DNA of 64,000 nucleotides from an uncultured Celeribacter sp. (GTDB taxonomy: Bacteria; Pseudomonadota; Alphaproteobacteria; Rhodobacterales; Rhodobacteraceae). The notes beneath the pieces were generated by a model. It was not told the origin of the DNA and searched no databases. It worked only from the letters and a program-made list of their open reading frames with translations. Shown one piece after another: positions 1 to 64,000 of the stretch. The stretch spans positions 875,245 to 939,244 of the forward strand of contig NZ_CAXXQZ010000001.1 in assembly GCF_963676475.2 (NCBI RefSeq). Direction: 5' to 3'. Within the stretch, counting starts at the first letter, position 1; the number at the start of each line of letters is the position of its first letter. A program made the position numbers and the translations under genes.

Positions 1-19
1 TTCCGGCTCGGACGAAGCC

Positions 20-1303
20 GTGACCGTCAACCTGTCCACGGGCGAACTGTCCGGCGGCGATGCCGACAACGATACCATCGAAAGTAGCATCGACGGCGCG
101 ATCGGCTCCGAATATGACGACACGCTGATCGGTTTCAATCATCAAGGCACCACCCCCGAAGACGTCTATACCAACGAATTCTGGGGCATGGGCGGCGACG
201 ACACCATCACCGGCGGCGGCGGCGATGACTATCTCGATGGCGGTGACGGCAAGGACATCATCGACGGCGGCGCTGGCAACGACACGATCTACGGTCAGGA
301 CGATGACGACCTGATCTATGGCGGCTCTGGCGACGATTACATCGACGGCGGCATCGACGACGATACGATCTACGCGGGCGCAGGTCGTGATACTGTCCAC
401 GGCGGCGAAGATCAGGATACGATCTACGGCGGCGGTGACAACGACTACCTCTATGGTGACGACGATCAGGACACGATCTATGTCACCTTCACCGATGTCA
501 CCTCGGGCGTCTACGACACCACCGTGCACGGTGGCGCAGGCGGCGTTGACTGGGACACGCTGAACCTGTCCGAACTTCTGTCCAATGGCTGGGTGATCAC
601 CTATGAGGTTCAGAACCCCGACAGCGATGGCAATGGCTATGACGGTCAGATTCAGCTCTACAATGCGGGCACCAATGAATACGCCAACATCAACTACACC
701 AACATCGAAGAGATCATTCCCTGCTTCACGCCTGGCACTTTGATCGCGACGCCGAAAGGCGAGATGAAGGTCGAGGAGCTGAAGGTCGGCGATCGCGTCA
801 TCACCCGCGACAACGGCATTCAGGAAATCCGCTGGATCGGTCACAAGGTGCTCACCGGCGCCGAACTGGCCGCCCGTCGCGAATTGATGCCGGTTCTGAT
901 CCGTCAGGGCGCGCTTGGCGCCGGTCTGCCGGAACGTGACATGGTCGTCTCTCCGAACCACCGGATGCTGGTTTCCAACGAGAAAGCCGCACTTCTGTTC
1001 GAAGAGCATGAGGTTCTCGTGGCCGCCAAACACCTGACCCGCATGGAGGGTGTCGATGTGGTCGAGGCGTCCGGTGTGACCTATATCCATGTGATGTTCG
1101 ACCGCCACGAAGTGGTTCTGTCGGACGGCACCTGGTCGGAAAGCTTCCAGCCGGGTGACTACACGCTCTCCGGCATCGGTGACGAGGCCCGCGAAGAGCT
1201 GTTCGCCCTCTTCCCGGAGTTGGTCGAGGTGTCGACCCGTGGCGGGTTCTCTGCCGCACGTCGCATCCTGCGCAAACATGAGGCGGAGCTCCTGATCTCC
1301 TGA
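20..1303 (+). CDS. RTX-repeat protein with C-terminal Hint (Hedgehog/intein, Hint_2/BIL-A) domain; 5' end probably lies upstream of the window
   Basis: Many GGxGxDxLx nonapeptides, then IPCFTPGTLIATPKG...KVGDRVITRDNG and HEVVLSDGTWSESF Hint motifs. Confidence 0.85.
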   Translation: MTVNLSTGELSGGDADNDTIESSIDGAIGSEYDDTLIGFNHQGTTPEDVYTNEFWGMGGDDTITGGGGDDYLDGGDGKDIIDGGAGNDTIYGQDDDDLIYGGSGDDYIDGGIDDDTIYAGAGRDTVHGGEDQDTIYGGGDNDYLYGDDDQDTIYVTFTDVTSGVYDTTVHGGAGGVDWDTLNLSELLSNGWVITYEVQNPDSDGNGYDGQIQLYNAGTNEYANINYTNIEEIIPCFTPGTLIATPKGEMKVEELKVGDRVITRDNGIQEIRWIGHKVLTGAELAARRELMPVLIRQGALGAGLPERDMVVSPNHRMLVSNEKAALLFEEHEVLVAAKHLTRMEGVDVVEASGVTYIHVMFDRHEVVLSDGTWSESFQPGDYTLSGIGDEAREELFALFPELVEVSTRGGFSAARRILRKHEAELLIS

Positions 1304-1498
1304 TCCTCAAAGGTTCGCTCTGATCGACGCGCCCGGTGGGGCCTGCTGGTGCAAGACAGCGTCGATCCTGACCGTCCCCCTCGGGTGTTTCGAGGGTGAC
1401 GGTTCGACAGTTCAGAGTTTTCCGAGTTCTATGTTCCAAATGACAAAACACCGCCCAGGGTTTCCGGGGCGGTGTTTTCTTTTGACCAAAGGGCGCGC

Positions 1499-2079
1499 TT
1501 ACATCTGGCGCCAGTCCTCCGGCGTGTTCACATCCCAACAAGGCGCCTCCGAGGGCATCTCGACCCGTTTCGCGCCATGGCGTTCGACCAAACCTGCACG
1601 CCTTCTTCGCCGCTCAAAGCCTCGAACTCCGGCAGGACCGAGGCCGGGAAAATCACCGGATAGCCTTCTCGCCCGCTTTGACACTGCGCCCGCACGATCC
1701 GTGTGCCGCCGAAGGTCTCGAACAGGATGACAAGTGTCTCCAGATGGCTCGTCGTGATGAAAGGCATATCGGTCATGATCACCGCCAACGCGTCATAGTC
1801 CTTGTCCAACGCATGTCGGGCGAGACTTTTGAAGGGGGCGGAAATGCCCAGATCGCTGTCCTCCACCGTGATGAAATCATCATGCGGTCGCAACACGGCG
1901 CGGCGGCTCTGGTGGTAAGGATGGCTCTCGGCGGGCAGGGCGACGACAAAGGGCTGACCTCGCGCCGCCGACACAGCCCGGCTCAAAAGGGTGTCCAGGG
2001 AATGCAAGGAAGGCGCGGTCGAGAGTTTGTCGAATCCCATGCGCGCGGAATTTCCGGCCGCCTGTGAAGAGTACGTCAT
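1499..2079 (-). pseudogene. Frameshifted MocA/MobA-like nucleotidyltransferase
   Basis: AAGxSxRMG, DMPF and GxPVIFP motifs are in one frame; the C-terminal DVNTPEDW motif is in another frame, with the shift near 1598-1600. Confidence 0.6.
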
Positions 2080-2199
2080 GTGCCGAAGCGCGCCGAAGAA
2101 TTTTTCAGCACACCCCGGTCTCATATCTGCGCGTTCCTGCGCGGCTTCGAGCGCCCACCCTTACGAGGGAACCCCCCGCATGGGATGCGGCGCTCTCGA

Positions 2200-3537
2200 T
2201 TATTTCTCTGGCAACAACCCGCGAGGAGAGAACCGCAGCACGACGAGAAGGATTACACCCATCGTCAGATAGCGCATGTAGGCCACGCGCTCGATCAGAC
2301 CCGCCTTCAAAGCGGAGCCCTCTTCGAGACCCATGGTCAACACATTCACGATCCATCCCCCGATGGGTTCGACTTCAACCCACAAAAACCAGATCAGCAT
2401 ACCACCCAGAACCGCGCCCCAGTTGTTGCCGGAGCCGCCCACGATGACCATCACCCAGATCAGAAAGGTGTAGCGCAGCGGCTGGTAGGTGGTCGGCGTC
2501 AACTGGCCATCCAAAGTGGTCATCATCGCACCCGCAAAGCCGATGATCGCGGCCCCCAGAACGAAAATCTGGAGATGACGGCGGGTGACATCCTTGCCCA
2601 TGGCCTCGGAGGCCACTTCATTGTCACGGATCGCGCGCATCATCCGACCCCAAGGGCTTTTCAGCGCCAGCTCCATCGCCAGAACGATGAGGCCGATCAC
2701 GGCCAGAAAGAACCCGGCATAGAGCAATTTCACGAAAATCGAGGAGCCGGTCACCGGATCCATCCCGAGTTTCGCCATCAGAGACAGAAACCATTCGCTT
2801 TGCTGAAGATTGATCTCATAGGGCACCGGACGCGGCAGGCCGTTGACGTTTTTAACCCCGCGCGAAAGCCAGTCTTCGTTCTTGACAACAGCGAGGATGA
2901 TCTCGGCGATGCCAAGGGTGGCAATCGCGAGATAGTCGGAGCGCAGGCCGAGGGCGGTCTTGGCCACGATCCACGCGGCCCCCGCCGCGAGAAGCGCCCC
3001 TACAGGCCAGGCGAAAATCACCGGCAGACCCAACCCGCCAAGATAGCCTGAGACGGCCGGATCGACGGCTTCGATGGCCTCGACCGCCGGGTCGAACAGG
3101 GTGCGGTAGAGGATAAACCCGACAATCAAGATCGCGGTCACAAAAACGCCGCGCAGGCGGGTTTTCGGCAGGCGTGGGTAGACCAAGACGGCAGCGACAA
3201 TGGTGCCAAGCCCCACAAGAAGCGCCAGGATCATCCGTCCGCCACCAGCGGTCCAAGCGGCAGGCACGGGCGGCATGGCGGTCAAGACCACGGCCAAACC
3301 ACCCAGAGCGGTAAAGCCCATGATGCCGACGTTGAACAAACCGGCGTAGCCCCATTGAAGGTTCACCCCCAAGGCCATGATCGCGGAGATCAGCCCCATG
3401 TTGAGGAGGGACAAAGCCGAGTTCCACGATTGCAAAACCCCGACCGCGATGATGAGAGCCGCCATGGCTGCAAAATAGAGCGGCGCACGGGGCAGGGGCT
3501 TGGGGGTCTGTTTGGTGGGTGTCGATGCATGTGTCAT
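2200..3537 (-). CDS. livM: Branched-chain amino acid ABC permease (LivM-like)
   Basis: Hydrophobic, with GYAGLFNVG and SPWGRMMRAIRDNE motifs; real start MTHAS at 3537. Confidence 0.88.
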   Translation of the reverse strand: MTHASTPTKQTPKPLPRAPLYFAAMAALIIAVGVLQSWNSALSLLNMGLISAIMALGVNLQWGYAGLFNVGIMGFTALGGLAVVLTAMPPVPAAWTAGGGRMILALLVGLGTIVAAVLVYPRLPKTRLRGVFVTAILIVGFILYRTLFDPAVEAIEAVDPAVSGYLGGLGLPVIFAWPVGALLAAGAAWIVAKTALGLRSDYLAIATLGIAEIILAVVKNEDWLSRGVKNVNGLPRPVPYEINLQQSEWFLSLMAKLGMDPVTGSSIFVKLLYAGFFLAVIGLIVLAMELALKSPWGRMMRAIRDNEVASEAMGKDVTRRHLQIFVLGAAIIGFAGAMMTTLDGQLTPTTYQPLRYTFLIWVMVIVGGSGNNWGAVLGGMLIWFLWVEVEPIGGWIVNVLTMGLEEGSALKAGLIERVAYMRYLTMGVILLVVLRFSPRGLLPEK

Positions 3538-4544
3538 ATGTTTTGCCCCTTGAAGAGACCTGTCGGTTTGAACAGCAGGACGATGATCAGGATCGCGAAG
3601 GAGACGGCGAATTTGTAATCCGTCGACAAAAGCTGGACCAAGCCGTCCGGTGCCCAGCTGTCGGGGCCGAGATAGGTCACGACCTTTTTGAAGGCGTAGG
3701 TCAGGGTGACTTCCGAGAAGGCAATGACGAACCCGCCCGCGATGGCGCCCAGCGGATTGCCGATGCCGCCGACGATGGCCGCGGCGAAGACCGGCAGGAG
3801 AAGCTGCTGGAAGATGAAGGGTTTGAACGACTTGTCGAGGCCATAAAGAGCGCCTGCGATGGTCGCCAAAGCCGCCACCAAAAGCCAGGTGATCGTCACG
3901 ACGCGCTCCGGGTTGATGCCCGAGAGCAATGCCAAATCCTCGTTGTCCGAATAAGCCCGCATCGACTTGCCGGTGCGGGTTTTGTTCAGGAACCAAAAAA
4001 GTGCGGCCACGGTGATCATCGCGACAACCACGGTGATGACCTGCGTCGTGCGGATCGCGAGCCCTTCGGACAGGCCCGACCATTCCTTGAAATCGCGGGC
4101 ATTGACCACGAACCGCGCACCATCGGCAAAGCGGCGGTCGTCAGTGCCGACGATCATCCGCACCACGCCGTTGAGCACGAACATCACGCCGGTGGAAACG
4201 ATCACGAGCATCACCGGCGCAGCTTTGACTTTGCGGTAGAACTTGTAGACCACCTTGTCGGTCGCCAAGAGCAAAAGCGCCGTCACCAAGATACCAAAGG
4301 GCAGGGCCAAAAGCGCAGTGGGCAGGACGCCCAGCGAAATGCCCCAGCTTTGGAACAGCCCCGTGACCAGCACCACAACCATGGCCCCGAAGGACATGGT
4401 TTCACCGTGGGCAAAGTTCGAGAACCGCAACACGCCGTAAATCAGCGTGACGCCCAAAGCGCCAAGCGCGAGCTGCGCGCCATAGGTCGTGGCCGGAACC
4501 ACGACGAAATTTGTGAACGCAACCAATGCGTTGAGAATATCCAT
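3534..4544 (-). CDS. livH: Branched-chain amino acid ABC permease (LivH-like)
   Basis: LGALGVTLIYGVLRFSNFAHGE and RTGKSMRA motifs. Confidence 0.9.
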   Translation of the reverse strand: MDILNALVAFTNFVVVPATTYGAQLALGALGVTLIYGVLRFSNFAHGETMSFGAMVVVLVTGLFQSWGISLGVLPTALLALPFGILVTALLLLATDKVVYKFYRKVKAAPVMLVIVSTGVMFVLNGVVRMIVGTDDRRFADGARFVVNARDFKEWSGLSEGLAIRTTQVITVVVAMITVAALFWFLNKTRTGKSMRAYSDNEDLALLSGINPERVVTITWLLVAALATIAGALYGLDKSFKPFIFQQLLLPVFAAAIVGGIGNPLGAIAGGFVIAFSEVTLTYAFKKVVTYLGPDSWAPDGLVQLLSTDYKFAVSFAILIIVLLFKPTGLFKGQNI

Positions 4545-4918
4545 CAGACAACCTCCTGACAGATGCCACCAAAGGGCAGCATCTCTACCCCCGGCGTCGG
4601 ATCTTGGGTGACAACATCGACATAGCCGGTCATCAGACCGTCTTCGCGCAGGTCCCAGAACCCCTTGCTGTCGATATGTTGATAACGGTGGGTGGCGGGG
4701 GCCTCGGCCGCTGTCTCGACGAGACAGGTGGCCTCCTGAGCGCCTTCTTCGCGCAGATATTTCGCACAGCTCACGCCGTCGCCTTCCTCAAAGGAAAACC
4801 GCCAGGGCGCGCCGCCGCCTTGGACCATGACCGCGCATTGCTCAGCAGCCATAGCCGATGCGGGTATGGCGGCAATCACGAGGGCGGCGCATGTCTTTTT
4901 CTTGGGAAAAATACTCAT
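4544..4918 (-). CDS. Small secreted hypothetical protein inside the ABC operon
   Basis: Signal-peptide-like N-terminus (ASAMA|AEQC), 4 Cys in the mature part; abuts livF and livH. Confidence 0.6.
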   Translation of the reverse strand: MSIFPKKKTCAALVIAAIPASAMAAEQCAVMVQGGGAPWRFSFEEGDGVSCAKYLREEGAQEATCLVETAAEAPATHRYQHIDSKGFWDLREDGLMTGYVDVVTQDPTPGVEMLPFGGICQEVV

Positions 4919-4922
4919 GCCC

Positions 4923-5630
4923 TCATCCCCCCAAGAACGTCCGGCGCACATCCGGGTTCGCCAATAGGTTCGCGCCGGTGTCGGTATAGGCGTTGGCGCC
5001 CTGAACCAGAACATAGCCTTTGTCCGCAATTTCAAGCGCTTGCCGGGCGTTCTGTTCCACCATGAGGATCGAAATGCCGGTCTTGGCGACCTCTATGATG
5101 CGGTCGAACAGCTCGTCCATCACGATGGGCGACACGCCCGCGGTCGGCTCGTCGAGCATCAACAACTTCGGCTGGGTCATCAGCGCGCGGCCCACGGCCA
5201 CCTGTTGGCGTTGGCCGCCAGACAATTCGCCCGCGTTCTGGTTGCGCTTCTCGAAGACCGCCGGGAAAAGCTCGTAGACCTGTTCAATCGTGGGCTCGAT
5301 GTCGTCCTTGCGGATAAACGCCCCCATCTCAAGGTTCTCACGCACCGTCATGGTCGGGAAAATATTGTGGGTCTGCGGCACAAAACCCATGCCCTTGTAC
5401 ACGCGTTCCTGTGGGCTGAGGCGGGTGATGTCCTCACCGTCGAGATGCACATGCCCCTCGCGCAGGTTCAGCATGCCGAACACCGCCTTCATCGCGGTCG
5501 ATTTCCCCGCGCCATTCGGCCCGACAATCACGACAATCTCGCCCTTTTGCACGGTCAGCGTACAGCCGTGCAGAATATCCGCGCCAGAGCCATAGCCGCC
5601 GCGCATTTCATTGGCATGGAGGAAACTCAT
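4923..5630 (-). CDS. livF: ABC ATP-binding protein (LivF-like)
   Basis: GPNGAGKS Walker A, LSGGQRQ signature, LDEP Walker B. Confidence 0.92.
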   Translation of the reverse strand: MSFLHANEMRGGYGSGADILHGCTLTVQKGEIVVIVGPNGAGKSTAMKAVFGMLNLREGHVHLDGEDITRLSPQERVYKGMGFVPQTHNIFPTMTVRENLEMGAFIRKDDIEPTIEQVYELFPAVFEKRNQNAGELSGGQRQQVAVGRALMTQPKLLMLDEPTAGVSPIVMDELFDRIIEVAKTGISILMVEQNARQALEIADKGYVLVQGANAYTDTGANLLANPDVRRTFLGG

Positions 5631-6415
5631 GCGCTCGCCTCCTCGGTTTTCTTGTTCTTCACGCCGGTGCCGAGATAGGCCTCGATCACCGCTTCGTTCT
5701 GCATGATCTCATCGGCGGTGCCGGTCGCCATGACCTGGCCCTGCGCCATGACGATCACCGGATCGCAGAGCTGTTTGATAAACTCCATGTCGTGTTCGAT
5801 CATGCAGAATGTGTAGCCACGCTCGATGTTCAGACGTTTGATCGCGTCGCCGATGGTGTACAAAAGCGTCCGGTTTACGCCTGCGCCGACCTCGTCGAGG
5901 AACACCATTTTCGCGTCGACCATCATCGTGCGGCCCAGCTCCAGAAGCTTTTTCTGGCCGCCGGAAATTTCGCCCGCTTTCAAATCCGCGATATGGGAAA
6001 TCGTCAGGAACTCAAGAACTTCGTCGGCCTTGGCCCGTAGGGCCCGCTCCTCATTGGCAATGCGTTTGCGCCCGAACCATGTGTTCCAAAGCGTCTCACC
6101 CGATTGGCCGGAAGGCACCATCATCAGGTTCTCGCGACAGGTCATCGAGCCAAACTCATGCGCGATCTGGAAGGTGCGGAGGATGCCCTTGTGAAACAGC
6201 TCATGCGGTTTCAGCCCGGTGATGTCCTCACCATCGAACAGCACTTGGCCCGAGGTCGGCGTCAGAACCCCCGCGATACAGTTGAAAAGCGACGTTTTCC
6301 CCGCGCCATTGGGCCCGATGAGCCCCGTGATCGAGCCTTGCTCAAGCGTGAGCGAGGCGCCGTCGACCGCGCGAAAACCGCCGAAATGCATGTGCAAATC
6401 ACGCACTTCGATCAT
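5627..6415 (-). CDS. livG: ABC ATP-binding protein (LivG-like)
   Basis: GPNGAGKTS, ISGGQKK, FLDEV; ends VIEAYLG. Confidence 0.92.
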   Translation of the reverse strand: MIEVRDLHMHFGGFRAVDGASLTLEQGSITGLIGPNGAGKTSLFNCIAGVLTPTSGQVLFDGEDITGLKPHELFHKGILRTFQIAHEFGSMTCRENLMMVPSGQSGETLWNTWFGRKRIANEERALRAKADEVLEFLTISHIADLKAGEISGGQKKLLELGRTMMVDAKMVFLDEVGAGVNRTLLYTIGDAIKRLNIERGYTFCMIEHDMEFIKQLCDPVIVMAQGQVMATGTADEIMQNEAVIEAYLGTGVKNKKTEEASA

Positions 6416-6515
6416 TTTATCTGTCCCCTAGATGTTTCGGCCAAAGTGCAAGCCGGCCGAAAAAGTCAGCCCGGGGAGCCTGTTACCCCCCGGGCCATAT
6501 CATGTGACGTCCGGC

Positions 6516-7688
6516 TTAGCGGATGTCGATGGTCTCATAGGCCCCATCGGTGATCGTGTAGTAGCGGTAAGATCCCGCAGCTTCACCCGGCCCGATCAGT
6601 TCTACATTGGTGGCGCCGACATAGTCGATGTCCCCGCCTGCGGCGAGAATATCGAGCGCTTTCTCGAAGTCACCCGGAAGGATTTTTTCGCCCGGCGCAT
6701 TGGCCACGTCGAGAAGGTTGGCCGCCACGGCCTCTTTGGTCGCTTCGCCGCCTTTGGCCATCGCAAGAGCGATCAGGGCGCCCGCGTCATAGCTTTCGCG
6801 CGTGTAGGTGCTGTCGACCAGAATGCCGGCTTCGGTGCCCAGCTCGGTGAAACGATCGGTGCCTTCGCCCTCGGCCCAGGGAACTACGCCCAGCGAACCT
6901 TCAACCATATCGGCAAGCCCCAGAAGGCTTTGACCATACATACCGTCGCCCACGAGGAAGGTGTCAAACGCGCCGGTGTCGACCGAAGATTGCAGAATGT
7001 TCTTGCCGCCCTGATCGATGTAGCCCAGCACCACAAGCATTTCACCGCCTGCGGAGGCCAGTGCAGCCACCTCTGCGGAATAGTCTGCCTTGCCATCTTC
7101 ATGCGAGGCGCTCAGCGTGATTTCACCATCGTAATTGGCGGCGAAGGCATCGGCGAGGCCTTTGCCGTAATCGGAGTTGTTGTAGGTCACGGCCACGGAG
7201 GTGATGCCTTTTTCTTCCAGCACATCGGCCAGAATTTCGCCCTGACGCGCATCAGAGGGCGAGGTGCGGAAGAACAGACCGTTGTCTTCGATCGAGCTCA
7301 GGCCCGGCGAGGTTGCGGAGGGGGACACCATGACCACGCCGTTCGGCACCGCCACATTGGACAGCACAGCCCCTGTCACGCCGGAACAGTCCGCGCCCAT
7401 GATCGCAACGACACCGTCGGAGGTCACCAAACGTTCCGCCGCCGCTGTGGCCGCAGAGGCATCCACACAGGTGCTGTCCGCGCGCACGGAGGTGATGGTC
7501 GAGCCATCAAGGAATTTGCCCGTCTCGGAAATTTCCTTGAAGGCCAATTCGGCGCTGTCCGCCATATGCGGCATGATGGTTTCAAGAGGCCCGGTGAACC
7601 CGAGCAGGATACCAATCTTGACATCTTCGGCAGAGCCCGCGCCCGCCATGAGGGTCGCAGCGGTGGAAGCCAGAAGCAGCTTTTTCAT
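6516..7688 (-). CDS. ABC substrate-binding protein (LivJ/Peripla_BP_6 family)
   Basis: Signal peptide, VKIGILLGFTGP and SPSATSPGLS...FFRTSPSD motifs; first gene of the operon. Confidence 0.9.
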   Translation of the reverse strand: MKKLLLASTAATLMAGAGSAEDVKIGILLGFTGPLETIMPHMADSAELAFKEISETGKFLDGSTITSVRADSTCVDASAATAAAERLVTSDGVVAIMGADCSGVTGAVLSNVAVPNGVVMVSPSATSPGLSSIEDNGLFFRTSPSDARQGEILADVLEEKGITSVAVTYNNSDYGKGLADAFAANYDGEITLSASHEDGKADYSAEVAALASAGGEMLVVLGYIDQGGKNILQSSVDTGAFDTFLVGDGMYGQSLLGLADMVEGSLGVVPWAEGEGTDRFTELGTEAGILVDSTYTRESYDAGALIALAMAKGGEATKEAVAANLLDVANAPGEKILPGDFEKALDILAAGGDIDYVGATNVELIGPGEAAGSYRYYTITDGAYETIDIR

Positions 7689-8001
7689 ATGGAAATACTC
7701 CCTGTTTTGGATCTTGTCCTGGGGCGGAGACTAGACGGGCTTTGACAGGATGGAAAGATATGCCGCGGCGTTTCGCGCTCGGATTTGGGGCATTTGCTCA
7801 AATTCTTCCGGGCCTGAGGGCCTGGTGGATGCCGTTGCTGCGGGTTTTTGCCGTTCAAGGGGCTTGGGACCGTGACCGACTCGGGCAGGCCTCGCCGCCC
7901 CACCTTTCATTTGAAACCGGCAAAAATCGTATTACGTCAGACAAAACACCGAAAACCAAGCACTGAGACCTTCCCCCCGACCTGAGAAAGGCCTTTTTCA
8001 G

Positions 8002-9105
8002 ATGTCTCTGATCTTCTCCCGTCTGTTCACGCCGCTCATTACCAGTGTGTCTCTCGTTCTTCCCACGTCTTTATGGGCCGCAGATCGCATGGCCGGAGCC
8101 ACGCCCGTTGCCGTCACCGAAGTCGTGCGCGGTCTGGACGAGCCTTGGGCGATTGAGTTCCTGCCTGAAGGCGGCGTGCTGATCGGCGAGATCGACGGGC
8201 GGCTTTTGCTTGTCCAAAACGGCGCGGTCACCGTGATTGAGGGCACGCCAGAGGTCTGGGAAAGCGGGCAGGGTGGTCTTTTGGATATTATGATCCCGCG
8301 TGATTTTGCCGAGAGCGGCGAGGTGTTTCTCAGCTATTCCAAACCCATCAGAGGCGGCTCGGGCACCGCGCTTGGCGTCGGGCGGCTCGAAGGCGACCGG
8401 CTTGTTGATTTTCATGATCTCTTTGTGATGGCGGAGGGCAGCCGCAAAGGGCAGCATTTCGGCTCCCGCATTGTCGAGGCGACGGATGGCACGATCTTCC
8501 TCACTGTCGGCGAACGTGGCGAGCGTGAAGCGGCGCAGGACAAAACCCGTGCCAATGGATCGGTGCTTCGGATCAACCGCAACGGGTCGATTCCGGCGGA
8601 CAATCCGTTTCTGGGCGACGACGTCCTCCCCGCGCTCTGGTCCTATGGCCACCGCAATCCGCAAGGCGCGGCGCTTGACGGGCAGGGCCAGCTTTGGGTC
8701 AACGAACACGGGCCACAGGGCGGCGACGAGATCAATCTGGTCGCCAAAGGTGCCAACTATGGCTGGCCTCTCACAAGCTACGGCGAGAATTACGGCGGCG
8801 GACGTTTTGCGCCTCAGACGCTTGACGGCACAGAGCCGCCCGCGCATCAATGGACCCCCTCCATCGCGCCCTCGGGCTATGCGATCTATGAGGGCGATCT
8901 CTTTCCGAGCCTCAAAGGCAAACACCTGATCGGGTCGCTGAAATTCGACTATATTTCCGTGATGGACCCGGTGAGCTGGCAAGAGGAGCAATGGTCCTGG
9001 CCCGAAACCGGACGCGTGCGCGACATCACGGTCGCGCCGGATGGGGCGATCTGGTTTCTTTCCGTCGGCAAAGGCGCCGCTTACCGGATTGCGCCGCGCG
9101 ACTGA
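8002..9105 (+). CDS. PQQ-dependent sugar dehydrogenase (YliI/GSDH family)
   Basis: [29 protein letters not shown] and GRVRD motifs. Confidence 0.9.
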
Positions 9106-9284
9106 CGTTTACGCGCAGGAAATGTGCATTTGCCCGGGATTTCTACGCCAAACCCCCTCTCTTTTGGGTTTTCTCGCAGGCGTCCCGCCTCTATAAGTCT
9201 TCAGACTTCGCGTGCGCTAACGCTAACACAGGCGGATTTGCCGCGCGAGGGAGGAGAATTGATAACCGTTTTGGAGTAAAGACG

Positions 9285-10655
9285 ATGACGGATTGGGTGA
9301 AAACCGCATGGCGCAACAAACCGCGTGTGCAAATGCCCGACTATACGGACGCGGCCGCGCTGAACGCTGTTGAGGCGCAGCTTGCCAAATATCCGCCGCT
9401 CGTCTTTGCGGGCGAGGCGCGTAAACTGAAACGTGATCTGGCGAAAGCGTCGCGTGGCGAAGCGTTTTTGTTGCAGGGCGGCGATTGCGCCGAAAGCTTT
9501 GCCGAATTCGGCGGCGACCAGATCCGTGATACCTTCAAAGTCATGCTGCAAATGGCGATGGTTTTGACCTTTGGCGCGAAAGTGCCGGTGATCAAGGTCG
9601 GTCGCATGGCGGGCCAATTCGCAAAACCGCGCTCGGCGCCGACCGAGACTGCGAATGGTGTGGAACTCCCAAGCTACCGAGGCGACATCATCAACGGCTT
9701 CGACTTCACCCCCGAAGCGCGCATCCCCGACCCGAACCGCATGTTGCAGGCCTATACTCAGGCTGCGGCGTCTCTGAACCTGCTGCGCGCCTTCTCAAAA
9801 GGTGGTTTTGCCGACATTCACCGGGTGCATGCCTGGACGCTGGGGTTCACAGAATCCGATGAGGCCGAGAAATACCGCGACATGGCGAACCGCATTCAGG
9901 ATGCGCTTGATTTCATGAAAGCGGCGGGCATGACGGCAGAACACAACCCCGACCTGCAAACCGTGGATTTCTACACCTCGCATGAGGCGCTTTTGCTGGA
10001 ATACGAAGAGGCGCTGACCCGTGTCGACAGCACGACCGGCGCCACCATCGCGGGGTCGGGTCACATGATCTGGATCGGCGACCGGACGCGCCAGCCGGAC
10101 GGCGCGCATGTCGAATTCTGCCGCGGTGTTCAGAACCCGATCGGTCTGAAATGCGGGCCGACCACTACGGCCGAAGACCTCAAGGTGCTGATGGGCAAAC
10201 TCAACCCGGAGAACGAGGCCGGGCGTCTGACGCTTATCGCACGCTTCGGCGCGGGCAAAGTGGCCGATCACCTGCCGCGTCTCATCGAGACCGTGAAAGC
10301 CGAAGGCGCCAATGTCGTCTGGTCCTGCGATGCGATGCATGGCAACACGATCAAATCCGACAGCGGCTATAAAACGCGGCCGTTTGAACAGGTGCTTTCC
10401 GAGGTGCAGGAATTCTTCGCCGTGCACCGCGATCAGGGCACCATCCCGGGCGGCGTGCATTTCGAAATGACCGGCCAGGATGTGACCGAATGCACCGGCG
10501 GCCTGCGTGCGGTGACCGACGAGAACCTCGCCGACCGCTACCACACCGCGTGCGATCCGCGTTTGAACGCTTCGCAATCTTTGGAACTTGCCTTCCTCGT
10601 GGCTGAAGAGCTGCAAAAAGGTCAGACACCGGAGACGGTGGCAGCAACCGCCTAA
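9285..10655 (+). CDS. aroH: Class II DAHP synthase
   Basis: [31 protein letters not shown] and CDPRLN motifs; RBS GGAG before ATG 9285. Confidence 0.93.
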
Positions 10656-10678
10656 GATCTCGCAAGATCAAGATGTTG

Positions 10679-10705
10679 AAAGCCGGGCTTCATGCCCGGC
10701 TTTTT
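10679..10705. terminator. Bidirectional intrinsic terminator
   Basis: AGCCGGGC-ttcat-GCCCGGCT stem with A/T runs, between convergent genes. Confidence 0.7.
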
Positions 10706-11109
10706 CATTCCCCACGGTGAAAGATGAAACAATTTCCAGCCGCCTCATATCCCGCCGCCGCGTAAAACGACATCGCGCCGGGCGCCGAGAGCAGAAGATG
10801 CGTCTTGACCTCCGGCGCCGCTTTGACGGTTGCGCGCAACAGCGCCTTGCCGATGCCGCGCCGCTGAACCCGCGTGTCGACGGCGAGATCGGAGCAATAG
10901 AGGCAATAGGCGAAATCGGTGACGGAGCGTGCCACGCCCACCAAATGTCCCGCCGCATCCCGCGCGGTGACGATCAGATCGGAATTCGCCAACATCTTCG
11001 CGATGCGCTGCGGCTGATCGACGGGGCGGCGCTCTTCCAGCGTTGAGGCTTTGAGCAGGGCGAGAAATTCCGGCGCGGAGAGGTCGGGTTCGATGGCGTA
11101 GGTGATCAT
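10705..11109 (-). CDS. GNAT acetyltransferase
   Basis: DLAVD...QRRGIGKALL motif A; FYAAAGY. Confidence 0.88.
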   Translation of the reverse strand: MITYAIEPDLSAPEFLALLKASTLEERRPVDQPQRIAKMLANSDLIVTARDAAGHLVGVARSVTDFAYCLYCSDLAVDTRVQRRGIGKALLRATVKAAPEVKTHLLLSAPGAMSFYAAAGYEAAGNCFIFHRGE

Positions 11110-11229
11110 GGGCGCTCCTTTTTGTGTCTCAAAGGAGCACGCAGAGGCCCGATTGCAAAGCAAAAAGGCGCGGCTCCGTCCCCGGAAACCGCGCCTGTTT
11201 TATGGCAGGTCCTGTGAAACCCTGAGGGC

Positions 11230-11952
11230 TTACTCCTCCGTTTTGACCAGCCGCAGCACCGGCTTTGCAGGGCGCGGGGGCTGCGTGGTGTCCTGCGTGT
11301 CAGAGGCAGTGGATTTGCTGTCCTCATAGGCCTTCTTGGCCTCGGCAAAACCGGCAGGCACCGGCGTACCTTTTTCCGTGGTCTCAAAACTCTGATCCGC
11401 CGGGTTGCCCAAGAGCGGGCGGGACTGGATATCCACCACTTCAAAGCGGCGCGGCTGGCGGCCGATTTCGCCTTTGGACTGAAGACAGCCCAACACGCGG
11501 TTCACATCGCCAAGATCGGATTTCAACGGGCAGAGCAAAAGCTGCGCATCCATCGCGCCGCGCCCGATGCCGCGTTCGGCTTTGAGCGTGATGACGGTGA
11601 TTTGCGGGGTCTCGAACACGGCTTCGAGCGCCTCGGAGAGTTTCGCGCGGCTTTCCGGCACGAACATCGCGGTCAGCGGCATGCCGCGCACTTCCATGCC
11701 CATAAGATCGGTCAGATGCATGCCAGCAAGGCGGAAACGGGCCACGCCGGGGGCGATGCGTTCGAGGATGAAGGCGAATTCCAGCGCGGACTGCATCCCA
11801 CGCGGATCGACCTCCGAGCGCGCCGGAACCGGGCGGCCATTGCGCAGGCCTTCCCAATAGGCCTCGACGGTTTTCAGCGCCGGGAAATGCATCTCACTGC
11901 GACGGGGCATGAGGGAGACGACGTTGGAACCACTGACATATTCAATTTTCAT
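11230..11952 (-). CDS. PAS-domain protein (PAS_5/DUF1457 type)
   Basis: YWEGLRNGRPVPARSEVDPRGM...RFRLAG...EVRGMPL pattern. Confidence 0.8.
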   Translation of the reverse strand: MKIEYVSGSNVVSLMPRRSEMHFPALKTVEAYWEGLRNGRPVPARSEVDPRGMQSALEFAFILERIAPGVARFRLAGMHLTDLMGMEVRGMPLTAMFVPESRAKLSEALEAVFETPQITVITLKAERGIGRGAMDAQLLLCPLKSDLGDVNRVLGCLQSKGEIGRQPRRFEVVDIQSRPLLGNPADQSFETTEKGTPVPAGFAEAKKAYEDSKSTASDTQDTTQPPRPAKPVLRLVKTEE

Positions 11953-12151
11953 CTCAACACCTATTCAACTGTGCGATCCGGGGCCCGTGCCGGGTCCTCA
12001 AGCGGGTCTTGTTATGGGGTCGGGCGGGCGTTCTGCCACTGGCGAAAAGGTCTTTGGACCTCTTTGTCTCCCGACGTTGCTTTGTGCGACGATCTCTCAT
12101 CGCTGGCTTGACCTGAATATGCCACGAGTTTGCCCAATTTGGTGGAAAAAC

Positions 12152-12167
12152 CTAACCAATGGTTAAC
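12152..12167. promoter_or_regulatory. Candidate CtrA box upstream of the PAS gene
   Basis: CTAA-N7-TTAAC, one mismatch to TTAA-N7-TTAAC. Confidence 0.4.
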
Positions 12168-12553
12168 ATCTCGCAACAAAGCTCTGAAAATCGAATGCAA
12201 CATCTTAGGGAAATCGAAAGGGTAACGGCTCTGACCAGATTTAATTTCATTATATATCAATGCATTAAACTTTCGACGTCAGAGATGATCCTTATCAGAG
12301 TTTTAACGTGACGCAGTTTTCTAAAATTTTACAGACCTCTCAAAAATCCGACAAAATCGGAAAGAGTGCGGCAAAGAGGGCAGAATTATGACGCCGCATC
12401 TGCGAAGTGAGTCTCTTTGAGGGGCACAAAAAGCCAGAGCTGCCACAATTGCAGCCCGCGCCGATACTGGTCATAGCTCCAGTGGACCGCTATAGACGTG
12501 GCAAGAGCGCCGCCATAGAGCCGTGGCATGCGCGAAACATGCGGAGGTCCAAC

Positions 12554-13216
12554 ATGCCAAGGTCAGACAGCTCAGCCGAACGGCGCGGTCTTCTCATTAT
12601 CCTGTCCTCACCTTCGGGGGCCGGGAAATCGACCTTGGCGCGGCGCTTGATGGCCTGGGACGAGACGCTGAGCTTTTCGGTCTCCGCCACGACACGCGCG
12701 CCACGCGCGGGCGAAGAGAATGGCGTGCATTATCATTTCGTCGACGAGTCGCGGTTCAAACAGATGGTCACCGAGGGCGAGATGCTTGAGCACGCCCATG
12801 TCTTCGGCAATTTCTACGGTTCGCCGGCCGCACCCGTGCGGGACGCGATCGAAGCCGGGCGCGATGTACTCTTTGATGTGGACTGGCAGGGCGCACAACA
12901 GATCTCGAATTCGGTGCTGCGCGATCACGTGCTGTCGATCTTCGTGCTGCCGCCCTCGATCAAGGAGCTGCGGCGTCGGTTGGAAACCCGCGGTCAGGAC
13001 AGTGCGGAGACCATCGGCAAACGGATGGAGAAAAGCTGGGATGAGATCAGCCATTGGGATGGCTATGATTATGTGCTGGTGAATGACGATCTTGAGCTCA
13101 GTTTCGAGCGCCTCAAGACGATCATCGCCGCCGAACGCCTGCGCCGGGTGCAACAACCCGGCCTCATGGGATTTGTGCGCGGGCTTCAGTCGGAATTCGA
13201 GGAGGTGGAAGGATGA
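12554..13216 (+). CDS. gmk: Guanylate kinase
   Basis: [19 protein letters not shown] and GNFYGSP motifs. Confidence 0.95.
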
Positions 13217-13743
13217 CGCTTTATTCTTTGGACGATCACGCGCCGGTCTTGCCGGAAAACGGCGACTATTGGGTCGCGCCGGACGCCAATGTCATCGGCA
13301 AGGTGATCCTGGAGGAGGGCGCCAACATCTGGTTCGGCGCCACGCTGCGGGGCGACAATGAGGCGATTGTCGTAGGCGAGGGCACGAATATTCAGGAAAA
13401 CACGGTCTGTCACACCGATATGGGCTATCCGCTGACCATCGGCGCGGGCTGTACCATCGGGCATAAGGCGATGCTGCATGGCTGTACCATCGGCGAGAAC
13501 ACCTTGATCGGTATGGGCGCGACGGTTTTGAATGGCGCCAAGATCGGCAAGAATTGCCTGATCGGGGCAGGGGCGTTGATCACGGAAGGCAAGGAGATCC
13601 CGAACGGCTCACTTGTGATGGGCAGCCCCGGACGTGTGGTGCGCGAATTGACCGAAGCGCAGATTGCGGGGCTCAAAGCCTCCGCGCTGCATTATCAGCA
13701 AAATGCACAACGGTTCCGGGATGGGTTGAAAGCGCTCGACTGA
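13213..13743 (+). CDS. Gamma carbonic anhydrase family (hexapeptide repeat) protein
   Basis: [22 protein letters not shown] motifs. Confidence 0.92.
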
Positions 13744-13776
13744 GTTTGGACCGTTTCAATCGGCCTTAGTGTGTAC

Positions 13777-14223
13777 TCAGTGCAACGAGGTATGGACGAG
13801 AACGGGTTCCGGGCTGAGCATATCGAAATCCAGCCGCGGGAACTGGCCACACACCTCGTTTCGCACGATGTCAGGCCGCGGCAGGCCTTTGGTGATCGCC
13901 CGAAACGCGCCCTTATACTCCACGTGATGCAGAAAGGCCGCCAGATCGAGACAATCGAAATGGTCCGTCATCACGGGCGCCACGACACTGTCGGGGTTGA
14001 TGCTGTGCAGGATATCTGCAGTGAGATCGGAAAATTCTATGAAAAACACACCGGTACGCTCCGGAAAGTGTCGCTTCAGCGTTTGCATGCGCTGAGGTTC
14101 ACCCACCATCAGGATCATACCCTTGGGTTTGCTCTGCGCTCTGTCGAGATGCGCAAGGAGGTCGCCGAATATATTTTGACTTATGGTTCCCATGGTGGGG
14201 CGGGTTCCCATCTTTTTCCTCAT
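13777..14223 (-). CDS. Hypothetical protein with a receiver-like alpha/beta fold (Rhodobacteraceae type)
   Basis: Plausible ORF with PDSVVAPV...FDCLDLA...YKGAFRA...LPRPDIV pattern; start uncertain. Confidence 0.55.
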   Translation of the reverse strand: MRKKMGTRPTMGTISQNIFGDLLAHLDRAQSKPKGMILMVGEPQRMQTLKRHFPERTGVFFIEFSDLTADILHSINPDSVVAPVMTDHFDCLDLAAFLHHVEYKGAFRAITKGLPRPDIVRNEVCGQFPRLDFDMLSPEPVLVHTSLH

Positions 14224-14347
14224 TCCACTTTCGAGGAAACGGGTAAAGTATCGAAAATGCAATAATATTTTTGCTGAAAACAAAAAAATTCGCAAAATGA
14301 AAATCTTTCGGCGGCTTTTACAGCGCTCTTGTCATCCTGCCTTGCAC

Positions 14348-14369
14348 TTGTCATGAGAGAGTTACATCA
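14348..14369 (+). promoter_or_regulatory. Candidate Pho box upstream of phoR
   Basis: TTGTCAT-gaga-GAGTTAC, 11-bp spaced half-sites. Confidence 0.4.
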
Positions 14370-14402
14370 CGGCGCTACATAGCCGCGAAATTTGGACAAG
14401 CC

Positions 14403-15470
14403 ATGTACAAGAGTTTGAAACGGGTCGGACACGGCGAGGAGATGATGAAGGCGATGGCGGATGCCATGCCTTTGCCCGTTGTCGTGATCGGACGCGACGA
14501 ACGGATCATGGCCGCCAATGCGCCCGCCCGACATCTGTTCAACGAGGCGATGGTGGGGCGTCATTATATTACGGTGCTGCGCCAGCCGATGCTTCTGGAT
14601 GCGATCGAGAATGTACTACGGTTGTCCGAACCCGCCGAAGCGATTTACCGCATCACCGAAAGCCAGCGCGATCTGGTCTATGACGTGGTGCTGCGCCCGG
14701 TGATCGTCGAGGATTTTGCCTGTGTCACGGTGGCCTTCGAGGACAAGACGGAGCTGCACGAAGCGGGTCAGATGCGCCGCGATTTCGTCGCCAACGTGAG
14801 CCACGAGCTGCGTACGCCTTTGACGGCTGTCTTGGGCTTCATCGAAACGCTCTTGGGACCCGCCGCCGACGATGGCGTCGCGCGCAAGCGGTTTCTCGAA
14901 ATCATGGACCGCGAGGCGCAGCGGATGAACCGCATCGTCGGCGATCTTTTGTCGCTGTCGCGCGTTGAGGCGGAGCGCCGGGTGCGTCCGACCGACCGGG
15001 TCGATATCCCCGCCATTCTGCGCTCTGTTGTCAGCAGCCTTCAGCCGGTGGCCGAGGCGCAGCGGGTCAAATTGATCCTCGAAGGGGCCGATGGGTCCGA
15101 AGAGGTGCCGGGCGATCACGATCAGCTCACCCAGGTCTTTACCAACCTGATTGAAAACGCCGTGAAATACGGCGGGCGCGACAAGGAAGTTCATATTTGT
15201 CTGACCTCGCACACGGTGGAACCGACAATGCGCAGCTCAGCGATCCGGGTCGATGTCTCGGATCAGGGGGAGGGAATCGCCACGCAACATATTCCGCGCC
15301 TCACAGAGCGATTCTACCGCGTGGATTCGCACCGCTCGCGCGAAATGGGCGGAACAGGTCTTGGGCTGGCGATTGTGAAGCATATTCTCAACCGCCACCG
15401 CGGGCGTTTGCGGGTCGAAAGCCACACGGGGCAGGGCAGCTGTTTTTCTGTCATCTTGCCCTATGAATAA
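14403..15470 (+). CDS. phoR: Phosphate regulon sensor histidine kinase
   Basis: PAS domain, DFVANVSHELRTPLT H-box, RFYRVD...GGTGLGLAIVKH; precedes the pst operon. Confidence 0.9.
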   Translation: MYKSLKRVGHGEEMMKAMADAMPLPVVVIGRDERIMAANAPARHLFNEAMVGRHYITVLRQPMLLDAIENVLRLSEPAEAIYRITESQRDLVYDVVLRPVIVEDFACVTVAFEDKTELHEAGQMRRDFVANVSHELRTPLTAVLGFIETLLGPAADDGVARKRFLEIMDREAQRMNRIVGDLLSLSRVEAERRVRPTDRVDIPAILRSVVSSLQPVAEAQRVKLILEGADGSEEVPGDHDQLTQVFTNLIENAVKYGGRDKEVHICLTSHTVEPTMRSSAIRVDVSDQGEGIATQHIPRLTERFYRVDSHRSREMGGTGLGLAIVKHILNRHRGRLRVESHTGQGSCFSVILPYE

Positions 15471-15651
15471 AACGCGCTGAAACGCCGGATTGATGTCGTA
15501 TATACGGCGCAGATGTCGCAGGGACAGGGGTTAACACCCTGTCACAGTTCTTAATTTCCCATCACAAAAGCCCCGAAAACCGCCGGTTTTCAGGCGTTTT
15601 CGGCGAAAAACCATGGGCAAATCGGCAAGATGTCTAGGAATTTGGCCCGAT

Positions 15652-15684
15652 CCGTCACGAAACTGTTACATTACTTTCACAAAA
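15652..15684 (+). promoter_or_regulatory. Pho box (three 11-bp direct repeats) upstream of pstS
   Basis: CCGTCACgaaa-CTGTTACatta-CTTTCACaaaa versus consensus CTGTCAT-N4. Confidence 0.75.
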
Positions 15685-15760
15685 GCATTGCACCACGATC
15701 CTAAACCGCCTCCCGAGGGAGCAATACCGCTCTCGGACATAAGCAAATTCAGGAGCAACC

Positions 15761-16792
15761 ATGTCCTTTGTGAAACTGACCGCTTCCGCGATCGCGATCG
15801 CTGCCGTCTCTGCCACTGCCGCCTCTGCCCGTGATCAGGTACAAGTCGCCGGGTCTTCCACCGTTCTTCCCTATGCCTCCATCGTTGCTGAAGCCTTCGG
15901 TGAAAACTTTGACTTCCCGACCCCGGTTGTGGAATCCGGTGGGTCTTCTGCTGGCCTCAAACGCTTCTGCGAAGGTGTTGGCGAAAACACCATCGACGTG
16001 GCCAACGCGTCCCGCAAAATCAAAGACAAAGAGATCGCGGCCTGTGCCGAAGCTGGCGTGACCGACATCATCGAAGTCCGCATCGGTTACGATGGCATCG
16101 TGTTCGCCTCGCAACTGAACGGCCCGGCCTTCACCGCCTTCGAGCCGGCTGACATCTTCAACGCTCTGGGCGCCAAAGTCCTGAAAGACGGCGAGCTGGT
16201 CGACAACAGCTACGCTCAGTGGTCCGAATTCAACGCCGATCTGCCGGCGGCTGACATCATGGCCTTCATCCCGGGCACCAAGCACGGCACCCGTGAAGTC
16301 TTCGAAGAAAAAGTTCTGATCGCTGGTTGTGAAGCCACCGGCGCCATGGAAGCCATGATCGCTTCCGGCATGTCCGAAGACGACGCAGAAGACGCCTGTA
16401 TGGCTGTCCGCACCGACGGCAAATCCGTGGACATCGACGGCGACTACACCGAGACCCTCGCGTCTATCGACGCCAACCCGAACGGCATCGGCGTCTTCGG
16501 TCTCGCGTTCTACGAAAACAACACCGACAAGCTGAAAACCGCGACCATGTCCGGCGTTGAAGCCACCACCGAGACCATTGCCTCCGGCGACTACCCGGTC
16601 TCCCGCCCGCTGTTCTTCTACGTGAAGAAAGCCCACATCGGCGTGATCCCGGGTCTGAAAGAATATGCTGAGTTCTTCATCTCCGACGACATGGCTGGCC
16701 CGGACGGCCCGCTCGCCGAATACGGCCTCGTGTCCGACCCGGAACTGGCCTCGACCCAAGCGGCCATCGAAGCTGAAGACACCATGCAGTAA
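15761..16792 (+). CDS. pstS: Phosphate ABC substrate-binding protein
   Basis: AGSSTVLP, ESGGSSAG and YPVSRPLFFY motifs. Confidence 0.93.
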   Translation: MSFVKLTASAIAIAAVSATAASARDQVQVAGSSTVLPYASIVAEAFGENFDFPTPVVESGGSSAGLKRFCEGVGENTIDVANASRKIKDKEIAACAEAGVTDIIEVRIGYDGIVFASQLNGPAFTAFEPADIFNALGAKVLKDGELVDNSYAQWSEFNADLPAADIMAFIPGTKHGTREVFEEKVLIAGCEATGAMEAMIASGMSEDDAEDACMAVRTDGKSVDIDGDYTETLASIDANPNGIGVFGLAFYENNTDKLKTATMSGVEATTETIASGDYPVSRPLFFYVKKAHIGVIPGLKEYAEFFISDDMAGPDGPLAEYGLVSDPELASTQAAIEAEDTMQ

Positions 16793-16929
16793 GCCTTTAG
16801 GCTTGAGACACATCGAGGCGGCGCGGAGATTTTCGCGCCGCTTCTCTCGCCGGGGCGCCGTCCCGCGACTTTAAATTTCCAGCCTCCGGACCCTGACCTG
16901 ATCACAGGAGTCCCGCAAAGGAGCGGCCC

Positions 16930-18395
<1,466 letters not shown>

Positions 18396-18396
<1 letters not shown>

Positions 18397-19754
18397 TGTC
18401 CGATTTCACCGCTGATAATGGCCCCGCAAAGGGGGACGCCAAGTCGTCTCTCTTTCACGAGACCACGCGCACCAAACGCCGCAACGCCGCCGAGACCCGG
18501 TTCAAAGCCTATGGCATCGCCGCCATCGCCACGGGCCTGTTCTTTCTGGTCGCGCTTTTGGTCGCCATTCTGGGCAACGGCTTGCCGGCCTTCAAACAGA
18601 CCTTTGTCACCATTCCGGTGGAGTTGACCGAGGCGAAACTCGACAAGAACGGCAACCGCGATCCCGAGGACCTCGCGAAGGTCTCGACCTTTGGCTACAA
18701 ACCGGTGGTCACCGCTGCGCTGGTCTCCGCACTCAAGGCCGAGGGGATCGAAATTCCCTTTGCCAAGGAGAAAGACGTTGAGGACATCCTGTCGGCCTCT
18801 GTCGCCGCTCAGGTGCGGGACACGGTGCTGGCGAACCCCGATCTGATCGGTGAGACGGTTGATTTCCGCCTTCTGGCCTCGTCCCGTGTGGATGGCTATT
18901 TCAAAGGTCGCGTGACCCGTGACGCTTTGGTTCGTGACAAGAACCTCGATGCCGAACACCTCGACATCGCCGATGCGATGGTCGCCGCCGGCCTGATGGA
19001 CACCACTTTCAACGCCGATTTCATCTTTGGGGCCGATGCTTCCGAGAGTCGTCCTGAACAGGCCGGGATCGGGGTGTCGATGGTGGGCTCTTTGTTCATG
19101 ATGATCGTGGTGCTGGCTCTGGCGCTGCCGATCGGTGTGGCCGCCTCGATCTACCTCGAAGAATTCGCGCCGCAGAACAGATGGACCGATCTCATTGAGG
19201 TGAACATCTCGAACCTCGCCGCTGTGCCTTCCATCGTCTTCGGTATTCTGGGCCTTGCGGTGTTTATCCAGATCGCGCATCTGCCGCAGTCTGCGCCGCT
19301 CGTCGGTGGTCTGGTGCTGACGCTCATGACGCTGCCGACGATCATCATCTCGACGCGGGCATCTTTGAAAGCTGTGCCGCCCTCGATCCGCGATGCGGCT
19401 CTGGGCGTGGGCGCCTCGAAAATGCAGTCGGTGTTCCACCATGTGCTGCCCTTGGCCATGCCGGGCATCCTGACGGGGACCATCATCGGTCTGGCGCAGG
19501 CCCTGGGCGAAACCGCGCCGCTTCTCTTGATCGGTATGGTGGGCTTTATCGCCTCCAACATGCCCGATGGAATTGCCTCTGGCTTTCTCGACCCGAACTC
19601 CGCCATGCCCGCGCAGATTTACGAATGGGCAAAACGTGCCGATCCGGCCTATTATGAGCGCGCCTGGGGCGGCATCATCATCCTTCTTGTGTTCCTGATG
19701 ACGATGAACATCATCGCCGTCCTCCTGCGCCGCCGCTTTGAGCGCCGTTGGTAA
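18396..19754 (+). CDS. pstA: Phosphate ABC permease
   Basis: [11 protein letters not shown] and [10 protein letters not shown] motifs. Confidence 0.93.
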
Positions 19755-19771
19755 GAGTTGAGGTTAGACCT

Positions 19772-20569
19772 ATGAACGATATGCGAATTGTGAGAAAAGA
19801 CGTGGACATGAACGACACCAAAATCTCGGCCCAAAAAGTGCAGGTTTTCTACGGCGACACCCATGCCATCAAAGACGTGGATGTCGAGATCAAGGACAAG
19901 ACCGTCACCGCCTTCATCGGTCCGTCGGGCTGTGGCAAGTCCACCTTCCTGCGCTGTCTGAACCGGATGAACGACACGATTGACGTGTGCCGGGTTGAGG
20001 GGAATATCCTTCTGGACGGCGAAGACATCTACGACAAACGCGTCGATCCGGTGCAGTTGCGCGCCAAAGTCGGCATGGTGTTCCAGCGTCCGAACCCGTT
20101 CCCGAAGTCGATCTACGACAACATCGCTTACGGGCCGCGCATCCACGGTCTGGCGAAAAACAAAGCCGATCTGGACGATATCGTCGAAAAGGCGCTCCGC
20201 CGGGGTGCGATCTGGGACGAGGTCAAAGACCGTCTCGATGCGCCGGGCACCGGTCTCTCGGGCGGTCAGCAACAGCGTCTCTGTATCGCCCGCGCCGTGG
20301 CGACCGAGCCGGAAGTGTTGTTGATGGACGAGCCCTGTTCCGCGCTCGACCCGATTGCCACCCTGCAAGTCGAGGAGCTGATTGACGAGCTGCGCGAGAA
20401 TTTCTCCGTCGTCATCGTCACCCACTCGATGCAACAGGCCGCCCGCGTCAGCCAAAAAACCGCGTTTTTCCACTTGGGCAACCTCGTGGAATATGGCGAT
20501 ACGGAACAGATTTTCACCAACCCGCAAGATGAGCGCACCGAGAGCTACATCACCGGTCGGATTGGCTAA
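19772..20569 (+). CDS. pstB: Phosphate ABC ATPase
   Basis: [28 protein letters not shown]; ends YITGRIG. Confidence 0.95.
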
Positions 20570-20580
20570 GGAGAGATTTC

Positions 20581-21306
20581 ATGCATAACGATAACAAACA
20601 TATCGCCTCGGCGTTTGATCGTGATCTCGAAGCCATCCAGGCGATGATCATGAAGATGGGCGGTCTCGTTGAGGTCGCGATCAAGGATGCCGCTCAGGCG
20701 CTCGAAGAGCGTGACGTGGAGCTGTCGGAAAAGGTTCGTGTCTCGGATCTGGCCATCGACAAGCTCGAGGAAGACGTGAACGAAGAAGCCGCACGCCTTA
20801 TCGCGCTGCGCTCGCCGACCGCGTCCGACCTTCGCACGGTTCTGACCGTGATGAAGATCTCCACAAACCTCGAACGCTGTGGCGATTACGCCAAGAACCT
20901 CGCGAAACGCACGGGCGTTCTGGTCAACATGACACCGATTGAGGGTGCCGCGCCCTCGATCCGCCGCATGGCGCGCGAGGTCGAGGAAATGCTGCGTCTC
21001 GCACTCGATGCTTATATCCAACGTGATGCAGGGCTCGCCAACGAAGTCCGCCATCGCGATCTCGACGTCGATCAGATGTACAACGCGCTGTTCCGTGAAT
21101 TCCTCACCTACATGATGGAAGACCCGCGCAACATCACCGCCTGTATGCACCTGCATTTCATCGCCAAGAACATCGAGCGCATGGGCGATCATGCCACCTC
21201 GATTGCCGAACAGGTGATCTATCTGACCACAGGCGAGATGCCTGAGGATGCGCGCCCGAAAGGCGATGTCACCTCGCAAACCGCTCTGGGGGCGGAGGAA
21301 GCCTGA
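20581..21306 (+). CDS. phoU: Phosphate signalling protein PhoU
   Basis: LERCGDYA and IERMGDHA repeats. Confidence 0.95.
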   Translation: MHNDNKHIASAFDRDLEAIQAMIMKMGGLVEVAIKDAAQALEERDVELSEKVRVSDLAIDKLEEDVNEEAARLIALRSPTASDLRTVLTVMKISTNLERCGDYAKNLAKRTGVLVNMTPIEGAAPSIRRMAREVEEMLRLALDAYIQRDAGLANEVRHRDLDVDQMYNALFREFLTYMMEDPRNITACMHLHFIAKNIERMGDHATSIAEQVIYLTTGEMPEDARPKGDVTSQTALGAEEA

Positions 21307-21995
21307 TGTCTGCCGATCAACCTCGTGTTCTCGTGGTCGAGGACGAACCCGCCCAGCGGGAAGTCCTCGCCTATAATCTCGAAGCCGAAGGGTTTGCCGT
21401 CTCCAAGGCTGAAAACGGCGACGATGCACTTTTGTATGTCGACGAAGACAGCCCGGACATCATCGTCCTCGACTGGATGCTGCCTGGGGTCTCCGGCATC
21501 GAGATTTGTCGGCGTCTGAAAACCCGGCCCGACACGCGCGAAATCCCGATCATTATGCTCTCGGCCCGTTCCGAAGAGGTGGACCGGGTGCGCGGCCTTG
21601 AGACCGGCGCGGATGACTACGTGGTGAAACCTTACTCCGTGATCGAGCTGATGGCCCGCGTGCGCACGCAATTGCGCCGCGTGCGTCCGGCCTCGACCGG
21701 GCAGGTGCTTGAATTCGAAGACATTCGTCTGGATTCCGAGACCCACCGCGTCACACGTGGCGACGACTCCCTGAAACTCGGACCGACGGAATTCCGTCTT
21801 TTGTCCACCTTCATGGAAAAGCCGGGCCGGGTCTGGTCGCGCGAGCAATTGCTCGACCGCGTCTGGGGCCGCGACATCTATGTCGACACCCGCACCGTGG
21901 ATGTCCACATCGGTCGGTTGCGCAAAGCGCTGTGTCAACATGGCGGGCAAGATCCGGTGCGCACGGTGCGCGGCGCGGGCTACGCTCTGGGCTAA
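21306..21995 (+). CDS. phoB: Phosphate regulon response regulator
   Basis: Receiver plus OmpR wHTH; LDWMLP, GPTEFRLL, RTVDVHIGRLRK. Confidence 0.95.
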   Translation: MSADQPRVLVVEDEPAQREVLAYNLEAEGFAVSKAENGDDALLYVDEDSPDIIVLDWMLPGVSGIEICRRLKTRPDTREIPIIMLSARSEEVDRVRGLETGADDYVVKPYSVIELMARVRTQLRRVRPASTGQVLEFEDIRLDSETHRVTRGDDSLKLGPTEFRLLSTFMEKPGRVWSREQLLDRVWGRDIYVDTRTVDVHIGRLRKALCQHGGQDPVRTVRGAGYALG

Positions 21996-22140
21996 GCCCA
22001 AATCACAAGATCATAAAATGCGCCAAGCTCCTCAGCTTTCGGCGCATTTTCGCATTTCCATAAGTGAGTGGCGCACCACGGCTTGCCGAGCTCTTGAAAT
22101 ATATGCTCAAATCATTTGAGCAAATTTTCAGAGGGCGCAT

Positions 22141-22806
22141 ATGTCAGAAATTTTCACCAAGGAACCGGCGCATCTGCGGACCTATCGCGGCATTCGGGAT
22201 TTGATCCTCTCGGGAGATCTGGTGCCGGGGGAGCCGGTGACGATCCAGGGTCTGACTGATCGTCTCGACGCGGGCATGACCCCAGTGCGCGAGGCGATCA
22301 GGCGGCTGACCTCCGAAGGCGCCTTGGTGTTTCACGGCAACCGCCGCGTGACCGTGCCGGTGTTGAGCCTCTCGGAGGTGGATGAGCTGATCTTTGCCCG
22401 TCTGGCTTTGGAACCCGAACTTGCAAAACGCGGGGCGGAGCAGATGAGCGAGGCGGAGATCGCAGCGCTCACTCTGGTGGACGGCGAGATCGACGAGGCC
22501 ATGCGCAAGGGCGACATGCGCGGTTACATGATCCACAACCACCGCTTTCACATGCTGCTCTACCGCGCCGCCCATACCGATGTCATCGGCCCCATGGTCG
22601 ACACGCTTTGGCTCCGTTCCGGCCCTGCGCTTCGGGTGATGTGCACACGGTTCGGCTCGCAAAACCTGCCCGACATGCATCAGGTCGCGATCAAGGCGCT
22701 GCGCGCGGGCGACGGTGACGGCGTGGCCGAGGCCATCCGTCGCGACATCCTGCAAGGCATGGAAAACATCCGCGCCATCGTCGCCGAAGGCGCGGAAGAC
22801 GCGTAA
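22141..22806 (+). CDS. GntR/FCD transcriptional regulator
   Basis: GMTPVREAIRRL wHTH plus FCD domain. Confidence 0.9.
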   Translation: MSEIFTKEPAHLRTYRGIRDLILSGDLVPGEPVTIQGLTDRLDAGMTPVREAIRRLTSEGALVFHGNRRVTVPVLSLSEVDELIFARLALEPELAKRGAEQMSEAEIAALTLVDGEIDEAMRKGDMRGYMIHNHRFHMLLYRAAHTDVIGPMVDTLWLRSGPALRVMCTRFGSQNLPDMHQVAIKALRAGDGDGVAEAIRRDILQGMENIRAIVAEGAEDA

Positions 22807-22808
22807 AC

Positions 22809-24248
22809 TTAAACCGAGATCGCTTTGATTTCGCAGAAATCTTCGATGCCGTATTGCCCGCCTTCGCGGCCATTGCCCGACAGCTTATAGCCGCCAAACG
22901 GCGAGCCGTAGGAAATATCCGAGCCGTTCAAATGCACCATGCCCGCGCGAATGTCCCGCGCCATGGCGAGGCCACGGGCTTTGCTTTCCTCTGAGGCGCC
23001 GGTCTGGATATAGGCGGCGAGGCCGTAGGGCGTGTCATTGGCGATGTGCACCGCGTCTTCGTCGTCCTGATAGGAGATCATCACCAGAACCGGGCCAAAG
23101 ACCTCTTCCTGCGCGATGCGCATGTCGTTGGTCACATCGCCAAACACCGTCGGGCGCACGAAATAGCCGCGATTGAAGCCCTCGGGCCGCCCGAGACCGC
23201 CCGCCACCAGCCGCGCACCGTCTTCGATGCCGGCCTGAATGAGGCTCTGCACCCGGTCGTATTGCATCTGCGACACCAGCGGGCCGATGTGGTTGCCGGT
23301 CTGCGACGGCAGGCCGACCTCGGTGGCTTCTGCCACCTCCTTGGCGATCTCCATCGCGGTCTCGTAATGGCTTTCCGGGATCAGCATCCGCGTCGGCGCG
23401 TTGCAGCTTTGCCCGGTGTTTTGGAAGCAATGCCGCACGCCGCGTTTCACCGCCTCCTCGAAATCGCAATCGTCCAACAGCACGTTCGGGGATTTGCCGC
23501 CCAGCTCCAGCGTCACGCGTTTGACCGTGGGGGCGGCGGCTTTGGAAATCTCGATACCTGCGCGGGTGGAACCGGTGAAGGAGACCATGGCCACATCAGG
23601 GTGAGACGAAATCGCGGCCCCCACGCCCGGACCGTCGCCATTCACAAGATTGAACACGCCCTTCGGCACGCCCGCCTCATGCAGAATCTCGGCGTACAAA
23701 AGCGCGTTCATCGGGGTCAGTTCCGAGGGTTTCAACACCATGGTGCAGCCTGCGGCCAGCGCCGGGATGACCTTCAACGCGATCTGGTTGATCGGCCAGT
23801 TCCACGGCGTGATAAAGCCACAGACCCCGATGGCCTCATGCACGATGAGATCGCCGGGGCCGTTTTCGTGCTCGAAATCAAAGGCTTCAAGCGCCTTCAC
23901 CACACCGTCCAGATGACCGATGCCGACGGCGGCCTGCGCCCGGTCGGACAGAGAAATCGGCGCGCCCATTTCTTCGGTGATCAGCGCGGACATTTCATCG
24001 TAACGGCTCTGATAGACCTCGCGGATCGAGGCCAAAAGATCGAGGCGCTCGGCCTTTGTGGTGCGCGAAAATGACGGGAAGGCGGCTTTGGCGGCCGCCA
24101 CGGCGGCATCGACATCCGCAGCCGTGCCCATGGCCACCTGGGCAAAGACCTCTTCGCTGGCCGGATTGATCACGTCCATCATGGTCTCACCCAGCGGTTT
24201 GACCCATTCCCCGTTGATATAGAACCGATCGGTTTTCAACTCCGTCAT
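22809..24248 (-). CDS. Aldehyde dehydrogenase
   Basis: PWNWP, FTGST, LELGGKSP, GQSCNA and EEVFGP motifs. Confidence 0.92.
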   Translation of the reverse strand: MTELKTDRFYINGEWVKPLGETMMDVINPASEEVFAQVAMGTAADVDAAVAAAKAAFPSFSRTTKAERLDLLASIREVYQSRYDEMSALITEEMGAPISLSDRAQAAVGIGHLDGVVKALEAFDFEHENGPGDLIVHEAIGVCGFITPWNWPINQIALKVIPALAAGCTMVLKPSELTPMNALLYAEILHEAGVPKGVFNLVNGDGPGVGAAISSHPDVAMVSFTGSTRAGIEISKAAAPTVKRVTLELGGKSPNVLLDDCDFEEAVKRGVRHCFQNTGQSCNAPTRMLIPESHYETAMEIAKEVAEATEVGLPSQTGNHIGPLVSQMQYDRVQSLIQAGIEDGARLVAGGLGRPEGFNRGYFVRPTVFGDVTNDMRIAQEEVFGPVLVMISYQDDEDAVHIANDTPYGLAAYIQTGASEESKARGLAMARDIRAGMVHLNGSDISYGSPFGGYKLSGNGREGGQYGIEDFCEIKAISV

Positions 24249-24268
24249 GCCTGTTATCCTTTTGAAAC

Positions 24269-25570
24269 TTATAACCTGTCGCGCAAAGCATACCACGTCA
24301 TCGCCAGCGCCAGAAGCGGCGTCCGAAGCTTTGGCCCACCGGGAAAGCGCGGGCTCGGCAGCGATTGCATGAGATCGAACCGCGCGGCGTGGCCCTCGAC
24401 CGCCTCCGCCGCGATTTGCCCGGCGAGTGTGGCCAAAGCGACGCCCTGACCGGAGAAGCCGGCGATGGACATCGCATTCGGGCCGAGACGCGCGAAATGC
24501 GGCAGGCGGGACATGGTGATGCCCAGCGTGCCGCCCCAAGCGTAGTCCAGTTTGGCGTCTTTCAGTTCCGGGTAAACGCCCAACATCGGTGCACGCACCT
24601 TGGCGCGCAGGTCACTGGGGAACTTATAGCCGTAACTTTCACCACCGCCGAAAATCATCCGGTTGTCCGGCGACATACGGTAGTAATTGATCACAAACCG
24701 ACTGTCCGCAACGGCATGGCGGTTCGGGATCAGTCGCGCCGCGAGATCGGAGGGCAGGGGTTCCGTGACGGCGATGAAATTGTTGATCGGCATGACGTGA
24801 TGCGCGACGTCGGGCTCAATATTGTTGTGATAGCCATTGAGCGCGAGGATCAGGTGATCGGCCTCCACCACGGCCTGATCGGTGTGGACGCGCGGTTTGG
24901 CTTTGGTTTCTATTTTGGTCACGCGCGACAGCTCATGGATGCGCACACCGGCGGCCTCGGCCAGGCGTGCAATCGCAAAGGCATAGCGCAGCGGGTGCAG
25001 GTGGCCGGAACCCATATCCAACGTGCCGGAGTGGTAATCCTCAGACCCGGTCTCATGTCGCACGGCGTCGCGGTCGAGGTATCGAATTTTGTCGTAGCCG
25101 TAGACCTTTTGCATATGATCGACATGCTTTTGCGAATGGCCAGAAAACCGGGCCCGGTGATTGGCGTGGATCACGCCATCACGCCAGTCGCAATCATCCC
25201 CGCTCTCGGACAGGATCGCTTTGACCAGATCGACAGCCTCGGCGCCCAGATCCCAGAGCATCCGCGCGTCATCCATGCTGACGTGGGTTTCCAACTCGTC
25301 CTGTTCGAGCCGCTGGCCCATTGACACCTGACCGCCATTGCGCCCGGAGGCGCCGGAGCCGACGCGCGAGGCCTCCAAAAGCACCACGTCCAATCCCCGC
25401 CGCGCCATATGGAGCGCCGCCGACAGGCCCGCATAGCCGCCGCCGACGACGCAGACATCGGCCTTCACCGTGCCGGTGGCAGCCGGGTAGGGGCCGGGGG
25501 CGGTAGCCGTGGCGGCATACCACGATTGCGCGTGGTCGCCGGGTCGGTCGTTGATGGTCAGGATGTCCAT
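24269..25570 (-). CDS. puuB: FAD-dependent oxidoreductase (PuuB/gamma-glutamylputrescine oxidase family)
   Basis: VVGGGYAGL, GASGRNGGQ, HLHPLRY and GFSGQGV motifs. Confidence 0.82.
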   Translation of the reverse strand: MDILTINDRPGDHAQSWYAATATAPGPYPAATGTVKADVCVVGGGYAGLSAALHMARRGLDVVLLEASRVGSGASGRNGGQVSMGQRLEQDELETHVSMDDARMLWDLGAEAVDLVKAILSESGDDCDWRDGVIHANHRARFSGHSQKHVDHMQKVYGYDKIRYLDRDAVRHETGSEDYHSGTLDMGSGHLHPLRYAFAIARLAEAAGVRIHELSRVTKIETKAKPRVHTDQAVVEADHLILALNGYHNNIEPDVAHHVMPINNFIAVTEPLPSDLAARLIPNRHAVADSRFVINYYRMSPDNRMIFGGGESYGYKFPSDLRAKVRAPMLGVYPELKDAKLDYAWGGTLGITMSRLPHFARLGPNAMSIAGFSGQGVALATLAGQIAAEAVEGHAARFDLMQSLPSPRFPGGPKLRTPLLALAMTWYALRDRL

Positions 25571-25574
25571 GAGA

Positions 25575-26957
25575 TCAAACGTTTAGCCCCTCCGCCTCAA
25601 TCCGCTCCAACGCCTCGTCGAGAGATTTGCGGGCACGTTCGATCAGGATGTCGACCTCTGCTTTGGTGATGGTCAGGGGCGGGGAGATGATCATCCGGTC
25701 GCCCACATGGCGCATCACCAGATTGTTGGCAAAACAGCGCTCGCGACAGATATAGCCGACGGTGCCCGCATCCGCCTTGAACTTCGCCCGCGTCGCCTTG
25801 TTCGGCGTCAAGGCGATGGAGCCCATGAGGCCGACGATCTTAGCCTCGCCGACCATCGGATGATCGACCAGCGCTTCCCATTTTTCCTTGAGGTAGGGTG
25901 CGATCTCTTGGCCGGCACGGGTGACGATGCCTTCCTCTTCGAGCAAGCGAATGTTTTCCAAGGCCACGGCACAGGCCACCGGATGGCCCGCATAGGTGTA
26001 GCCATGGGCGAATTCGCTGCCGTTGATCACAGAGGCGATCTCGTCAGAGACGATGGAGGCGCCGAGAGGAATGTAGCCCGACGTGATGCCCTTGGCACAG
26101 GTCATGATGTCGGGCGTGATGCCCATGGTCTCGGAGCCGAACCAATTGCCGGTGCGGCCAAAGCCGGTGATGACCTCGTCGACGATCAAAAGAATGCCGT
26201 ATTTCTCGAGGATGCGGTTGATTTCCGGCCAGTAGGTTTCCGGCGGCACGATGACGCCACCGGCGCCTTGTACCGGCTCCGCGATAAAGGCGGCGACGGT
26301 TTCGGGGCCAAGTTCGAGGATTTTCGCCTCAAGTGCCTGTGCGCGTTGAAGGCCGAACTCTTCGGGGCTCAGATCGCCGCCTTCGGACCACCAATCCGGC
26401 TGGTCAATGTGGTGAATGCCGGGGATGGGCAGGCCGCCTTGCGCGTGGATGCCCTTCATCCCCCCCAGCGAGCCGCCGCCCATGGTGGAGCCGTGATAGC
26501 CATTCCAGCGCGAGATCACGTTGAAGCGCTCCGGCTGGCCTTTCAGCTCCCAGTAATGCCGCACCATCCGCAGGTTGGTGTCGTTGGAATCCGAGCCCGA
26601 GCCGTTGAAGAACACATGGTTCAGATCACCCGGCGCAATTTCGGCGAGTTTCTTGGCCAGCATGATCGCAGGCACCGTCGAGGTTTGGAAAAACGTATTG
26701 TAATAGGGCAGTTGCTTCATCTGACGCGCCGCCGCCTCGGCCAGCTCGTCGCGTCCGTAGCCGATGTTCACACACCACAGACCGGCCATGGCATCGAGAA
26801 TTTCCTCGCCCTCGCTGTCGGTCAGCCAGACACCCGTTGCCTTGGTGATGATCCGCGCGCCTTTCTTCGCCAATTCATCGCCGTCGGTGAACGGGTGCAT
26901 GTGGTGGGCGGCGTCGAGCGCTTGCAATTCGGCGGTGGGCAGGTGGTTGTCGCTCAT
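25575..26957 (-). CDS. Class III aminotransferase (putrescine-pyruvate/SpuC-like)
   Basis: DAMAGLWCVNIGYGR, DEVITGFGRTG, AKGITSGYIPLG. Confidence 0.88.
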   Translation of the reverse strand: MSDNHLPTAELQALDAAHHMHPFTDGDELAKKGARIITKATGVWLTDSEGEEILDAMAGLWCVNIGYGRDELAEAAARQMKQLPYYNTFFQTSTVPAIMLAKKLAEIAPGDLNHVFFNGSGSDSNDTNLRMVRHYWELKGQPERFNVISRWNGYHGSTMGGGSLGGMKGIHAQGGLPIPGIHHIDQPDWWSEGGDLSPEEFGLQRAQALEAKILELGPETVAAFIAEPVQGAGGVIVPPETYWPEINRILEKYGILLIVDEVITGFGRTGNWFGSETMGITPDIMTCAKGITSGYIPLGASIVSDEIASVINGSEFAHGYTYAGHPVACAVALENIRLLEEEGIVTRAGQEIAPYLKEKWEALVDHPMVGEAKIVGLMGSIALTPNKATRAKFKADAGTVGYICRERCFANNLVMRHVGDRMIISPPLTITKAEVDILIERARKSLDEALERIEAEGLNV

Positions 26958-27195
26958 GCGTCTGGTCCTTATGCCATCTGGTCGCCGGGGCCCTCGTAAG
27001 AGCAGTATAGGAAGGTTGGCGAGATGGGTGAATCTGTGTGGATGATCGGAGGCAAAACTCCGGGAAGGGTGCTGTTTCAAAAAATATGATCAAATTATTG
27101 ACAGGTCAAGAGAGCGTCCCATCGCAAGACGGCAAGAGGCACCTGACGTTTTCGCAAATGCGGGTGAGGTGAGATCGGCGTTTGTGTCAGAAGAC

Positions 27196-27918
27196 TTAGG
27201 ACGCGCGTGACATCGCGTTGATTGCGCGCACCAGTTTCTCAAGGTCCGCTTCATAGAACCCCGCCGCATTGATGCAATTGGTCTCAAGCATTCTGAGCCC
27301 CTCAAAGGTGCGACAGATGTCGATGACATAGGCGGGTGCGTCATCTGGATTGACCGCGACAAGCCTCTCGACAAAGGCCATGGCGTCAGGGTCGATCTCA
27401 TGACGATAGGTGACACGGGCGCCCTCTTTGTAGAGCGAGTAGGTCACGATCCGATCCTCTACGACCCAAATCCGCCATTCGCGCTCAATGCGCGCGGGCG
27501 GCGTCAACATCAGTTCGGTATCGAGTCGAAGCGATCCGCGCGGGATGTCGCCCGGATCAATCGCCAAAACCCTCTGCGCGAGCGCCCTGATCTCGGCGGC
27601 GGATTTCACCGTTCCGGGCTGTTCCTTGCTGTCGGCCACGGGGCGGAGAAACCAGTCTGTGCCATCGTCGGGCAGGCGCTCGGGAATGTCACTCAACGTC
27701 AAAAAAAGCGCATCGGCACCATTCAAAAGATAAGGGTGCCAGGCGGTTTGATGCACGAATGGGGCAATGCGAAACACGCCGGGTTTCAGCCCTTTGGCCT
27801 GAGCGTATTTCCACATCGTATAAGCCCCGAACAGGACAACGGCGTTCGGGTCCGCGATCTCAGGGGCCGGGGTTAAATCCCCGACAAATGGCACGATCTT
27901 GTGCCAGCTGTACGCCAT
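27196..27918 (-). CDS. ATP-grasp domain protein (DUF4343/R2K-like)
   Basis: WFLRP, EWRIWVVEDRIV, YVIDI and LETNCINAAGFY ATP-grasp motifs. Confidence 0.7.
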   Translation of the reverse strand: MAYSWHKIVPFVGDLTPAPEIADPNAVVLFGAYTMWKYAQAKGLKPGVFRIAPFVHQTAWHPYLLNGADALFLTLSDIPERLPDDGTDWFLRPVADSKEQPGTVKSAAEIRALAQRVLAIDPGDIPRGSLRLDTELMLTPPARIEREWRIWVVEDRIVTYSLYKEGARVTYRHEIDPDAMAFVERLVAVNPDDAPAYVIDICRTFEGLRMLETNCINAAGFYEADLEKLVRAINAMSRAS

Positions 27919-28010
27919 GTCGAGCGCGTCAAGAGCCGCCGCAAGTTTGCGGGTGTCTTCGAAATCCTGAAGAATCTACTGCATCCGTTCATTCCCTAAC
28001 GGCGCATGAT

Positions 28011-28044
28011 CCCCGTAGGAACTTGGGGCCCCGTAGGAACTTGG
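28011..28044. repeat. Tandem duplication, 16-bp identical unit with 18-bp period
   Basis: CCCCGTAGGAACTTGG at 28011 and 28029. Confidence 0.9.
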
Positions 28045-28062
28045 AGACTTGGCGCCCTAAAC

Positions 28063-28197
28063 TCAGAACCAGCCCTGAACCGTGCGCGAGGCGCCGGTTA
28101 TGTCTTCGCCGACACCTGCGACGGTGCCGCAGGCGGTCAGAGTGGAGGTGAGTGTGAGGGTGAGGAGGAGGGCGACTGCTGCTTTTTTCATGATCAT
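28063..28197 (-). CDS. Entericidin A/B-type small lipoprotein (absent from the ORF track)
   Basis: MIMKKAAVALLLTLTLTSTLTAC-GTVAGVGEDITGASRTVQGWF: lipobox LTAC followed by T-x-x-G-x-G-E-D-I. Confidence 0.75.
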   Translation of the reverse strand: MIMKKAAVALLLTLTLTSTLTACGTVAGVGEDITGASRTVQGWF

Positions 28198-28237
28198 TTT
28201 TCCCATTTCTCTAAAGGGTATTCGTCCCACGTTGGGG

Positions 28238-30055
28238 TCATTCTTCCCAGTACCAGGTCATTTCCCGCCACATGATCCAATCGCCGTACAAAGGCAAGGG
28301 CTCAGGATAATGCAGCTCCTTCACATGCGCGTTAAAGCTTTCGTTCCAGGCATAAAGCGGGATGGCGTAGCGGCCTGCGGTCAACAGACGGTCAAGCGCG
28401 CGGGTGGCGGCGAGGCTGTCTTCGCGGTCGCTGGCGTCGAGCATTTTGGCGATCATCGCGTCCACCACAGGGTCCTTGACGCCCGCGATGTTGCGCGAGC
28501 CGGGTTGATCGGCGGCGGCCTGACCGAAATAGGCGTATTGTTCGTTGCCGGGGCTGAGCGAGGTGCCGTAGCGCACCGGCGTCATGCCGAAATCGAAGTT
28601 GCCTGTGCGCTGGATATATTGCGGTTTGTCGACCACGGAAATCTTCGGCTGGATGCCCAACTGGTTGAGCATCTGCGTGTAAGTGTCGATGATGGATTGG
28701 TTTTCATCGTCGCCCACCATGAGCAAGATTTCAAAGGTGAAAAGCTGGCCGTCGGCGTTCTTCATCTGGCCATTGTCGATGGTCCAGCCCGCCTCTTCCA
28801 TCAGCCCAAGCGCGCGGCGCATCGCGCCCCGATCCAACTCGCGGCCCGAAGTTTCGGGCAGGGCGTAGCCTTCCATCACGCCGGGGAGCAGATCGTCCTG
28901 ATAGGGCTCCAACAGCTCTTTGACGCGGCCGTCAGCCGGGCCGGGACGCATGCCCAGAGGCGAGTTGGAGAAGTAAGACGTGATGCGGCTTTGCTGGCTC
29001 TCGGTCTGGGCCTCGTTGATATAGTTAAAATTGAACGCCTCGATCATCGCTTGCCGGACGCGCCAGTCGGCAAATTGCGGCAGGCGGGTGTTCATCGCAA
29101 ATCCTGTCATGCCGGTCGGGCGCTGGTGCGGAATTTCAGATTTCACCACATCTCCGCGGGTGACCGCAGGAAAATCGTATTGGTCCTGCCACAGCTGCAC
29201 GTTGAATTCGCGGTGTGCGTTCAACTCTCCGGCTTTGAAAGCCTCGATCACCAGAGACGGATCGGCGAAGAATTCGAAACGGATGGTGTCGAAATTCGCC
29301 TGTCCCTGCATGACGGGCAGGTCCTTGCCCCAATAGTCGGGATTACGGGTCATTTCGATAAACATGCCCGGATTGGCGTCGGTCACCGTGTAGGGCGCGG
29401 AGGTCACCGGGATCTGGTCCATGCCCGATTTGGTGAACGCCTTGTCGTCCCAATAGGCTTTTTTCAGGATCGGACGGGTGGCCACCAAAAGCGCCAATTC
29501 GCGGTTTTCCGTGGTGAAGGTGAATTTCACGGATCTGTCGCCGGTCTGCTCGACGCTGTCAATCTGGCTCCAGAGCGAGGCGTAACGCCCATGGCCCTCG
29601 GTGCCAAGCGTCTCGAAGGACCACATGACATCCTCGACCGTCACCGGCGTGCCGTCGGAAAACTTCGCCTCGGGGCGCAGGGTAAACTCGACCCAAGTGC
29701 GATCCTCATCCGTCTCGACGGTTTCGCACAAAAGACAATAGAGCGAGAAGGGTTCGGAATAGGCCTGCATCATCAGGCTCTCAGCCATCATGTAGCGCAG
29801 CTGCCAGGGCACATTGCCTTTCTCGATGAAAGGGTTGAGGCTGTCGAAAGTGCCGCCTTCGCCGGTGACGATCTTGCCGCCCTTGGGCGCGTCGGCGCGG
29901 ACATAGGGCAGGGCGGCGAAATCGGCGGGAAGCTCCGGCGCGCCATACATAGCCAACCCATGCGAGGGGTCGGCAAATGCTGCGGTGCTCACAACTGTGG
30001 TGAGGGTCAGCGCGGCTGTGCCGGTTCTGACCAAATGAAGATATTGCTGCGCCAT
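28238..30055 (-). CDS. Peptide ABC substrate-binding protein (YejA-like)
   Basis: HGLAMYG, NADAPKGG-like motif, FDSLNPF and DWRVRQA motifs. Confidence 0.88.
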   Translation of the reverse strand: MAQQYLHLVRTGTAALTLTTVVSTAAFADPSHGLAMYGAPELPADFAALPYVRADAPKGGKIVTGEGGTFDSLNPFIEKGNVPWQLRYMMAESLMMQAYSEPFSLYCLLCETVETDEDRTWVEFTLRPEAKFSDGTPVTVEDVMWSFETLGTEGHGRYASLWSQIDSVEQTGDRSVKFTFTTENRELALLVATRPILKKAYWDDKAFTKSGMDQIPVTSAPYTVTDANPGMFIEMTRNPDYWGKDLPVMQGQANFDTIRFEFFADPSLVIEAFKAGELNAHREFNVQLWQDQYDFPAVTRGDVVKSEIPHQRPTGMTGFAMNTRLPQFADWRVRQAMIEAFNFNYINEAQTESQQSRITSYFSNSPLGMRPGPADGRVKELLEPYQDDLLPGVMEGYALPETSGRELDRGAMRRALGLMEEAGWTIDNGQMKNADGQLFTFEILLMVGDDENQSIIDTYTQMLNQLGIQPKISVVDKPQYIQRTGNFDFGMTPVRYGTSLSPGNEQYAYFGQAAADQPGSRNIAGVKDPVVDAMIAKMLDASDREDSLAATRALDRLLTAGRYAIPLYAWNESFNAHVKELHYPEPLPLYGDWIMWREMTWYWEE

Positions 30056-30129
30056 AGGTGACGGCCTCCGCCCATTTTGTTGTTGTGCACCAAACTATGC
30101 CGCCGCGAATGTGTTTTCAAACTTTTAGC

Positions 30130-30158
30130 TTGGAGTGCGGCGTGGAACCGCGTATAAA
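30130..30158 (+). promoter_or_regulatory. Sigma70-type promoter
   Basis: TTGGAG-17bp-TATAAA. Confidence 0.55.
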
Positions 30159-30164
30159 GAAGTC

Positions 30165-30240
30165 ACTGCTCGATAGGTTTCTTGCCTGTATGAAACCTGC
30201 CTCAATAACTCAGCGCCCGCCTCGTGCGGGCGTTTTTTTT
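30165..30240 (+). ncRNA. Candidate small regulatory RNA (~75 nt)
   Basis: Promoter, then hairpin AGGTTTC/GAAACCT, then terminator CGCCCGC/GCGGGCG plus T8, all intergenic with no ORF. Confidence 0.5.
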
Positions 30241-30436
30241 GGTTCAAAATCGGCTGTATTTCCAAGCGGGCTTGGCCAAAAGCGCCTTTTGATCGGGCAG
30301 ATAAAAATCTTTCATCGCAGCGTCTTCCCGCAAAAATCTCGCCGAATTGACCGATTCTCATCAGGTTACGGCGATTCTCCCCTTTGCTTTGCAGCTGCAG
30401 CACCTACAGTTAAACGCAAAGAGATTGGAGGCACTT

Positions 30437-31210
30437 ATGACTGTTCAAGGTAAAACCGCTGTGATCACCGGGTCGAACTCAGGCATCGGGCTTGGCGTGG
30501 CGCGCGAATTGGCGAAATCGGGCGCGGATGTCGTGCTCAATTCCTTCACGGATCGCGACGAGGATCACGCGCTGGCCGAAGAGATCGGCAAGGAATTCGG
30601 CGTCACCGCGCGCTATATCAAAGCGGATATGTCGAAGGGCGACGAATGCCGCGCGCTCATCGAGAAGGCGGGCGCCTGCGATATTCTCGTCAACAACGCG
30701 GGCATTCAGCATGTCGCGGGGATCGACGAATTTCCGACCGCGAAATGGGATGCGATCATCGCGATCAACTTGAGCTCGGCCTTTCACACCACGGCGGCCG
30801 CTTTGCCACTGATGCGCGCGGCGGGCTGGGGCCGGGTGATCAATATCGCCTCCGCCCATGGCCTGACCGCCTCGCCCTATAAATCCGCCTATGTCGCCGC
30901 CAAACACGGCGTGGTGGGGCTGACCAAGGTCACGGCACTGGAGACTGCCGAAGAGCCGATCACCTGTAATGCGATCTGTCCGGGCTATGTTTTGACCCCG
31001 CTGGTGGAGGCGCAAATCCCCGATACGATGGAGAAATACGGCATGGACCGCGAAACGGTGATCCGTGAGGTTCTGTTGGATCGTCAACCGTCGAAACAAT
31101 TCGCCACGGTCGAGGAACTGGGCGGCACTTGTGTGTTCCTCGCGTCTTCGGCGGCCAATCAGATTACGGGCACGACGATCTCCGTCGATGGTGGCTGGAC
31201 CGCGCTCTGA
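30437..31210 (+). CDS. bdhA: 3-hydroxybutyrate dehydrogenase
   Basis: TGSNSGIG, NNAGIQHV, YVAAKHG, CPGYVLTPLV. Confidence 0.92.
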   Translation: MTVQGKTAVITGSNSGIGLGVARELAKSGADVVLNSFTDRDEDHALAEEIGKEFGVTARYIKADMSKGDECRALIEKAGACDILVNNAGIQHVAGIDEFPTAKWDAIIAINLSSAFHTTAAALPLMRAAGWGRVINIASAHGLTASPYKSAYVAAKHGVVGLTKVTALETAEEPITCNAICPGYVLTPLVEAQIPDTMEKYGMDRETVIREVLLDRQPSKQFATVEELGGTCVFLASSAANQITGTTISVDGGWTAL

Positions 31211-32265
31211 TGGCGAAAAAACCGTCCAAGACCGTCAAAAAGATCAACCTCGCGCTTCAGGGCGGAGGCGCGCATGGCGCCTTCACCTGGGGCGTGTTGG
31301 ACCGGATGCTGGAGCATGAAGAGGTGGAGATCGCCGCGATTTCCGGCACCTCGGCGGGGGCGTTGAACGGCGCGGCGCTGAAATCCGGGCTGGTCCAGGG
31401 CGGGCGTGCCGGCGCAAAGGCGGCGCTCGATCGCGTCTGGGCGCAGATGGGGGCGGTGTCGGACATGCGTTTGAGCGCCTGGATGTCGCAATTCGGTCCC
31501 ACGACCGAGCTGTTCACCAAGATGATGCAATACACCGTGCCCTTTGCCTTTTTGGATTCCATCGCCACGGTCACCAGCCCCTATGTCTACGGTGCGTTTT
31601 ACGAAAACCCTTTGAACGATGTGGTCGAGGAACTGAATTGCAGCGTCTTGGGCGCCGAAGACGGCCCTGCGCTGTTCATTTCCACCACCAATGTGCGCAC
31701 CGGCAAGATCCGGGTGTTTTCCGGCGATGAGGTGAACACGGATGTGATCCTCGCTTCCGCCTGTCTGCCGGAGTTGTTCCAGGCGGTTGAGATCACCGAT
31801 CCTGTGACGGGGGTGACCGATCCCTATTGGGACGGCGGCTACACCGGCAACCCGGCGCTGTTTCCGCTCTTTGAGCCGGAATTCCCGGCGGATGTGGTGA
31901 TCGTCAATATCAACCCTCTGGAACGCCCCGGCACGCCGAAAACGCCCGAAGAGATTCAGAACCGGATCAACGAGATTTCGTTTAATTCCTCGCTGTTGCG
32001 CGAGCTGCGCGCGGTGCAATTCGTGCGCGAATTGATCGCCGCCGAACGCCTGCCGCAGGGTACGATGAAGGATGTTCTCGTGCATATGATCGCCGACGAC
32101 GCGTTGATGCAGGAACTGTCGGCGCGCACCAAAATGGTGCCGTCCCCTTTGATCCTGTCACGGCTCAAAGCGGCGGGCAGGGCGGCCTGTGACACGTTTT
32201 TAGCGGAGCATTTCGACGATCTGGGGGAACGCGCCAGTGTTGATTTGCATGAGATGTTCGCCTGA
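31210..32265 (+). CDS. Patatin-like phospholipase (possible PHB depolymerase)
   Basis: GGGAHG, GTSAG and DGG motifs; coupled to bdhA. Confidence 0.88.
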   Translation: MAKKPSKTVKKINLALQGGGAHGAFTWGVLDRMLEHEEVEIAAISGTSAGALNGAALKSGLVQGGRAGAKAALDRVWAQMGAVSDMRLSAWMSQFGPTTELFTKMMQYTVPFAFLDSIATVTSPYVYGAFYENPLNDVVEELNCSVLGAEDGPALFISTTNVRTGKIRVFSGDEVNTDVILASACLPELFQAVEITDPVTGVTDPYWDGGYTGNPALFPLFEPEFPADVVIVNINPLERPGTPKTPEEIQNRINEISFNSSLLRELRAVQFVRELIAAERLPQGTMKDVLVHMIADDALMQELSARTKMVPSPLILSRLKAAGRAACDTFLAEHFDDLGERASVDLHEMFA

Positions 32266-32271
32266 GGTGAC

Positions 32272-33024
32272 TTACTCAGGCTGATCCGGCATTTTCTCAG
32301 CCGGCGGTTGCGTCGGGTCTTTCGGATTGGGGTAAACCAGACCGGCAGAGATCACCAGTTTCGCCGCATCCTCGACCGACATGTCGAGCAGGATCACATC
32401 GCTTTCCGGGAAGAACAGCAAAAAGCCCGAGGTCGGGTTCGGCGTGGTTGGAACAAAGACCGAGAGGTATTTTTCATCCTCTGGCGTGCGCCGCGCCACC
32501 TCGCCCTTGGCATTCGTCGAGACAAAGCCGATGGCCCAGATGCCACGACGAGGATATTCGATCAGACAGGCCTTGTCGAAAGAGGTGCCGGACTGCGAAA
32601 ACACGGTTTCCGCGATCTGCTTCACGCCATTATAGATCGACCGCACCACGGGCGTGCGATCCACGAGGTTCTCCGCCCAGCGAATGAGAGAGCGACCCAC
32701 GAGCCCCTTGGCGATCCAGCCGACCACCACGGTGAAGATCAGGAAAATCACCACACCCGCGCCGCGCAGGTTGATGTGAATCTGCTCGCCCGGCTCCGTG
32801 TATCCAAGGAACCGGTTGATCAGCGCATCCGGGTGGTAGCTCGAGGGCACAAAGGTCAAAACCCAGCCATCGACCCAGCCGATCACGGTCCAGATCACAT
32901 AGGCGGTCAACCCGATGGGAGCGACCACGACAAGCCCCGTCAGAAACGCCGCACGCAAATGCGCCAAAAGCCCCGGCTTGCGCGGTTGGGGCGGGTGGGT
33001 TTCATCTTCGAAAGGGTTGTTCAT
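32272..33024 (-). CDS. DUF502 membrane protein
   Basis: FLTGLVVVAP and FVPTTPNPTSGF motifs. Confidence 0.9.
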   Translation of the reverse strand: MNNPFEDETHPPQPRKPGLLAHLRAAFLTGLVVVAPIGLTAYVIWTVIGWVDGWVLTFVPSSYHPDALINRFLGYTEPGEQIHINLRGAGVVIFLIFTVVVGWIAKGLVGRSLIRWAENLVDRTPVVRSIYNGVKQIAETVFSQSGTSFDKACLIEYPRRGIWAIGFVSTNAKGEVARRTPEDEKYLSVFVPTTPNPTSGFLLFFPESDVILLDMSVEDAAKLVISAGLVYPNPKDPTQPPAEKMPDQPE

Positions 33025-33144
33025 TCTAGGGGACTGACCGTGTAAGAGGCGCGATTGAGAGGGAACTTAGGGGGGCATGTGTTAAGACACAATAAGCCCC
33101 CCGTCGTTTTTCAATGCTCTGACGTCTATTTCACGCGTTTGCGT

Positions 33145-34056
33145 TTATTTGGCGGTCAATTCGCAGGCGATTTTGGCCGCAAGCCGCGCGTTGTTGCGCA
33201 CCAATGCGATATTGGCGACCAGAGATTTGCCCTCGGTCAGCTCGAACATACGCTGCAACAGGAAAGGCGTGACCTCTTTCGCGGCGATGCCCTTATCTTC
33301 GGCCTCTTTCAGCGCGGTTTCGACATAGGGCATGATCACTTCGCGCGAAATCTCATCCGCTTCGGGGATCGGGTTGGCCACCAGTTGACCGCCCTTGAGG
33401 CCCATCGCCGCGCGCATCTCCATCGCCGCGGCGATCTCACCCGCGCTGTCCATCCGCAAAGGCGCGGGCAGGCCAGAGGCGCGCGACCAGAACGCCGGGA
33501 TCTCGTCCTGACCATAGGCGATCACCGGCACGCCATGGGTTTCCAGCACTTCGAGCGTCTTCGGAATGTCGAGAATGGCTTTCGGCCCGGCGGCCACCAC
33601 GGTCACGGCCGTCTCGCCCAGCTCGAGAAGGTCGGCGGAGATGTCGAACGTCTCTTCGGCACCGCGATGCACGCCGCCGATGCCGCCGGTGGCAAAGACT
33701 TTGATGCCGGCAATCTGAGCGGCAATCATGGTGGCGGCCACGGTGGTCGCACCTGTGGCGCCGCGCGCGATACAGACTGGCAAATCGGCACGCGACACTT
33801 TCATCACGCCGGTCGCCTGACCGAGTGCGATGAGCTGCGTCTCCGTGAGGCCGATATGAAGCACACCGTCCAGCACCGCGATGGTCGCGGGCACGGCGCC
33901 TGCGGCACGGATGTCCTCTTCGACCGTCTGGGCGGTTTCGACGTTTTGCGGGTAGGGCATGCCATGGGTGATGATCGTGGACTCGAGCGCCACGACGGGA
34001 CGGCCCGCCTCCAGCGCGTCGGCGACTTCGGGGGCATACATCATCGGCAGGGTCAT
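33145..34056 (-). CDS. psuG: Pseudouridine-5'-phosphate glycosidase
   Basis: VALESTIITHGMP, ATTVAAT, FATGGIGGVHRG, DISADL. Confidence 0.95.
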   Translation of the reverse strand: MTLPMMYAPEVADALEAGRPVVALESTIITHGMPYPQNVETAQTVEEDIRAAGAVPATIAVLDGVLHIGLTETQLIALGQATGVMKVSRADLPVCIARGATGATTVAATMIAAQIAGIKVFATGGIGGVHRGAEETFDISADLLELGETAVTVVAAGPKAILDIPKTLEVLETHGVPVIAYGQDEIPAFWSRASGLPAPLRMDSAGEIAAAMEMRAAMGLKGGQLVANPIPEADEISREVIMPYVETALKEAEDKGIAAKEVTPFLLQRMFELTEGKSLVANIALVRNNARLAAKIACELTAK

Positions 34057-34955
34057 AGGGGGGTATCTCCGGAAACATAGTGAGCGGCCGCTTCAAGCGC
34101 CGCGGTCAAAGCGTCGGCGGCATCTGCGCCACGCATTTCGGCGGCAATATGCGCCGCCATGAAAGTGTCGCCCGCGCCGGTCACACGCGCGACCAGAACT
34201 TCGGGCGGGGTATGGGTCAGGACCTCTCCATCGCAGGCAATCGAGGCACCTTTGCCACCGTTGGTGACCAAGACCCGATGCGCGCCACGGTCTTCGACGA
34301 GGACCTTCGCGGCCTCCGCCGAGGTCTCGAATTGGGTCTGCGCCAAGAGGCCAGCCTCTTCGAGGTTGACGTAAAGCGTTGCGCGCGGGTGATCTAGCAG
34401 CGGCAACAACCGCTCGGCCTTGCCGGGTGAGGCGGGGGCCACACGCAGATCGGCCCTGGCAAACAACGGCGACTGCGCAATCTCTCGCAACAATTGTGTC
34501 GTCAGATTACCATCGAGCGCCACCGGGCCCTCGTAAGGTGCATTGACCGTGCCCAGACGCCCGTCGGCCAGAGGCCGCAGGATTTTATCGCCCGCGCGCT
34601 CCAGCGAATGCGCATCCGCGATGGCGGCGATCAAGCCGTTGGCGCCTTCGACGGCCATATAGCTGTCGGTCGGCAGGTCCTCAGAGAGGTAAACGTGATC
34701 CGTACCGATGCCGCGCACTTTCGCCGCCTCGATCAATTCCGCGCCCGCCGGATCGCGCCCGATGGCGGTCAAGAGATCGGGCACCATCCCGAACCGCGCC
34801 AGAGCCATGGCAATATTCATCGCCACACCACCCGGCACCCGCACGATGCGTCCCGGCACGTCGGAGCCCACGCGCATCGAGCGATCCGTGCGTCCGATCA
34901 CGTCCCAAAGCACCGAGCCGATGCAAAGAATGTCATGTGATTTGTCATGATGCAT
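34053..34955 (-). CDS. PfkB family kinase (pseudouridine kinase-like)
   Basis: PGGVAMNIA and VTGAGDTF motifs; coupled to psuG. Confidence 0.85.
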   Translation of the reverse strand: MHHDKSHDILCIGSVLWDVIGRTDRSMRVGSDVPGRIVRVPGGVAMNIAMALARFGMVPDLLTAIGRDPAGAELIEAAKVRGIGTDHVYLSEDLPTDSYMAVEGANGLIAAIADAHSLERAGDKILRPLADGRLGTVNAPYEGPVALDGNLTTQLLREIAQSPLFARADLRVAPASPGKAERLLPLLDHPRATLYVNLEEAGLLAQTQFETSAEAAKVLVEDRGAHRVLVTNGGKGASIACDGEVLTHTPPEVLVARVTGAGDTFMAAHIAAEMRGADAADALTAALEAAAHYVSGDTPL

Positions 34956-35228
34956 TTTATCCATGGGACTATTGCGCCTGTTTTTGACCAAATGGCAAGA
35001 GATGCCGTGCAGGACAGACGGGGCCTTACGTCTCCTTTGCTGTAAAAATACTCAAAGCAACGGCGCAGGAGAGGGCAGGGGTTGCCAAGCCCCACATTCC
35101 TCTCTATATGCGCGATCACTTCACAGGCGGAGGCGGGTCCTCGGGGGAGACATCCTCGAACGATCCACCGGTTGGGGCATATGCCCTGAGACCCTCCGCT
35201 CAGGCGTTAAACCGGAAAGGAAACACGA

Positions 35229-36002
35229 ATGGCGCTTCCCGATTTCTCCATTCGTCAGCTCTTGGAAGCTGGCGTCCACTATGGCCACCAAACTCAGCGT
35301 TGGAACCCGCGTATGCAGGAGTTCATCTACGGTGAGCGCAACGGCATCCACATTTTCGACCTCACCCAGACCGTCCCGATGCTGGACCAGGCTCTGCAGG
35401 TCGTGCGTGACGTTGCTGCCAAAGGCGGCCGTATTCTCTTCGTCGGCACCAAACGTCAGGCTGCTGGCGCCATCGCCGAATCCGCTGAGAAATGTGCACA
35501 GTATTACATGAACCACCGTTGGCTCGGCGGCACGCTGACCAACTGGAAAACCGTCTCCCAGTCGATCCAGCGTCTGAACGCCATTGATGAGACCCTCGCC
35601 TCCGGCGCAGAAGGCCTCACCAAGAAAGAGCGTCTGAACATGGAACGCGACCAAGCCAAGCTGCAAGCTTCGCTCGGTGGTATCCGCGAAATGGGCGGTG
35701 TGCCGGATCTTCTCTTCGTCATCGACGTGAAAAAAGAAGACCTCGCCATCCTCGAAGCCAAGAAACTGGGCATTCCGGTTGTGGCTGTTGTGGACTCCAA
35801 CTGCTCCCCGGCGGGCGTGGACTACATCATCCCGGGCAACGACGACGCGTCCCGCGCGATCTCGCTCTACACCGATCTCGTCGCCCGTGCGGCTCTCGAC
35901 GGCATGACCGCTCAGATGGGTGCAGCCGGCGTGGACATCGGTGCTTTCGAAGAAGCGATCGCTGAAGAAGCCGTCGCAGAAGAAGCATCCGCTGAGGCCT
36001 GA
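35229..36002 (+). CDS. rpsB: 30S ribosomal protein S2
   Basis: [12 protein letters not shown]...RWNP and RWLGGTLTN. Confidence 0.98.
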
Positions 36003-36110
36003 TTTTTTCGACCGTAAGGGACCAAGTCCCGCGCGGTCGTTACAAAATTGATACGGGGGCAGGGTAATCCCGCCCCCGGAACTGATCCAAGACATTCTAG
36101 GAGAGCCGAC

Positions 36111-36986
36111 ATGGCAATCACTGCTGCTCAGGTGAAAGAACTGCGCGAATCCACTGGCGCGGGCATGATGGACGCGAAAAAAGCGCTGGTCGAAACCGAT
36201 GGCGACATGGAAGCCGCCGTTGACTGGCTGCGCACCAAAGGTCTGGCGAAAGCCGCCAAGAAATCCGGTCGTACCGCAGCCGAAGGCCTCGTGGCCGTCG
36301 CTGTGGACGGTGGCGTGGGTGTCGCTGTCGAAGTGAACTCCGAAACCGACTTCGTTGCGAAAAACGCCGAATTCCAGACCATGGTGAAAGACATCGCCGC
36401 GGCCGCTCTGGGCGTGTCCGACGTCGAAGCGCTGAAAGCTGCTGTCGTGAACGGCAAGCCGGTCTCCGAGCTGATCACCGACAAGATCGCCACCATCGGC
36501 GAGAACATGTCCGTGCGTCGCATGGCGAAAATCGAAGCTGACACTGTTGTGACCTACATCCACAACGCAGCGGCTGACGGTCTTGGCAAAATCGGCGTGC
36601 TGGTCGGCCTCAAAGGCGGCGACGAAGCCTTTGGCAAACAGGTTGCGATGCACATCGCGGCGGCCAACCCGCAGGGCCTCGGTGAAGCTGATCTCGACCC
36701 GGCTGTGGTTGAGAAGGAAAAGCAAATCCAGATCGACATCGCCCGCGAATCCGGCAAGCCGGAAAACATCATCGAGAACATGATCAAAGGCCGGATGGCG
36801 AAATTCATCGCCGAATCCACCCTGCTGGGTCAGGCTTTCGTGGTGAACCCGGATCTGACCGTCGAGAAAGCCGCGAAAGAAGCCGGTGCCGAGATCGTCG
36901 GTTTCGTGCGTCTTGAAGTCGGCGAGGGCATCGAGAAAGAGACCGAAGATTTCGCCGCTGAAGTCGCGAAAGCGATGCAGGGCTGA
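36111..36986 (+). CDS. tsf: Elongation factor Ts
   Basis: [29 protein letters not shown]. Confidence 0.98.
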
Positions 36987-37015
36987 TCTGACGTTTCACA
37001 CGTCTGAAAAGGTTC

Positions 37016-37046
37016 AAAGGGGGCTGCCTTCGGGTGGCCCTTTTTC
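37016..37046 (+). terminator. Intrinsic terminator of rpsB-tsf
   Basis: GGGCTGCC-TTCG-GGTGGCCC plus T-run. Confidence 0.8.
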
Positions 37047-37282
37047 ATTTGAAAAGGTGTTTCGATGACAGATTTCCGTGCATCGCATGAAATGATTTTT
37101 AAGCAGGGGAGAGATCAAGGGCCGCAAAGTCGACTATAAACCCGCGACCCTCATGAAGTGTCGGTAAGCCGAATAACGTGGCGATCCCGTCACCCCCGTC
37201 CCAAAGGCCAAGCCTCAGAAAGCCGGAACAGCCCCAATCTGTCTTTCTATTCATATTTGTGCAACTACGCACATCCTTACCT

Positions 37283-37298
37283 TTAACTAAAAATTAAC
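37283..37298. promoter_or_regulatory. Perfect CtrA consensus box
   Basis: TTAA-CTAAAAA-TTAAC. Confidence 0.5.
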
Positions 37299-37351
37299 GA
37301 ATACGGGGTTGAGGTGACGCGAAGTCAACTTATCCGCCAGCGGCAGCTCGG

Positions 37352-38089
37352 TCAGAATGTGAAAATCTGATTATGCATCGCCGCTTTGAGAACGGCCTGT
37401 GCAGTGGTGTCCACACTTAGAGATTCACGCGCGAGTCGAAGATGTTTCTCAACCGTTGCCTTGTTCAGCCCCATGATCTGCGCCGTATCTGCGACGGTTT
37501 TGCCATCGCCGATCCATTCGAGAACCTCACGCTGACGTTTCGTCAAAATGCGCTTGGGCAAGGGCAGGCTGATGAGTTTCAAATGCGCGACACCACAGAT
37601 GAGTTCAAGTTCTTCGCCCCACCGCGCCCAAATCTCATCCGCCTGCTCCTGCGTGCCGACATGCGGTTCTAAAGACAGGCCGATGGCGCCCTTGGCCCGT
37701 TTTAAGGAATGCGGAAACGCGATCGTATATCCGCAGGTCACCCCGGAGGCCTGATTAAAGGCCACCACCTTGCGCTCCTCTTCGGTGAAGGTTTCAAGGT
37801 TTTCACCAATCCAACTCCATGGACAGGCTCCCACATTGTCGATGGACCAACGCACCATGGGCCCGTGACGATACCGCCCCTCCAGAAAATAGCCCTGCAT
37901 ATACTCCGCGCTGAAATTGGTCAGGAACAGATGGTCCTTATCATCGCCAAACCCCGAAGATGTGTGAAACCGCGTGAAGCCGTAGAGAACATGGTGAAAC
38001 CCGATGTCGGTCAAACAGGACAAAAGTGTATCCCAGACCTCTGCAACGGATGTCGCCGCGAGAATGTTATGAACTTGATGTTTCAGCAC
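37352..38089 (-). CDS. LuxR-family regulator with autoinducer-binding domain (no adjacent luxI)
   Basis: C-terminal LTKRQREVLEWIGDGKT...TVEKHL HTH; likely GTG start at 38089 after GGGGGA. Confidence 0.85.
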   Translation of the reverse strand: MLKHQVHNILAATSVAEVWDTLLSCLTDIGFHHVLYGFTRFHTSSGFGDDKDHLFLTNFSAEYMQGYFLEGRYRHGPMVRWSIDNVGACPWSWIGENLETFTEEERKVVAFNQASGVTCGYTIAFPHSLKRAKGAIGLSLEPHVGTQEQADEIWARWGEELELICGVAHLKLISLPLPKRILTKRQREVLEWIGDGKTVADTAQIMGLNKATVEKHLRLARESLSVDTTAQAVLKAAMHNQIFTF

Positions 38090-38377
38090 TTTATCCCCCA
38101 ATACCTCGACCCTAAAAAGAACGGTTGCTGGGCGCAAGATGTCCCATAGGTCAAGAGGGCAACAGCAAGTCGCTTCGATCGCACTCCCGCAAACGCGTTT
38201 ATGGTGATCTGGCTCTGCGTGCTCCCCGTGCAATCAAGGATTTATAGCGGAGATATCGCTCAGCGGTGAATCTTTTCGCGTATGTGGAAACAGATCCAGA
38301 AAAAGCGTTTTAAGGGCATGAAACGACGCGCCAGGCGTGCATAATTACGTCACCACAGATTTCAGGGGACTCACCTC

Positions 38378-39322
38378 ATGCGCAAATCCTGTCACATCCT
38401 TGGCGCGCCGATTGAAACCGGAGCGTCTCAACGCGGCTGCCTCATGGGCCCCGCCAGCCTGCGCACCGCAGGGTTGCCGGAAACGCTCAAAGCGCTTGGA
38501 TGGTCCGTAAAAGACCTTGGCGACGTGGACATCGCGCCCCAGACAGAGCGCCCGCACAGCAACCCGGTGGTACACAATCTCGCGGAAACCCGGGCCTGGA
38601 TCGAGGCCTTGGAGCCGGCGGCCTATGAGGCGGCACGCAATTGCGATCTGCCGATTTTCATGGGGGGCGATCATTCGATGTCGGCGGGCACTGTGACAGG
38701 CGTTGCGCGCGTGGCAGCAGAGGAGGGGCGTCCGCTCTTTGTGCTCTGGCTCGATGCGCACCCGGATTTGCACAGGCTGGACACGACGGAGAGCGGCAAT
38801 TTGCATGGCACGCCGGTGGCCTACTTCACGGGTCAGTTTTCAGATCAGCTTTCGGGGCAGGGCGACTATCCCGCGCTCACACATCCGGTCGATCCGACCC
38901 ACATCTGTTTCATGGGCATCCGCTCGGTCGATCCGGCGGAACATGCGCGGATTCAGGACCTCGATATGGACGTTCACGACATGCGCGCGCTCGATGAAAC
39001 GGGTGTTCTGGCGCCGCTTCGCACCTTTCTGGAGCGGGTCAAGGCGGCGAATGGACGGCTTCATGTCAGTTTCGATGTCGATTTCCTCGACCCCGGCATT
39101 GCGCCCGCCGTCGGCACCACCGTTCCGGGGGGCGCGACCTTTCGCGAAGCGCATCTGATCATGGAAACGCTTTGTGACAGCGGGCTTGTCGGCTCGCTCG
39201 ACCTTGTCGAACTCAACCCGTTTCTTGATGAGCGCGGGCGCACAGCGAAACTGTTACGTGACCTGACGGCAAGCCTGTTCGGGCGTCGTGTCCTTGACCG
39301 AATGACCCGAAGTTTCGGATGA
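38378..39322 (+). CDS. rocF: Arginase
   Basis: GGDHS, DAHPD, HVSFDVD and DLVELNP motifs. Confidence 0.92.
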   Translation: MRKSCHILGAPIETGASQRGCLMGPASLRTAGLPETLKALGWSVKDLGDVDIAPQTERPHSNPVVHNLAETRAWIEALEPAAYEAARNCDLPIFMGGDHSMSAGTVTGVARVAAEEGRPLFVLWLDAHPDLHRLDTTESGNLHGTPVAYFTGQFSDQLSGQGDYPALTHPVDPTHICFMGIRSVDPAEHARIQDLDMDVHDMRALDETGVLAPLRTFLERVKAANGRLHVSFDVDFLDPGIAPAVGTTVPGGATFREAHLIMETLCDSGLVGSLDLVELNPFLDERGRTAKLLRDLTASLFGRRVLDRMTRSFG

Positions 39323-39383
39323 AAATCGCAATAAAAAAGGCCTCCCGGATTGGGAGGCCTTTTCGTGTTTCGAAGCTCTGAGA

Positions 39384-40838
39384 TCAGGTCAACCCGCCGA
39401 AACAGAGGTTCTTGATCTCCAGATAGTCGTCACAACCGTATTTCGAGCCTTCGCGACCCATGCCGGACTGTTTGACCCCGCCAAAGGGTGCCATTTCTGT
39501 CGAAATCGCGCCGGTGTTGATGCCGACCATCCCGGTTTCCAAGGCTTCACCCACACGCCAGGCGCGTTTCAGATCGTTGGTGAAGAAATAGGACGCCAGA
39601 CCGAATTCGGTGGCATTGGCAAACTCCACCGCCTCGTCTTCGGTGTCGAATTTCACCAGCGGCGCGAGAGGGCCAAAGGTTTCCTCGGTGGCGACTTTCA
39701 TCTTTTGCGTCACACCTTTGAGCACGGTCGGTTCAAAGAAGGTCTGCCCGAGGTTCGAGCGATTGCCGCCAACAACCACTTCGGCGCCTTTTTCGACCGC
39801 ATCCTTGATGTGATCCTCGACCTTGGCCACCGCCGCCGCGTTGATCAGCGGGCCGGTGTTGACGCCCTCGGCGAAGCCGTCGCCCAGTTTGAGCGATCCC
39901 AAAGCCGTGGCGAGTTTTTCGGAGAATTCATCATAAATGCCCGCCTGCACGTAAATCCGGTTGGCGCAGACACAGGTCTGGCCGTTATTGCGGAATTTGG
40001 CGAGCATGGCCCCCTCGACCGCCGCCTCCACATCGGCGTCGTCAAAGACGATGAAAGGCGCGTTGCCGCCCAGCTCCATCGACATTTTCTTGACCGTTTC
40101 GGCGCCTTGCGACAGCAGGATTTTGCCCACGCGGGTCGAACCGGTAAAGGTGATCTTGGCCACCTTCGGGTTGGCGCACAACTCTTGCCCCATGCCAGCG
40201 GCATCGAGGCCGGGCAGCACGTTGAACACACCCGCCGGGATGCCCGCACGTTCGGCCAGAACCGCCAGAGCCAGCGCAGACAAGGGCGTGAACTCGGAAG
40301 GCCGCGCCACCATGGAGCAGCCAACGGCAAGGGCAGGGGCCATCTTGCGCGCAATCATCGCATTTGGGAAGTTCCACGGCGTGATCGCACCGACAACGCC
40401 CACGGCTTGCTTGACGATCACCATACGCTTGTCGTTTTGCGGACCGGGGATCATGTCGCCGTAGATGCGCTTGGCCTCTTCCGCGAACCATTCGATGTAA
40501 GACGCGCCATAGAGGATTTCACCACGCGCCTCGGCCCAGGGCTTGCCCATCTCAAGGGTCAGGATGGTCGCCAGATCATCGGCATTTTCCACCATGAGAT
40601 CAAAGAGTTTTCGCAGTGTGTTCGAGCGGGTTTTCACATCCGCGCGCGCCCAGGCCCGTTGCGCCACATAGGCCGCATCAATCGCCATGGCGACGTCTTC
40701 GGCACTCAGATCCGCAACATGGGCGATCACGTCGCCCGTGGCCGGGTTCTCCACCGGGAATGTCTTTTTCGCCTCAACCCAGATGCCATTCACATAGGCG
40801 CGTGTTTCCATCAGGCTGGGGTCTTTCAATGCGCGCAT
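39384..40838 (-). CDS. gabD: NAD(P)-dependent succinate-semialdehyde dehydrogenase
   Basis: PWNFP, MELGGNAPFIVF, KFRNNGQTCVCANR, EETFGP. Confidence 0.92.
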   Translation of the reverse strand: MRALKDPSLMETRAYVNGIWVEAKKTFPVENPATGDVIAHVADLSAEDVAMAIDAAYVAQRAWARADVKTRSNTLRKLFDLMVENADDLATILTLEMGKPWAEARGEILYGASYIEWFAEEAKRIYGDMIPGPQNDKRMVIVKQAVGVVGAITPWNFPNAMIARKMAPALAVGCSMVARPSEFTPLSALALAVLAERAGIPAGVFNVLPGLDAAGMGQELCANPKVAKITFTGSTRVGKILLSQGAETVKKMSMELGGNAPFIVFDDADVEAAVEGAMLAKFRNNGQTCVCANRIYVQAGIYDEFSEKLATALGSLKLGDGFAEGVNTGPLINAAAVAKVEDHIKDAVEKGAEVVVGGNRSNLGQTFFEPTVLKGVTQKMKVATEETFGPLAPLVKFDTEDEAVEFANATEFGLASYFFTNDLKRAWRVGEALETGMVGINTGAISTEMAPFGGVKQSGMGREGSKYGCDDYLEIKNLCFGGLT

Positions 40839-41059
40839 TTTCGTTCTCCCATGCGGCCTTTGCGTCGGCCTTTATTTCGGGTTCGAGATGACCACGGGCG
40901 CAGAGCACGATGTCAGAGGAGCCGCCGCGATGGTCAAGACGCCTCAGTCGAGGCGATGGGCAACGGAGCACATTGGCATAAACACCGCAAGTTAAAACCT
41001 AAATAGCGCCTGCACAGCAGGATGATCGCAAATGCGAAGCGGAGGTGATTGTCCTATTA

Positions 41060-41087
41060 ATTGTACATAATACCAATTATCGGATAT
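41060..41087 (-). other. dif: dif-like XerCD site (attL of the prophage; probable functional chromosomal dif)
   Basis: Minus strand reads ATATCCGATAA-TTGGTA-TTATGTACAAT (11-6-11). The right arm resembles the E. coli XerD arm TTATGTTAAAT, and the site lies at the KOPS polarity switch. Confidence 0.8.
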
Positions 41088-41128
41088 TCCCTAATTACGC
41101 CTTTTCATGATTGCTGCGATTGGCAACC

Positions 41129-41157
41129 AAATAACCAACAATCTTATTAAGGGTCAA
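41129..41157 (-). promoter_or_regulatory. Candidate outward-facing phage promoter at the left end
   Basis: Minus strand TTGACC followed after 17-18 bp by TTATTTG; overlapped by one half of a 10-bp inverted repeat. Confidence 0.3.
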
Positions 41158-41258
41158 GCCTCCTTCAGGTCATTCCTGGCCGGCTCAGAAAACTTAATAA
41201 GAAAAAGCGCCGCCCGATCACCTCGAACGACGCTTTCACATGCCAGCCTAAGCCTCTG

Positions 41259-41468
41259 TTATTGCTCAATTTCAACGGGCGCACGACCCTCCGTGCCGCC
41301 ATAGGCCGAAAGACCGATCCCGGCCACGGCAATCAGAGCCTCGCGCCAGAGATCAATGGTTTCCGCGCCAACTTCGATACCTTGCGAAGCCAGCCACGTT
41401 GCAAGCGCGGTCATGAATGCGCCGATGATCGCGGCCAAGACTTTGCGTGTAAGAAACGCCGTAAGCAT
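41259..41468 (-). CDS. Phage small two-TM protein, holin-like
   Basis: 69 aa, two hydrophobic segments, last gene of the lysis end. Confidence 0.6.
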   Translation of the reverse strand: MLTAFLTRKVLAAIIGAFMTALATWLASQGIEVGAETIDLWREALIAVAGIGLSAYGGTEGRAPVEIEQ

Positions 41469-41483
41469 ATGATTTTCCCCCTT

Positions 41484-41618
41484 TTAAGCGTTTTCGAGTT
41501 TACCAAGGCGCGCCGAAAAATCGTCGTGCGCCTTGGTGAGACCGCCGAGGCGGTAAAAGATCGCGGCCAAGACCGTGAATTGCCCGATGTCGAGGGCGGC
41601 GGCGAGATCGAACGTCAC
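41484..41618 (-). CDS. Phage small single-TM protein (holin/lysis accessory), GTG start
   Basis: VTFDLAAALDIGQFTVLAAIFYRLGGLTKAHDDFSARLGKLENA; GTGA overlap with the upstream stop. Confidence 0.55.
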   Translation of the reverse strand: MTFDLAAALDIGQFTVLAAIFYRLGGLTKAHDDFSARLGKLENA

Positions 41619-41794
41619 TTGATCGCCCCCGCCGATTTGAGCGCCTGATAGGAGATGTATACGCCGCCCGCGACGGTTGCCCATTTGAGCGCTTTAGCGG
41701 TGCTGTCCATTGCCTCGCCGCCCTCTTTCGCGGCCCATCCGACACCAAAAACTCCGAGAATTGCCAAGCCAACGCCAACAACAGGAAATGCCAT
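41615..41794 (-). CDS. Phage small two-TM membrane protein
   Basis: MAFPVVGVGLAILGVFGVGWAAK...WATVAGGVYISYQALK; starts 2 nt after the lysozyme stop. Confidence 0.6.
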   Translation of the reverse strand: MAFPVVGVGLAILGVFGVGWAAKEGGEAMDSTAKALKWATVAGGVYISYQALKSAGAIK

Positions 41795-41795
41795 A

Positions 41796-42536
41796 TCAAA
41801 TCCCCCGAATTGCATTGATGATCGAACCGACGCCGACCAGAGCTTTATTGAGACCGTCACCGGCATAATAGGAGCTTCCCGCGCTCGAACCTGTCACCAC
41901 CGGAAGCGATGCCCACTCCCGCGCCAGATTGTTTGCGAACTGCGTCTCAGTGATCCGTCCAGACTGGTAATCGGACAGCCCGCGCCGCTCCATCAGGGCC
42001 ACGGCAAGACGGTCCTGAAGCTCAGGCGTGAACAGGTCGCTTTTGCGTGCATAACCGGCGTTCACAAGGTCATTGAGCGTCTTGCGAAGGAACTGATACC
42101 GGCCCGCCGCACTGGATGCGGACCCGGCGGCAATGCTTTGTCTCTGCCAGTCCAGCACCTCGCCCACGGTCATTTGCGTGAGCGGCTTCGGTGTCGCGAT
42201 CTTGGAGCCGCCATAGACCTGATTATAGCCTTGCGGAGCCTCTACCCCGCCAATGAGCCCCAGAAGACCTGATAGGCCGCTTGAACTCATTTGCGGCGAA
42301 CCATAGGACGTACTCGGAGCGGTGCTGCCAGAGCTTTGACCGCCTTTCCCAAACAGGCCTGAGAGCGCATCGACAATCCCGAGTGCGGCGGTGATTTTCG
42401 CCGCCGTGTTGTCCGGTTTCGGTTGCTCAACATAGACGACCTTCTGGGAATGCTCAGAGGATGCGCCGCGCTTGGAAAAGGCCCAGAACGCAACGCCCGT
42501 GATCCCCGCAAGAATGACTGCACCAAACTCAGACAT
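41796..42536 (-). CDS. Membrane-anchored lambda-lysozyme-like muramidase/lytic transglycosylase
   Basis: N-terminal TM, Ser/Gly linker, then E-x4-YN...SAAGRYQF...EWASLP lambda-R-type motifs; real start MSEFG at 42536. Confidence 0.8.
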   Translation of the reverse strand: MSEFGAVILAGITGVAFWAFSKRGASSEHSQKVVYVEQPKPDNTAAKITAALGIVDALSGLFGKGGQSSGSTAPSTSYGSPQMSSSGLSGLLGLIGGVEAPQGYNQVYGGSKIATPKPLTQMTVGEVLDWQRQSIAAGSASSAAGRYQFLRKTLNDLVNAGYARKSDLFTPELQDRLAVALMERRGLSDYQSGRITETQFANNLAREWASLPVVTGSSAGSSYYAGDGLNKALVGVGSIINAIRGI

Positions 42537-43155
42537 GGACCACCTCGTCCGCAAATGCCAGCGCGGTAGGCTCTTCCGAATTTGCGTAGACCGCTGCGCC
42601 GCCCAGAATTTCCACAGTTTGGCCCGGTTGAGCCACAACCGTTGCGTATTTCGAGACCCGTGCGCCCGTGGTCGCATAGAAATAGATCGCGCTGGTTTCA
42701 GAGGCGTTTCGGAAAATCGCCTTTTGGCGCATATCATCAATCGGCATGACCTGCTCCACCGTCGAAGAAATAAAGGCCATGTTGTTGATGTATTCGATAC
42801 CGTCAGCCCCAGAGATAACGCCGCCGATGTCGAAGGGACGCATTTGCAGCTTTTCGCGGGTCTCGATTGCTCCCAGAGCTGCAAACCGACCATCACGGAC
42901 GCCGCCACGACCAAAACCAAGCGTCACGATTATCGTTTCGTCAGTCGGGTTGATTATGCGGACGCTATCGAAATCGGCCTCTGAGGTGTATGTGAGGCCC
43001 TTCTGGAACCCGGTTTCCGGGGCCTCCCCGATCTGCACCTTGAAAGGCTTCGTGGCCTCAAGGCAGGACAGAAAATCAGAGCGGCGCGGGACGTTGTGCG
43101 ACTGACCCGGCGCCAGTGTCCAGGTGCTTTCTTGGTAGAACGGTTTTTTGGTCAT
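42529..43155 (-). CDS. Putative penton/spike protein (PM2 P1-like position, beta-rich)
   Basis: All-beta pattern; QVMPIDDMRQKAIFRN and QPGQTVEI resemble recalled PM2 P1 domain II segments; syntenic slot. Confidence 0.55.
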   Translation of the reverse strand: MTKKPFYQESTWTLAPGQSHNVPRRSDFLSCLEATKPFKVQIGEAPETGFQKGLTYTSEADFDSVRIINPTDETIIVTLGFGRGGVRDGRFAALGAIETREKLQMRPFDIGGVISGADGIEYINNMAFISSTVEQVMPIDDMRQKAIFRNASETSAIYFYATTGARVSKYATVVAQPGQTVEILGGAAVYANSEEPTALAFADEVVHV

Positions 43156-43943
43156 TTGAGTACCTGTGCAATGAGAATGAGAGCTATGGCCGGGACGCCG
43201 ATCCGAATGAGCTGCGTGGATAGCTGGGTGCTGTCCTCTTGGCTTTTTTCAAGGGTGGATGCGAAGGCCCCTGAGAGCTGGTCAAGAGACTGCCCTGCGA
43301 ATTTATAGGCGTCCTCTCGCGCCCCCTCTGCAAAGGACAGAGCGTCACCTGTTGCCCCCACCACCTCGTCCAGCGATGTTTGGGCAAAATTGAATGCGTC
43401 ATTGCCAAATCCGACCACGTCAGAAAGCGCACGCTCCCCAAAGTTCAGGCTTTCGGAAAGGGCCTCTTGCGAAAGGTCGATCCCCTGCCCGGCCAAATCC
43501 ACACTGTCCGCAAATCGGTCATTCGATAGGCGCACCGCATCAGAGGCGAAATCGAAGGCCTCGCGCTGCGCATCATTGACCAAGTCATAAGCGCCACTTT
43601 GAGCGTCACCGGCGAAATCGAAGGCTTCGCGCTGCGATCCGTCCGCAAAATCCAGCGCGTCTGAAACTGCACCGCCTGCCACATCAAGACCTTGCTGCCC
43701 GAGATCATAACCGCCATAGGCAACTTCGTCGGCCAGCGAAAAGGCACTGTCTGCGGCCTCATTGATCGCGTCAGCAAAAGCCTCGCCCAGAGATACGGCC
43801 TCACCGCTCGTTTGGTTAATCACCACATCACCACCGGCGCGCGTAACGACAGAGCCAGCATCCGCCGCGACCCGTTCGTCATAGGTGTTGTAGTTGGTTT
43901 GCGTTGTGTTCGTGCTGCGAGAGCTACCGCCGAAAAGACCCAT
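43152..43943 (-). CDS. Membrane/DNA-delivery protein with 11/22-residue repeats (PM2 P10-like position)
   Basis: N-terminal MGLFGG and Ser/Thr run, DAQREAFDFA repeats, C-terminal TM. Confidence 0.6.
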   Translation of the reverse strand: MGLFGGSSRSTNTTQTNYNTYDERVAADAGSVVTRAGGDVVINQTSGEAVSLGEAFADAINEAADSAFSLADEVAYGGYDLGQQGLDVAGGAVSDALDFADGSQREAFDFAGDAQSGAYDLVNDAQREAFDFASDAVRLSNDRFADSVDLAGQGIDLSQEALSESLNFGERALSDVVGFGNDAFNFAQTSLDEVVGATGDALSFAEGAREDAYKFAGQSLDQLSGAFASTLEKSQEDSTQLSTQLIRIGVPAIALILIAQVLK

Positions 43944-43970
43944 ATTAACGCCCGTTTTTGGTTATGAAGT

Positions 43971-43992
43971 GACGCCCGCATTTGCGGGCGTC
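43971..43992. repeat. Perfect intergenic inverted repeat in the structural operon
   Basis: GACGCCCGCA-tt-TGCGGGCGTC. Confidence 0.85.
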
Positions 43993-43996
43993 CCGA

Positions 43997-44185
43997 TCAC
44001 TTTTTGACGATGAACCAGATTGCGACCGCCGCGACGATCACAGGCGCAAGCGTCTGGAGCCACCCCACCGAACCGGACGACCCTTTAAAGGCAAAATCGC
44101 CGGTCGCAGCGGCCCCGCCGCCAGAGGTTGCCATGCCGTCCGCCGAGGCGTGGCCACCGGACAGGCTTAGGTTTGGGAGTGTCAT
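43997..44185 (-). CDS. Small Gly/Ser-rich membrane protein (PM2 P8-like)
   Basis: 62 aa after AGGAG RBS; Gly-rich, ends LAPVIVAAVAIWFIVKK. Confidence 0.65.
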   Translation of the reverse strand: MTLPNLSLSGGHASADGMATSGGGAAATGDFAFKGSSGSVGWLQTLAPVIVAAVAIWFIVKK

Positions 44186-44250
44186 TCCGCTATCTCCTGT
44201 CGTTTGAGCTGCGGTCGTGGTCGGTGGCCTTCGCGGCGAGGTTGGCGCAA

Positions 44251-44673
44251 TCACTTCTTGGCAATGAAGTAGACAGCGCCAACGGCAAGAGCGCCCATCA
44301 GGATCAGAGACGGAGAAATCCCCCCGCTCTCGCCCTGCGTCTGATAGGCAACCGGCGTCACCTGCCCGTCCCCCGTGCTGCCCATGTACCCGAGAACCGC
44401 CGTGGCAACGTTCGTCAGGCCCGACAATGTCGAGGACGTACCGTCGACCGACGGGGCGGGAACAACGGTGCTGCCCGATCCGCCGATGTTGTCCGGCCCC
44501 ATGTTCTGGATCGGCGTTCCCATCGACAGACTTGCCATGAAGCTGTCCATATCTTGCGTCCACCCCCAAACAGGGTCCGTTTTCGGGATGTTCGATCCAT
44601 AGGAGAGCTGCGCGCCGGTGCTGTACGGATTACCGACAGTCGGCGCGCCCCCTCCTCCGAAAGAAAGTGCCAT
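44251..44673 (-). CDS. Virion membrane protein (PM2 P3-like)
   Basis: Directly follows the MCP; low complexity, C-terminal TM plus KK. Confidence 0.65.
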   Translation of the reverse strand: MALSFGGGGAPTVGNPYSTGAQLSYGSNIPKTDPVWGWTQDMDSFMASLSMGTPIQNMGPDNIGGSGSTVVPAPSVDGTSSTLSGLTNVATAVLGYMGSTGDGQVTPVAYQTQGESGGISPSLILMGALAVGAVYFIAKK

Positions 44674-44688
44674 ATTGAGACCTCCGTT

Positions 44689-45504
44689 TTAGGTTGACGT
44701 CGCCGGGCTGCGCATCGAGACCGAATAGATTTTGAAGTTCGTACCGGGCGCGGTGAAATCGAGTTTCACGCGGAAGTCGCGGAGGGTCATGGGCAGAACC
44801 TCGCCAAGGCGATTTTCGCTCATGAAGTCGATATGCGTGAAGCCGATCTGCGGAGCGCGGCCAGCAACGGACAGGTGCGCATTGCGGAGAACTTCGTCGC
44901 TTTCATGCACCTTCACGTTGTTGGTCAGCACCTCGACCTTGTCGATGTCATCCGATGTCACATGCAGGCCGAGAAGGTTGAAAGCGCCTTTGGGCAGGTC
45001 TGCAATTTCCTTGGTCCCCGCAAGGCCCATCTGGTCGGAGAAGCGCTGAATGCGCAAATGACCCGCGAAAGCGCGCGGCTCGGATTGCACCGCATAAACG
45101 GACAGCTCATTGACGGTAATGCCGTTTTTCAGGTCCATTTCAAGCGTCATGGTCGCGACGCCGGAGCCGGTGCCGTAAGCCGTGTTGTCCTCGCCCGCCA
45201 AGGTCCGCGCCCACGGCTGGGACAGGAATAACGGAAGAACGCCAGCGGACATTTCTTGTCCGTAATAAAGATTAAGAGAAACGAGGTCAGCCGCGTCAAT
45301 CTCGATCTTGGTTTCACCGTTCACCATCAGGCGAATCTCGCCGATATAGGCGCCCCAGTTGGCAACCTCAACATCACGCGGCGTCACGTTCACATTCATG
45401 CGGACATTGAGCCGGTGATAGGTCGGACCGATGGGCAGGTTTACGATTGCGGTTTGACCCGCGCCGATGCCCTGCGGGGTCGGCATTTTTTCGATACGGC
45501 GCAT
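44689..45504 (-). CDS. Double-jelly-roll major capsid protein (PM2 P2-like)
   Basis: 271 aa; LPIGPTY, KEIADLP, IDFMSE and DFRVKLD match recalled PM2 P2 motifs (LPIGQTY, TEIADLP, IDFMLE, DLRLKID). Confidence 0.88.
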   Translation of the reverse strand: MRRIEKMPTPQGIGAGQTAIVNLPIGPTYHRLNVRMNVNVTPRDVEVANWGAYIGEIRLMVNGETKIEIDAADLVSLNLYYGQEMSAGVLPLFLSQPWARTLAGEDNTAYGTGSGVATMTLEMDLKNGITVNELSVYAVQSEPRAFAGHLRIQRFSDQMGLAGTKEIADLPKGAFNLLGLHVTSDDIDKVEVLTNNVKVHESDEVLRNAHLSVAGRAPQIGFTHIDFMSENRLGEVLPMTLRDFRVKLDFTAPGTNFKIYSVSMRSPATST

Positions 45505-45529
45505 TTTTTGCTCCTGTGTTGGTGTCGGA

Positions 45530-45652
45530 TCAGCCGAAGCCGCGTTTGGCGTCGGAAACGATGCCGATGTCTTCGAATTGGTTCATCAGAAAGCCAGCGG
45601 CGACAACGCCAGCCATGACCAGCGCCACAAGTTTGAGGTCGGTTTTTTTCAT
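45530..45652 (-). CDS. Small single-TM protein (PM2 P7-like position)
   Basis: MKKTDLKLVALVMAGVVAAGFLMNQFEDIGIVSDAKRGFG, immediately before the MCP. Confidence 0.65.
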   Translation of the reverse strand: MKKTDLKLVALVMAGVVAAGFLMNQFEDIGIVSDAKRGFG

Positions 45653-45768
45653 GCGTAAAAGCCCGTTTGTTGAGGTTGCGGGGCGGTCTCCGCGCGGCGC
45701 GTAATGTACCAAACGGCCAGCCCGGAAAGGACTGACGCGGCCACGGTCAAAGCGAATGTTTTGGACAA
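45649..45768 (-). CDS. Small single-TM protein, TTG start (absent from the ORF track)
   Basis: MSKTFALTVAASVLSGLAVWYITRRAETAPQPQQTGFYA; AGGGG RBS; ATGA overlap with the next gene. Confidence 0.6.
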   Translation of the reverse strand: MSKTFALTVAASVLSGLAVWYITRRAETAPQPQQTGFYA

Positions 45769-45775
45769 GAGAAAA

Positions 45776-45851
45776 CCCCTGTTTTCGGTTGAGAACAGGG
45801 GAAGCATGACGGGGTTTCTGCGGGCGCTCGACTTAACGTAGCGAACGCCCG
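45776..45851. promoter_or_regulatory. Two stem-loops between the ATPase and structural genes
   Basis: CCCCTGTTTTC/GAGAACAGGGG (covers the RBS) and CGGGCGCTCG/CGAACGCCCG. Confidence 0.5.
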
Positions 45852-45884
45852 TAGCGTAGCGTTATGAATTGCGCTTTTTGTCGA

Positions 45885-46601
45885 TTAGGCGCGTTTTTTC
45901 CGTTTCGGCGCGGAATTGTCGTTTGCCGCCGGTGGCAAGTTGGTGTTTGCCGGTTTCGGTTTTGCAGCGCTCCGGCCAAAGGTGATCTTGCCGCGTTCGA
46001 TCTTGCCCGCCTTCTCGTGCAGGTAGTGCAGATTTTCCGCCGGAAGATCGGAGACCCGGACGCCCAATTCCGCCGCCGCCGCCTGTTTGTCGCGCGGCCC
46101 CTTTTGGCGAAACACCACAGTTTCGGTGCAGTTGCCACGGAACCGCGTGTCAACCTCTGCGAGCCGCTGAGAGACGCCCACGACCTCAATCCCGAAGTGG
46201 CGACCACGGGAACAGATTTCCGCAAAGCCGGGGCATTTCTGCGCGCCCCCGGCGACCGGGAAAGCCATGTTCATTTCTTCGACCACAAGCGTGAGCTGGT
46301 CGCCCTGCCCCGTGTCCTTAAAAGGCTGTTGCGCCATCATCAGGAGCTTGCAGAGCGCGGAGAGGCTTTTCGTCTCCGCACCCGGTCGCGGGACGTAAGA
46401 AACCCGGAACTTGTTCCAGCTCTTGCGCATCCCGATGCGCACCCCGTCGAGATCGCGCACAGATTGCCCGCCGTACTCGTCCAGCGGGTCGAAGATCACG
46501 ACGCGGCGTTTCGGCTTAACGTAGCGCTTTGTAAAGGCGGATTTGCCGGACCCGGACGCCCCCCAGACGCCCAAGCGGCCCGCGTTGCTCGAAGCGCTCA
46601 T
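45885..46601 (-). CDS. FtsK-HerA/A32-like genome packaging ATPase (PM2 P9-like)
   Basis: GASGSGKS Walker A, LVVEE Walker B, SRGRHFG arginine finger, VSQR sensor. Confidence 0.9.
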   Translation of the reverse strand: MSASSNAGRLGVWGASGSGKSAFTKRYVKPKRRVVIFDPLDEYGGQSVRDLDGVRIGMRKSWNKFRVSYVPRPGAETKSLSALCKLLMMAQQPFKDTGQGDQLTLVVEEMNMAFPVAGGAQKCPGFAEICSRGRHFGIEVVGVSQRLAEVDTRFRGNCTETVVFRQKGPRDKQAAAAELGVRVSDLPAENLHYLHEKAGKIERGKITFGRSAAKPKPANTNLPPAANDNSAPKRKKRA

Positions 46602-47164
46602 GCCGCTTCCTCGTCCGCATTCATGGGCGGCGCATCGACGTTTGCGGCCTCCGGCGTTCGGCTGCTCTTGAAGCTGCCCTCTGGTGCCTCGACCGTCGCG
46701 GCCTTCGCCTTCCGCCGCTCGATCAGAATGGCCCGCACAGCGCCGGTTTGCATGATCAGGAAAGGCGTCATTCGCATGATCGCCGCAAAGGTGTCATTGC
46801 TCGCCAACAGGATTGACGGGAAGTACATTTCACAGAGATTATAAGCGGCGTCTGCCGCATCCGCGAAAGGCTCTTCCTTCTCGTCGGTGATCGCAAGCGG
46901 TTTGAAGTCAGGAAGCATCATCCCCGGCATGTTGAACGACAGGCGGAAGACAGCGGCGAAGGCTTCGCGGCTCATGCGCTCCGGCTCAATCTGACCGGCC
47001 AGCGGCTCCCCGTCCTCCCCAATCTGGATAGGATCATCGTCCGCGAAGGTCTCCCCGTCGATGTCGGGCGCGCGGAAGCTGTCGAGGTGCGCGCCCGGAT
47101 CGGAGCTGGTCACGGCCTCCGGTGCGTTCATATCGTCAAAATTCAGATCAGTATCCGTAGTCAT
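46598..47164 (-). CDS. Phage protein with acidic N-terminus, coupled to the ATPase
   Basis: 188 aa, D/E-rich first 60 residues; ATGA overlap with the ATPase. Confidence 0.65.
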   Translation of the reverse strand: MTTDTDLNFDDMNAPEAVTSSDPGAHLDSFRAPDIDGETFADDDPIQIGEDGEPLAGQIEPERMSREAFAAVFRLSFNMPGMMLPDFKPLAITDEKEEPFADAADAAYNLCEMYFPSILLASNDTFAAIMRMTPFLIMQTGAVRAILIERRKAKAATVEAPEGSFKSSRTPEAANVDAPPMNADEEAA

Positions 47165-47540
47165 TGAGCGTGTCCCCCGCTTTACGTTTCGTTACGGGTG
47201 CGCGGTCGTCGTTCGCGGTCTCCGGCTTATTAACGGGCGTATCGCTACGCGGTGCGGCGCTTGGCGCGGCGTTGGTGTTCGCGGCCACCATGGGCGCGGG
47301 TGCGATGCCTTCGCGGCGGTGATAATCGGCCCGTATCGCCTCCGATTTCACCGCGCCCCAGCGGACGCCAAAACCGCAGCTCTGGCCCTGCGCGTCGAAG
47401 TTTCCGCAGTTGTAATATGCTTTGCCGGAGACGTTGATTTTGACCTGAACACGCCCCCCACAACAGGCGCACTTGTCGATCCGAACAACGGTCCCTTGTG
47501 GCAAAGGAAACGGACGCGGGCGGCGTTGTTTGTCGCTCAT
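47148..47540 (-). CDS. Zinc-ribbon protein, putative late transcription activator
   Basis: CxxC...YYNC-x9-CGF; start MSDKQ at 47540. Confidence 0.65.
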   Translation of the reverse strand: MSDKQRRPRPFPLPQGTVVRIDKCACCGGRVQVKINVSGKAYYNCGNFDAQGQSCGFGVRWGAVKSEAIRADYHRREGIAPAPMVAANTNAAPSAAPRSDTPVNKPETANDDRAPVTKRKAGDTLNDYGY

Positions 47541-47776
47541 GATGCACCCCCAACGCGTAGCGAAGCGCGGTTTGCTTCCCACGCCTCCAAAACCTGTTCT
47601 TGGTGCGCCTCAACCTCTTCGGGCGTCATGATGCGGACGCCGAAAAGGTCTTGGCCGGGATAGGCGGCGCGGAACCGGGCGCGGGCGTCCTTCGGGCTGT
47701 TGGCCGCGATCATGTGGGACCGTGCGCCCAGCTCACCGACAAGGGCCGAGACGCGATAGCGGGTTTTCGTGGTCAT
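47537..47776 (-). CDS. Phage hypothetical protein
   Basis: 79 aa, overlapping start/stop with both neighbours. Confidence 0.6.
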   Translation of the reverse strand: MTTKTRYRVSALVGELGARSHMIAANSPKDARARFRAAYPGQDLFGVRIMTPEEVEAHQEQVLEAWEANRASLRVGGAS

Positions 47777-47952
47777 TGCGCCACCTCCCCGGCCATGGCG
47801 TCGATCCGCGCGGCCATTTTCTCCATCACGTCCAGCGTGTCCGTCACGAGGTCGATCACCTCGCCCGGTTTTGTGGCGAGCATCATGGGGGATTTCTTCG
47901 CCAGATCGGCGGCGCGGTCGCGCAGCATCCGCGTTTCGTCTTTGAGTTGCAT
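47773..47952 (-). CDS. Phage hypothetical helical protein
   Basis: MQLKDETRMLRDRAADL...; RBS GAAGGG; translationally coupled. Confidence 0.6.
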   Translation of the reverse strand: MQLKDETRMLRDRAADLAKKSPMMLATKPGEVIDLVTDTLDVMEKMAARIDAMAGEVAQ

Positions 47953-48419
47953 TTCGGGTGACCCTTCGTGGTTAACGTGCAGGGAAGGTAACCAGATACC
48001 ACCACACGCCAACCCAAAAAAAACAAAAAACGCCTCAGGGGCCGTTTACAGGCGCTCTAAGGCGTTTTGGGTGCCGTGGTCACAAAAAGGCCCTATCGCC
48101 TCCCCTGCCCCCGCTGTGCGTCCAGTTTGCGGCCATTCTGTTCTTCCCCCGTACCTCCCCCGTTCCATCAGCCGGAACAAACGGCGGCAATTCTGGGGCG
48201 AAATTTTCAACCCTTCCCCAATTCATGGCGGGCCGAAGGCCCTCAATATCCCGGCCTCTCTCCCGCATGGCGCTCACCCGTACCGGCCCTCTCAACCCGC
48301 ACCCAACGCTGCGCCATGCCTTCCGCCGTCCCTCTCCACCCCGCACTTTATCAACTTGTTCCCCGACTAGGGGAACGCCTCATATCGTTGGTTCCTTTGG
48401 GAACCATGGAGGGGGGGGT

Positions 48420-48484
48420 AAATATTCACCCCCTTTTGGGGGAAATTTTCACCCCCTTTATCACTAAATTTTCACCCCCTTTAT
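48420..48484. repeat. Three iteron-like direct repeats with exact 23-bp phasing
   Basis: AAA(T/A)TTTCACCCCCTTT at 48420, 48443 and 48466 (the last two identical over 19 bp); degenerate copy at 48201. Confidence 0.85.
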
Positions 48485-48500
48485 TAATCCTGACAGAAAG

Positions 48501-48509
48501 TTATCCACA
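48501..48509 (+). promoter_or_regulatory. DnaA box next to the iterons
   Basis: Perfect TTATCCACA. Confidence 0.75.
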
Positions 48510-48515
48510 GGCACG

Positions 48516-48538
48516 AAAAAGCCCGCCGGGTGGCGGGC
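48516..48538 (-). terminator. Intrinsic terminator of the rep operon
   Basis: GCCCGCC-gggt-GGCGGGC followed by T5 on the minus strand. Confidence 0.75.
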
Positions 48539-48566
48539 CTATCTCTGTCGGCTGGTCTCGATGTCC

Positions 48567-49058
48567 CTAAAACGTTTCTGGGTTTTCAGGGTCGCCCATG
48601 ATCTCTAGGGCCTTAGACGGCCCGTATTTGCCGCGCAGGAAGCGCCATGTTGCTTCCCTGTCCCGGTTGGTCTCCATGACCTCCATTTGATCGTCTGACG
48701 GTGATTTTTCCTTGCCGGGGACGGTCAAAAGCCATGTGGTCGGCACCTTGCGCCCGCCCTGCCAGTTTTTCATGGGCTTTAGGCTTCCTTCATTGCGCAG
48801 AAAGCGGACGGACGTTCTAACCGTGTCATAGCAACACCCGGCGTCAGCCATGAGTTGTTCTTTTGTGATCGTGACGACCGGCCTATGAAAATCTGCCTTA
48901 TTCCACATGGCCTCTAAAACAAGTCTCTGCGCCAACTTGGCTTTGGTGTTCAAAAAGGCGGCTTTTCTGGTCCGGCGGGTAGCGGCGCAAGCTGATCTGT
49001 ATTCGGCCTCATTTGCGAATCCTGCGCGCTGCCATTTTGGGGCTCTTTTTGTCGTCAT
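48567..49058 (-). CDS. Winged-helix protein, putative replication initiator
   Basis: ITKEQLMADAGCCYDTVRTSVRFLRNEGSL HTH plus wing (GGRKVPTTW); directly adjacent to the iterons and DnaA box. Confidence 0.6.
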   Translation of the reverse strand: MTTKRAPKWQRAGFANEAEYRSACAATRRTRKAAFLNTKAKLAQRLVLEAMWNKADFHRPVVTITKEQLMADAGCCYDTVRTSVRFLRNEGSLKPMKNWQGGRKVPTTWLLTVPGKEKSPSDDQMEVMETNRDREATWRFLRGKYGPSKALEIMGDPENPETF

Positions 49059-49282
49059 CTCTTCGCCCCAGCACTGCGAAGCATTGCCGCTACATCATCG
49101 ACCATAAACATCAGCGGAAGATTGCCGATTGTCCCGGCCTCTTTCATGGCTTTGATCTGCAAGGAAATGGCCGCTTCGGTGCGCTTTAGTGCCCTAGCAA
49201 TGGTCGCATTCTTAATTCCACGCGCATATCCGATGCGGATGCAGTCTTTTTCAAATTCAGTTATTAACCTGCCCCGTGCCAA
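49055..49282 (-). CDS. Small HTH regulator (TTG start)
   Basis: KNATIARALKRTEAAISLQIKAM HTH; GAAAGG RBS; ATGA coupling to rep. Confidence 0.7.
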   Translation of the reverse strand: MARGRLITEFEKDCIRIGYARGIKNATIARALKRTEAAISLQIKAMKEAGTIGNLPLMFMVDDVAAMLRSAGAKR

Positions 49283-49445
49283 TTCTTGACTGCCTTTCTG
49301 TATTGGCGTTAATATGGGAACAGGCCTCTAACGAGGTGATGCATCCTTGGTCGGGTGTGTCGGCTGGCCTCCAGTTTATCGGCTCCTGCCGTTTGGCAAC
49401 TGGACTGCCAGCCCATAACCCCCAGCCCTACATATCGTATCTACG

Positions 49446-49473
49446 TTTTACCGTAGTACCAATTATAAGATAA
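49446..49473 (-). other. Degenerate dif-like site (attR)
   Basis: Minus strand reads TTATCTTATAA-TTGGTA-CTACGGTAAAA: same 6-bp core as attL, related XerC arm, degenerate XerD arm. Confidence 0.75.
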
Positions 49474-49529
49474 TAGACACAATGCTGAGCTCAATACCAA
49501 ACCCATGCAACCCATGCAAAACCCAACGC

Positions 49530-50174
49530 TCAGTCACACAAAGACGTCACCCAGAGGATCGTCGCATCCTCCGGGCTGATCGAAATCACGTTGTGCCCCA
49601 TCGAGGCGTCGTAATAGGCACTGTCGCCACGGCGCATCTCGACGGGTTCGTAGAACTCGGTGATCAACTTGATGACGCCCGTGAGCACATAGAGGAATTC
49701 TTCGCCGTCATGGCGCACCCAGCCATCGAATTCCTCGAAGGCGCGCGCCCGAATGGTGGCGCGATACGGCAGCATGGATTTCTTGGTCAAAGCGCCCGCC
49801 AGCATCTCATGTTCATAGGTCGCCGTCGGATGCGCTGCGCCCTCGCCTGATTTCGTTACCGCCATGCGACCGGAAATTTGCGCCTTTTGCGGCGGCGTGA
49901 AAAGCTGCGGCACGGAAATCTCCAAACCGACAGCAAGCTTTTTCAGCGCATCATAGGTTGGCGACATCTGGCCGTTCTCGATCTTCGACAGCGTCGAGCG
50001 CGCCAGACCGGCCTGCGTTGCCGCCTGCTCCAAGGTCCAGCCGCGTGCTTTGCGCAGTTCACGCACACGCAATCCCAAATCCAGAGGCCGCGCCTCATCA
50101 GGGGCAGCTTCGACACCTTCGCGGGCCAGTCGGATGAGGCTCGGGGTGTGATCTTGAGTGTGATCGTCTTGCAT
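49530..50174 (-). CDS. XRE-family regulator with cupin domain
   Basis: WTLEQAA...STLSKIENGQMSP HTH; HDGEEFLYVL cupin. Confidence 0.9.
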   Translation of the reverse strand: MQDDHTQDHTPSLIRLAREGVEAAPDEARPLDLGLRVRELRKARGWTLEQAATQAGLARSTLSKIENGQMSPTYDALKKLAVGLEISVPQLFTPPQKAQISGRMAVTKSGEGAAHPTATYEHEMLAGALTKKSMLPYRATIRARAFEEFDGWVRHDGEEFLYVLTGVIKLITEFYEPVEMRRGDSAYYDASMGHNVISISPEDATILWVTSLCD

Positions 50175-50368
50175 GGCGATCTTTTAGCGCGCCAAAGAGA
50201 GAAAGGAAAAGGCCAAAAGAAGACCCCCGGATGCTGTTGCCGCATCTTCGGGGGCTCTTTAAACGTCACACTCATGACCTCATGGGCAATGAGACGAGAC
50301 GCTTTGGGCAGGATCAGTTGGGGGGACTGCTCGTGAGGTTTTTTGCCTGCCCTAATCTTATATCCGGG

Positions 50369-50599
50369 TCACTCAAGGTCCGGCAGCGGCGCGATAAGGA
50401 ATTCGACATCCGTCAATCCGCCGGTCACCTGACGTGCCACCAGCGTATCAAGCGCGCCACCCGCAATGGCGGCTGCGGCCAGAAACCCCAGAACCAGCGT
50501 CGCCATCGGCATCCGAAAACGACGATGTTTGGCGTTGAGCGTCGCCTGAAGCGAACGGCCCTGAAACGTGGTGAAGTGATTGGTGTCCTGCGCTGCCAT
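50369..50599 (-). CDS. Small membrane hypothetical protein
   Basis: 76 aa with one TM segment; GAGGGG RBS. Confidence 0.45.
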   Translation of the reverse strand: MAAQDTNHFTTFQGRSLQATLNAKHRRFRMPMATLVLGFLAAAAIAGGALDTLVARQVTGGLTDVEFLIAPLPDLE

Positions 50600-50931
50600 G
50601 AAAGACCCCTCGATACCCGGAGAAACTTATATGTTGCAAATAGTTAACCACGATTCTCGGGGTCCTGTCATGCGCTCTGAACTGACACAATTTCCACCCC
50701 AAAATGCCACCCGAGAGCTAGACCAAAGAGCGAACAAATCAGGAACTCACATGGTTTGCAAAGTTGCAAACCCACCCCAAACACAAGATATAGGTCAACG
50801 AGAACATCCGATCCGGCGCAAATTGTGAGGCGCGAGAATATTTTCCTTTTCGCACCCCCTCCCCTCTGCCGCGCGGATCGGCTAGAACCACGCAACTCAA
50901 AATCCTCACACAATCCCCTCACGAGGCCCCG

Positions 50932-51570
50932 ATGATCACGCTCGACATTTTCCACGACCCGATCTGCCCCTGGTGCTACATCGGCAAAACCCGCCTCGAC
51001 CGCGCTCTCGAAGCCCGCCCTGATCACCCCTTCGCGATCCAGTGGCATCCGTTCCAATTGAACCCGACGATGCCAAAAGAGGGCCTGGATCGCCTCACCT
51101 ACCTTGAGATGAAATTCCACGGCACCGAGGGCGCGATGAAGGCCTATCGTCCGGTGATCGACATCCTCCACAAGGAGATGCCGCAGGTCGATCTGGGCAA
51201 GATCAAACGCACGCCGAACACGCTCGACGCGCATCGCCTCGTGCATTGGGCCGGAATCGACGGGCGCCAGACCGCCGCCGTCTCCACCCTCTTCCGCGCC
51301 TATTTCAAGGAAGGCCGCGACATCGGGTCCCGCGACGTGCTGGCCGAGATTGCCGGCGAGATCGAGATGGACCCGGACGCCATCGCCCGCCTTCTGGACA
51401 CGGATGCAGACATCGAAGAGATCGTCGCCCGCGACACCCACGCCCGTGAGCGCGGCATCAAGGCGGTGCCAACCTTTATCATCGACAACCTGCACGCGGT
51501 CGAAGGCGCGCAGCCGACCGAGCTTTGGCTTGAGGTGATCGACGAGCTGACCGAGCGCACCGCACTTTAA
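50932..51570 (+). CDS. DsbA/FrnE family oxidoreductase
   Basis: DPICPWCYIG and AVPTFII motifs. Confidence 0.92.
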   Translation: MITLDIFHDPICPWCYIGKTRLDRALEARPDHPFAIQWHPFQLNPTMPKEGLDRLTYLEMKFHGTEGAMKAYRPVIDILHKEMPQVDLGKIKRTPNTLDAHRLVHWAGIDGRQTAAVSTLFRAYFKEGRDIGSRDVLAEIAGEIEMDPDAIARLLDTDADIEEIVARDTHARERGIKAVPTFIIDNLHAVEGAQPTELWLEVIDELTERTAL

Positions 51571-51694
51571 AGCCGCCGCACACCTGTCAGACATCTGTGC
51601 ATTCCCGCAGAGCCACCCCGCCAAGTCTCAGACTGTTCAAACCACCCGGAGGCCAATAGGGTCCCCGGGCGTTTCCTTATTGAAAGAGTCCCCC

Positions 51695-52939
51695 ATGCCG
51701 CGTCGCCTGCCGCAACTCGAATTTACCATCCTGCTTGCCATGCTGTTTGCGACCGTGGCCTTTTCCATCGACGCCATGCTGCCCGGCCTGCCCCAGATCG
51801 CCGCCGATCTGTCGCCCGACGACGTCAACCGTGCGCAGCTCGTGCTCACCGCCTTCGTCTTCGGCATGGGCGGCGGCACGTTGATCTCCGGTCCGATTTC
51901 GGACCATTTCGGGCGCAAACCGGTGATCCTCTTCGGTCTGGGCCTCTATACCGTCGGCGCCGTGATCGCAGGCCTGTCGCACAGTATGGAAATGATGCTG
52001 ATCGGCCGCGCCATTCAAGGTGTCGGGGGCGCTTTCCCCCGCACCGTCGGGATCGCCATGGTGCGCGACCTCTATGAGGGCCGCGAAATGGCCAAGATCA
52101 CCTCTTTCGTGATGACCATCTTCATGGTCGTGCCCGCCGCAGCACCCTCGATCGGCGCGATGATCATCGCGGACTTCGGTTGGCATGGCATTTTCGCCGC
52201 CTTCGTTCTGGTCGCCGTGATCGGCGCCACATGGATGAGCCTGCGCCAAGGCGAAACGCTCGACCCCGAGAACCGTCGTCACCTCAACCTCACCGACCTG
52301 AAATCCGGCACCAAAGAGGTCTTTGGCAATTACAATGTGCGCATCTATACCGTGATCCTGATGCTGGGGTTCGGCCAGATGTTCTCGATCCTCTCCTCGG
52401 TCCAACAGATTTATTCCGACACCTATGGCCTCGAAGAAGTCTTCCCCTACTTCTTCGGCGCGACCGCTTTGATCTCTGCCGTGGGCGCGATCATGAACGG
52501 GCGGATGGTCGGTGAAAAAGGCATGCATTTCATGATCCGCATGGGCTACGGCATCTCTCTCACCGCCTCTGTCGTCGCCCTCACTCTGAACCTTTTCGGG
52601 CTCGGATCCGGCACCTTCGGCTTTGTAGTCTTCTTCCTCTGGACCGTGGCGATGTTCTCGATCAACGCCTTCACCTTTGGCAACCTGAACGCCTTGGCCT
52701 TGGTGCCTCTGGGACGTCTCGCAGGCCTTGCAAACTCGCTGATCGGCGCGGTGTTCACCATGGGCTCCGTCCTGATCGCCGCCCCCGTGGGTCTTGCGTT
52801 CAACGGCACGCCGATCCCGGTGATGGCGGCGGGCATGATCTGTTCCGCGCTGGCGCTCATCCTGTTCCGCTTCGAGGACAGCGCCACGGCCCCGCATGGT
52901 GCGCCAAAAGCTGACGCTCCAGCCAAACCTGCGGAATAA
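51695..52939 (+). CDS. Bcr/CflA MFS efflux transporter
   Basis: SIDAMLPGLP, SDHFGRKPV, VRDLYEGREMA. Confidence 0.9.
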   Translation: MPRRLPQLEFTILLAMLFATVAFSIDAMLPGLPQIAADLSPDDVNRAQLVLTAFVFGMGGGTLISGPISDHFGRKPVILFGLGLYTVGAVIAGLSHSMEMMLIGRAIQGVGGAFPRTVGIAMVRDLYEGREMAKITSFVMTIFMVVPAAAPSIGAMIIADFGWHGIFAAFVLVAVIGATWMSLRQGETLDPENRRHLNLTDLKSGTKEVFGNYNVRIYTVILMLGFGQMFSILSSVQQIYSDTYGLEEVFPYFFGATALISAVGAIMNGRMVGEKGMHFMIRMGYGISLTASVVALTLNLFGLGSGTFGFVVFFLWTVAMFSINAFTFGNLNALALVPLGRLAGLANSLIGAVFTMGSVLIAAPVGLAFNGTPIPVMAAGMICSALALILFRFEDSATAPHGAPKADAPAKPAE

Positions 52940-52942
52940 TCC

Positions 52943-55900
52943 TTATTTCTTAACCGGTTGCGCAGCGCCCTTCGCGAATTTTGCGAGGTCCTGCGCAATC
53001 GCATAGGCGCCTTTGATCTTGTCGCTGTCTTTTTTCCAGTCGCGACGAATGATGATCTTATTGTCCTTGACCTTCGCCTGCCCCTTTTGCGCGTGGATGA
53101 ATTCCACAAGCCCCGCCGGGTTGGCGTATTTGTCGTTATGGAACTGGAGCGTCGCCCCCTTCGGCCCGCCGTCCAGACGCGCAATGCCCGCCTCGCGGCA
53201 TTTTTCCTTGATCCGAACAACGAGCAGCAAGGTATTGACCTCTTTGGGCAATTTCCCAAACCGGTCGATCAGCTCTGCGGCAAAGCCTTCCAACTCTACT
53301 TTGGTCTTGAGGCCAGAGAGACGCCGGTAAAGCCCCAAGCGCACATCGAGATCAGGCACATAGGTTTCCGGGATCAGCACCGGCACGCCGAGGTTGATCT
53401 GCGGCGCCCATTGACCGTCGTCGTCGAGGCTCACCGCCTCCTCGCCCGATTTGATCCGCGCAATCGCCTCTTCCAGCATGGATTGATAGAGCTCGAACCC
53501 GACCTCCTTGACGTGACCGGACTGCTCCTCACCCACCAAATTACCTGCACCGCGAATATCAAGATCTTGAGATGCAAGGGTAAATCCTGCTCCAAGCGTA
53601 TCCAGAGAGCCAAGCACACGCAGCCGTTTTTCCGCTTGAGGCGTCAAGGGCGCACGGGGTTTAGTGGTCAGATAGGCATAGGCGCGGGTTTTCGCCCGGC
53701 CCACCCGGCCCCGGATTTGGTAAAGCTGCGCAAGTCCGAACATATCGGCGCGGTGCACCACCATCGTGTTCGCGGTCGGAATGTCGATGCCGCTCTCGAC
53801 AATCGTGGTCGCCAAAAGCACGTCATATTTGCCGTCGTAAAAGGCATTCATCCGATCATCCAACTCGCCCGCCGCCATCTGGCCATGCGCAACCACATGG
53901 GTCAGCTCCGGCACATGGTTTTTGAAGAAATCCTCAATGTCTGGAATATCGCTGACACGCGGCACGACGAAAAACGACTGCCCGCCCCGGTAATGTTCGC
54001 GCAACAGCGCCTCACGCACCGTCACCGTGTCGAATTCCGAAACATAGGTGCGGATCGACAGCCGGTCGACCGGCGGCGTGCCAATGATCGACAGATCGCG
54101 CACGCCGGTGAGCGACATTTGCAGCGTCCGCGGGATCGGCGTGGCCGAAAGCGTCAGCACATGAATGTTGGATTTCAAAGACTTAAGGCGCTCTTTATGT
54201 GTAACGCCGAAACGCTGTTCCTCATCCACAATCAGCAGACCCAGATTGGCGAATTTTACTGATTTCGCCAGCAAAGCGTGGGTGCCGACGACAATATCGA
54301 CGGTGCCCTCGGCCAGATCCTCGCGGGTTTTCGCCATATCTTTCGCGGACACAAAGCGCGACATCGGTCTGATATTGATGGGAAATCCCCGGAACCGCTC
54401 GGCAAAGCTGCGGAAGTGTTGCCGCGCCAAAAGCGTCGTCGGCGCGATCACCGCGACCTGCGCCCCTGACAGCGCCGCGACAAAGGCCGCGCGCATCGCC
54501 ACCTCGGTCTTGCCAAAGCCCACGTCGCCACAGATCAGCCGGTCCATCGGCATCCCACGCTCCAGATCATCGAGGCAATCCTCGATGGCTTTCAGCTGAT
54601 CCTCGGTCTCGGAATAGGGAAAACGCGCACAGAAGGCCTCCCACATATCGGCGGGCGGCTCCATGATTGGCGCTTTGCGGAGGTGGCGTTCGGCGGCGAT
54701 GCGGATGAGCTTTTCGGCCACCTCGCGGATGCGTTCCTTCATCCGCGCTTTCTTGGCCTGCCATGCGCCGCCGCCGAGCTTGTCCAAAAGCCCTTCATCA
54801 TGACCATAGCGGCTTAGAAGCTCAATGTTTTCAACGGGAAGGTAAAGCCGATCCCCGCCCGCATATTCGAGCAAAAGGCACTCATGCGCGGCGCCCAAGG
54901 CGGTCACGACCTCAAGCCCGCGGAAAATGCCCACGCCATGTTCGACATGGACGATCAGATCGCCGGGGCTGAGCGAACTATGTTCGGTCAGGAAGTTCTC
55001 GGCCTTTTTGCGCCGTCCCGGTCGGCGAACCAAACGGTCGCCCAGCACGTCCTGTTCGGAGATCACCGTTACGGATTGGCCCTCACCGACAGGGGCCTCG
55101 AACCCCTGCTCCAGCGCCCAAACCGAGAGATAAACTCCACCCGTGCCGTCGGGCACATCGCGCCAGTCGGAGATCTCCTTGCCCGCGACGTCTTGGTCTT
55201 CCAAGAGCGATTTCAGACGATCTCGCGCCCCTTCGGACCAGCTTGCCAGCACAACCTGGCCAAGGCTCCGGCGTTTTTGGACGTGGACCGCCAGTTCTTC
55301 GAAAAGATTGACGCCTTCCATCTGGCGTTCCGGCGAGAAATTGCGCCCGACACGCCCGCCCGCGTCAATCACACCGGGGCCTGTGGCCTGTGGCAGTGGA
55401 TGGAAATGGATCACGCGACGGCCTGCGGTGGCGGCCTCCCAAGCGGCATCATCCAGATACAACAACCCCGGCGGACAGGGTTTATAGACCGAGTCCATCC
55501 GGCCTTTGGCATTCAACGCCTCGCGCCGGGTCTGGTATTGGTCTTCGATGCCTTCCCAACGCGAAAGACGCGCCGCAGTGGATTGATCGTCAAGGGAAAT
55601 CACCGCTTCCGGCAGGTAGTCGAACAGCGTCTCCAGCCGCTCGTGGAAATAGGGCAGCCAATGCTCCATGCCGGCGTGTTTGCGCCCGGCGGAGACGGCC
55701 TCGTAGAGCGGATCGTCCGTGCCTGCGGCGCCGAATTCGATGCGATAATTCTGACGAAATCGCGTGATCGCAGTCTCGTCCAAAATGACCTCGGAGACGG
55801 GCGTGAAACTCACCTCTTTGAGGCTGTCGACGGTCTTTTGAGACGCCGGATCGAACCGGCGAATGCCGTCCAATTCGTCGCCAAAGAAATCCAACCGCAC

Positions 55901-56419
55901 CGGCAGCACTTGTCCCGGCGGATAGACGTCGATGATACCGCCCCGGATCGCGTAATCGCCATGCTCGACCACGGTCGGGGCCTGTGTGAACCCCATACGA
56001 ACGAAAAACGCCCGCAGATCGGCCTCGTTGACGCGCTGACCTTTCGCGAGGGTAAAGGCCGCCCCGGCAAGCGTGTCGCGCGCGGGCAGTTTTTGCGTCG
56101 CGGCCGAAAGCGTGGTCAAAAGCACAAAACGCTTGGGCACCGATCCATGCGCCAGAGCGGCCAAAGTCGCCATCCGCTGTGCCGAAAGATCGGCATTGGG
56201 CGACATCCGGTCGAAAGGCAAACAGTCCCAGGCGGGAAATTCGATGACCGGCAGGTCGGGTGCGAAGAATTTCAACCCTTCGCGCAGCGCCGCCAGCCGT
56301 TTGTCATCGCGCGCCACATGGATCACCGGCCCATTCGCACGGGTGACTTCGCGCGCCAACAGATGCGCGTCGAAGCCTTCGGGCGCGCCCCCGACGATCA
56401 GATGAGTGGATTTACTCAT
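52943..56419 (-). CDS. mfd: Transcription-repair coupling factor
   Basis: [38 protein letters not shown]. Confidence 0.98.
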
Positions 56420-56423
56420 GGGT

Positions 56424-56951
56424 TCAGCCCCCCAAAGGCCCGGTGGCGATGTTCTGATACATGCCCCACATGGCGGTGACGAAGATCGAACACATGCCGA
56501 TCAACTGGACATAAAAGCGATGCCGACGCAGCACGGCGACGAGCGCTTCGCCTTTGGTCTCTTCCGTAATGATCTTTTGCGCCGTACGAATGTTGAGCGC
56601 GCCGACGAAAATCATCGGGAACGCCATCATGAACACGGCCTGCGAGAATTGCAGCCCATAGCCAAAGCCGGTGATCGCCAGAATGACGATCAAGGCGCTG
56701 CCCAAACCCGTCAGCACCAGCCCGGACACCTCAGCAATGTTCGACAGCCGCCCGCAGTTGATCCGCACGAGGTCTTCGAGATCGCGCATCCGGTCGCCGC
56801 CCTGACGTTTGGCCTTGAGCGCCAGATCGAAGGGCACGCCGAGGACGAAATGCGAGGCGGTGGACCAGAGCACCGCCAAAGCGATCCAGTACCACATGTT
56901 CGAAAAGGACCGCATGTCGATCACTTCGAAAATGGTTGCGTAGAAATCCAA
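56424..56951 (-). CDS. Conserved membrane protein (often labelled component of SufBCD complex)
   Basis: IDMRSFSNMWYWI motif; several TM segments; precedes mfd. Confidence 0.7.
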   Translation of the reverse strand: MDFYATIFEVIDMRSFSNMWYWIALAVLWSTASHFVLGVPFDLALKAKRQGGDRMRDLEDLVRINCGRLSNIAEVSGLVLTGLGSALIVILAITGFGYGLQFSQAVFMMAFPMIFVGALNIRTAQKIITEETKGEALVAVLRRHRFYVQLIGMCSIFVTAMWGMYQNIATGPLGG

Positions 56952-57040
56952 GGCGCTGCTCTTTTCTGTCGGTTATCTGGATCGTGGCGCGCAAATGTCG
57001 CAGGGTTGTAGGGCCGCTCCCACTCTTTTGAACAGGTTAG

Positions 57041-58135
<1,095 letters not shown>

Positions 58136-58274
58136 GGCTAGAAATCGGCAAAACCTTACCAACCCCTACTATCGGTGGTGTTTTGCCGATGACACCGGCA
58201 AAACATTGCGGTTATAGTATGGGCAATTGGGCCATTCAGAGCCCTCTGAGGCATAGCAGCAAAGGGATACCCTT

Positions 58275-58832
58275 ATGACGATTTCCAATCGCCGGACCTT
58301 CATGATTGGCCTAGGCAGCGCCGGTCTTTTGGCCGCCTGCGACAACTCCATGCGTTCGAATGGCGCAGCCACGATCGACGCCCGCGTCGACAGTACGCTC
58401 AACTATCTCTATTCCGACTACCCCGGCACCCAGACCCTGCGTGACAAATCCGTTGGCATGCTGGTGATGCCCTTGATCACCAAGGCCGGTTTCGGCGTCG
58501 GGGGCTCTTATGGCCGCGGCGCGCTGCGTGTGGGCGGTGCGACGGTGGATTACTATTCCTCCACCCAAGCCACATTCGGTCTTCAGATCGGGGCCCAGCA
58601 ATATGCCCATGTGCTGTTCTTCATGACCAACGAAGCACTGGCCGGTTTCCGCAATTCGCCGGGTTGGTCCGCTGGCGCCGATCTCGAATATGCCTTGTCG
58701 AACAAGGGTGAGAACCTCTCGGCAGAAACCATGACCTCTTTGTCGCCGGTGATCGCGGTGGTTTTCGGTCAGGCCGGTCTGATCGCGGGCGCGACGGTCG
58801 AGGGCACGAAATATACGCGGATCATTCCCTGA
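58275..58832 (+). CDS. Tat lipoprotein with Ysc84 actin-binding-like domain
   Basis: NRRTF...LLAAC signal; KAGFGVGGSYGRG, GLQIGAQ. Confidence 0.85.
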   Translation: MTISNRRTFMIGLGSAGLLAACDNSMRSNGAATIDARVDSTLNYLYSDYPGTQTLRDKSVGMLVMPLITKAGFGVGGSYGRGALRVGGATVDYYSSTQATFGLQIGAQQYAHVLFFMTNEALAGFRNSPGWSAGADLEYALSNKGENLSAETMTSLSPVIAVVFGQAGLIAGATVEGTKYTRIIP

Positions 58833-58920
58833 TTTGCAGTTAAAGCATGGCATGAAAAAGGCGGGCCAAGGCCCGCTTTTTATTTGAGTATTTTTGCCAA
58901 GAAAAACACGCGCAGAAAAA

Positions 58921-60033
58921 TTATGGCACCGCTTCTTCCAGCACGCCGTCGGCTGACATCTGGGCATAGAGCAGACCTTCACGCAGACCGCGGTCGGCCA
59001 CGGAGAGACGATCCGTCGGCCAGATGCGCAAAAGCGCCTGAAGGATCGCAGAGCCGGACATGATCAATTCCTGACGGTCGCGCCCGATGCGCGGGTCACG
59101 TTTGCGCCCTTCCGGGCCCAAATCGAGATAGTCGCGGATCACGCGGTCAATCTGCTCCGACGTCATGCGCAGCCCGTCCACCTTGTTGCGGTCGTAGCGT
59201 TTCAACCCCAGATGCGAGGCGGCCACCGTGGTCACCGTGCCGGACGTGCCGATGATCTGGAACCCCTCGCGGCAGGATTCATTGGCATAGGGCGCGAAAT
59301 CGGCAAGCTTTTCCTCGAAATACCAAGACATCAGCGCGAAACGTGCGGCGTCGTCCTCGACGTCGGAGAATTGCTCCATCAGGGTTGCGACGCCCAGAGG
59401 CACGGAAATCCAATCGACGACCTTGGCATGCGGAAAGCGGCTGTCGGAATTCTGGAACCCGGTGTGCAACCGCATGATCGACCGCGGGCGTTCGGCGCGC
59501 GGCACATTGGTCAGGTCGATCCAGACAAGCTCCGTCGAGCCGCCGCCGATGTCGACCACCAAAAGCTGTTCGGTTTTCGTCGACACCAAAGGCGCGCAGG
59601 AAATCACCGCCAGACGCGCCTCTTCCTCTGGCTTGATGATCTCAAGCTTCAGCCCGGTCTCACGTTGCACCCGGCGCAGGAAATCACGCGTGTTGCGCGC
59701 ACGACGACAGGCCTCTGTCGCCACGAGGCGCATATGTTTGACATCGTGTTTCTCGAGCTTTTTGCGGCAGACCCTGAGGGCCTGAATCGTGCGCGAGATC
59801 GAGGTACGACACAGCCGACCAGAGGCCTCTAACCCGCTGCCGAGTTGGACCGATTTCGAAAAACTGTCGACCACATGAAACTGACTGCCCTTCGGTTGAG
59901 CAATCAACATGCGGCACGAATTGGTGCCGAGATCCAGCGCGGCATAAAGCTCGGCCGGATCGGCGGGTTTGGGTGCGAGAGGCTCGACCGCTTTCGGGAA
60001 CGCGCCCGCACCAGTGGGACGCTTGGGCGCCAT
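58921..60033 (-). CDS. Ppx/GppA phosphatase family
   Basis: ALDLGTNSCR, VATEACR, DIGGGSTE, DRGLREG. Confidence 0.92.
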   Translation of the reverse strand: MAPKRPTGAGAFPKAVEPLAPKPADPAELYAALDLGTNSCRMLIAQPKGSQFHVVDSFSKSVQLGSGLEASGRLCRTSISRTIQALRVCRKKLEKHDVKHMRLVATEACRRARNTRDFLRRVQRETGLKLEIIKPEEEARLAVISCAPLVSTKTEQLLVVDIGGGSTELVWIDLTNVPRAERPRSIMRLHTGFQNSDSRFPHAKVVDWISVPLGVATLMEQFSDVEDDAARFALMSWYFEEKLADFAPYANESCREGFQIIGTSGTVTTVAASHLGLKRYDRNKVDGLRMTSEQIDRVIRDYLDLGPEGRKRDPRIGRDRQELIMSGSAILQALLRIWPTDRLSVADRGLREGLLYAQMSADGVLEEAVP

Positions 60034-60275
60034 GGTTCACGCCCTCCATATCAAGTTAACCCTACCATAAGCGAAATTCCGCGCGTCGGGCAAGGGCTGT
60101 GAAGGGTCACGATCATCACAATGACAGGAGGCCCTTTCGCGGCGGCCATTCCCGGTTCATGGCCCGGTTCATGATCTTCTTGAGTATTTTTCCGATCCTG
60201 CGGCCTTTCGCGAGGCCCGCCTTTCTTTTATGCGTTCTGGAAATGAATTTTCCGCAAGGACAAAACGAGGGCACC

Positions 60276-60575
60276 ATGGCTGATCTGACGGTAATCTACT
60301 GGCGTGATATTCCGGCGCAGGTGCGCGTGGGCCGTGGCCGTCGCGCCGCACGCGCCATATTGCCGGAGCGGTTCGAACAGGCCATCGACCGTGTGGCGAT
60401 GAAGATCGGCGCCACAGATGGCGATGCCTATATGGCCGAATGGCGCGATGTGGTGGAAGAGACCGCATTGGACGGCCAGGACGCCGCCGATACCCGCGCC
60501 ACCGAGCTGATTGCGGCCTATGACAAAGAGCGCCTGATCGCGCTGGTGAACAACGAGGGCCGTGAGGCCAAATAA
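60276..60575 (+). CDS. 'Virulence factor' domain protein of corrinoid methyltransferase clusters
   Basis: YWRDIPAQV...RFEQAIDRVAM...YMAEWR. Confidence 0.75.
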   Translation: MADLTVIYWRDIPAQVRVGRGRRAARAILPERFEQAIDRVAMKIGATDGDAYMAEWRDVVEETALDGQDAADTRATELIAAYDKERLIALVNNEGREAK

Positions 60576-60587
60576 AGGATAAGACCC

Positions 60588-61577
60588 ATGACCCGTACCG
60601 TCATCGAAAGCAAGACCAAGACCGTCGTGATCGGCTTTGACGAGCCGTTTTGTGTGATCGGCGAGCGCATCAACCCGACCGGACGCAAGAAACTTGCTGC
60701 CGAACTGGAGCTGGGCGATTTCTCGACCGTCGAGCGCGATGCGTTGGAACAGGTGGCCTGCGGGGCGACGGTTCTCGACATCAACTCGGGCGCGGTGTTC
60801 TCCAACAAGATGGCCGAAGACCCGCGCTATGCCGACAACAACTTTGTCGAGCCGCCGCTGATGGCCGAACTCGTGGCCCGTGTGCAGGCCGTGGTCGACG
60901 TGCCGCTTTGCATCGACAGCTCTGTGCCGGATGCCTTGGAAAAGGGGCTGGAAATGGCCGAGGGTCGCCCGCTTCTGAACTCCGTCACCGGCGAGGAAGA
61001 GCGCATGGAGCGGGTGCTGCCGCTGGTCAAGAAATACAACGTGCCGGTGGTGGCGATCTCGAATGACGACAGCGGCATTTCCGAGGACCCGGACGTGCGC
61101 TTTGCGGTGGCGAAAAAGATCGTCGAACGTGCTGCGGACTTTGGCATTCCGGCGCATGACATCGTGGTCGACCCGCTGGTGATGCCGATCGGCGCTATGG
61201 CGACCGCCGGTCATCAGGTGTTCACCCTGGTGCGCCGCCTGCGCGATGAGCTGGGCGTGAACACCACCTGCGGGGCCTCGAACGTCTCTTTCGGTCTGCC
61301 GCATCGTCACGGCATCAACGCGGCGTTTCTGCCCATGGCCATTGGCGCGGGCATGACCTCGGCGATCATGAACCCGGTGCGATTGCAGGAGATGGAGGCG
61401 ATCCGCGCCGCCAACCTTTTGATGAACCACGACGCCGACGGATCGAAATGGATCGGCTTTTCGCGCATCGCGGATGCGGTGGCTGAGGGCGCGAGCTTTG
61501 CCGAAGCGGCACAGGCTGCGGCCGCCGGTGGCGCCGGTGGCGGGCGCCGTGGCGGTGGACGTCGCCGCAGGGGGTAA
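60588..61577 (+). CDS. Methyltetrahydrofolate:cobalamin methyltransferase (stand-alone pterin-binding MetH domain)
   Basis: IGERINPTGRK, CIDSS, LNSVTGE, VVDPLV, GASNVSFGLP. Confidence 0.88.
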   Translation: MTRTVIESKTKTVVIGFDEPFCVIGERINPTGRKKLAAELELGDFSTVERDALEQVACGATVLDINSGAVFSNKMAEDPRYADNNFVEPPLMAELVARVQAVVDVPLCIDSSVPDALEKGLEMAEGRPLLNSVTGEEERMERVLPLVKKYNVPVVAISNDDSGISEDPDVRFAVAKKIVERAADFGIPAHDIVVDPLVMPIGAMATAGHQVFTLVRRLRDELGVNTTCGASNVSFGLPHRHGINAAFLPMAIGAGMTSAIMNPVRLQEMEAIRAANLLMNHDADGSKWIGFSRIADAVAEGASFAEAAQAAAAGGAGGGRRGGGRRRRG

Positions 61578-61631
61578 GCACCTCCGAAGAGACCGTGTCT
61601 GAGTATTTGAACAGCAAAGGAGACGCATGTC

Positions 61632-62204
61632 ATGGCGCGATTGATCGCATTCAACAAGCCGTTCGACGTGCTCTCCCAGTTCACCGACAAGGGCACCGAA
61701 GGCACGACACGCAAGACGCTTTCGGAGTTCATCGACGTGCCGCGCGTTTACCCGGCCGGGCGGTTGGATCGCGACAGCGAGGGGCTTTTGCTTCTGACCG
61801 ATGACGGGAAATTGCAGGCGCAGATTGCCAATCCGAAGCACAAGATGCCCAAGACCTATCTGGCTCAGGTCGAGGGCGATCTGAGTGAGGAGGCGCTGTC
61901 GCAGCTGTGCAAGGGCGTGGACTTGAAAGACGGCATGACCCGCCCTGCCCGCGCCCGACGTGTCGCGGAACCGGACTGGCTCTGGCCGCGCACGCCGCCG
62001 GTGCGCTATCGCAAATCCGTGCCCGAAAGCTGGCTGAAACTGACCATTTCGGAGGGCCGTAATCGGCAGGTGCGTCGGATGACGGCAGCGGTGGGATTTC
62101 CGACGCTCAGACTCATTCGGCTGTCCATCGGGCCGTGGCGGTTAGACGGTCTTGAGAATGGCGCATGGCGCGAGGACGACCCGTGGAAGGCAAAGAAAAG
62201 ATGA
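61632..62204 (+). CDS. rluE: 23S rRNA pseudouridine synthase (RluE-like)
   Basis: [31 protein letters not shown]. Confidence 0.88.
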
Positions 62205-64000
62205 GCGATCAGGATCCATTGGTGATTTTCACCCCCTCCGGCAAGCGCGGTCACGTTGCGCCCGGCACCACTGTGTTGCAGGCGGCGCGCGATCTTGGTG
62301 TCGATGTCGATAGCGTTTGCGGCGGGCATGGGATTTGTTCGAAATGCATGGTGCGTCCGTCCTTTGGCGATCACGCCAAACACGGCATTCACGCGGACGA
62401 AGCGGCACTCAGCCCGATCAATGCGGTGGAACGCGCCTATGACACTAAGCGCGGGATAAAACCGGGGCATCGGATGAGCTGTCAGGCGCAGGTGCAGGGC
62501 GATGTGGTGATCGACGTGCCCTCCGAGAGCCAGGTGCACAAACAGGTGGTGCGCAAGGCCGCCACTACGCGGGTGATCGACATGGACCCGGCGACCCGCA
62601 CCGTCTATGTCGAGGTCCCGCCCGCCGATATGCATTTGCCCACCGGCGACTGGGAACGGGTGCAGGGGCAATTGAGAGAGACGTGGCAGATTGAGAACGC
62701 GACCCTGTCGCTGGCCATGCTGACCCGGCTTCAGGCCGCATTGATCGCGGGCAAGGATGCGGTCACACTTGCGCTCAACACGGCCCGCGAAGGTGCGCCA
62801 CATGTGGTCGGTGTCTGGCCCGGATTTCAGGAACCGGCACTTTACGGATTGGCGGTCGATCTCGGCTCGACCACCGTTGCGGCGCATCTGACCGACCTTG
62901 TAACTGGCGAGGTCAGAGCCTCAGGCGGTGTGATGAACCCGCAGATCCGCTATGGCGAGGACCTGATGTCGCGGGTGTCTTATGCGATGATGAACCCGGG
63001 CGGGGCGGCCGAACTGACCGCTGCGGTGCGTGAGGCGCTTGGGCAACTGGCGCTGGAGCTGGCCGATGAGGCCCGGATTGCCACATCCGATATTTTCGAG
63101 ATCGTCGTTGTGATGAACCCGGTGATGCATCACCTGTTGCTGGGGCTCGACCCCGTGCCTTTGGGACAGGCGCCTTTTGCGCTGGCCAGCAATTCTGCGC
63201 TCGACCTGCCCGCCTCTGACATCGGATTGAGCCTTGCGCCCGAAGCCCAGCTTTACATTCTGCCGCTGATCGCCGGGCATGTCGGCGCCGATGCCGCCGC
63301 CGTGGCGCTCTCGGAGGCGCCGCAGAAACAGGAGCCTCTGACGCTGATCGTCGATGTCGGCACCAATGCGGAGATTCTACTGGGCAATACGAGCCGCGTG
63401 CTGGCCTGTTCCTCTCCCACGGGCCCGGCCTTTGAGGGGGCACAGATCAGTTCCGGCCAGCGTGCCGCCAACGGCGCCATCGAGCGGATCGAGATCGACC
63501 CGGTGACCAAAGAACCCCGGTTTCGCATCATCGGCGTCAAACAATGGTCCGACGAACCGGGCTTTGCCAAGAAGATCGGTCGCACCGGCGTCACGGGAAT
63601 CTGCGGCTCCGGCATCATCGAGGCGGTGGCGGAAATGCGCATGGCGGGCGTCCTTGACGCCAATGGGTTGATCGGCGCGCCGGAGGCCGTCGGCAGCCTT
63701 CGTTGCCGGGCTTCGGGGCGCACCTATGAATATGTGATCTACGATGGCTCCGCCGACGGCGGCCCTGTGGTCTCCGTCACCCAGGGCGACATCCGCGCCA
63801 TTCAGTTGGCGAAATCCGCGCTTTACGCAGGCGCACGGCTTTTGATGGATGAATTCGGCACCGATACCGTGGACCGCGTGGTGCTTGCGGGGGCCTTCGG
63901 GGCGCATATCTCTCCGAAACATGCCATGGTGCTGGGCATGATCCCGGATTGCCCGCTGGAGCATGTCACAAGTGCCGGGAACGCGGCGGGCACCGGGGCG
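62201..64000 (+). CDS. 2Fe-2S/ASKHA (DUF4445, RACo-type) corrinoid reactivation protein; runs off the window end
   Basis: [17 protein letters not shown]...[11 protein letters not shown]; [33 protein letters not shown]; not in the ORF track because it has no stop in the window. Confidence 0.88.

Follow-up and report, generated by a model that had tools for sequence, protein, structure and literature searches.

A probable Vinavirales prophage without an integrase in the chromosomal dif site of an uncultured Celeribacter

How might a phage genome that encodes no integrase come to lie in a bacterial chromosome? The question is raised by positions 41060–49473 of the 64,000-nucleotide stretch of a contig from an uncultured marine Celeribacter (Rhodobacterales; NZ_CAXXQZ010000001.1) analysed here (the window), in which about 18 ORFs, all on the minus strand, are flanked by two 28-nt dif-like sites with the common spacer TTGGTA. 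We consider it probable (about 0.82) that this region is a structurally complete prophage of the order Vinavirales, which has no integrase of its own and resides in the chromosomal dif through an Xer-type spacer crossover. Vinavirales, of which PM2 is the type, are icosahedral phages that lack a tail, enclose an internal membrane, and have a circular dsDNA genome.

Overall organization of the element

The outer edges of the two dif-like sites (41060–41087 and 49446–49473) are exactly the ends of the element, 41060 and 49473, where the original prediction had placed them, and the site-to-site length is 8,386 bp. All features below are on the minus strand. In this orientation, the genes for an HTH protein and a winged-helix (wHTH) protein are followed by a noncoding iteron region, two small ORFs, and the genes for a Zn-ribbon protein, an acidic protein, and an FtsK/HerA-type ATPase; then come two small transmembrane (TM) proteins, the major capsid protein (MCP), membrane proteins, a spike-position protein, a peptidoglycan hydrolase, and small TM proteins. 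Many neighbouring ORFs overlap by 4–17 nt, and one pair by 46 nt. Searches of all element ORFs against Pfam, PHROGs, and NCBIfam returned no match to a tyrosine or serine recombinase, a transposase, a portal, or a tail protein, and all tyrosine-recombinase-like matches of the whole genome lie outside the element. The ORF map and the family searches thus bear out both the co-oriented gene order and the lack of these gene classes that had been proposed.

The element genes are collinear with those of circular metagenomic relatives. For all ORFs but two, circular or integrated relatives carry a homologue in collinear position; the other two are matched in L036, a related prophage that occupies the same dif of a host with ~83% identity.

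Capsid, packaging, and membrane protein genes

The MCP (271 aa, 44689..45504) is of the PM2 P2-type double jelly roll (DJR). Pfam P2_N (1.2e-20) and P2_C (1.8e-18) each matched above cut-off, and the sequence matched 2vvf and 9t9v in the PDB (PM2 P2 and NO16-type DJR) with E ~1e-10. Foldseek aligned its AlphaFold (AF2) model (pLDDT 91.7) with 2vvf_A (E 1e-22, TM 0.89, rmsd 2.1 Å) and then with the DJR MCPs of STIV, PRD1, and PBCV; modelling as a DJR had been named beforehand as a test that could refute the prediction, and the fold was recovered.

The packaging ATPase (45885..46601), of the FtsK/HerA (A32/P9) type, matched phrog_2666 (E 3e-25) and PM2 P9 (E 5e-9), with sub-threshold matches to DUF87/HerA and Zot. 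The phrog_2666 label “terminase large subunit” denotes the P9-type packaging ATPase. A third protein with sequence homology to PM2 is the repeat-rich protein of 263 aa (43152..43943), which has a C-terminal TM segment; it is a homologue of PM2 gp j (P10; tblastn E 4e-9, 30% over 177 aa) and matched phrog_20836 (E 1e-9).

Other genes of this module were compared with PM2 and Jorvik by position. The acidic protein (188 aa, 46598..47164), which is kept in all relatives at 30–39% and in L036 at 85%, occupies the position of PM2 gp h and Jorvik Gp6 and is a putative assembly factor. The Zn-ribbon protein (144 aa, 47148..47582), also conserved in all relatives, gave a sub-threshold match to Zn_ribbon_recom (E 4.9e-4), the one near-match to a recombinase within the element, and lacks a catalytic domain; its position and the PM2 annotation suggest a zinc-ribbon transcription factor like PM2 P14. 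Two small TM proteins are encoded between the ATPase and the MCP: one of 52 aa (45649..45807; 68% identity to L029 and 73% to L036), and one (45530..45712) whose gene immediately precedes that of the MCP, a P7-like position. The latter probably starts at ATG 45652, giving 40 aa; alignment with the relatives begins at residue 22, and their genes encode 40–42 aa. The membrane protein of 140 aa (44251..44673), in a P3-like position, has homologues directly 3′ of the MCP gene in L028–L030, L033, and L034, and the membrane protein of ~87 aa (43997..44260), with an uncertain start and in a P8-like position, is 50% identical to an 89-aa gene product of the circular contig L029. The 208-aa protein (42529..43155) is a possible spike from its position, that of PM2 P1 and Jorvik Gp14. 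It has a conserved N-terminal half and a variable C-terminal part, that is, L030 aligns at 50% over residues 1–101 only and other relatives over residues 1–160; a sequence search of the PDB gave no match to it.

Lysis cassette

The peptidoglycan hydrolase (247 aa, 41796..42539) contains an N-terminal TM segment as well as a linker rich in Gly and Ser. It matched the endolysin family phrog_90 (E 2e-26) and, weakly, Pfam Transglycosylas; relatives bear Pfam SLT at this position. The adjacent small TM protein is listed as an 83-aa ORF (41615..41866), and the internal ATG at 41794 is probably its start, giving 59 aa; relatives align from residues 14–47 on, and their genes encode 59–60 aa. A small conserved protein of 66 aa (41484..41684) has same-position homologues in L028–L031, L035, and L036. 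The last gene encodes a TM protein of 69 aa (41259..41468), which had no family match of its own in the Pfam, PHROG, and NCBIfam searches of the element ORFs. It shares 60% identity with the final gene product of a Thioclava prophage and 87% with that of L036, and it occupies the slot of Phage_holin_10 genes in relatives, which makes it a holin candidate. A terminator-like hairpin with a 15-bp stem and a T-run (41203..41237) closes the late/lysis operon.

Putative replication and regulatory module

The HTH protein (75 aa, 49055..49282) adjoins attP and is the positional counterpart of Jorvik Gp1. Its HTH_38 match is sub-threshold, and it is 79% identical to its counterpart in phage YY, 96% in L036, and 68% in Thioclava. 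By analogy with the regulatory role of Jorvik Gp1 (PMC10589892), it is a candidate lysis-lysogeny regulator. Pfam profile searches recognised neither a repressor nor an Xer-activating factor (XafT/DUF3653) among the element ORFs.

The winged-helix protein (163 aa, 48567..49058) is a putative replication initiator. It shares 65% identity with gp19, the replicase of phage YY, and 95% with its L036 homologue, and it aligned with the N-domain of the Jorvik Gp2 replicase in hhalign (probability 84%, E 7.6e-6). Its AF2 model (pLDDT 82) is a wHTH; however, the fold search matched generic wHTH proteins and regulators only, which counts against the initiator reading. The adjoining 555-bp noncoding origin/regulatory region (48013..48566) contains three 23-nt iterons (AAAGGGGGTG, 48415–48483) and one degenerate copy (48196–48213), a perfect DnaA box (48501–48509; the sole one in the window and one of 17 in the genome), and hairpins with T-runs at ~48515–48540 and 48020–48065. 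The iterons recur in L034 and L036; the DnaA box also follows the Rep gene of L031 and of L036; and the iterons, DnaA box, and wHTH protein are conserved as a set in relatives. Two small ORFs (47537–47776 and 47773–48012, the latter probably starting at 47952) have homologues in L036 only (91% and 70%).

Junction sites and the chromosomal dif

The junction on the lysis-gene side (41060..41087) reads ATATCCGATAA-TTGGTA-TTATGTACAAT (XerC arm, spacer, XerD arm). This site is unique in the genome at ≤6 mismatches. G006 has a single dif-like site, from which it differs at one position, and it agrees with the consensus drawn from 17 congener dif sites. It lies ~5 kb past the GC-skew plateau; joining the two contigs gives ori-to-dif arms of 1.93 and 1.98 Mb. 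The closest relatives, G006 and G001, have one orthologous site each, located beside the gabD block, and no prophage. Judged from its sequence and location (uniqueness, genus consensus, skew terminus), this site is the functional dif of the chromosome, in agreement with the predicted insertion in dif.

The hybrid junction on the HTH side (49446..49473) reads TTATCTTATAA-TTGGTA-CTACGGTAAAA and consists of a host-type XerC arm, the identical spacer, and a foreign, non-dif phage arm, as a spacer crossover with attP would leave. Its XerC arm differs from the dif arms of G343 and G009 at one position. The core of this host-side arm, CTTATAA, occurs in 0 of 19 tabulated dif-like sites, and the arm might therefore bind XerC poorly. 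The Thioclava prophages L031 and L059 have the same polarity, in which the HTH end carries the hybrid site and the lysis end a consensus dif; L034 and L036 have the same hybrid architecture on the HTH side; and in the circular relatives L030, L033, L060, and L058 the XerC arm and spacer lie in the holin-to-HTH gap. From the two junctions, attP would be reconstructed as ATATCCGATAA-TTGGTA-CTACGGTAAAA and the ancestral dif as TTATCTTATAA-TTGGTA-TTATGTACAAT. The predicted attP junction (ATATCCGATAATTGGTA followed by CTACGGTAAAA) was not found in the viral and metagenomic contig collections. The genome encodes XerC and XerD (reciprocal best hits), and because the phage encodes no recombinase, we infer that these host proteins are the catalysts and that integration depends on Xer.

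One expectation failed: relatives had been predicted to show an empty gabD-XRE/cupin intergenic site, and in them these genes are 14–17 kb apart and in opposite orientation. No such site exists because this genome carries the block ending in gabD and dif in inverted orientation. An inversion and a ~2-kb deletion have altered the surrounding region, which makes exact reconstruction of the ancestral empty site impossible.

Proposed life cycle

In the proposed cycle, host XerC and XerD would catalyse a crossover between attP and the host dif within the common 6-bp spacer. This would leave the lysis-gene side with a fully consensus dif, keeping chromosome dimer resolution working, and the HTH side with the hybrid site. 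The episome would replicate from the iteron and DnaA-box origin by means of the 163-aa winged-helix protein and host DnaA. The late genes (ATPase, small membrane proteins, DJR capsid, membrane proteins, gp j homologue, spike-position protein, hydrolase, and holin-like protein) make up one co-directional unit closing at the strong terminator. The element may be able to excise and form particles and is possibly inducible.

Distribution and alternative explanations

The element was found neither in 24 congeners at the DNA level nor, by its MCP, in 300 genomes of the family, and the block is thus not a conserved core region, the other outcome named beforehand as a refutation. Integrated copies at dif are frequent in the lineage and span several genera (L028, L031, L034, L035, L036, and L059), circular forms are represented by L029 and L060, and L033 is a dimer contig, with two head-to-tail copies of the virus integrated in L034. 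Rather than a recently acquired and inducible phage, the element could be an old resident that is vertically inherited and possibly immobile or kept for host benefit, which we regard as rather unlikely. It would have lain at dif in the common ancestor with the L036 host, later been lost by G001 and G006, and then been inverted here as a whole unit. The L036 prophage lies beside the same host block A (83.4% nucleotide identity) in the un-inverted arrangement, and synonymous divergence from L036 in the shared phage genes (0.29–0.76) overlaps that of the host flank genes (0.51–0.83); together, these observations allow long residence rather than recent infection. The CTTATAA core is common to both copies, G006 and G001 have ATATCCGATAA as the XerC arm of dif, the same sequence as the phage-side arm of the element, as expected after prophage loss keeping that junction, and the exact MCP is known from one contig only. 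By contrast, all element genes, virion genes included, are intact and under purifying selection (dN/dS of 0.06–0.37 against L036), and the two copies differ in their structural module (57% for the MCP vs 85% for the ATPase), which points to recombination with other phages and hence to an active phage population. Moreover, dS of HTH and Rep (~0.3) is below that of the host genes, family members occur as circles and integrated forms in the metagenomes of one study, and since closer relatives (90% identity) have no prophage, vertical inheritance needs at least one loss.

It is less probable still that the element is mainly an episomal phage-plasmid, with a dif-like site for multimer resolution, as in plasmid cer and psi, and dif integration as an occasional by-product, not dedicated lysogeny. 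An iteron, DnaA-box, and Rep module is typical of theta plasmids, genome-sized circular contigs and the dimer contig exist, and attP retains a good XerC arm and spacer; however, plasmid resolution sites normally require accessory sequences and both arms, whereas the XerD arm of the element is degenerate, and the frequent dif-integrated copies across genera and the integrated state of Jorvik lysogens (PMC10589892) favour lysogeny. Multimer resolution and dif lysogeny are mutually compatible roles. Integration by an unrecognised phage recombinase, with the likeness to dif as target mimicry only, appears very improbable: the weak Zn_ribbon_recom match would make the 144-aa protein an example, but this protein lacks the catalytic domain of a resolvase or integrase and sits at the position of PM2 P14, the junction architecture is of the kind that Xer spacer exchange leaves, and published relatives are likewise thought to use XerCD (PMC10589892, PMC12715192). 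The evidence as a whole supports the original prediction of a tailless DJR (Vinavirales) prophage without an integrase that lies in the genuine dif of the chromosome, has an iteron-type replication module, and shows a PM2-like gene order.

Comparison with known systems

The gene order of the element parallels the annotations of both PM2 and Jorvik, and sequence homology to PM2 is seen in the MCP (P2), the ATPase (P9), and the 263-aa protein (gp j). [quoted passage not shown] The annotated Jorvik attP, TCCGATAATCAGTATT, has the same arm as the site of the element. A close kinship with Jorvik is not supported: the ATPases are 22.5% identical, the MCPs are barely alignable, and the HTH and Rep module alone is shared, with phage YY. 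A CtrA box has been proposed in Jorvik, whereas none (TTAA-N7-TTAA) occurs within the element.

The combination of XerCD hijacking with a plasmid-type replicon, put forward as uncharacterised, is already published for Jorvik (PMC10589892) and for the catalogued Vibrio “dif-type” DJR prophages (PMC12715192; work of 2023–2025). The claim to novelty in phage kind and integration mode therefore fails, and the supplementary list of the Jorvik paper includes members of the lineage of this element (PMC10589892). Four of the five named Vinavirales families appear to be separated from this lineage at the family level.

Gene content and completeness of the element

The element (41060–49473) comprises about 18 ORFs, all on the minus strand from 49282 down to 41259, as revealed by ORF listing and family scans. 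The compact co-oriented block of the original prediction was found as described, and its end coordinates are the exact outer edges of two 28-nt dif-like sites. The minus-strand gene order begins with a 75-aa HTH protein and a 163-aa winged-helix protein, followed by 555 bp of non-coding sequence and two small ORFs. The middle part encodes a 144-aa Zn-ribbon protein, a 188-aa acidic protein, a 238-aa ATPase, two small TM proteins, and the 271-aa major capsid protein (MCP). The distal part encodes two membrane proteins, a 263-aa repeat protein, a 208-aa protein at the position of the spike, and a 247-aa hydrolase, and the block ends with three small, mostly hydrophobic proteins and a terminator (15-bp stem) 3′ of the last gene. 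This overall order parallels those of the annotated PM2 genome, as had been predicted, and the annotated Jorvik genome.

The 238-aa protein, encoded just upstream of the MCP gene, is a packaging ATPase of the FtsK/HerA type (phrog_2666, E 3e-25) and matches PM2 P9 (E 5e-9) at a collinear position. The genes after the MCP gene fit PM2 and Jorvik in position and size, with significant sequence similarity for two of them only: the 263-aa protein, which matches PM2 gp j at a collinear position, and the 247-aa peptidoglycan hydrolase (phrog_90, E 2e-26). Assignment of the hydrolase to the lambda type (GH104), which came from its motif, had no backing in a PDB sequence search, and we name the protein no further than endolysin/transglycosylase-like. 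A PDB sequence search with the 208-aa protein returned no match; the spike and holin assignments and the role of the HTH protein are putative and follow position and precedent. The ICTV description of Vinavirales cites nine signature genes.

Family scans of the element ORFs gave no match to a recombinase, transposase, portal, or tail protein, which bears out the prediction on this point, and all tyrosine-recombinase matches in the genome lie outside the element. No ORF of the element matched a DUF3653 (XafT-type) protein, and no divergent repressor was recognised; all genes are co-directional. An Rfam search of the element at E ≤ 0.1 returned nothing, and a sigma-70 promoter scan gave hits that were not above those in shuffled sequences, with none on the coding strand. 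The CtrA box (TTAA-N7-TTAA) is absent from the element, the sole one in the window being at 37283. Collinear homologues exist in relatives for all ORFs but two, both of which have homologues in the related prophage L036, and dN/dS values against that prophage range from 0.06 to 0.37; the copy therefore looks complete and functional at the sequence level.

The major capsid protein is a double jelly roll

The MCP matched the Pfam families P2_N and P2_C with scores of 73.9 and 67 bits, respectively (cut-off, 25), and a sequence search recovered PM2 P2 (2vvf/2w0c) and a newer double-jelly-roll (DJR) capsid entry, 9t9v. An AlphaFold (AF2) model built from 28 homologues had a pLDDT of 91.7 and a pTM of 0.89. 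Structural comparison by Foldseek superimposed this model on PM2 P2 (2vvf_A) with a TM score of 0.89 and an RMSD of 2.1 Å, and the next-best matches were the DJR capsid proteins of STIV, PRD1, and PBCV-1. The prediction had been staked on the MCP modelling as a double jelly roll, which it does. By Pfam, AF2, and Foldseek, the protein is a vertical DJR MCP of the P2 type, as in Vinavirales.

The element occupies the chromosomal dif site

The left site (41060–41087), on the lysis-gene side, reads ATATCCGATAA-TTGGTA-TTATGTACAAT on the minus strand, and the right site (49446–49473), on the HTH side, reads TTATCTTATAA-TTGGTA-CTACGGTAAAA. The left site has no second match in the genome when up to 6 mismatches are allowed, and it agrees with the consensus nnnTC[C/T][G/T]ATAA-T[T/C][G/A]GTA-TTATGTAnnnn, which summarises 17 sites from congeners. 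In the two nearest relatives, G006 and G001, whose flanks are about 90% identical to those of the element, there is a single orthologous, prophage-free dif site per genome, with its XerD arm toward the gabD block, as in the window. In addition, the left site lies at the GC-skew terminus, where the skew plateau ends about 5 kb away. On the strength of its uniqueness, consensus fit, orthologous sites, and skew-terminus position, we identify the left site from sequence as the chromosome's own dif, in agreement with the predicted insertion there.

The position of dif was evaluated on the joined contigs C1 and C2 of this genome. The first 19 nt of the two contigs are exact reverse complements, so that the contigs abut head-to-head, and the GC skew of C2 is monotonic. 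The joined chromosome measures 3,909,995 bp, with ori-to-dif arms of 1.93 and 1.98 Mb and balanced replichores of 49.4% and 50.6%. An arrangement of two replicons with dif1 and dif2, as in Vibrio, was rejected on account of the monotonic skew of C2 and the 19-nt abutment; for the same reasons C1 and C2 probably constitute a single 3.91 Mb chromosome, rather than a chromosome accompanied by a chromid. A further sequence that is as good as the dif consensus, ATGACTGATAA-TTCGTC-TTATGTATAGT, is located outside the window at C2:790956-790983, about 222 kb from the GC-skew minimum (origin side). Its spacer type (TTCGTC/TTCGTT) also occurs on other contigs of the congeners G003, G019, and G343, and the site may act in the resolution of a plasmid or island or may delimit another IMEX.

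The two flanking sites are in direct orientation and have a common spacer, and one of them regenerates a canonical dif. The chromosome-side half of the right site, TTATCTTATAA-TTGGTA, differs by one base from the dif XerC arms of congeners (G343, TTATCCTATAA; G009, TTATCTGATAA), and the phage-side half is not dif-like. A crossover between the host dif and the phage attP within the 6-bp spacer would produce exactly the hybrid right site that is seen. The reconstructed attP is ATATCCGATAA-TTGGTA-CTACGGTAAAA, in which 5 of the 11 positions of the XerD arm agree with the host arm by our count, and the reconstructed ancestral attB is TTATCTTATAA-TTGGTA-TTATGTACAAT. Upon excision, the circle would join ...GGGAATATCCGATAATTGGTA to CTACGGTAAAACGTAGATAC... 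(attP), and the restored chromosome junction would be TTATCTTATAATTGGTATTATGTACAAT (attB). An exact search of viral and metagenome contigs for the predicted attP gave no match, a result that is uninformative because this exact phage has been seen only once.

The host encodes XerC at C1:2048760-2049644 (313 bits to the XerC model) and XerD at C1:826823-827719 (316 bits to the XerD model); both are reciprocal best hits with scores slightly under the curated cut-offs. The element thus has the hallmarks of an IMEX, namely no self-encoded recombinase, dif-like flanks, the terminus dif as target, and a host with XerC and XerD, and by analogy its integration would be Xer dependent. Elsewhere on C1, outside the window, two tyrosine-recombinase-like matches (C1:752723-753271 and C1:1627881-1628429) have identical scores and one in-frame TAG each; they probably represent a repeated mobile element, present twice, whose integrase gene is interrupted.

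A genus-wide dif table (loci L039–L053) contains the spacer classes TTGGTA, TCAGTA, TCGGTA, TTGATA, and TCTGTC and the XerC arm cores CCGATAA, CCTATAA, and CTGATAA. The attP spacers of the phages related to this element fall in the same classes. The sequences suggest that host range may be set by spacer matching.

The replication module

The region 3′ of the winged-helix gene contains, in order, a hairpin with a T-run, a perfect DnaA box, and three directly repeated 23-nt iterons (48415–48483) with a degenerate fourth copy, and a second hairpin with a T-run precedes the next ORFs. The DnaA box, TTATCCACA at 48501–48509, has no second copy in the 64-kb window, where 0.08 would be expected by chance; the whole genome contains 17 such boxes. 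A DnaA box is also located 3′ of the corresponding gene in the Thioclava element (L031) and in L036; repeats of the AAAGGGGGTG type recur in L034 and L036, and L028 has four copies of a variant repeat, AAAGGGTGCC. These iterons, the DnaA box, and their recurrence in relatives make an origin of this architecture well supported at the level of sequence.

The 163-aa winged-helix protein (putative Rep) has 95% identity to its L036 counterpart and 65% to gp19 of phage YY. Rep had no Pfam or NCBIfam match; in hhalign, its family profile aligned with the replicase Gp2 of Jorvik at the N-terminal domain (probability 84%, E 7.6e-6), and the Jorvik authors compare Gp2 to P1 RepL (PMC10589892). The Rep model is a winged helix (pLDDT 82), and a fold search with it returned only generic wHTH regulators (MarR-type), with the plasmid RepA N-domains 4pql and 5kbj among many weak matches (TM 0.37–0.48). 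Such a search does not discriminate an initiator from a regulator. The plasmid-type replicon of the original prediction is in place with respect to the iterons and the DnaA box, and we infer, with somewhat better than even confidence, that Rep acts as its initiator.

Local rearrangement and age of the insertion

Comparison of the local REARRANGEMENTS with G001 and G006 revealed that a 12.8-kb block ending in gabD (window 28063–40860) has been inverted together with dif and, in this genome, the prophage. The inversion junctions are at 27161–28063 and 49474–49543, and the latter end directly adjoins the right junction of the prophage. The empty gabD-XRE/cupin site that had been expected in relatives does not exist; the block ending in gabD is inverted here relative to G001 and G006. 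The gabT gene and the divergent XRE/cupin regulator, which lie between gabD and dif in both relatives, are deleted here (about 2 kb), leaving a 48-nt remnant of the gabT 3′ end at 40950–40997 between gabD and dif. Three kilobases of transferase-like genes on the far side of dif in G006 are also absent. At the other junction is a 240-aa ORF (27196–27918, minus strand) that is absent from G001 and G006. An origin of the inversion in Xer recombination, with dif and a pseudo-dif of opposite orientation as partners, was considered and set aside, no reciprocal site being seen at the junction 27161–28063.

The related prophage L036 resides at the same dif in un-inverted surroundings. Its host flank is 83.4% identical to the host block adjoining dif in the window, and its host-side arm has the core CTTATAA, as in the right site of the window. 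The two prophages may descend from one that resided vertically for a long time and was later lost in G001 and G006, which would explain why the dif XerC arm of these relatives equals the phage-side arm in the window; alternatively, the two hosts may have been infected independently by one phage lineage. Synonymous divergence between the window and L036 is 0.29–0.76 for the shared phage genes and 0.51–0.83 for the host flank genes, and these overlapping ranges favour neither explanation.

Relatives in Rhodobacterales

Homologues of the MCP form 96 clusters with 37–76% identity (97 are listed including the protein of the window itself). The element belongs to a clade of unnamed Rhodobacterales prophages and circles (L028–L036 and L057–L060; Thioclava, Cognatishimia, and Tritonibacter entries are titled "major capsid protein P2"), within which pairwise identities are 49–76% for the MCP and 54–85% for the ATPase. 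Its members have in common a collinear gene set and the polarity of the att sites, with an iteron-type origin where Rep is shared. No recombinase domain is listed at the relatives' loci.

The norm for Vinavirales is a circular dsDNA genome of about 8–10 kb, and the window copy itself is integrated. Among the relatives, L029 (8,315 bp) and L060 are circular, with terminal overlaps of 55 and 26 nt, respectively, and L033 holds two genome copies joined head to tail, with a period of 9,912 bp. An integrated copy of the L033 virus, with an identical MCP, was found in a 275-kb contig from the same study (L034); this pair suggests that both episomal and integrated forms exist in nature. The L034 prophage adjoins the genes for rhodanese, aroQ, tsf, and rpsB in ENA metagenome scaffolds.

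In the circles, about 300–375 bp separate the holin gene from the HTH gene that comes after it. In most of them this gap contains an XerC-type arm and a spacer, as in L030 (TTCGCGCATAA-TCAGTA-CTATGATCAAT), L060 (AAGGCGCATAA-TCAGTA), and L033 (AATACTCATAA-TCAGTA); the gap of L029 has no obvious dif-like site. Two genome-sized Logan contigs, L057 and L058, end exactly after the XerC-type arm and the 6-bp spacer, where branching of the assembly graph is expected if attP and an integrated junction co-occur in a sample. In the integrated copies of Thioclava (L031) and L059, as in the window, the hybrid site is the one at the HTH end and the consensus dif the one on the lysis side, and L034 and L036 have the same polarity at the HTH-side junction. 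In these integrated relatives a host arm (CCTATAA or CTGATAA) is opposite the phage arm (CCGATAA). The clade spacers (TTGGTA, TCAGTA, TCGGTA, and TCTGTA) vary in parallel with those of host dif sites. The Thioclava copy is located between phosphoglucomutase and a quinone-oxidoreductase/cbb cluster, the same neighbourhood as that of the Jorvik attB in R. capsulatus (PMC10589892).

The modules of the element are mosaic. The nearest counterparts of the HTH protein and Rep are in Thioclava and L036, and those of the structural genes are in L029. Nucleotide identity to L036 is about 82% over the modules for regulation, packaging, and lysis, but the MCP of L036 is only 57% identical.

Relation to described elements

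The original prediction regarded an integrase-less DJR phage at dif with a plasmid-type replicon as an uncharacterised combination. PM2-like prophages had been described by Krupovic and Bamford (2007, PMC1950889), who raised the XerC/D precedent; 258 Vibrio DJR prophages of int-type and dif-type have been curated, with a dif-like attP in PM2 itself (PMC12715192, 2025); and the families Mestraviridae, Asemoviridae, and Parnassusviridae were created by the ICTV in 2025. The combination is thus already in the literature, and the element is confirmed as a Vinavirales prophage residing at dif as an IMEX in Rhodobacterales, a further example of a kind already published; most of the original interpretation otherwise holds. 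When IMG/VR was scanned for patterns of the MCP family, a search limited by its method, no relative was found.

The accepted picture is unchanged by this element, and its value is incremental. Tailless membrane-containing phages are under-detected, and the element adds a copy with sharply defined limits from a nearly complete Rhodobacterales genome, for which attL and attR are exact and attP and attB reconstructed. It therefore provides a ready substrate for studies of Xer-dependent lysogeny in Alphaproteobacteria, in which only Jorvik has been studied. Further yields are the genus-wide dif table, the retention of the XerC half, which is opposite to the half kept by the Vibrio DJR elements, and the exchange of replication modules among Vinavirales families. 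Worth following are the precise att reconstruction, the contrast between XerC-arm and XerD-arm attP sites, and the possible unnamed family-level clade.

Comparison with named Vinavirales and IMEX systems

Jorvik (Mestraviridae, Anticleavirus; OP588643; PMC10589892) resembles the element in its Rhodobacterales host, its 8.8-kb circular DJR genome without an integrase, its dif-like attP with a common TCCGATAA arm and spacer, for which use of host XerCD has been proposed (PMC10589892), its small wHTH replicase (hhalign 84% to the Rep family), its HTH gene beside attP, and the order P9-P7-P2-P3-P8-P10-P1-transglycosylase-holin. By contrast, the ATPases are 22.5% identical, and the Jorvik MCP has 328 aa rather than 271 and is barely alignable (a 63-aa local match). 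Jorvik also has three operons on two strands, whereas all genes of the element are co-directional; in addition, it encodes an M15 peptidase and an acetyltransferase and has a proposed CtrA site, for which no counterparts were found in the element. Marinomonas phage YY (Mestraviridae, Polymedevirus; MH105080; L037) is similar in its HTH protein (79% aa identity) and Rep (65%). Its structural and packaging module is Jorvik-like, with an ATPase of 25% identity and an MCP that was undetected with the window MCP as query, so that only the replication and regulation module is in common. HTH and Rep sequences that are shared between phages with virion modules unrelated at the sequence level point to exchange of the replication module across Vinavirales families.

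Within Mestraviridae, the MCP and ATPase similarities to Jorvik are no higher than those to other families. The MCP is 25% identical to that of PM2 (Corticoviridae), which is in the between-family range, and no ORF of the element resembles gene XII or a DUF3653 protein; PM2 has both a 634-aa rolling-circle initiator, P12, and a DUF3653 protein. The MCP identities are 32% to Autolykiviridae (1.249.A) and 27% to Asemoviridae (NO16), without clustering with either family, and no PolB was found in the element; Autolykiviridae have a linear genome and a protein-primed PolB. The MCPs of the named families are 29–36% identical to one another. By this crude measure, the clade appears to be at family-level distance from four of the five named families, namely Mestraviridae, Corticoviridae, Autolykiviridae, and Asemoviridae; the fifth is Parnassusviridae (Marinomonas phage MfV, MW618650).

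The Vibrio dif-type DJR elements and NO16 (Asemoviridae) and PM2 (Corticoviridae) are likewise integrase-less DJR prophages that reside at dif as IMEXs (PMC12715192, PMC9966536). In the Vibrio elements a canonical dif is also regenerated at one junction, and attP is a one-armed 17-bp dif-like motif (PMC12715192). The arm differs: the Vibrio DJR elements and PM2 keep ATTTAACATAA plus the spacer (PMC12715192), whereas the clade of the element and Jorvik keep the XerC arm together with the spacer and have a degenerate XerD arm, a layout like that of TLCphi. The Vibrio elements end in p15 (XafT-like) and p16 (repressor), whereas the element ends in HTH and holin-like genes, and the MCPs have the same fold with 25–27% identity. 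We take ATTTAACATAA to be the XerD arm, by comparison with V. cholerae dif1.

If the XerC arm is the one kept, each integration would swap the host XerC arm for the phage arm. Phages could then drive both the CCGATAA/CCTATAA/CTGATAA variation among the dif sites of the genus and rearrangements around the terminus. Taken jointly, an Xer route different from that of the Vibrio dif-type DJR elements, a role as driver of dif polymorphism, and the status of a sixth, unnamed family are an unlikely reading, to which we give about one chance in five.

A parallel to this attP outside Vinavirales is in the TLCphi-type IMEX of Vibrio cholerae, which is reportedly a filamentous satellite phage whose XafT (DUF3653) is said to activate XerD. 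XafT is encoded by TLCphi itself, unlike in the element, among the ORFs of which none was detected. As in the element, the TLCphi attP combines a good XerC arm and a degenerate XerD arm with the spacer of the host dif. On the unlikely reading given above, integration of the element might by this likeness need an unrecognised phage factor, the HTH protein encoded beside attP being a candidate.

Follow-up and report, generated by a model that had tools for sequence, protein, structure and literature searches.

[quoted passage not shown] This question is raised by two dif-like sites, attL and attR, which lie in a stretch of 64,000 nucleotides (from here on the window; C1:875245-939244) of a genome of 3.91 Mb in two contigs. 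An earlier reading of the sequence alone had listed the sequences of both sites, an identical core and the coordinates of a shared segment, and all of these were re-read exactly as given (Table 1). The two sites have the same orientation and bracket exactly a block of PM2-like genes. They share the 10-bp segment TACCAATTAT, the two copies of which are spaced by 8386 bp, and the identity stops after these 10 bp. The phage core and the host core are identical in six of six bases. Because the window contains 6626 pairs of identical 10-mers, 551 of them 7-10 kb apart, the 10-bp direct repeat alone is not significant; it is the dif context that gives it significance.

This context was evaluated by means of a weight matrix; the 16 dif sites used for it came from other Celeribacter species, with the genome of the window excluded. 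The full-site score of attL was 43.9 bits, the top value in the whole 3.9-Mb genome. A half-matrix covering the XerC arm plus the core yielded 29.1 bits for attR and 26.9 bits for attL, the top two of approximately 7.8 million positions. With the full matrix attR reached only 24.6 bits. Since this value is below the half-site score, the XerD arm of attR adds less than nothing. The phage XerD arm CTACGGTAAAA matches the host arm in 5 of 11 positions, and its contribution to the matrix score is about -4.5 bits. Given this degenerate arm, binding of XerD to attP is uncertain.

Table 1: Features of the window, attachment sites of related elements and occurrences of relevant motifs. Positions refer to the window unless another sequence is named.
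Feature	Position	Strand	Remarks
gabD (succinate-semialdehyde dehydrogenase)	39384-40838	minus	host flank on the XerD-arm side
attL	41060-41087	minus	XerC arm ATATCCGATAA (phage-supplied), core TTGGTA, XerD arm TTATGTACAAT (host)
Shared 10-bp segment TACCAATTAT, left copy	41071-41080		minus strand reads ATAA plus core TTGGTA
Prophage body, 8.36 kb	41088-49445	minus	all genes on one strand; C1:916332-924689
Intrinsic terminator	41203-41237	minus	15-bp stem plus T run, strong; about 115 bp before the phage XerC arm
Lysin	41796-42920	minus	phrog_90 endolysin, E=7e-26, residues 191-367
Double-jelly-roll major capsid protein, 271 aa	44689-45504	minus	Pfam P2_N, P2_C; phrog_8536
Packaging ATPase	45885-46601	minus	Walker A GASGSGKS; phrog_2666, E=3e-25
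Three tandem 23-bp repeats GGGGnAAATnTTCACCCCCTTTn, iteron-like	48415-48509	plus	degenerate copy at 48196-48218
163-aa protein	48567-49058	minus	4-nt overlap with the HTH gene; weak PHROG match to transcriptional regulator
75-aa HTH protein	49055-49282	minus	first gene past the phage XerD arm; weak HTH_38 and MarR matches
attR, hybrid site	49446-49473	minus	host XerC arm TTATCTTATAA, core TTGGTA, degenerate phage XerD arm CTACGGTAAAA
Shared 10-bp segment TACCAATTAT, right copy	49457-49466		
XRE-cupin regulator	49530-50174	minus	host flank on the XerC-arm side; Pfam HTH_3 and Cupin_2
GGGNAGGG in the window prophage	43483, 46303, 48103, 48211		other elements counted: L053, L086, L091, L096, L085, L083
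C. baekdonensis LH4 element, flanking sites			AAGTCTTATAA-TTGGTA-TTATGTATAAT and TAATCCTATAA-TTGGTA-TTACTTCCAAC; ancestral genus flanks on both sides
L086			attR (HTH end) ACATCCCATAA-TCAGTA-GTATGCATACT; attL/dif (holin end) AAATCGCATAA-TCAGTA-TTATGTAAAAT
Thioclava nitratireducens L091			attR (HTH end) AATACCTATAA-TCGGTA-TGATGTTAAGT; attL/dif (holin end) CAGGCCGATAA-TCGGTA-TTATGTAAATT
L096			attR (HTH end) GACTCCCATAA-TCAGTA-CTATGTAAGGA; attL/dif (holin end) AATACTCATAA-TCAGTA-TTATGTAAATA
dif with ATATCCGATAA arm, G006	L044 19945-19972		
dif with ATATCCGATAA arm, C. naphthalenivorans	L099 917-944		

attL is the working and unique dif of the host; it lies at the replication terminus, the point on which KOPS-like motifs converge. 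In contig C1, the cumulative GC skew has its maximum in a plateau at about 870-912 kb and declines from approximately 37-41 kb of the window. The GC skew of the second contig is monotonic, and therefore this contig probably belongs to the same replichore. The KOPS-like octamer GGGNAGGG exhibited a polarity of 122:4 to the left and 6:89 to the right of attL within 500 kb; within 200 kb the counts were 55:0 and 3:36, respectively. On the plus strand the ratio is 37:0 from -56 kb up to window position 40331, and all copies from position 43483 to about 104 kb are found on the minus strand. The strand thus changes between 40331 and 43483, and consequently the polarity switch falls on attL. A pattern search of the genome revealed no other credible dif. 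Moreover, 17 of 32 other species of Celeribacter have exactly one genomic copy of ATAA-TTGGTA-TTATGTAtAAT, and a reversed control pattern gave a single match. The dif consensus of the genus is wwnTCYKATAA-TTGGTA-TTATGTATAAT. The claim of the sequence-only reading that a complete dif is left at attL is therefore backed by the top matrix score, the turn of the GC skew, the KOPS switch and the conservation in the genus.

The state of the locus before integration was found in prophage-free relatives. An exact-protein look-up with the flanking XRE-cupin regulator retrieved eight Logan contigs (public assemblies), none of which carries the prophage. The regulator encoded on these contigs is identical to that of the window, and gabD (Aldedh) follows 305 bp after it. 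All eight contigs contain the spacer ...CTA-TTATCTTATAA-TTGGTA-TTATGTATAAT-TAA.... An empty dif of the sequence TTATCTTATAA-TTGGTA-TTATGTACAAT had been predicted between gabD and the XRE-cupin gene, and 27 of its 28 bases match. The deviating base is position 8 of the XerD arm (T vs C), a C/T polymorphism among strains; just outside the XerD arm, in the same stretch, the strains differ as well. In three long contigs, 12-20 kb can be aligned with the window at 97-99% identity, and the alignments break at positions 41080 and 49454 of the window and overlap by 13 bp. The prophage body is absent from the conspecific contigs, and both flanks of the empty site are continuous. Thus, the conspecific empty site fixes TTATCTTATAA as the XerC arm of the host and ATATCCGATAA as that of the phage. 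From the empty site, attL and attR we infer that the attP of the prophage is ATATCCGATAA-TTGGTA-CTACGGTAAAA, with the HTH gene on one side and the lysis-end terminator on the other.

Between the two sites the genes are arranged in the order HTH, wHTH, origin, small ORFs, ATPase, capsid, membrane and spike proteins, lysin, TM proteins and terminator. The 75-aa HTH gene has a counterpart with 53% identity in the element of C. baekdonensis LH4 (tblastx). For the adjacent 163-aa protein no Pfam match was obtained; its position, like that of Gp2 of phage Jorvik, makes it a candidate replication initiator. The motif TTATCCACA is the only DnaA box in the 64-kb window and is found 18 bp after the 23-bp repeats, near the 163-aa wHTH gene. 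Repeats and DnaA box together form a putative iteron-type origin. The capsid protein scored 73.9 bits with P2_N (E=1.2e-20) and 67 bits with P2_C (E=1.8e-18), both above the gathering score (cut-off 25). These two domains are the two jelly rolls of PM2 P2, and the capsid protein together with an A32/FtsK-HerA-type ATPase is the combination by which the order Vinavirales is recognized. The C-terminal part of the lysin (about 180 aa) is lysozyme- or transglycosylase-like, and its true start codon probably lies downstream of the listed one. The terminator ends the phage transcription unit. All genes of the prophage are intact and collinear with those of relatives, including free genomes of 8.3 kb.

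No integrase, serine recombinase or transposase was detected in the element by Pfam and PHROG scans of all ORFs of at least 69 aa. Six-frame searches of the genome with XerC and XerD models revealed nine tyrosine-recombinase-like places, none of them inside the element. A sub-threshold match to Zn_ribbon_recom (E=4.9e-4) was obtained for a 144-aa ORF (47148-47582). The XafT/DUF3653 activator gave no match even at E<=5 among the small ORFs of the element; a factor that resembles XafT in structure and has diverged in sequence may nevertheless be present. The host possesses a Xer machinery of its own. A XerD-like gene at C1:826823-827719 scored 316 bits with the XerD model vs 256 bits with the XerC model, and a XerC-like gene at C1:2048760-2049644 scored 313 bits with the XerC model vs 237 bits with the XerD model. 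FtsK is present with alpha, motor and gamma domains.

Related elements were compared with respect to their attachment sites. There are 97 homologues of the capsid protein, many of them in Rhodobacterales and in marine metagenomes, and several are encoded on contigs of 8.3-9 kb. Searches for the capsid protein itself gave no match, neither in IMG/VR by peptide patterns nor by exact protein look-up. The exact attP core had four matches in IMG/VR, all unrelated to the window and thus attributable to chance, and the exact 24-nt attP had no match in JGI metagenomes. Within Celeribacter the capsid protein occurs in only one other of 33 species, C. baekdonensis LH4 (G041, CP028475). The capsid gene of this genome is located at 863754-864554, and the supplement of the Jorvik paper has an entry at 863748-864554; G041 was identified as LH4 because these coordinates match. 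The LH4 prophage, which the Jorvik authors retrieved by PSI-BLAST, is among the 849 prophages of that supplement (PMC10589892). Its element is collinear with the prophage of the window, encodes a capsid protein with 57% identity and sits on the XerC side of dif.

In the relatives L086, L091 and L096 (Table 1), in L095 and L085 and in Jorvik, XerC arm and core agree with dif in all cases, and the XerD arm of the phage is degenerate to a variable degree. The Thioclava prophage lies between the genes for phosphoglucomutase and quinone oxidoreductase beside cbb genes, which is also the reported locus of the Jorvik attB. The ENA metagenome scaffold L095 carries a tandem prophage array with sites at 6669-6696 and 16581-16608. 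The attP between its copies, AATACTCATAA-TCAGTA-CTATGTAAGGA, is intact and consists of the XerC arm of attL and the XerD arm of attR. The sequence-only reading had composed attP of just these two arms, and in this relative the site is observed as such. L095 thereby validates the model of arm exchange within the phage family. On the free 8328-bp contig L085 the attP TTCGCGCATAA-TCAGTA-CTATGATCAAT is found between the terminator at the holin end and the HTH gene. Both ends of this contig fall into the same gene; consequently it represents a circularly permuted, non-integrated genome. Among the free circular relatives the closest one is L084 (JGI, 8315 bp, 55-bp terminal overlap), the capsid protein of which has 76% identity. 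No recognisable dif-like site was found in its spacer between holin and HTH gene. Targeting of dif may thus not be universal in the capsid-protein family, and attachment sites may differ within the lineage. As a separate observation, L096 contains an attP-type site (12357-12384) and a dif (12556-12583) only 199 bp apart; this arrangement looks like the remnant of a second copy or a mini-element.

From the arrangement of the sites we infer that XerCD catalysed the integration of the prophage. The phage genome would be a circular double-stranded molecule whose attP combines a good XerC arm and a degenerate XerD arm with a 6-bp core that is the same as in the host. XerC and XerD of the host would recombine this attP with the chromosomal dif TTATCTTATAA-TTGGTA-TTATGTAYAAT, with the crossover inside ATAA-TTGGTA. 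On the gabD side a complete dif, composed of the phage XerC arm and the host XerD arm, would be regenerated at the point where the FtsK-orienting motifs converge. Since the regenerated dif would still be positioned at the KOPS convergence, resolution of chromosome dimers would be preserved. The XRE-cupin side would receive a crippled hybrid site, in which the XerC arm comes from the host and the XerD arm from the phage.

Other explanations of the same sites have to be weighed against this one. The phage might possess a recombinase of its own that escaped recognition and uses dif as a conserved safe site, so that XerCD would not be needed. Several ORFs of the element have no family assignment, and the weak resemblance of the 144-aa ORF to Zn_ribbon_recom, although below the cut-off, would fit such an enzyme. 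However, no frame of the element yielded a catalytic domain of the tyrosine-recombinase, serine-recombinase or transposase type, and attP retains precisely what Xer requires, namely a XerC arm ending in ATAA and the 6-bp core. In the relatives the phage core equals the core of the host dif each time, irrespective of whether this is TTGGTA, TCAGTA or TCGGTA, and the integrase-less relatives Jorvik and NO16 show the same pattern. A recombinase of the phage is on these grounds very unlikely. A different assignment of the arms would make attL an untouched ancestral dif of the host and attR no product of recombination at all. It derives from the dif of G006 (the MAG Celeribacter sp. EC02-03), whose XerC arm, like that of C. 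naphthalenivorans, is ATATCCGATAA and thus the same as the arm adjacent to the prophage. This reading is refuted by the empty sites of the conspecific contigs, which join TTATCTTATAA to TTATGTATAAT with both flanks continuous; moreover, a host XerC arm left attached to phage DNA is impossible under the geometry of the Xer reaction. The probability of swapped arms is practically negligible.

The repeats could also match by chance and the element could be a decayed, immobile remnant. In favour of this reading are the abundance of identical 10-bp pairs in the window and the searches for the phage, which turned up no free copy that matches it exactly. Against it stand the scan with XerC arm plus core, in which attL and attR ranked highest among 7.8 million positions, the presence or absence of the element with base-precise borders among genomes of 97-99% identity, and the intact genes with their order conserved up to the free genomes. 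We regard chance and decay as extremely unlikely. The region 41088-49445 is very probably an intact temperate tailless DJR phage of the PM2/Jorvik type, order Vinavirales, that acts as an IMEX.

The terminus itself showed further peculiarities. A block of 13 kb extending from dif over gabD to window position 28063 (28063-41087) is inverted relative to six other Celeribacter species, as judged by comparison with L044/L045 (G006), L046-L053 and L058/L059. The order in these six species is L - dif - XRE2 - gabT - gabD - S - R, with the XRE-cupin gene following S. Both gabT and the second XRE-cupin gene (XRE2), which are adjacent to dif elsewhere, are missing in the species studied here. The inversion has one endpoint immediately at the XerC side of dif, and the KOPS polarity is therefore kept. 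The other junction is occupied by about 900 bp that are unrelated and contain one ORF (27162-28062). Among the dif-like sites of the genome, the one at C2:790959-790986 ranks second (27.8 bits, ATGACTGATAA-TTCGTC-TTATGTATAGT); it has a good XerD arm and a different core. It is intergenic and lies where skew and KOPS are reversed locally (about 738-790 kb); the second contig of the genome G005 contains a similar site.

In the two nearest species all 11 bases of the dif XerC arm ATATCCGATAA are those of the phage arm (window 41077-41087). No phage remnant was found beside the dif of G006 or G001. The identity could go back to earlier IMEX turnover in which a phage arm stayed behind in dif, or to adaptation of the phage to those hosts. 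The LH4 phage and the sister species of LH4 differ by one base in their XerC arms. Furthermore, the octamer GGGNAGGG was counted in seven phage genomes of the family, where 28 copies point toward the regenerated dif and one points away; this polarity is confounded, and partly explained, by the skew of all G-rich octamers to the coding strand. GGGNAGGG is 2-3 times commoner in the phage genomes than most permuted G-rich controls. It is conceivable, though rather improbable, that the lineage supplies the XerC arm of the working dif and carries GGGNAGGG copies that lead FtsK through the prophage to the regenerated site. If this were true, turnover of the elements would rewrite the termini of Celeribacter, namely the XerC arm and the flank on its side, and it may be linked to the dif-anchored 13-kb inversion.

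Among the closest known counterparts is Jorvik, a phage of Rhodobacter capsulatus without integrase, for which dif-like attP and attB sites were described and integration by XerCD was proposed in 2023 (PMC10589892; GenBank OP588643). Like the prophage of the window, as judged here from its genes, Jorvik has a circular dsDNA genome of about 8.4-8.8 kb, contains a membrane, possesses a DJR capsid and lacks an integrase. Its Gp1, the HTH protein of the lysis-lysogeny decision, takes the same position as the 75-aa HTH gene, with attP directly upstream and a short replication protein next. The annotated attP of Jorvik reads (GAG)TCCGATAA-TCAGTA-TTTAGG... and is followed by a 74-aa HTH gene and then a short replicase. 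As in the attP of the prophage, a good XerC arm and core are combined with a degenerate XerD arm. The similarity of the proteins is very low, with 22.5% identity for the P9 ATPase (E=1e-8) and only 63 aa of the capsid protein aligned (E=1e-4). The packaging module of Jorvik is inverted, whereas all genes of the Celeribacter prophage are on one strand. The Jorvik attB was called 'similar to dif motifs', with a variable location (PMC10589892). In contrast, KOPS, GC skew and conservation in the genus show the attB described here to be a true dif.

Use of XerCD and dif was also proposed in 2023 for the non-tailed vibriophages NO16/'Asemoviridae' (PMC9966536), and 160 curated 'dif-type' DJR prophages of Vibrio were designated IMEXs in 2025 (PMC12715192). 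The attP sites of the latter may be full-length, 'left-armed' or 'right-armed' (17 bp), and tandem arrays are formed (PMC12715192). The attP deduced here corresponds to the 'left-armed' form. These prophages resemble the one in the window in being integrase-less and PM2-like and in having dif-like attL and attR sites, one junction of which regenerates dif; tandem arrays are shared with the relative L095. They differ in their gammaproteobacterial hosts and in a gene pair of P16/RstR and a P15/XafT-like protein that flanks attP, whereas the prophage studied here has only the terminator on one side of attP and no XafT/DUF3653 signal. The capsid identity to the Vibrio phages is at most about 31%.

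A similar design of attP is known outside the DJR phages. TLCphi of Vibrio cholerae, reportedly a satellite of a filamentous phage, is said in the work of Midonet et al. of 2014 and 2019 to have an attP in double-stranded form, in which a proper XerC arm and a degenerate XerD arm surround a core that equals that of dif. Its integration reportedly leaves a working dif, and it is said to encode XafT (DUF3653), an activator of XerD. The prophage matches the attP design of TLCphi with full core homology and a degenerate XerD arm, whereas XafT of TLCphi was not detected here. PM2 of Pseudoalteromonas belongs to the same size class as the prophage and likewise has a P2-type capsid protein and a packaging ATPase, and the genes of its structural module follow the same order. 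Unlike the temperate prophage, PM2 is lytic, and its replication protein is a large one of the rolling-circle type. In a survey of corticoviral prophages from 2007, integrases or transposases were reported for several elements and XerCD was mentioned only as the precedent of CTXphi (PMC1950889).

The sequence-only reading had counted inoviruses, their satellites and genomic islands as the described IMEXs, a list that has been out of date since the first DJR examples of 2023. It had also considered a membrane-containing DJR IMEX to be notable, and in this point it was overtaken by phages already published (PMC9966536, PMC10589892, PMC12715192). The Celeribacter prophage is a clean case of a DJR-phage IMEX in a marine alphaproteobacterium and opens no new category. 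What is new is a modest addition: an attB proven to be a genuine dif, a base-precise empty site and a family-wide table of att sites with an observed attP. The XerCD proposal made for Jorvik is strengthened, with attB, attL and attR observed and the attP of the prophage deduced from them. The 'left-armed' attP, in which XerC arm and core are good and the XerD arm is degenerate, recurs across a lineage of Rhodobacterales phages, which consequently is a candidate system for studying the activation of Xer on sites of this type in Alphaproteobacteria.

Follow-up and report, generated by a model that had tools for sequence, protein, structure and literature searches.

A candidate lambda-O-like iteron origin with a small putative initiator in a PM2-lineage prophage inserted at a dif-like site

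The 64-kb window, that is, the whole stretch of DNA analysed, contains at 41059-49475 an 8.4-kb tailless prophage of the Jorvik/Marinomonas-phage-YY type (PM2 lineage). The element was identified by the genes, both on the minus strand, for a PM2-type major capsid protein (44689-45504; Pfam P2_N, 1e-20, and P2_C, 2e-18) and for a PM2-type packaging ATPase (45885-46601), and tblastn searches with the PM2 proteins P2 and P9 matched the element at 1.8e-13 and 3e-9, respectively, in agreement with the first-pass annotation, which had called it a PM2-like virus. The element thus has the features that mark membership of this group: a PM2-type double-jelly-roll capsid protein, a packaging ATPase and a genome size of about 8-9 kb.

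Domain searches detected no recombinase or integrase domain in the ORFs of the element. Its left end is a chromosomal dif-like site of 11-6-11 architecture (41059-41086), the only place in the genome that fits a dif-like pattern. A 33-bp stretch is conserved there in one congener, and the site lies on the GC-skew plateau maximum (870-920 kb of C1). The right end is formed by a phage-side dif-like site (attR, 49446-49475), which has TACCAATTAT and a flanking arm in common with the left site and is almost identical to the single attP-like stretch of the circular phage YY. Host DNA conserved in congeners starts again at about 49543, past this end. The dif-like sites at both ends and the position at the GC-skew maximum support integration of the prophage at the chromosome terminus/dif site, as had been proposed.

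Inward from the right end, a regulatory region extends on the minus strand from attP to the first gene (49283-49445) and is almost identical in the window and in phage YY. Duplication of the Jorvik counterpart of this region gives rise to a virulent mutant (PMC10589892). No iteron-like site was found within it, and no copy of the repeats described below lies upstream of the replication operon. The first gene (49055-49282, minus strand) encodes a 75-aa HTH protein, overlaps the next gene by 4 nt and occupies the position of the gene for Jorvik Gp1, the lysis-lysogeny regulator. The 75-aa protein has only weak HTH matches and no BLAST similarity to Gp1, and a small HTH gene is found at the same position in all relatives. 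The second gene (48567-49058, minus strand) encodes a winged-helix protein of 163 aa, P0001, which is the proposed origin-binding initiator. The module sits where P12 stands in the colinear genome of PM2, and apart from P0001 and the origin cassette, domain searches and tblastn with PM2 proteins revealed no replication function encoded in the element. PM2 P12 itself gave no significant tblastn match, no Pfam match to an HUH or other rolling-circle Rep was obtained among the ORFs of the element, and the whole genome has neither Phage_GPA nor Rep_trans; the earlier statement that no HUH Rep is encoded is therefore upheld.

The two-gene operon ends at an intrinsic terminator (48514-48541, minus strand; -20.6 kcal/mol, z -3.9, followed by a T-run), which is kept in relatives L007, L013, L016, L021 and L031-L038. 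This hairpin terminates the minus-strand ORF 48567-49058, so that along the coding strand the gene is followed first by the terminator, then by the DnaA box and finally by the repeats. The repeat AAAT(A/T)TTCACCCCCTTT occurs in three copies without mismatches, starting at 48420, 48443 and 48466; by chance, 0.22 matches at up to 3 mismatches were expected, and none of 100 shuffles reached three. The copies belong to an array of three 23-bp iterons (48415-48483, minus strand) with an exact 23-bp period, in each of which an invariant AAAGGGGG is followed by a variable pseudo-palindromic core. The repeat that is first by coordinate, and third on the minus strand, is held in a near-perfect 20-bp palindrome (48414-48433). 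The array lies at least 84 bp beyond the stop codon of the 163-aa ORF, behind the terminator, and is the AT-richest part of the intergenic region (37-42% GC, versus about 60% in the surrounding element); a long AT-rich unwinding element was not found, the lowest GC content being about 37%. At a distance of 17 bp from the array, a perfect DnaA box TTATCCACA (48501-48509, plus strand) is the only copy in the window (0.08 expected) and one of 17 in the 3.9-Mb genome, where a pair of such boxes also lies near the GC-skew minimum. The exact 23-bp period, the palindrome at the first repeat, the perfect DnaA box 17 bp further on, and the terminator followed by a 163-aa winged-helix ORF had all been described in the first-pass annotation and were confirmed, with the terminator assigned to the minus strand. 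Its fourth, degenerate repeat copy at 48201 did not hold up: only 13 of 17 bases match, and the site lies 219 bp away in a distinct conserved block, which in relatives does not change in step with their own repeat cores, so it was rejected as an iteron.

This block belongs to a conserved structured non-coding segment of approximately 330 nt on the minus strand that adjoins the iterons. Directly after an invariant C-run/TCCA, hairpin H1 (48389-48406; -10.1 kcal/mol, z -2.9) shows compensated stem changes in relatives. Hairpin H2 (48358-48376; -12.6 kcal/mol, z -3.3) has a conserved T(A/G/C)GTC loop; 14 of 15 elements have it at an equivalent position, their stems being compensated in eight different ways, and it also occurs in Jorvik, within gp2. 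The G-rich remainder (48080-48357) includes the supposed fourth copy (48196-48217). In alignments and consensus folds, 18 of the 51 predicted pairs are changed on both sides, and indels are not multiples of three. The loop of hairpin H3 is a 3-nt TTC and not a UUCG tetraloop. Rfam contained no match to the segment at E-values up to 1. In phage YY, where the packaging block is inverted, the segment remains with the rep-iteron side. An origin of the segment as the decayed C-terminal domain of a Jorvik-like Gp2 was considered and rejected, as tblastn found no similarity and relative L031 has both a DnaA_N domain and the hairpin. A second intrinsic terminator (48018-48068, minus strand; -23.3 kcal/mol, z -3.7, followed by a T-run), kept in L013 and L021, precedes the packaging/late genes.

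The AlphaFold2 model of P0001 (pLDDT 84) shows a single winged helix of MarR-like topology followed by two short helices only. No sequence match was found in Pfam (even at E-values up to 10), NCBIfam or the PDB, and neither Pfam nor the model revealed a two-winged-helix architecture, Rep_3 or another plasmid Rep family. The PDB sequence search and a fold search returned generic winged-helix matches only, among which MarR-type regulators were at least as good as RepA_N (TM about 0.35). When compared with the families of lambda O-type initiators, P0001 stayed below the thresholds of Phage_rep_O (PF04492) and HTH_36 (PF13730), as did its phage YY homologue (HTH_36, E 0.011), to which it is 65% identical. 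With hhalign, the link to Jorvik Gp2 is weak and covers the winged helix only (probability 71%, E 3.8e-5), and that to lambda O is also weak (34%); comparisons of single sequences with Rep_O or HTH_36 ORFs of viral contigs were uninformative save for L053 (93%). Among 99 remote homologues, 25 matched HTH_36, 17 matched DnaA_N (35-39 bits, above the cut-off) and 11 matched Phage_rep_O; 36 of the 99 had HTH_36 or Phage_rep_O. Scans of viral contigs for peptide patterns of P0001 and of the DnaA_N subgroup found nothing.

The module is common to the whole virus family and to an inovirus-like element. In 12 related elements with 55-95% protein identity, the gene, the terminator and the three repeats are conserved, the latter at the exact 23-bp period in every case. 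The DnaA box is present in nine of them, 25-27 nt before repeat 1 despite diverged flanks, and is absent from three, which form one clade; it also occurs in L037 and L038. The repeat core varies among lineages together with the recognition helix of the protein, a co-variation that is confounded by common descent; between L010 and L014/L018 the wings are identical, whereas recognition helices and repeat cores both differ. Repeat arrays of 22-23 bp also adjoin the genes of more distant homologues with DnaA_N, HTH_36 or Phage_rep_O domains, those behind the genes in L024/L031, L025 and L032-L038 being 22-bp arrays. A DNA search of IMG/VR for arrays of three AAAGGGGG, made blind to the proteins, yielded 24 contigs, and of ten array-containing ORFs tested, seven matched HTH_36 and two Phage_rep_O. 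One AAAGGGGG-type array in such Rep_O/HTH_36 genes adjoins an AT-rich stretch identical to that of lambda. The array position inside the putative initiator gene, seen in Jorvik, L053 and L055, is not that of the window. That a DnaA box in cis substitutes for the DnaA_N domain of relatives was rejected, since L037 and L038 have both and L024 has a 7/9 box. Sampling of 400 genomes of the family and of 400 of the class gave only two further matches each; in the genomes covered, the module is therefore rare.

Jorvik-like phages, including YY, have several features in common with the window element: they are tailless, their circular genomes measure about 8.8 kb and encode a PM2-type capsid protein and ATPase but no integrase, their dif-like attP serves XerCD integration, and beside attP stands a putative two-gene replication operon for a small HTH protein and a short putative replicase, with matching position and gene sizes. 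Phage YY also has the same DnaA box, repeats and hairpins. Jorvik Gp2, reported as a short replicase in 2023 (PMC10589892), is longer than P0001 (212 aa), has a C-terminal domain and resembles P0001 only remotely. In Jorvik the three repeats lie inside gp2, in its linker-coding part, whereas the window gene ends before the repeats and is followed by approximately 550 bp of non-coding DNA; judged by the repeats, the Jorvik origin probably lies inside gp2. Neither an origin nor iterons nor DnaA are mentioned in the Jorvik paper (PMC10589892). In both Jorvik and YY the packaging block is inverted relative to the window.

The window also resembles lambda O and ori-lambda, where four iterons lie inside O at spacings of 20, 24 and 23 bp. 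Common features are an N-terminal winged helix, an array within the lambda O-type range of three to five pseudo-palindromic iterons at 20-24 bp spacing, with G/C-run ends, and AT-richer DNA and a palindrome after the iterons. Unlike lambda O, P0001 has no C-terminal domain for recruitment of the helicase loader, and the candidate origin of the window lies outside the gene and has a DnaA box, which ori-lambda does not. Iteron plasmids of the pPS10, R6K, RK2 and pSC101 class replicate by a theta mechanism that depends on host DnaA and DnaB. They share with the window tandem iterons, an adjoining DnaA box, which is conserved here, and a winged-helix initiator, here predicted; the AT-richness of the window array is only moderate. 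Their Reps have two winged-helix domains (Rep_3), in contrast to one in the 163 aa of P0001, and they usually autoregulate through an inverted repeat at the rep promoter, whereas the window has no second site upstream. The PM2-like prophage of Vibrio sp. MED222 has no P12-type Rep but a plasmid-like RepA of the pRA2 type (Krupovic and Bamford 2007, PMC1950889), and it carries the identical TTATCCACA box downstream of its rep gene. The pRA2 system differs in that its iterons lie upstream of rep, and P0001 has no detectable similarity to any plasmid record.

Three other explanations have to be weighed against a replication origin. The three sites could be operators through which P0001, as a MarR-like transcription regulator, controls a promoter in or beside the array, acting on the downstream structured transcript or on the packaging/late genes, with replication starting elsewhere or by another route. 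The best fold matches of P0001 are indeed MarR-family repressors, it matches PHROG 2030, a "transcriptional regulator", at an E-value of 0.009, and three pseudo-palindromes about 23 bp apart recall lambda OR1-3. Co-directional genes moreover lie downstream of the array in most prophage relatives and in the window, where they are the packaging genes and where the array may have a regulatory role, and the terminator ahead of these genes would suit regulated read-through. Yet the array lies between convergent operons in YY and within a coding region in Jorvik, so that in these phages the repeats are not promoter operators. The absence of a repeat upstream of the gene's own operon and the location of the sites behind a terminator are not what a MarR repressor and its operator would show. 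An operator of the PM2 late promoter was rejected, as that promoter lies between P9 and P7/P2, the ATPase and capsid genes, and not at the array. With homologues that carry DnaA_N, Phage_rep_O or HTH_36 domains, arrays of the same type that mark initiator genes of unrelated phages, a conserved DnaA box adjoining the array and no other replication function encoded in the element, we regard the operator explanation as improbable.

Capture of a plasmid replicon had been the first-pass interpretation, and a recent acquisition of an iteron module of the RepA/pi/TrfA class would fit the anatomy of iterons plus DnaA box; PM2-like prophages with plasmid-type Rep genes (pAS28 and pRA2 types) are documented, and in Pseudomonas replicons such as RepJ and pRA2, replication depends on a structured region of about 0.5 kb located behind rep. 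However, tblastn with P0001 against 72,556 plasmids found nothing, and because no plasmid homologue was found, the origin is not demonstrably plasmid-derived. The lack of Rep_3 or a second winged helix, a repeat type that is the one of phage O-like initiators, and a module native to the Jorvik/YY family make this source highly improbable. Tandem direct repeats with small DNA-binding proteins are also typical of partition sites, and the centromere-binding protein of pNOB8 is among the weak fold matches of P0001, which could in that case be a TubR/ParR-type adaptor on a centromere-like site that stabilises an episomal form. The element encodes no ParA, ParM or TubZ-type NTPase, however, and partition is less necessary for an element that integrates at dif; the DnaA box and the DnaA_N and Rep_O relatives point to initiation instead, and we consider a partition function exceedingly improbable.

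Our results are best explained by a lambda-O-like iteron origin with a minimal initiator aided by host DnaA, to which we assign a probability of about 0.8; most likely, the repeats, the DnaA box and the small winged-helix gene serve the prophage as replication origin and initiator. The theta-type reading of the first-pass annotation stands insofar as comparative evidence points to a non-rolling-circle origin made up of iterons, a DnaA box and a short winged-helix initiator, while its plasmid source does not. The two-gene operon ending at the terminator would supply a small HTH regulator and the 163-aa initiator, and the putative origin would follow directly behind it, with the DnaA box, three pseudo-palindromic 23-bp iterons, the C-run and the conserved hairpins. 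From these features we infer binding, DnaA dependence, origin firing and silencing as follows. Dimers of P0001 would bind to the three sites in the manner of lambda O at ori-lambda. DnaA on the adjoining box may assist in opening the AT-richer iteron and spacer DNA and in recruiting the host helicase, and would so make up for the C-terminal recruitment domain missing from the initiator. Replication would then be bidirectional (theta type) and not rolling-circle. In the lysogen, the origin would be silent through repression of the initiator operon, and the virus may also persist as an episome, as the first-pass annotation had proposed.

We further suggest, as a rather doubtful extension, that the initiator has been reduced to little beyond its DNA-binding domain and that the segment of approximately 330 nt is an obligatory cis part of the origin. 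Its proposed working features are the invariant C-run, distal G-runs with which this run could pair, and the hairpin with the T(A/G/C)GTC loop. The segment might function as a priming or activating transcript or might signal single-strand priming or helicase loading, and would thereby replace the work of the protein domain found in lambda O or in the DnaA_N-bearing relatives.

Replacement of replication modules in PM2-like prophages was published in 2007 (PMC1950889), and winged-helix initiators in this virus order, the Vinavirales, were reported in 2022 (PMC9502842). That idea is therefore not new, and because frequent exchange of replication modules in this virus family, like the family itself, has already been published, the result, though sound, is a fairly ordinary one. 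What our sequence comparisons would add in detail is a defined candidate origin and the adjoining conserved structured segment of about 330 nt.

Prophages of the Jorvik-like type and others of the PM2 lineage are common in marine Alphaproteobacteria, and to our knowledge no origin has yet been defined for them. The element adds a further clear example of a virus whose structural genes are conserved while its replication module has been exchanged in a fixed place, and the repeats that the "replicase" of the Jorvik family would recognise connect it to lambda-O-type initiators. A candidate origin of approximately 100 bp and a putative initiator of 163 aa could serve, for example, as the basis of a small vector for Rhodobacteraceae. 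Novelty could come only from the structured segment: if the proposal were true, a segment-dependent origin would represent a hitherto undescribed, protein-minimal type of viral origin.

The 8.4-kb element (41059-49475) is flanked by host DNA, an aldehyde dehydrogenase gene ending at 40838 on the left and, on the right, sequence conserved in congeners from about 49543 on. It encodes a PM2-type capsid protein (44689-45504) and a packaging ATPase (45885-46601). A dif-like 28-mer at 41059-41086, the only one in the genome, and a partial copy at about 49446-49475 both lie on the plateau of the GC-skew maximum of the 3.09-Mb replicon, and none of the element ORFs encodes an integrase. All genes run on the minus strand, colinear with PM2, and genes of 75 and 163 aa and about 550 bp of non-coding DNA stand where PM2 has orfs d and e together with P12, its rolling-circle protein of 634 aa. 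The absence of an HUH replication protein, claimed in the first-pass annotation, was confirmed: the element encodes no counterpart of P12, and Phage_GPA and Rep_trans are absent genome-wide.

The closest described relative is Marinomonas phage YY (8,828 bp, circular), and Rhodobacter phage Jorvik is more distant. The PM2-like arrangement with all genes in one direction is shared by the window and most prophage relatives, unlike YY and Jorvik, in which the packaging block, consisting of the ATPase and its neighbours, is inverted (1170-3304 in the YY locus L007 and 1095-3262 in the Jorvik locus L022, compared with window 45885-48012). A 144-aa ORF at 47148-47582 on the minus strand, at the place of the PM2 zinc-ribbon transcription factor P14, has a weak zinc-ribbon match and no sequence similarity to P14 in tblastn. 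The window and YY are near-identical over the roughly 160 nt that separate the dif-like attP from the first gene (window 49283-49445; L007 8650-8828), a conservation far above that of the genes; this stretch is likely a regulatory region, and its counterpart has been duplicated in Jorvik2, a virulent mutant.

On the minus strand, the 163-aa ORF encoding the winged-helix protein P0001 (49058 to 48567) is followed by a strong terminator, the DnaA box and the repeats, in agreement with the initial description. The 17-nt repeat consensus was recovered at 48420, 48443 and 48466 with 0 mismatches, giving three 23-bp units at 48415-48483. With up to three mismatches allowed, it had no further match in the 64 kb; 0.22 matches were expected by chance, and three were reached in no shuffle. 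The DnaA box TTATCCACA at 48501 is a single copy within the window (0.08 expected) and one of only 17 copies per 3.9 Mb genome-wide. The 20-bp near-palindrome is also present and takes in the unit nearest 48415. The proposed degenerate fourth copy at 48201, sharing 13 of 17 bases, had to be discarded, because it belongs to a separate conserved block that does not track the repeat cores of relatives. Two perfect DnaA boxes on the host replicon C1 (G000 C1:2913565 and 2913630), 65 bp apart on opposite strands and about 17 kb away from the minimum of the cumulative GC skew, presumably mark the chromosomal origin (oriC).

The locus was compared with those of twelve elements whose encoded proteins are 55-95% identical. 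In all twelve, the non-coding DNA past the gene contains three units that recur at exactly 23 bp. In every unit an invariant AAAGGGGG precedes a pseudo-palindromic core of variable sequence, and past the array come a C-run and TCCA, both invariant. Nine of the twelve have a perfect TGTGGATAA at 25-27 nt ahead of unit 1, a placement that holds despite differing flanks and a missing terminator, and the three box-less elements form a single clade (L010, L014 and L018). At the same place, just past the rep stop codon, the members of this clade share a conserved GGGTACCTTT(A)CG motif, which may be a site for another factor. The repeat cores vary in step with the recognition helix of the P0001 family; between L010 and L014/L018 the wings are identical, whereas helices and cores differ. 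This co-variation fits direct recognition of the repeats by the protein, an argument made weaker by shared descent.

More distant loci have related arrays. L024 and L031 carry four 22-bp units beyond a terminator, and L032-L038 four AAAGGGGG units, with a perfect DnaA box in two of these loci. L025 (1000-3187) combines a small HTH gene, a winged-helix gene and at least five 22-bp repeats in an inovirus-like setting adjoining a Zot-type assembly ATPase (Pfam E 4e-24); this element is apparently filamentous-phage-like, and the cassette would therefore move between virus types. In Jorvik, three 22-23-bp units lie within the putative replicase gene gp2, in the linker between the two domains of its product. 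These repeats (L022 735-800) encode a repeated peptide in the linker and are followed by an AT-rich stretch and, at 845-866, by a hairpin with a TGGTC loop, which together probably form an origin within the gene, as is the case for lambda O; the Jorvik record has no annotation for it.

P0001 had no match in Pfam, NCBIfam or PDB sequences. Its AlphaFold model (pLDDT 84, confident) shows a winged helix between N- and C-terminal helices, for which Foldseek placed MarR-type regulators at the top of its list and plasmid RepA_N structures within the same weak range, so that the fold decides neither for a regulator nor for an initiator. Homology was more telling on this point. The family profile aligned with Gp2 of Jorvik over its winged helix (probability 71%, E 3.8e-5), and an exhaustive profile search yielded 131 representative relatives. 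Among the 99 scanned, HTH_36 was found in 25, Phage_rep_O in 11 and, above the Pfam cut-off, the DnaA N-terminal domain in 17 (35 bits in one relative from a genome of the same family). The DnaA_N-bearing relatives share the entire N-terminal 115 residues with P0001, whose C-terminus has two short helices only at the place of their DnaA-like domain.

The MarR-like fold and the position of the window array upstream of co-directional genes would suit an operator array for a MarR-like regulator. We consider this unlikely, since the array lies between convergent operons in YY and within a gene in Jorvik, P0001 has DnaA_N and Rep_O relatives, and the element has no other replication function. A further argument comes from a scan of IMG/VR DNA for three AAAGGGGG motifs at 22-23 bp spacing, in which the protein was ignored. 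It yielded 24 contigs of very diverse base composition, with the arrays mostly inside an ORF; of ten such ORFs examined, seven encoded HTH_36, two Phage_rep_O and one a P0001-family member with a phage C-terminal domain. Repeats of the AAAGGGGG type are accordingly a hallmark of lambda-O-like initiators and of their origins. This search is the strongest argument that the window repeats are probably iterons and not operators. Lambda itself has four iterons within O, spaced by 20, 24 and 23 bp, and Jorvik is likewise intragenic; in ori-lambda, iterons are followed by an AT-rich stretch and then a palindrome, and the order in the window is similar. In one Rep_O contig the array is directly followed by 23 nt that are the same as in the AT-rich part of ori-lambda. 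In the IMG/VR contig L058, a Phage_rep_O gene has AAAGGGGGTAAT-type iterons with these 23 nt after them (about 4064-4115), which looks like a lambdoid origin of different iteron specificity.

That the repeats are instead a partition site is a reading to which we give next to no weight, as no motor protein is present. The first-pass annotation had proposed a plasmid theta-replication module, and a mechanism of the same general kind remains the probable one. Recent capture from a plasmid is very improbable, with no P0001 homologue among 72,556 plasmids and no Rep_3 architecture.

The putative iterons and the DnaA box form the stretch of lowest GC in the region (37-42%), past which lie the C-run and the hairpins H1 (48389-48406) and H2 (48358-48376) on the minus strand. 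In 14 of 15 elements, the H2 loop, T(A/G/C)GTC, is found at an unchanged relative position; the stem has eight variants compensated on both sides, and H2 is also seen in Jorvik, within gp2. Conservation extends about 250 nt beyond H2, with a G-rich coding strand, and this stretch is non-coding because its indels are not multiples of three. The conserved segment directly past the iterons covers about 330 nt (48080-48410, minus strand); in its consensus folds, 18 of 51 pairs show changes on both sides and, on the coding strand, many are G-U. It had no match in Rfam. The invariant C-run may pair over a long range with distal G-runs. A second strong intrinsic terminator (48018-48068, minus strand), conserved in L013 and L021, closes the segment directly ahead of the first packaging/late gene and implies either a separate transcript upstream or control of the downstream operon by read-through. 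Even in YY, with its inverted packaging block, the structured segment stays on the rep-iteron side and is therefore part of the replication cassette. A published parallel is found in the Pseudomonas RepJ and pRA2 replicons, where a structured stretch of about 0.5 kb that lies downstream of rep is required (PMC5304414).

Replacement of the replication module, winged-helix initiators and the short replicase of the Jorvik family are already known. A 2007 study described module replacement in PM2-like prophages, including a RepA followed downstream by the identical DnaA box (PMC1950889), and winged-helix initiators with frequent replacement in Vinavirales were reported in 2022 (PMC9502842). The Jorvik family and its XerCD/dif integration followed in 2023 (PMC10589892); that description defines a "replication operon" of the HTH protein Gp1 and the 212-aa putative replicase Gp2, and says nothing of an origin, iterons or DnaA. 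Our findings add an explicit predicted origin for the YY-like lineage and probable intragenic iterons in Jorvik, tie the family to lambda-O-type initiators through a common repeat type, and reveal that a conserved structured segment is joined to this predicted origin.

Follow-up and report, generated by a model that had tools for sequence, protein, structure and literature searches.

The window, i.e., the whole stretch of 64,000 nt from an uncultured Celeribacter sp. that was analysed, contains a prophage bracketed by two dif-like sites, attL and attR. The following features are located at this locus:

41060-41070, minus strand: XerD arm of attL, host-derived and canonical (TTATGTACAAT), with an inner TTATGT that is shared without variation by 30 genomes of the genus, each with a single dif
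41071-41076, minus strand: central region of attL (TTGGTA), the same as that of attR
41077-41087, minus strand: XerC arm of attL, phage-derived (ATATCCGATAA), which together with 41060-41076 rebuilds a canonical dif
41088-49445, minus strand: integrase-less double-jelly-roll (DJR; Vinavirales) prophage of 8.36 kb with a major capsid protein (MCP) carrying P2_N and P2_C, a packaging ATPase and a lytic transglycosylase
44689-45504, minus strand: MCP of the PM2 P2 type (PF18628, 1e-20; PF25513, 2e-18)
45885-46601, minus strand: P9-like packaging ATPase (phrog_2666, 3e-25)
48415-48483, no strand assigned: three 23-nt iterons (repeat family D2), a probable origin
48567-49058, minus strand: predicted winged-helix replication initiator of 163 aa, homologue of the YY gp19 "replicase"
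49055-49282, minus strand: helix-turn-helix (HTH) protein of 75 aa, Jorvik Gp1/YY gp20 family, by position the best candidate for a Xer helper
49286-49315, plus strand: sigma-70-like promoter TTGACT-18-TAATAT pointing to attR, TTGAC being conserved in relatives
49322-49415, plus strand: conserved RNA with three hairpins, running antisense to the leader of the operon of HTH gene and replicase gene
49446-49456, minus strand: XerD arm of attR, phage-derived and non-canonical (CTACGGTAAAA)
49457-49462, minus strand: central region of attR (TTGGTA)
49463-49473, minus strand: XerC arm of attR, host-derived (TTATCTTATAA)

The 8,358 bases of the prophage comprise approximately 17 ORFs, all of which are intact and co-oriented on the minus strand; besides the capsid protein and the ATPase, the lytic transglycosylase and small membrane proteins are encoded. 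When 19 prophage ORFs were scanned with Pfam and PHROG, neither a tyrosine nor a serine recombinase domain was found. Due to the DJR capsid protein, the P9-like ATPase and the missing integrase, the element is assigned to the tailless Vinavirales prophages and not to the filamentous phages. A 144-aa zinc-ribbon protein (47148-47582, minus strand), which is conserved in all relatives, yielded a sub-threshold match to a recombinase zinc beta-ribbon (E 5e-4); probably this is a PM2 P13-like transcription factor and not a recombinase.

On the plus strand, positions 49446-49473 read TTTTACCGTAG-TACCAA-TTATAAGATAA, corresponding to the XerD arm (as reverse complement), the central region and the XerC arm (as reverse complement), and the minus-strand attR is TTATCTTATAA-TTGGTA-CTACGGTAAAA. 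The partner site attL at 41060-41087 is ATTGTACATAA-TACCAA-TTATCGGATAT on the plus strand and ATATCCGATAA-TTGGTA-TTATGTACAAT on the minus strand. The central 6 bp of both sites are identical and their XerC arms agree at 8 out of 11 positions, in line with the initial annotation, which had called the XerC arms well conserved. The same annotation had described the arm at 49446-49456 as degenerate, and its count was confirmed: the reverse complement, CTACGGTAAAA, matches the E. coli-type XerD consensus TTATGTTAAAT at 7 out of 11 positions. Compared to the XerD arm of the host itself, TTATGTACAAT, 5 out of 11 positions agree.

This arm is supplied by the phage, as had been proposed beforehand. The circular genome of phage YY carries TTACGGCAAAA at the homologous attP position, within a stretch of 88% DNA identity. 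The complete attP of YY (positions 148-175 of L010) reads TTATCCTATAA-TTGGTA-TTACGGCAAAA, with an XerD arm identical to the attR arm of the window at 9 out of 11 positions. Furthermore, contigs L019 and L034 contain junctions of late end, attP and early end of related elements in the same layout. From the circular attP of YY and these junctions it follows that attR is composed of the host XerC arm and the phage XerD arm, and attL of the phage XerC arm and the host XerD arm.

The prophage is inserted in the chromosomal dif at the terminus. On contig C1, the peak of the cumulative GC skew is found at 890-916 kb; attL, located at 916,304, lies at the cumulative GC-skew maximum of the chromosome. 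The pattern ATAA-TNNGTA-TTATGT occurs at exactly one site in 30 out of 33 genomes of the genus and is absent from the reversed control; in the window genome the single match is attL, not attR. Since both sites bracket a PM2-type prophage, attL is situated at the skew maximum and the single dif of the genus type is attL, the att sites are not due to chance. All 30 genomes have the same inner XerD hexamer, TTATGT, in their dif, and CTACGG, which takes its place in the phage arm, is thus outside the natural variation. The host genome encodes an XerD-like and an XerC-like recombinase (316 and 237 bits, both under the strict equivalog cut-off) as well as an FtsK with a gamma domain. [quoted passage not shown]

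A second contig, C2 (815 kb), has a monotone GC skew, and joining it to C1 would make the replichores about equal. Due to this skew and balance, C1 and C2 probably belong to a single chromosome of 3.9 Mb, and C2 is probably not a second replicon. Across the genus genomes (G001-G048), the dif central region is TTGGTA in 13 cases, TCAGTA in nine, TCTGTA in four and TCGGTA in two, with three singletons; these are seven variants of TNNGTA that differ at the second and third bases. The attP sites of the phages show the same central-region variants as their hosts, and the 6-bp central region may be the subject of an arms race and a determinant of host range.

Several motifs overlap the phage arm. 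It is located within an inverted repeat, CTACG-N6-CGTAG (49441-49456), which is also present in YY; in case of other family members, different short inverted or direct repeats begin in the outer arm. Such repeats could represent an operator, a weak terminator or chance. A promoter-like motif on the plus strand, TTTACC-16-GATAAT (49447-49474), spans attR and is directed into the host flank; it matches at 9 out of 12 positions and may be a chance occurrence. A minus-strand promoter formed by the central region and the arm (TTGGTA-17-TACGAT) was rejected, with only 8 out of 12 matching positions and conservation in the window/YY pair alone.

For an overview of the family, 12 related attP or attR sites were compared, among them those of the window, phage YY, the Rhodobacter phage Jorvik and four metagenomic or run contigs; some of them are close relatives of one another, and due to the rarity of related elements (3 out of 400 sampled genomes of the order) all statistics rest on these 12 sites. 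The XerD arm is non-canonical in each of them, matching the consensus at 4-7 out of 11 positions. The Jorvik arm TTTAGGGGGAG is among the poorest (4/11), and the L018 arm reaches 4/11 as well. As had been noted for the window, the inner TTATG is missing: TTATGT occurs in 30 out of 30 host dif sites and in 0 out of 12 phage arms. Six elements have two complete ends, and their phage XerD arms agree with the arm of the respective host at 4-6 out of 11 positions (mean 5.0); for the XerC arms of the same six elements and G147, 7-9 positions agree (mean 7.9). Phage and host central regions are identical (6/6) in all six elements for which attL and attR are complete; in the seventh, the distal site is cut at a contig end. 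Among the hosts the central regions differ (TTGGTA, TCTGTA, TCAGTA, and TAAGTA), and the free attP of YY carries TTGGTA, the central region of 13 dif sites in the genus of the window.

Considering the phage XerD arms position by position, T2 is present in 12, A3 in 11 and T6 in one out of 12. A T at position 1 or a G at position 5 is kept in every arm, which equals the minimal requirement reported for XafT-driven integration of TLCphi derivatives (PMC9226527). The outer six positions look unconstrained. An unselected, drifting arm would sometimes stay canonical, and the fact that no canonical arm was seen suggests selection against canonical arms. Judging from the aligned sites, XerD-arm degeneracy is a trait of the whole family.

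Jorvik and YY are assigned to the Jorvik-like Vinavirales; they are small phages with a circular dsDNA genome and an inner membrane and lack an integrase (PMC10589892). In common with the window element they have a dif-like attP, after which come a non-coding regulatory region, the HTH gene (Gp1/gp20) and the gene of a small replicase (Gp2/gp19). In contrast, the structural module differs, and the genes of the window element are all co-oriented. Jorvik was shown experimentally to form lysogens at a dif-like attB (PMC10589892); in the passages searched, attP and attB are described as dif-like motifs, and neither the XerD arm nor Xer activation is discussed (PMC10589892). The circular YY genome has a length of 8.8 kb and is annotated with Marinomonas as host, which the Jorvik authors regard as wrong (PMC10589892). 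The XerC arm and central region of the YY attP match the native dif of the Rhodobacterales genus of the window at 16 out of 17 positions (10/11 in the arm, 6/6 in the central region), which supports the suspicion that Marinomonas is not the real host.

The block of attP, RNA, HTH gene, replicase gene and iterons (window 48140-49474 compared to L010 7679-8828 and 1-165) is 75-88% identical to YY in DNA. The MCP scores approximately 30 bits against the MCPs of YY and Jorvik, compared to 110 bits, with 31% identity over the full length, against MCPs of the Vibrio autolykivirus type, and the packaging ATPase is 25% identical to that of YY. The capsid protein and ATPase of the window element did not cluster with those of Jorvik and YY. 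Due to the high identity of the block to YY and the barely related capsid gene, an exchange of the lysogeny-replication module between two structural lineages of the Vinavirales is concluded, and the window element is a mosaic.

Within this block, the product of ORF 48567-49058 shares 65% amino acid identity with YY gp19, which the Jorvik authors annotate as replicase (PMC10589892), and the gene adjoins the three iterons. The predicted structure (pLDDT 87.5) consists of a winged helix between long helices, and the Foldseek matches are for the most part phage proteins of the HTH_36/RepA type. A single BFVD match named "FtsK gamma domain" (rank 13, TM 0.35, rmsd 11) was judged to reflect generic winged-helix likeness and was rejected. 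In G041, a different winged-helix protein occupies the replicase slot. The protein is best read as a replication initiator.

The interval of 160 bases from the HTH gene to attR is 88% identical to YY, compared to 75% for coding DNA. It includes a block common to seven elements, which folds much better on the plus strand (-43.5 versus -26.3 kcal/mol) into three hairpins with 28 pairs; the sigma-70-like promoter at 49286-49315 is located directly upstream on the same strand. In the alignment, 96.9% of the cells are paired versus approximately 40% in slid controls, and nine pairs show compensatory changes; the invariant G-U pairs would be A-C on the opposite strand. A covariance model detected the copy in the window as the sole one in the genome and did not find the RNA in G041, G336, G147 or Jorvik. 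No Rfam family matches the conserved block, and IMG/VR scans returned no match for the HTH protein or the RNA core. The RNA is situated at the position of the non-coding region that is duplicated in the lytic mutant Jorvik2, and is hence probably a countertranscript to the HTH-replicase leader that controls replication or lysogeny.

As the initial annotation had pointed out, the arrangement resembles that of TLCphi of Vibrio cholerae: the double-stranded attP of this phage likewise combines a good XerC arm and a dif-identical central region with a poor XerD arm, and its integration, too, regenerates a functional dif on one side. In case of TLCphi, the XerD-first exchange is activated by the phage's own XafT, and the poor arm guards against FtsK-driven excision (PMC6744903, PMC9226527). 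In contrast to the window element, TLCphi belongs to the filamentous satellites, has a gammaproteobacterial host and encodes XafT, a protein with an HTH and a DUF3653 domain; the window phage and its host lack DUF3653. Tailless DJR phages that enter dif via XerCD and carry a lysogeny module beside attP, like the window element, are known from Vibrio as well, namely NO16 and fNo16 (PMC9966536, PMC12715192). In the dif-type DJR prophages of Vibrio, the XafT homologue P15 adjoins attP (PMC12715192). In fNo16, the XerD arm is also non-canonical and fNo16_0007, located approximately 240 nt from attP, matches DUF3653 at 2e-15. NO16 and fNo16 carry P15, whereas the alphaproteobacterial family is without such a gene.

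With respect to a known helper, the earlier statement that no DUF3653 domain is recognisable holds for the element, ten relatives and the host genome. The Pfam scan of the prophage ORFs did not detect the domain, and a six-frame search of the whole host genome gave no match at E<=1. A hidden Markov model built from 18 Vibrio P15/XafT-like proteins reached a best E of 1.8 against six-frame translations of the ten related elements, and recovered fNo16, the positive control, at 5e-74. DUF3653 proteins have been reported from gamma- and beta-proteobacteria (PMC6744903), and the search of the Rhodobacterales elements and of the host genome yielded none. Two attributes of the TLCphi type, the non-canonical XerD arm and the dif-identical central region, are present, and XafT with its DUF3653 domain is absent.

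No protein gene apart from the Gp1-like gene is always located directly beside attP; the latter has this position in all elements examined. Its distance to the XerD arm is 126-174 nt in ten aligned elements and approximately 160 nt in Jorvik. The same attP-adjacent position is taken by the genes of XafT and of XafV of VGJphi (10.64898/2026.06.12.731946), the latter being a structural homologue of XafT that acts on XerC-first reactions (10.64898/2026.06.12.731946). As a second attP-adjacent factor, XafV suggests that a self-supplied helper is a general feature of IMEXs. Considering that the attP/HTH/replicase block is transferred as a whole between viruses of different structure, a phage-encoded helper, if there is any, should be located in this block.

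The protein encoded by ORF 49055-49282 is 79% identical to YY gp20, and the family profile, which covers approximately 70 clusters at 50% identity, matches Jorvik Gp1 at 28 bits. A three-helix HTH with an additional C-terminal helix is predicted (pLDDT 77). The top Foldseek matches in PDB and BFVD are generic HTH folds of the LuxR/NarL/sigma-4 kind, all with E > 0.03, and neither an XafT-like fold nor FtsK-gamma occurs among the top 50 PDB or BFVD matches. In these comparisons no sequence or fold similarity of the Gp1-like protein to XafT, XafV or FtsK-gamma was found. Two specific assignments of this ORF were rejected, namely that of an FtsK-gamma mimic, as FtsK-gamma is absent from the top 50 Foldseek matches and from the PDB profile matches, and that of a remote DUF3653 homologue, for which hhalign gave 9.5% probability over 18 columns in the N-terminal HTH only. 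The initial proposal that one of the two HTH ORFs (48567-49058 or 49055-49282) may be a non-homologous Xer activation factor thus receives no support from the structures.

Genetic data on Jorvik link Gp1 to the lysis-lysogeny decision (PMC10589892). The mutant Jorvik2, with the exchange W56L in Gp1 and a duplication of the adjacent non-coding region, forms clear plaques and no stable lysogens (PMC10589892). This phenotype fits Gp1 as a regulator and is compatible with a role in integration as well, although the clear plaques point to a regulatory rather than an integration defect. A role as lysis-lysogeny regulator is independent and sufficient, which counts against a helper function, and that the Gp1-like protein in particular is the Xer helper is considered unlikely.

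In summary, 49446-49456 is the XerD-side arm of the attP of a Jorvik/YY-type tailless prophage, which would have entered the chromosomal dif via the XerC and XerD of its host. This attP has the anatomy of the TLCphi type: the XerC arm and the central region of 6 bp are tuned to the host dif, and the XerD arm is kept non-canonical in every family member. By integration, the XerD arm of the host and the XerC arm of the phage are joined to a canonical dif at attL, and attR remains as a poor site. By analogy to the work on TLCphi, the poor arm would block FtsK-activated XerCD recombination between attL and attR and the lysogen would be stable. Integration via the poor site would need help, most likely from a factor that is encoded by the phage, has no relation to DUF3653 and either activates Xer or stabilises the synapse, with the attP-adjacent Gp1-like HTH protein (49055-49282) as the best candidate by position. 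We regard the overall reading, i.e., a TLCphi-type attP with a stabilising poor arm and some phage-encoded helper, as moderately probable.

Integration could also be XerC-first and proceed without any phage factor as in CTXphi, with XerC exchanging one strand pair, replication resolving the Holliday junction and the XerD-side arm being left to drift. The good conservation of the XerC arms and the XerC-side junction between phage and host, the seemingly unconstrained outer six positions of the phage arm and the fact that no Xaf homologue was found are in agreement with such a route. However, elements of the XerC-first type typically keep homology on the XerC side only, whereas the central regions in this family fully match the host dif wherever both att sites are readable, and the phages track the host variants. 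CTXphi and VGJphi have near-canonical XerD arms, and integration of VGJphi is approximately 10,000-fold lower without its own XafV (10.64898/2026.06.12.731946). Drift alone also fails to explain the complete absence of TTATGT from the 12 arms together with the fixed positions 2-3, and a XerC-first integration of this kind is considered improbable.

A dependence on host factors only would require that the residual XerD contacts (T2, A3, and T1 or G5) together with cooperative XerC binding suffice for FtsK-activated integration, the arm being weakened just enough to slow excision. The host has the complete set of XerC, XerD and FtsK-gamma, the inner bases of the phage arm are partly conserved, and a degenerate XerD arm in the absence of XafT is known from the gonococcal genetic island (PMC6744903). 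Two points count against the reading with a phage-encoded helper: with positions 2-3 (TA) nearly invariant in the phage arms, XerD may still make some contact and FtsK might be enough, and the rules for the XerD arm were derived from V. cholerae and may not transfer to the Alphaproteobacteria. In V. cholerae, though, FtsK-driven integration worked only with arms very near to dif (PMC9226527), and the arms of Jorvik and L018 are far outside this range. Integration by host factors alone is rated as distinctly improbable. That the arm is merely the decayed, functionally meaningless relic of a defective prophage is a general possibility for any prophage end, with nothing specific in its favour, and is extremely improbable: all ORFs are intact, L019 and L034 contain circular or tandem junctions in which arms of this kind are found, and the viable phages YY and Jorvik have equally non-canonical arms, so that attP sequences of free phages contradict decay.

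Returning to the reading with a phage-encoded helper, it is tempting to speculate that Jorvik-type phages of the Alphaproteobacteria possess a third class of Xer-activating or synapse-stabilising factor that is unrelated to DUF3653. Most likely this would be the 75-aa Gp1-like protein, possibly together with the adjacent non-coding element, and XerCD would then recombine a site that XerD cannot bind alone. In this specific form the proposal is tentative and on balance rather unlikely.

Elements exploiting Xer spread toxins, resistance and defence genes, and only in Vibrio phages is it known how they escape from the FtsK checkpoint, namely by means of XafT and XafV. The present elements constitute an alphaproteobacterial family of tailless phages that combines a poor XerD arm of the TLC type with none of the known helpers. 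Since Jorvik grows on Rhodobacter capsulatus, a new helper class and a helper-free route can be distinguished directly by experiment. The variability of the central region within the genus and its tracking by the phages suggest that these few bases would be a simple determinant of host range. If the proposed third class is real, it would be the first such Xer factor outside the beta- and gamma-proteobacteria.
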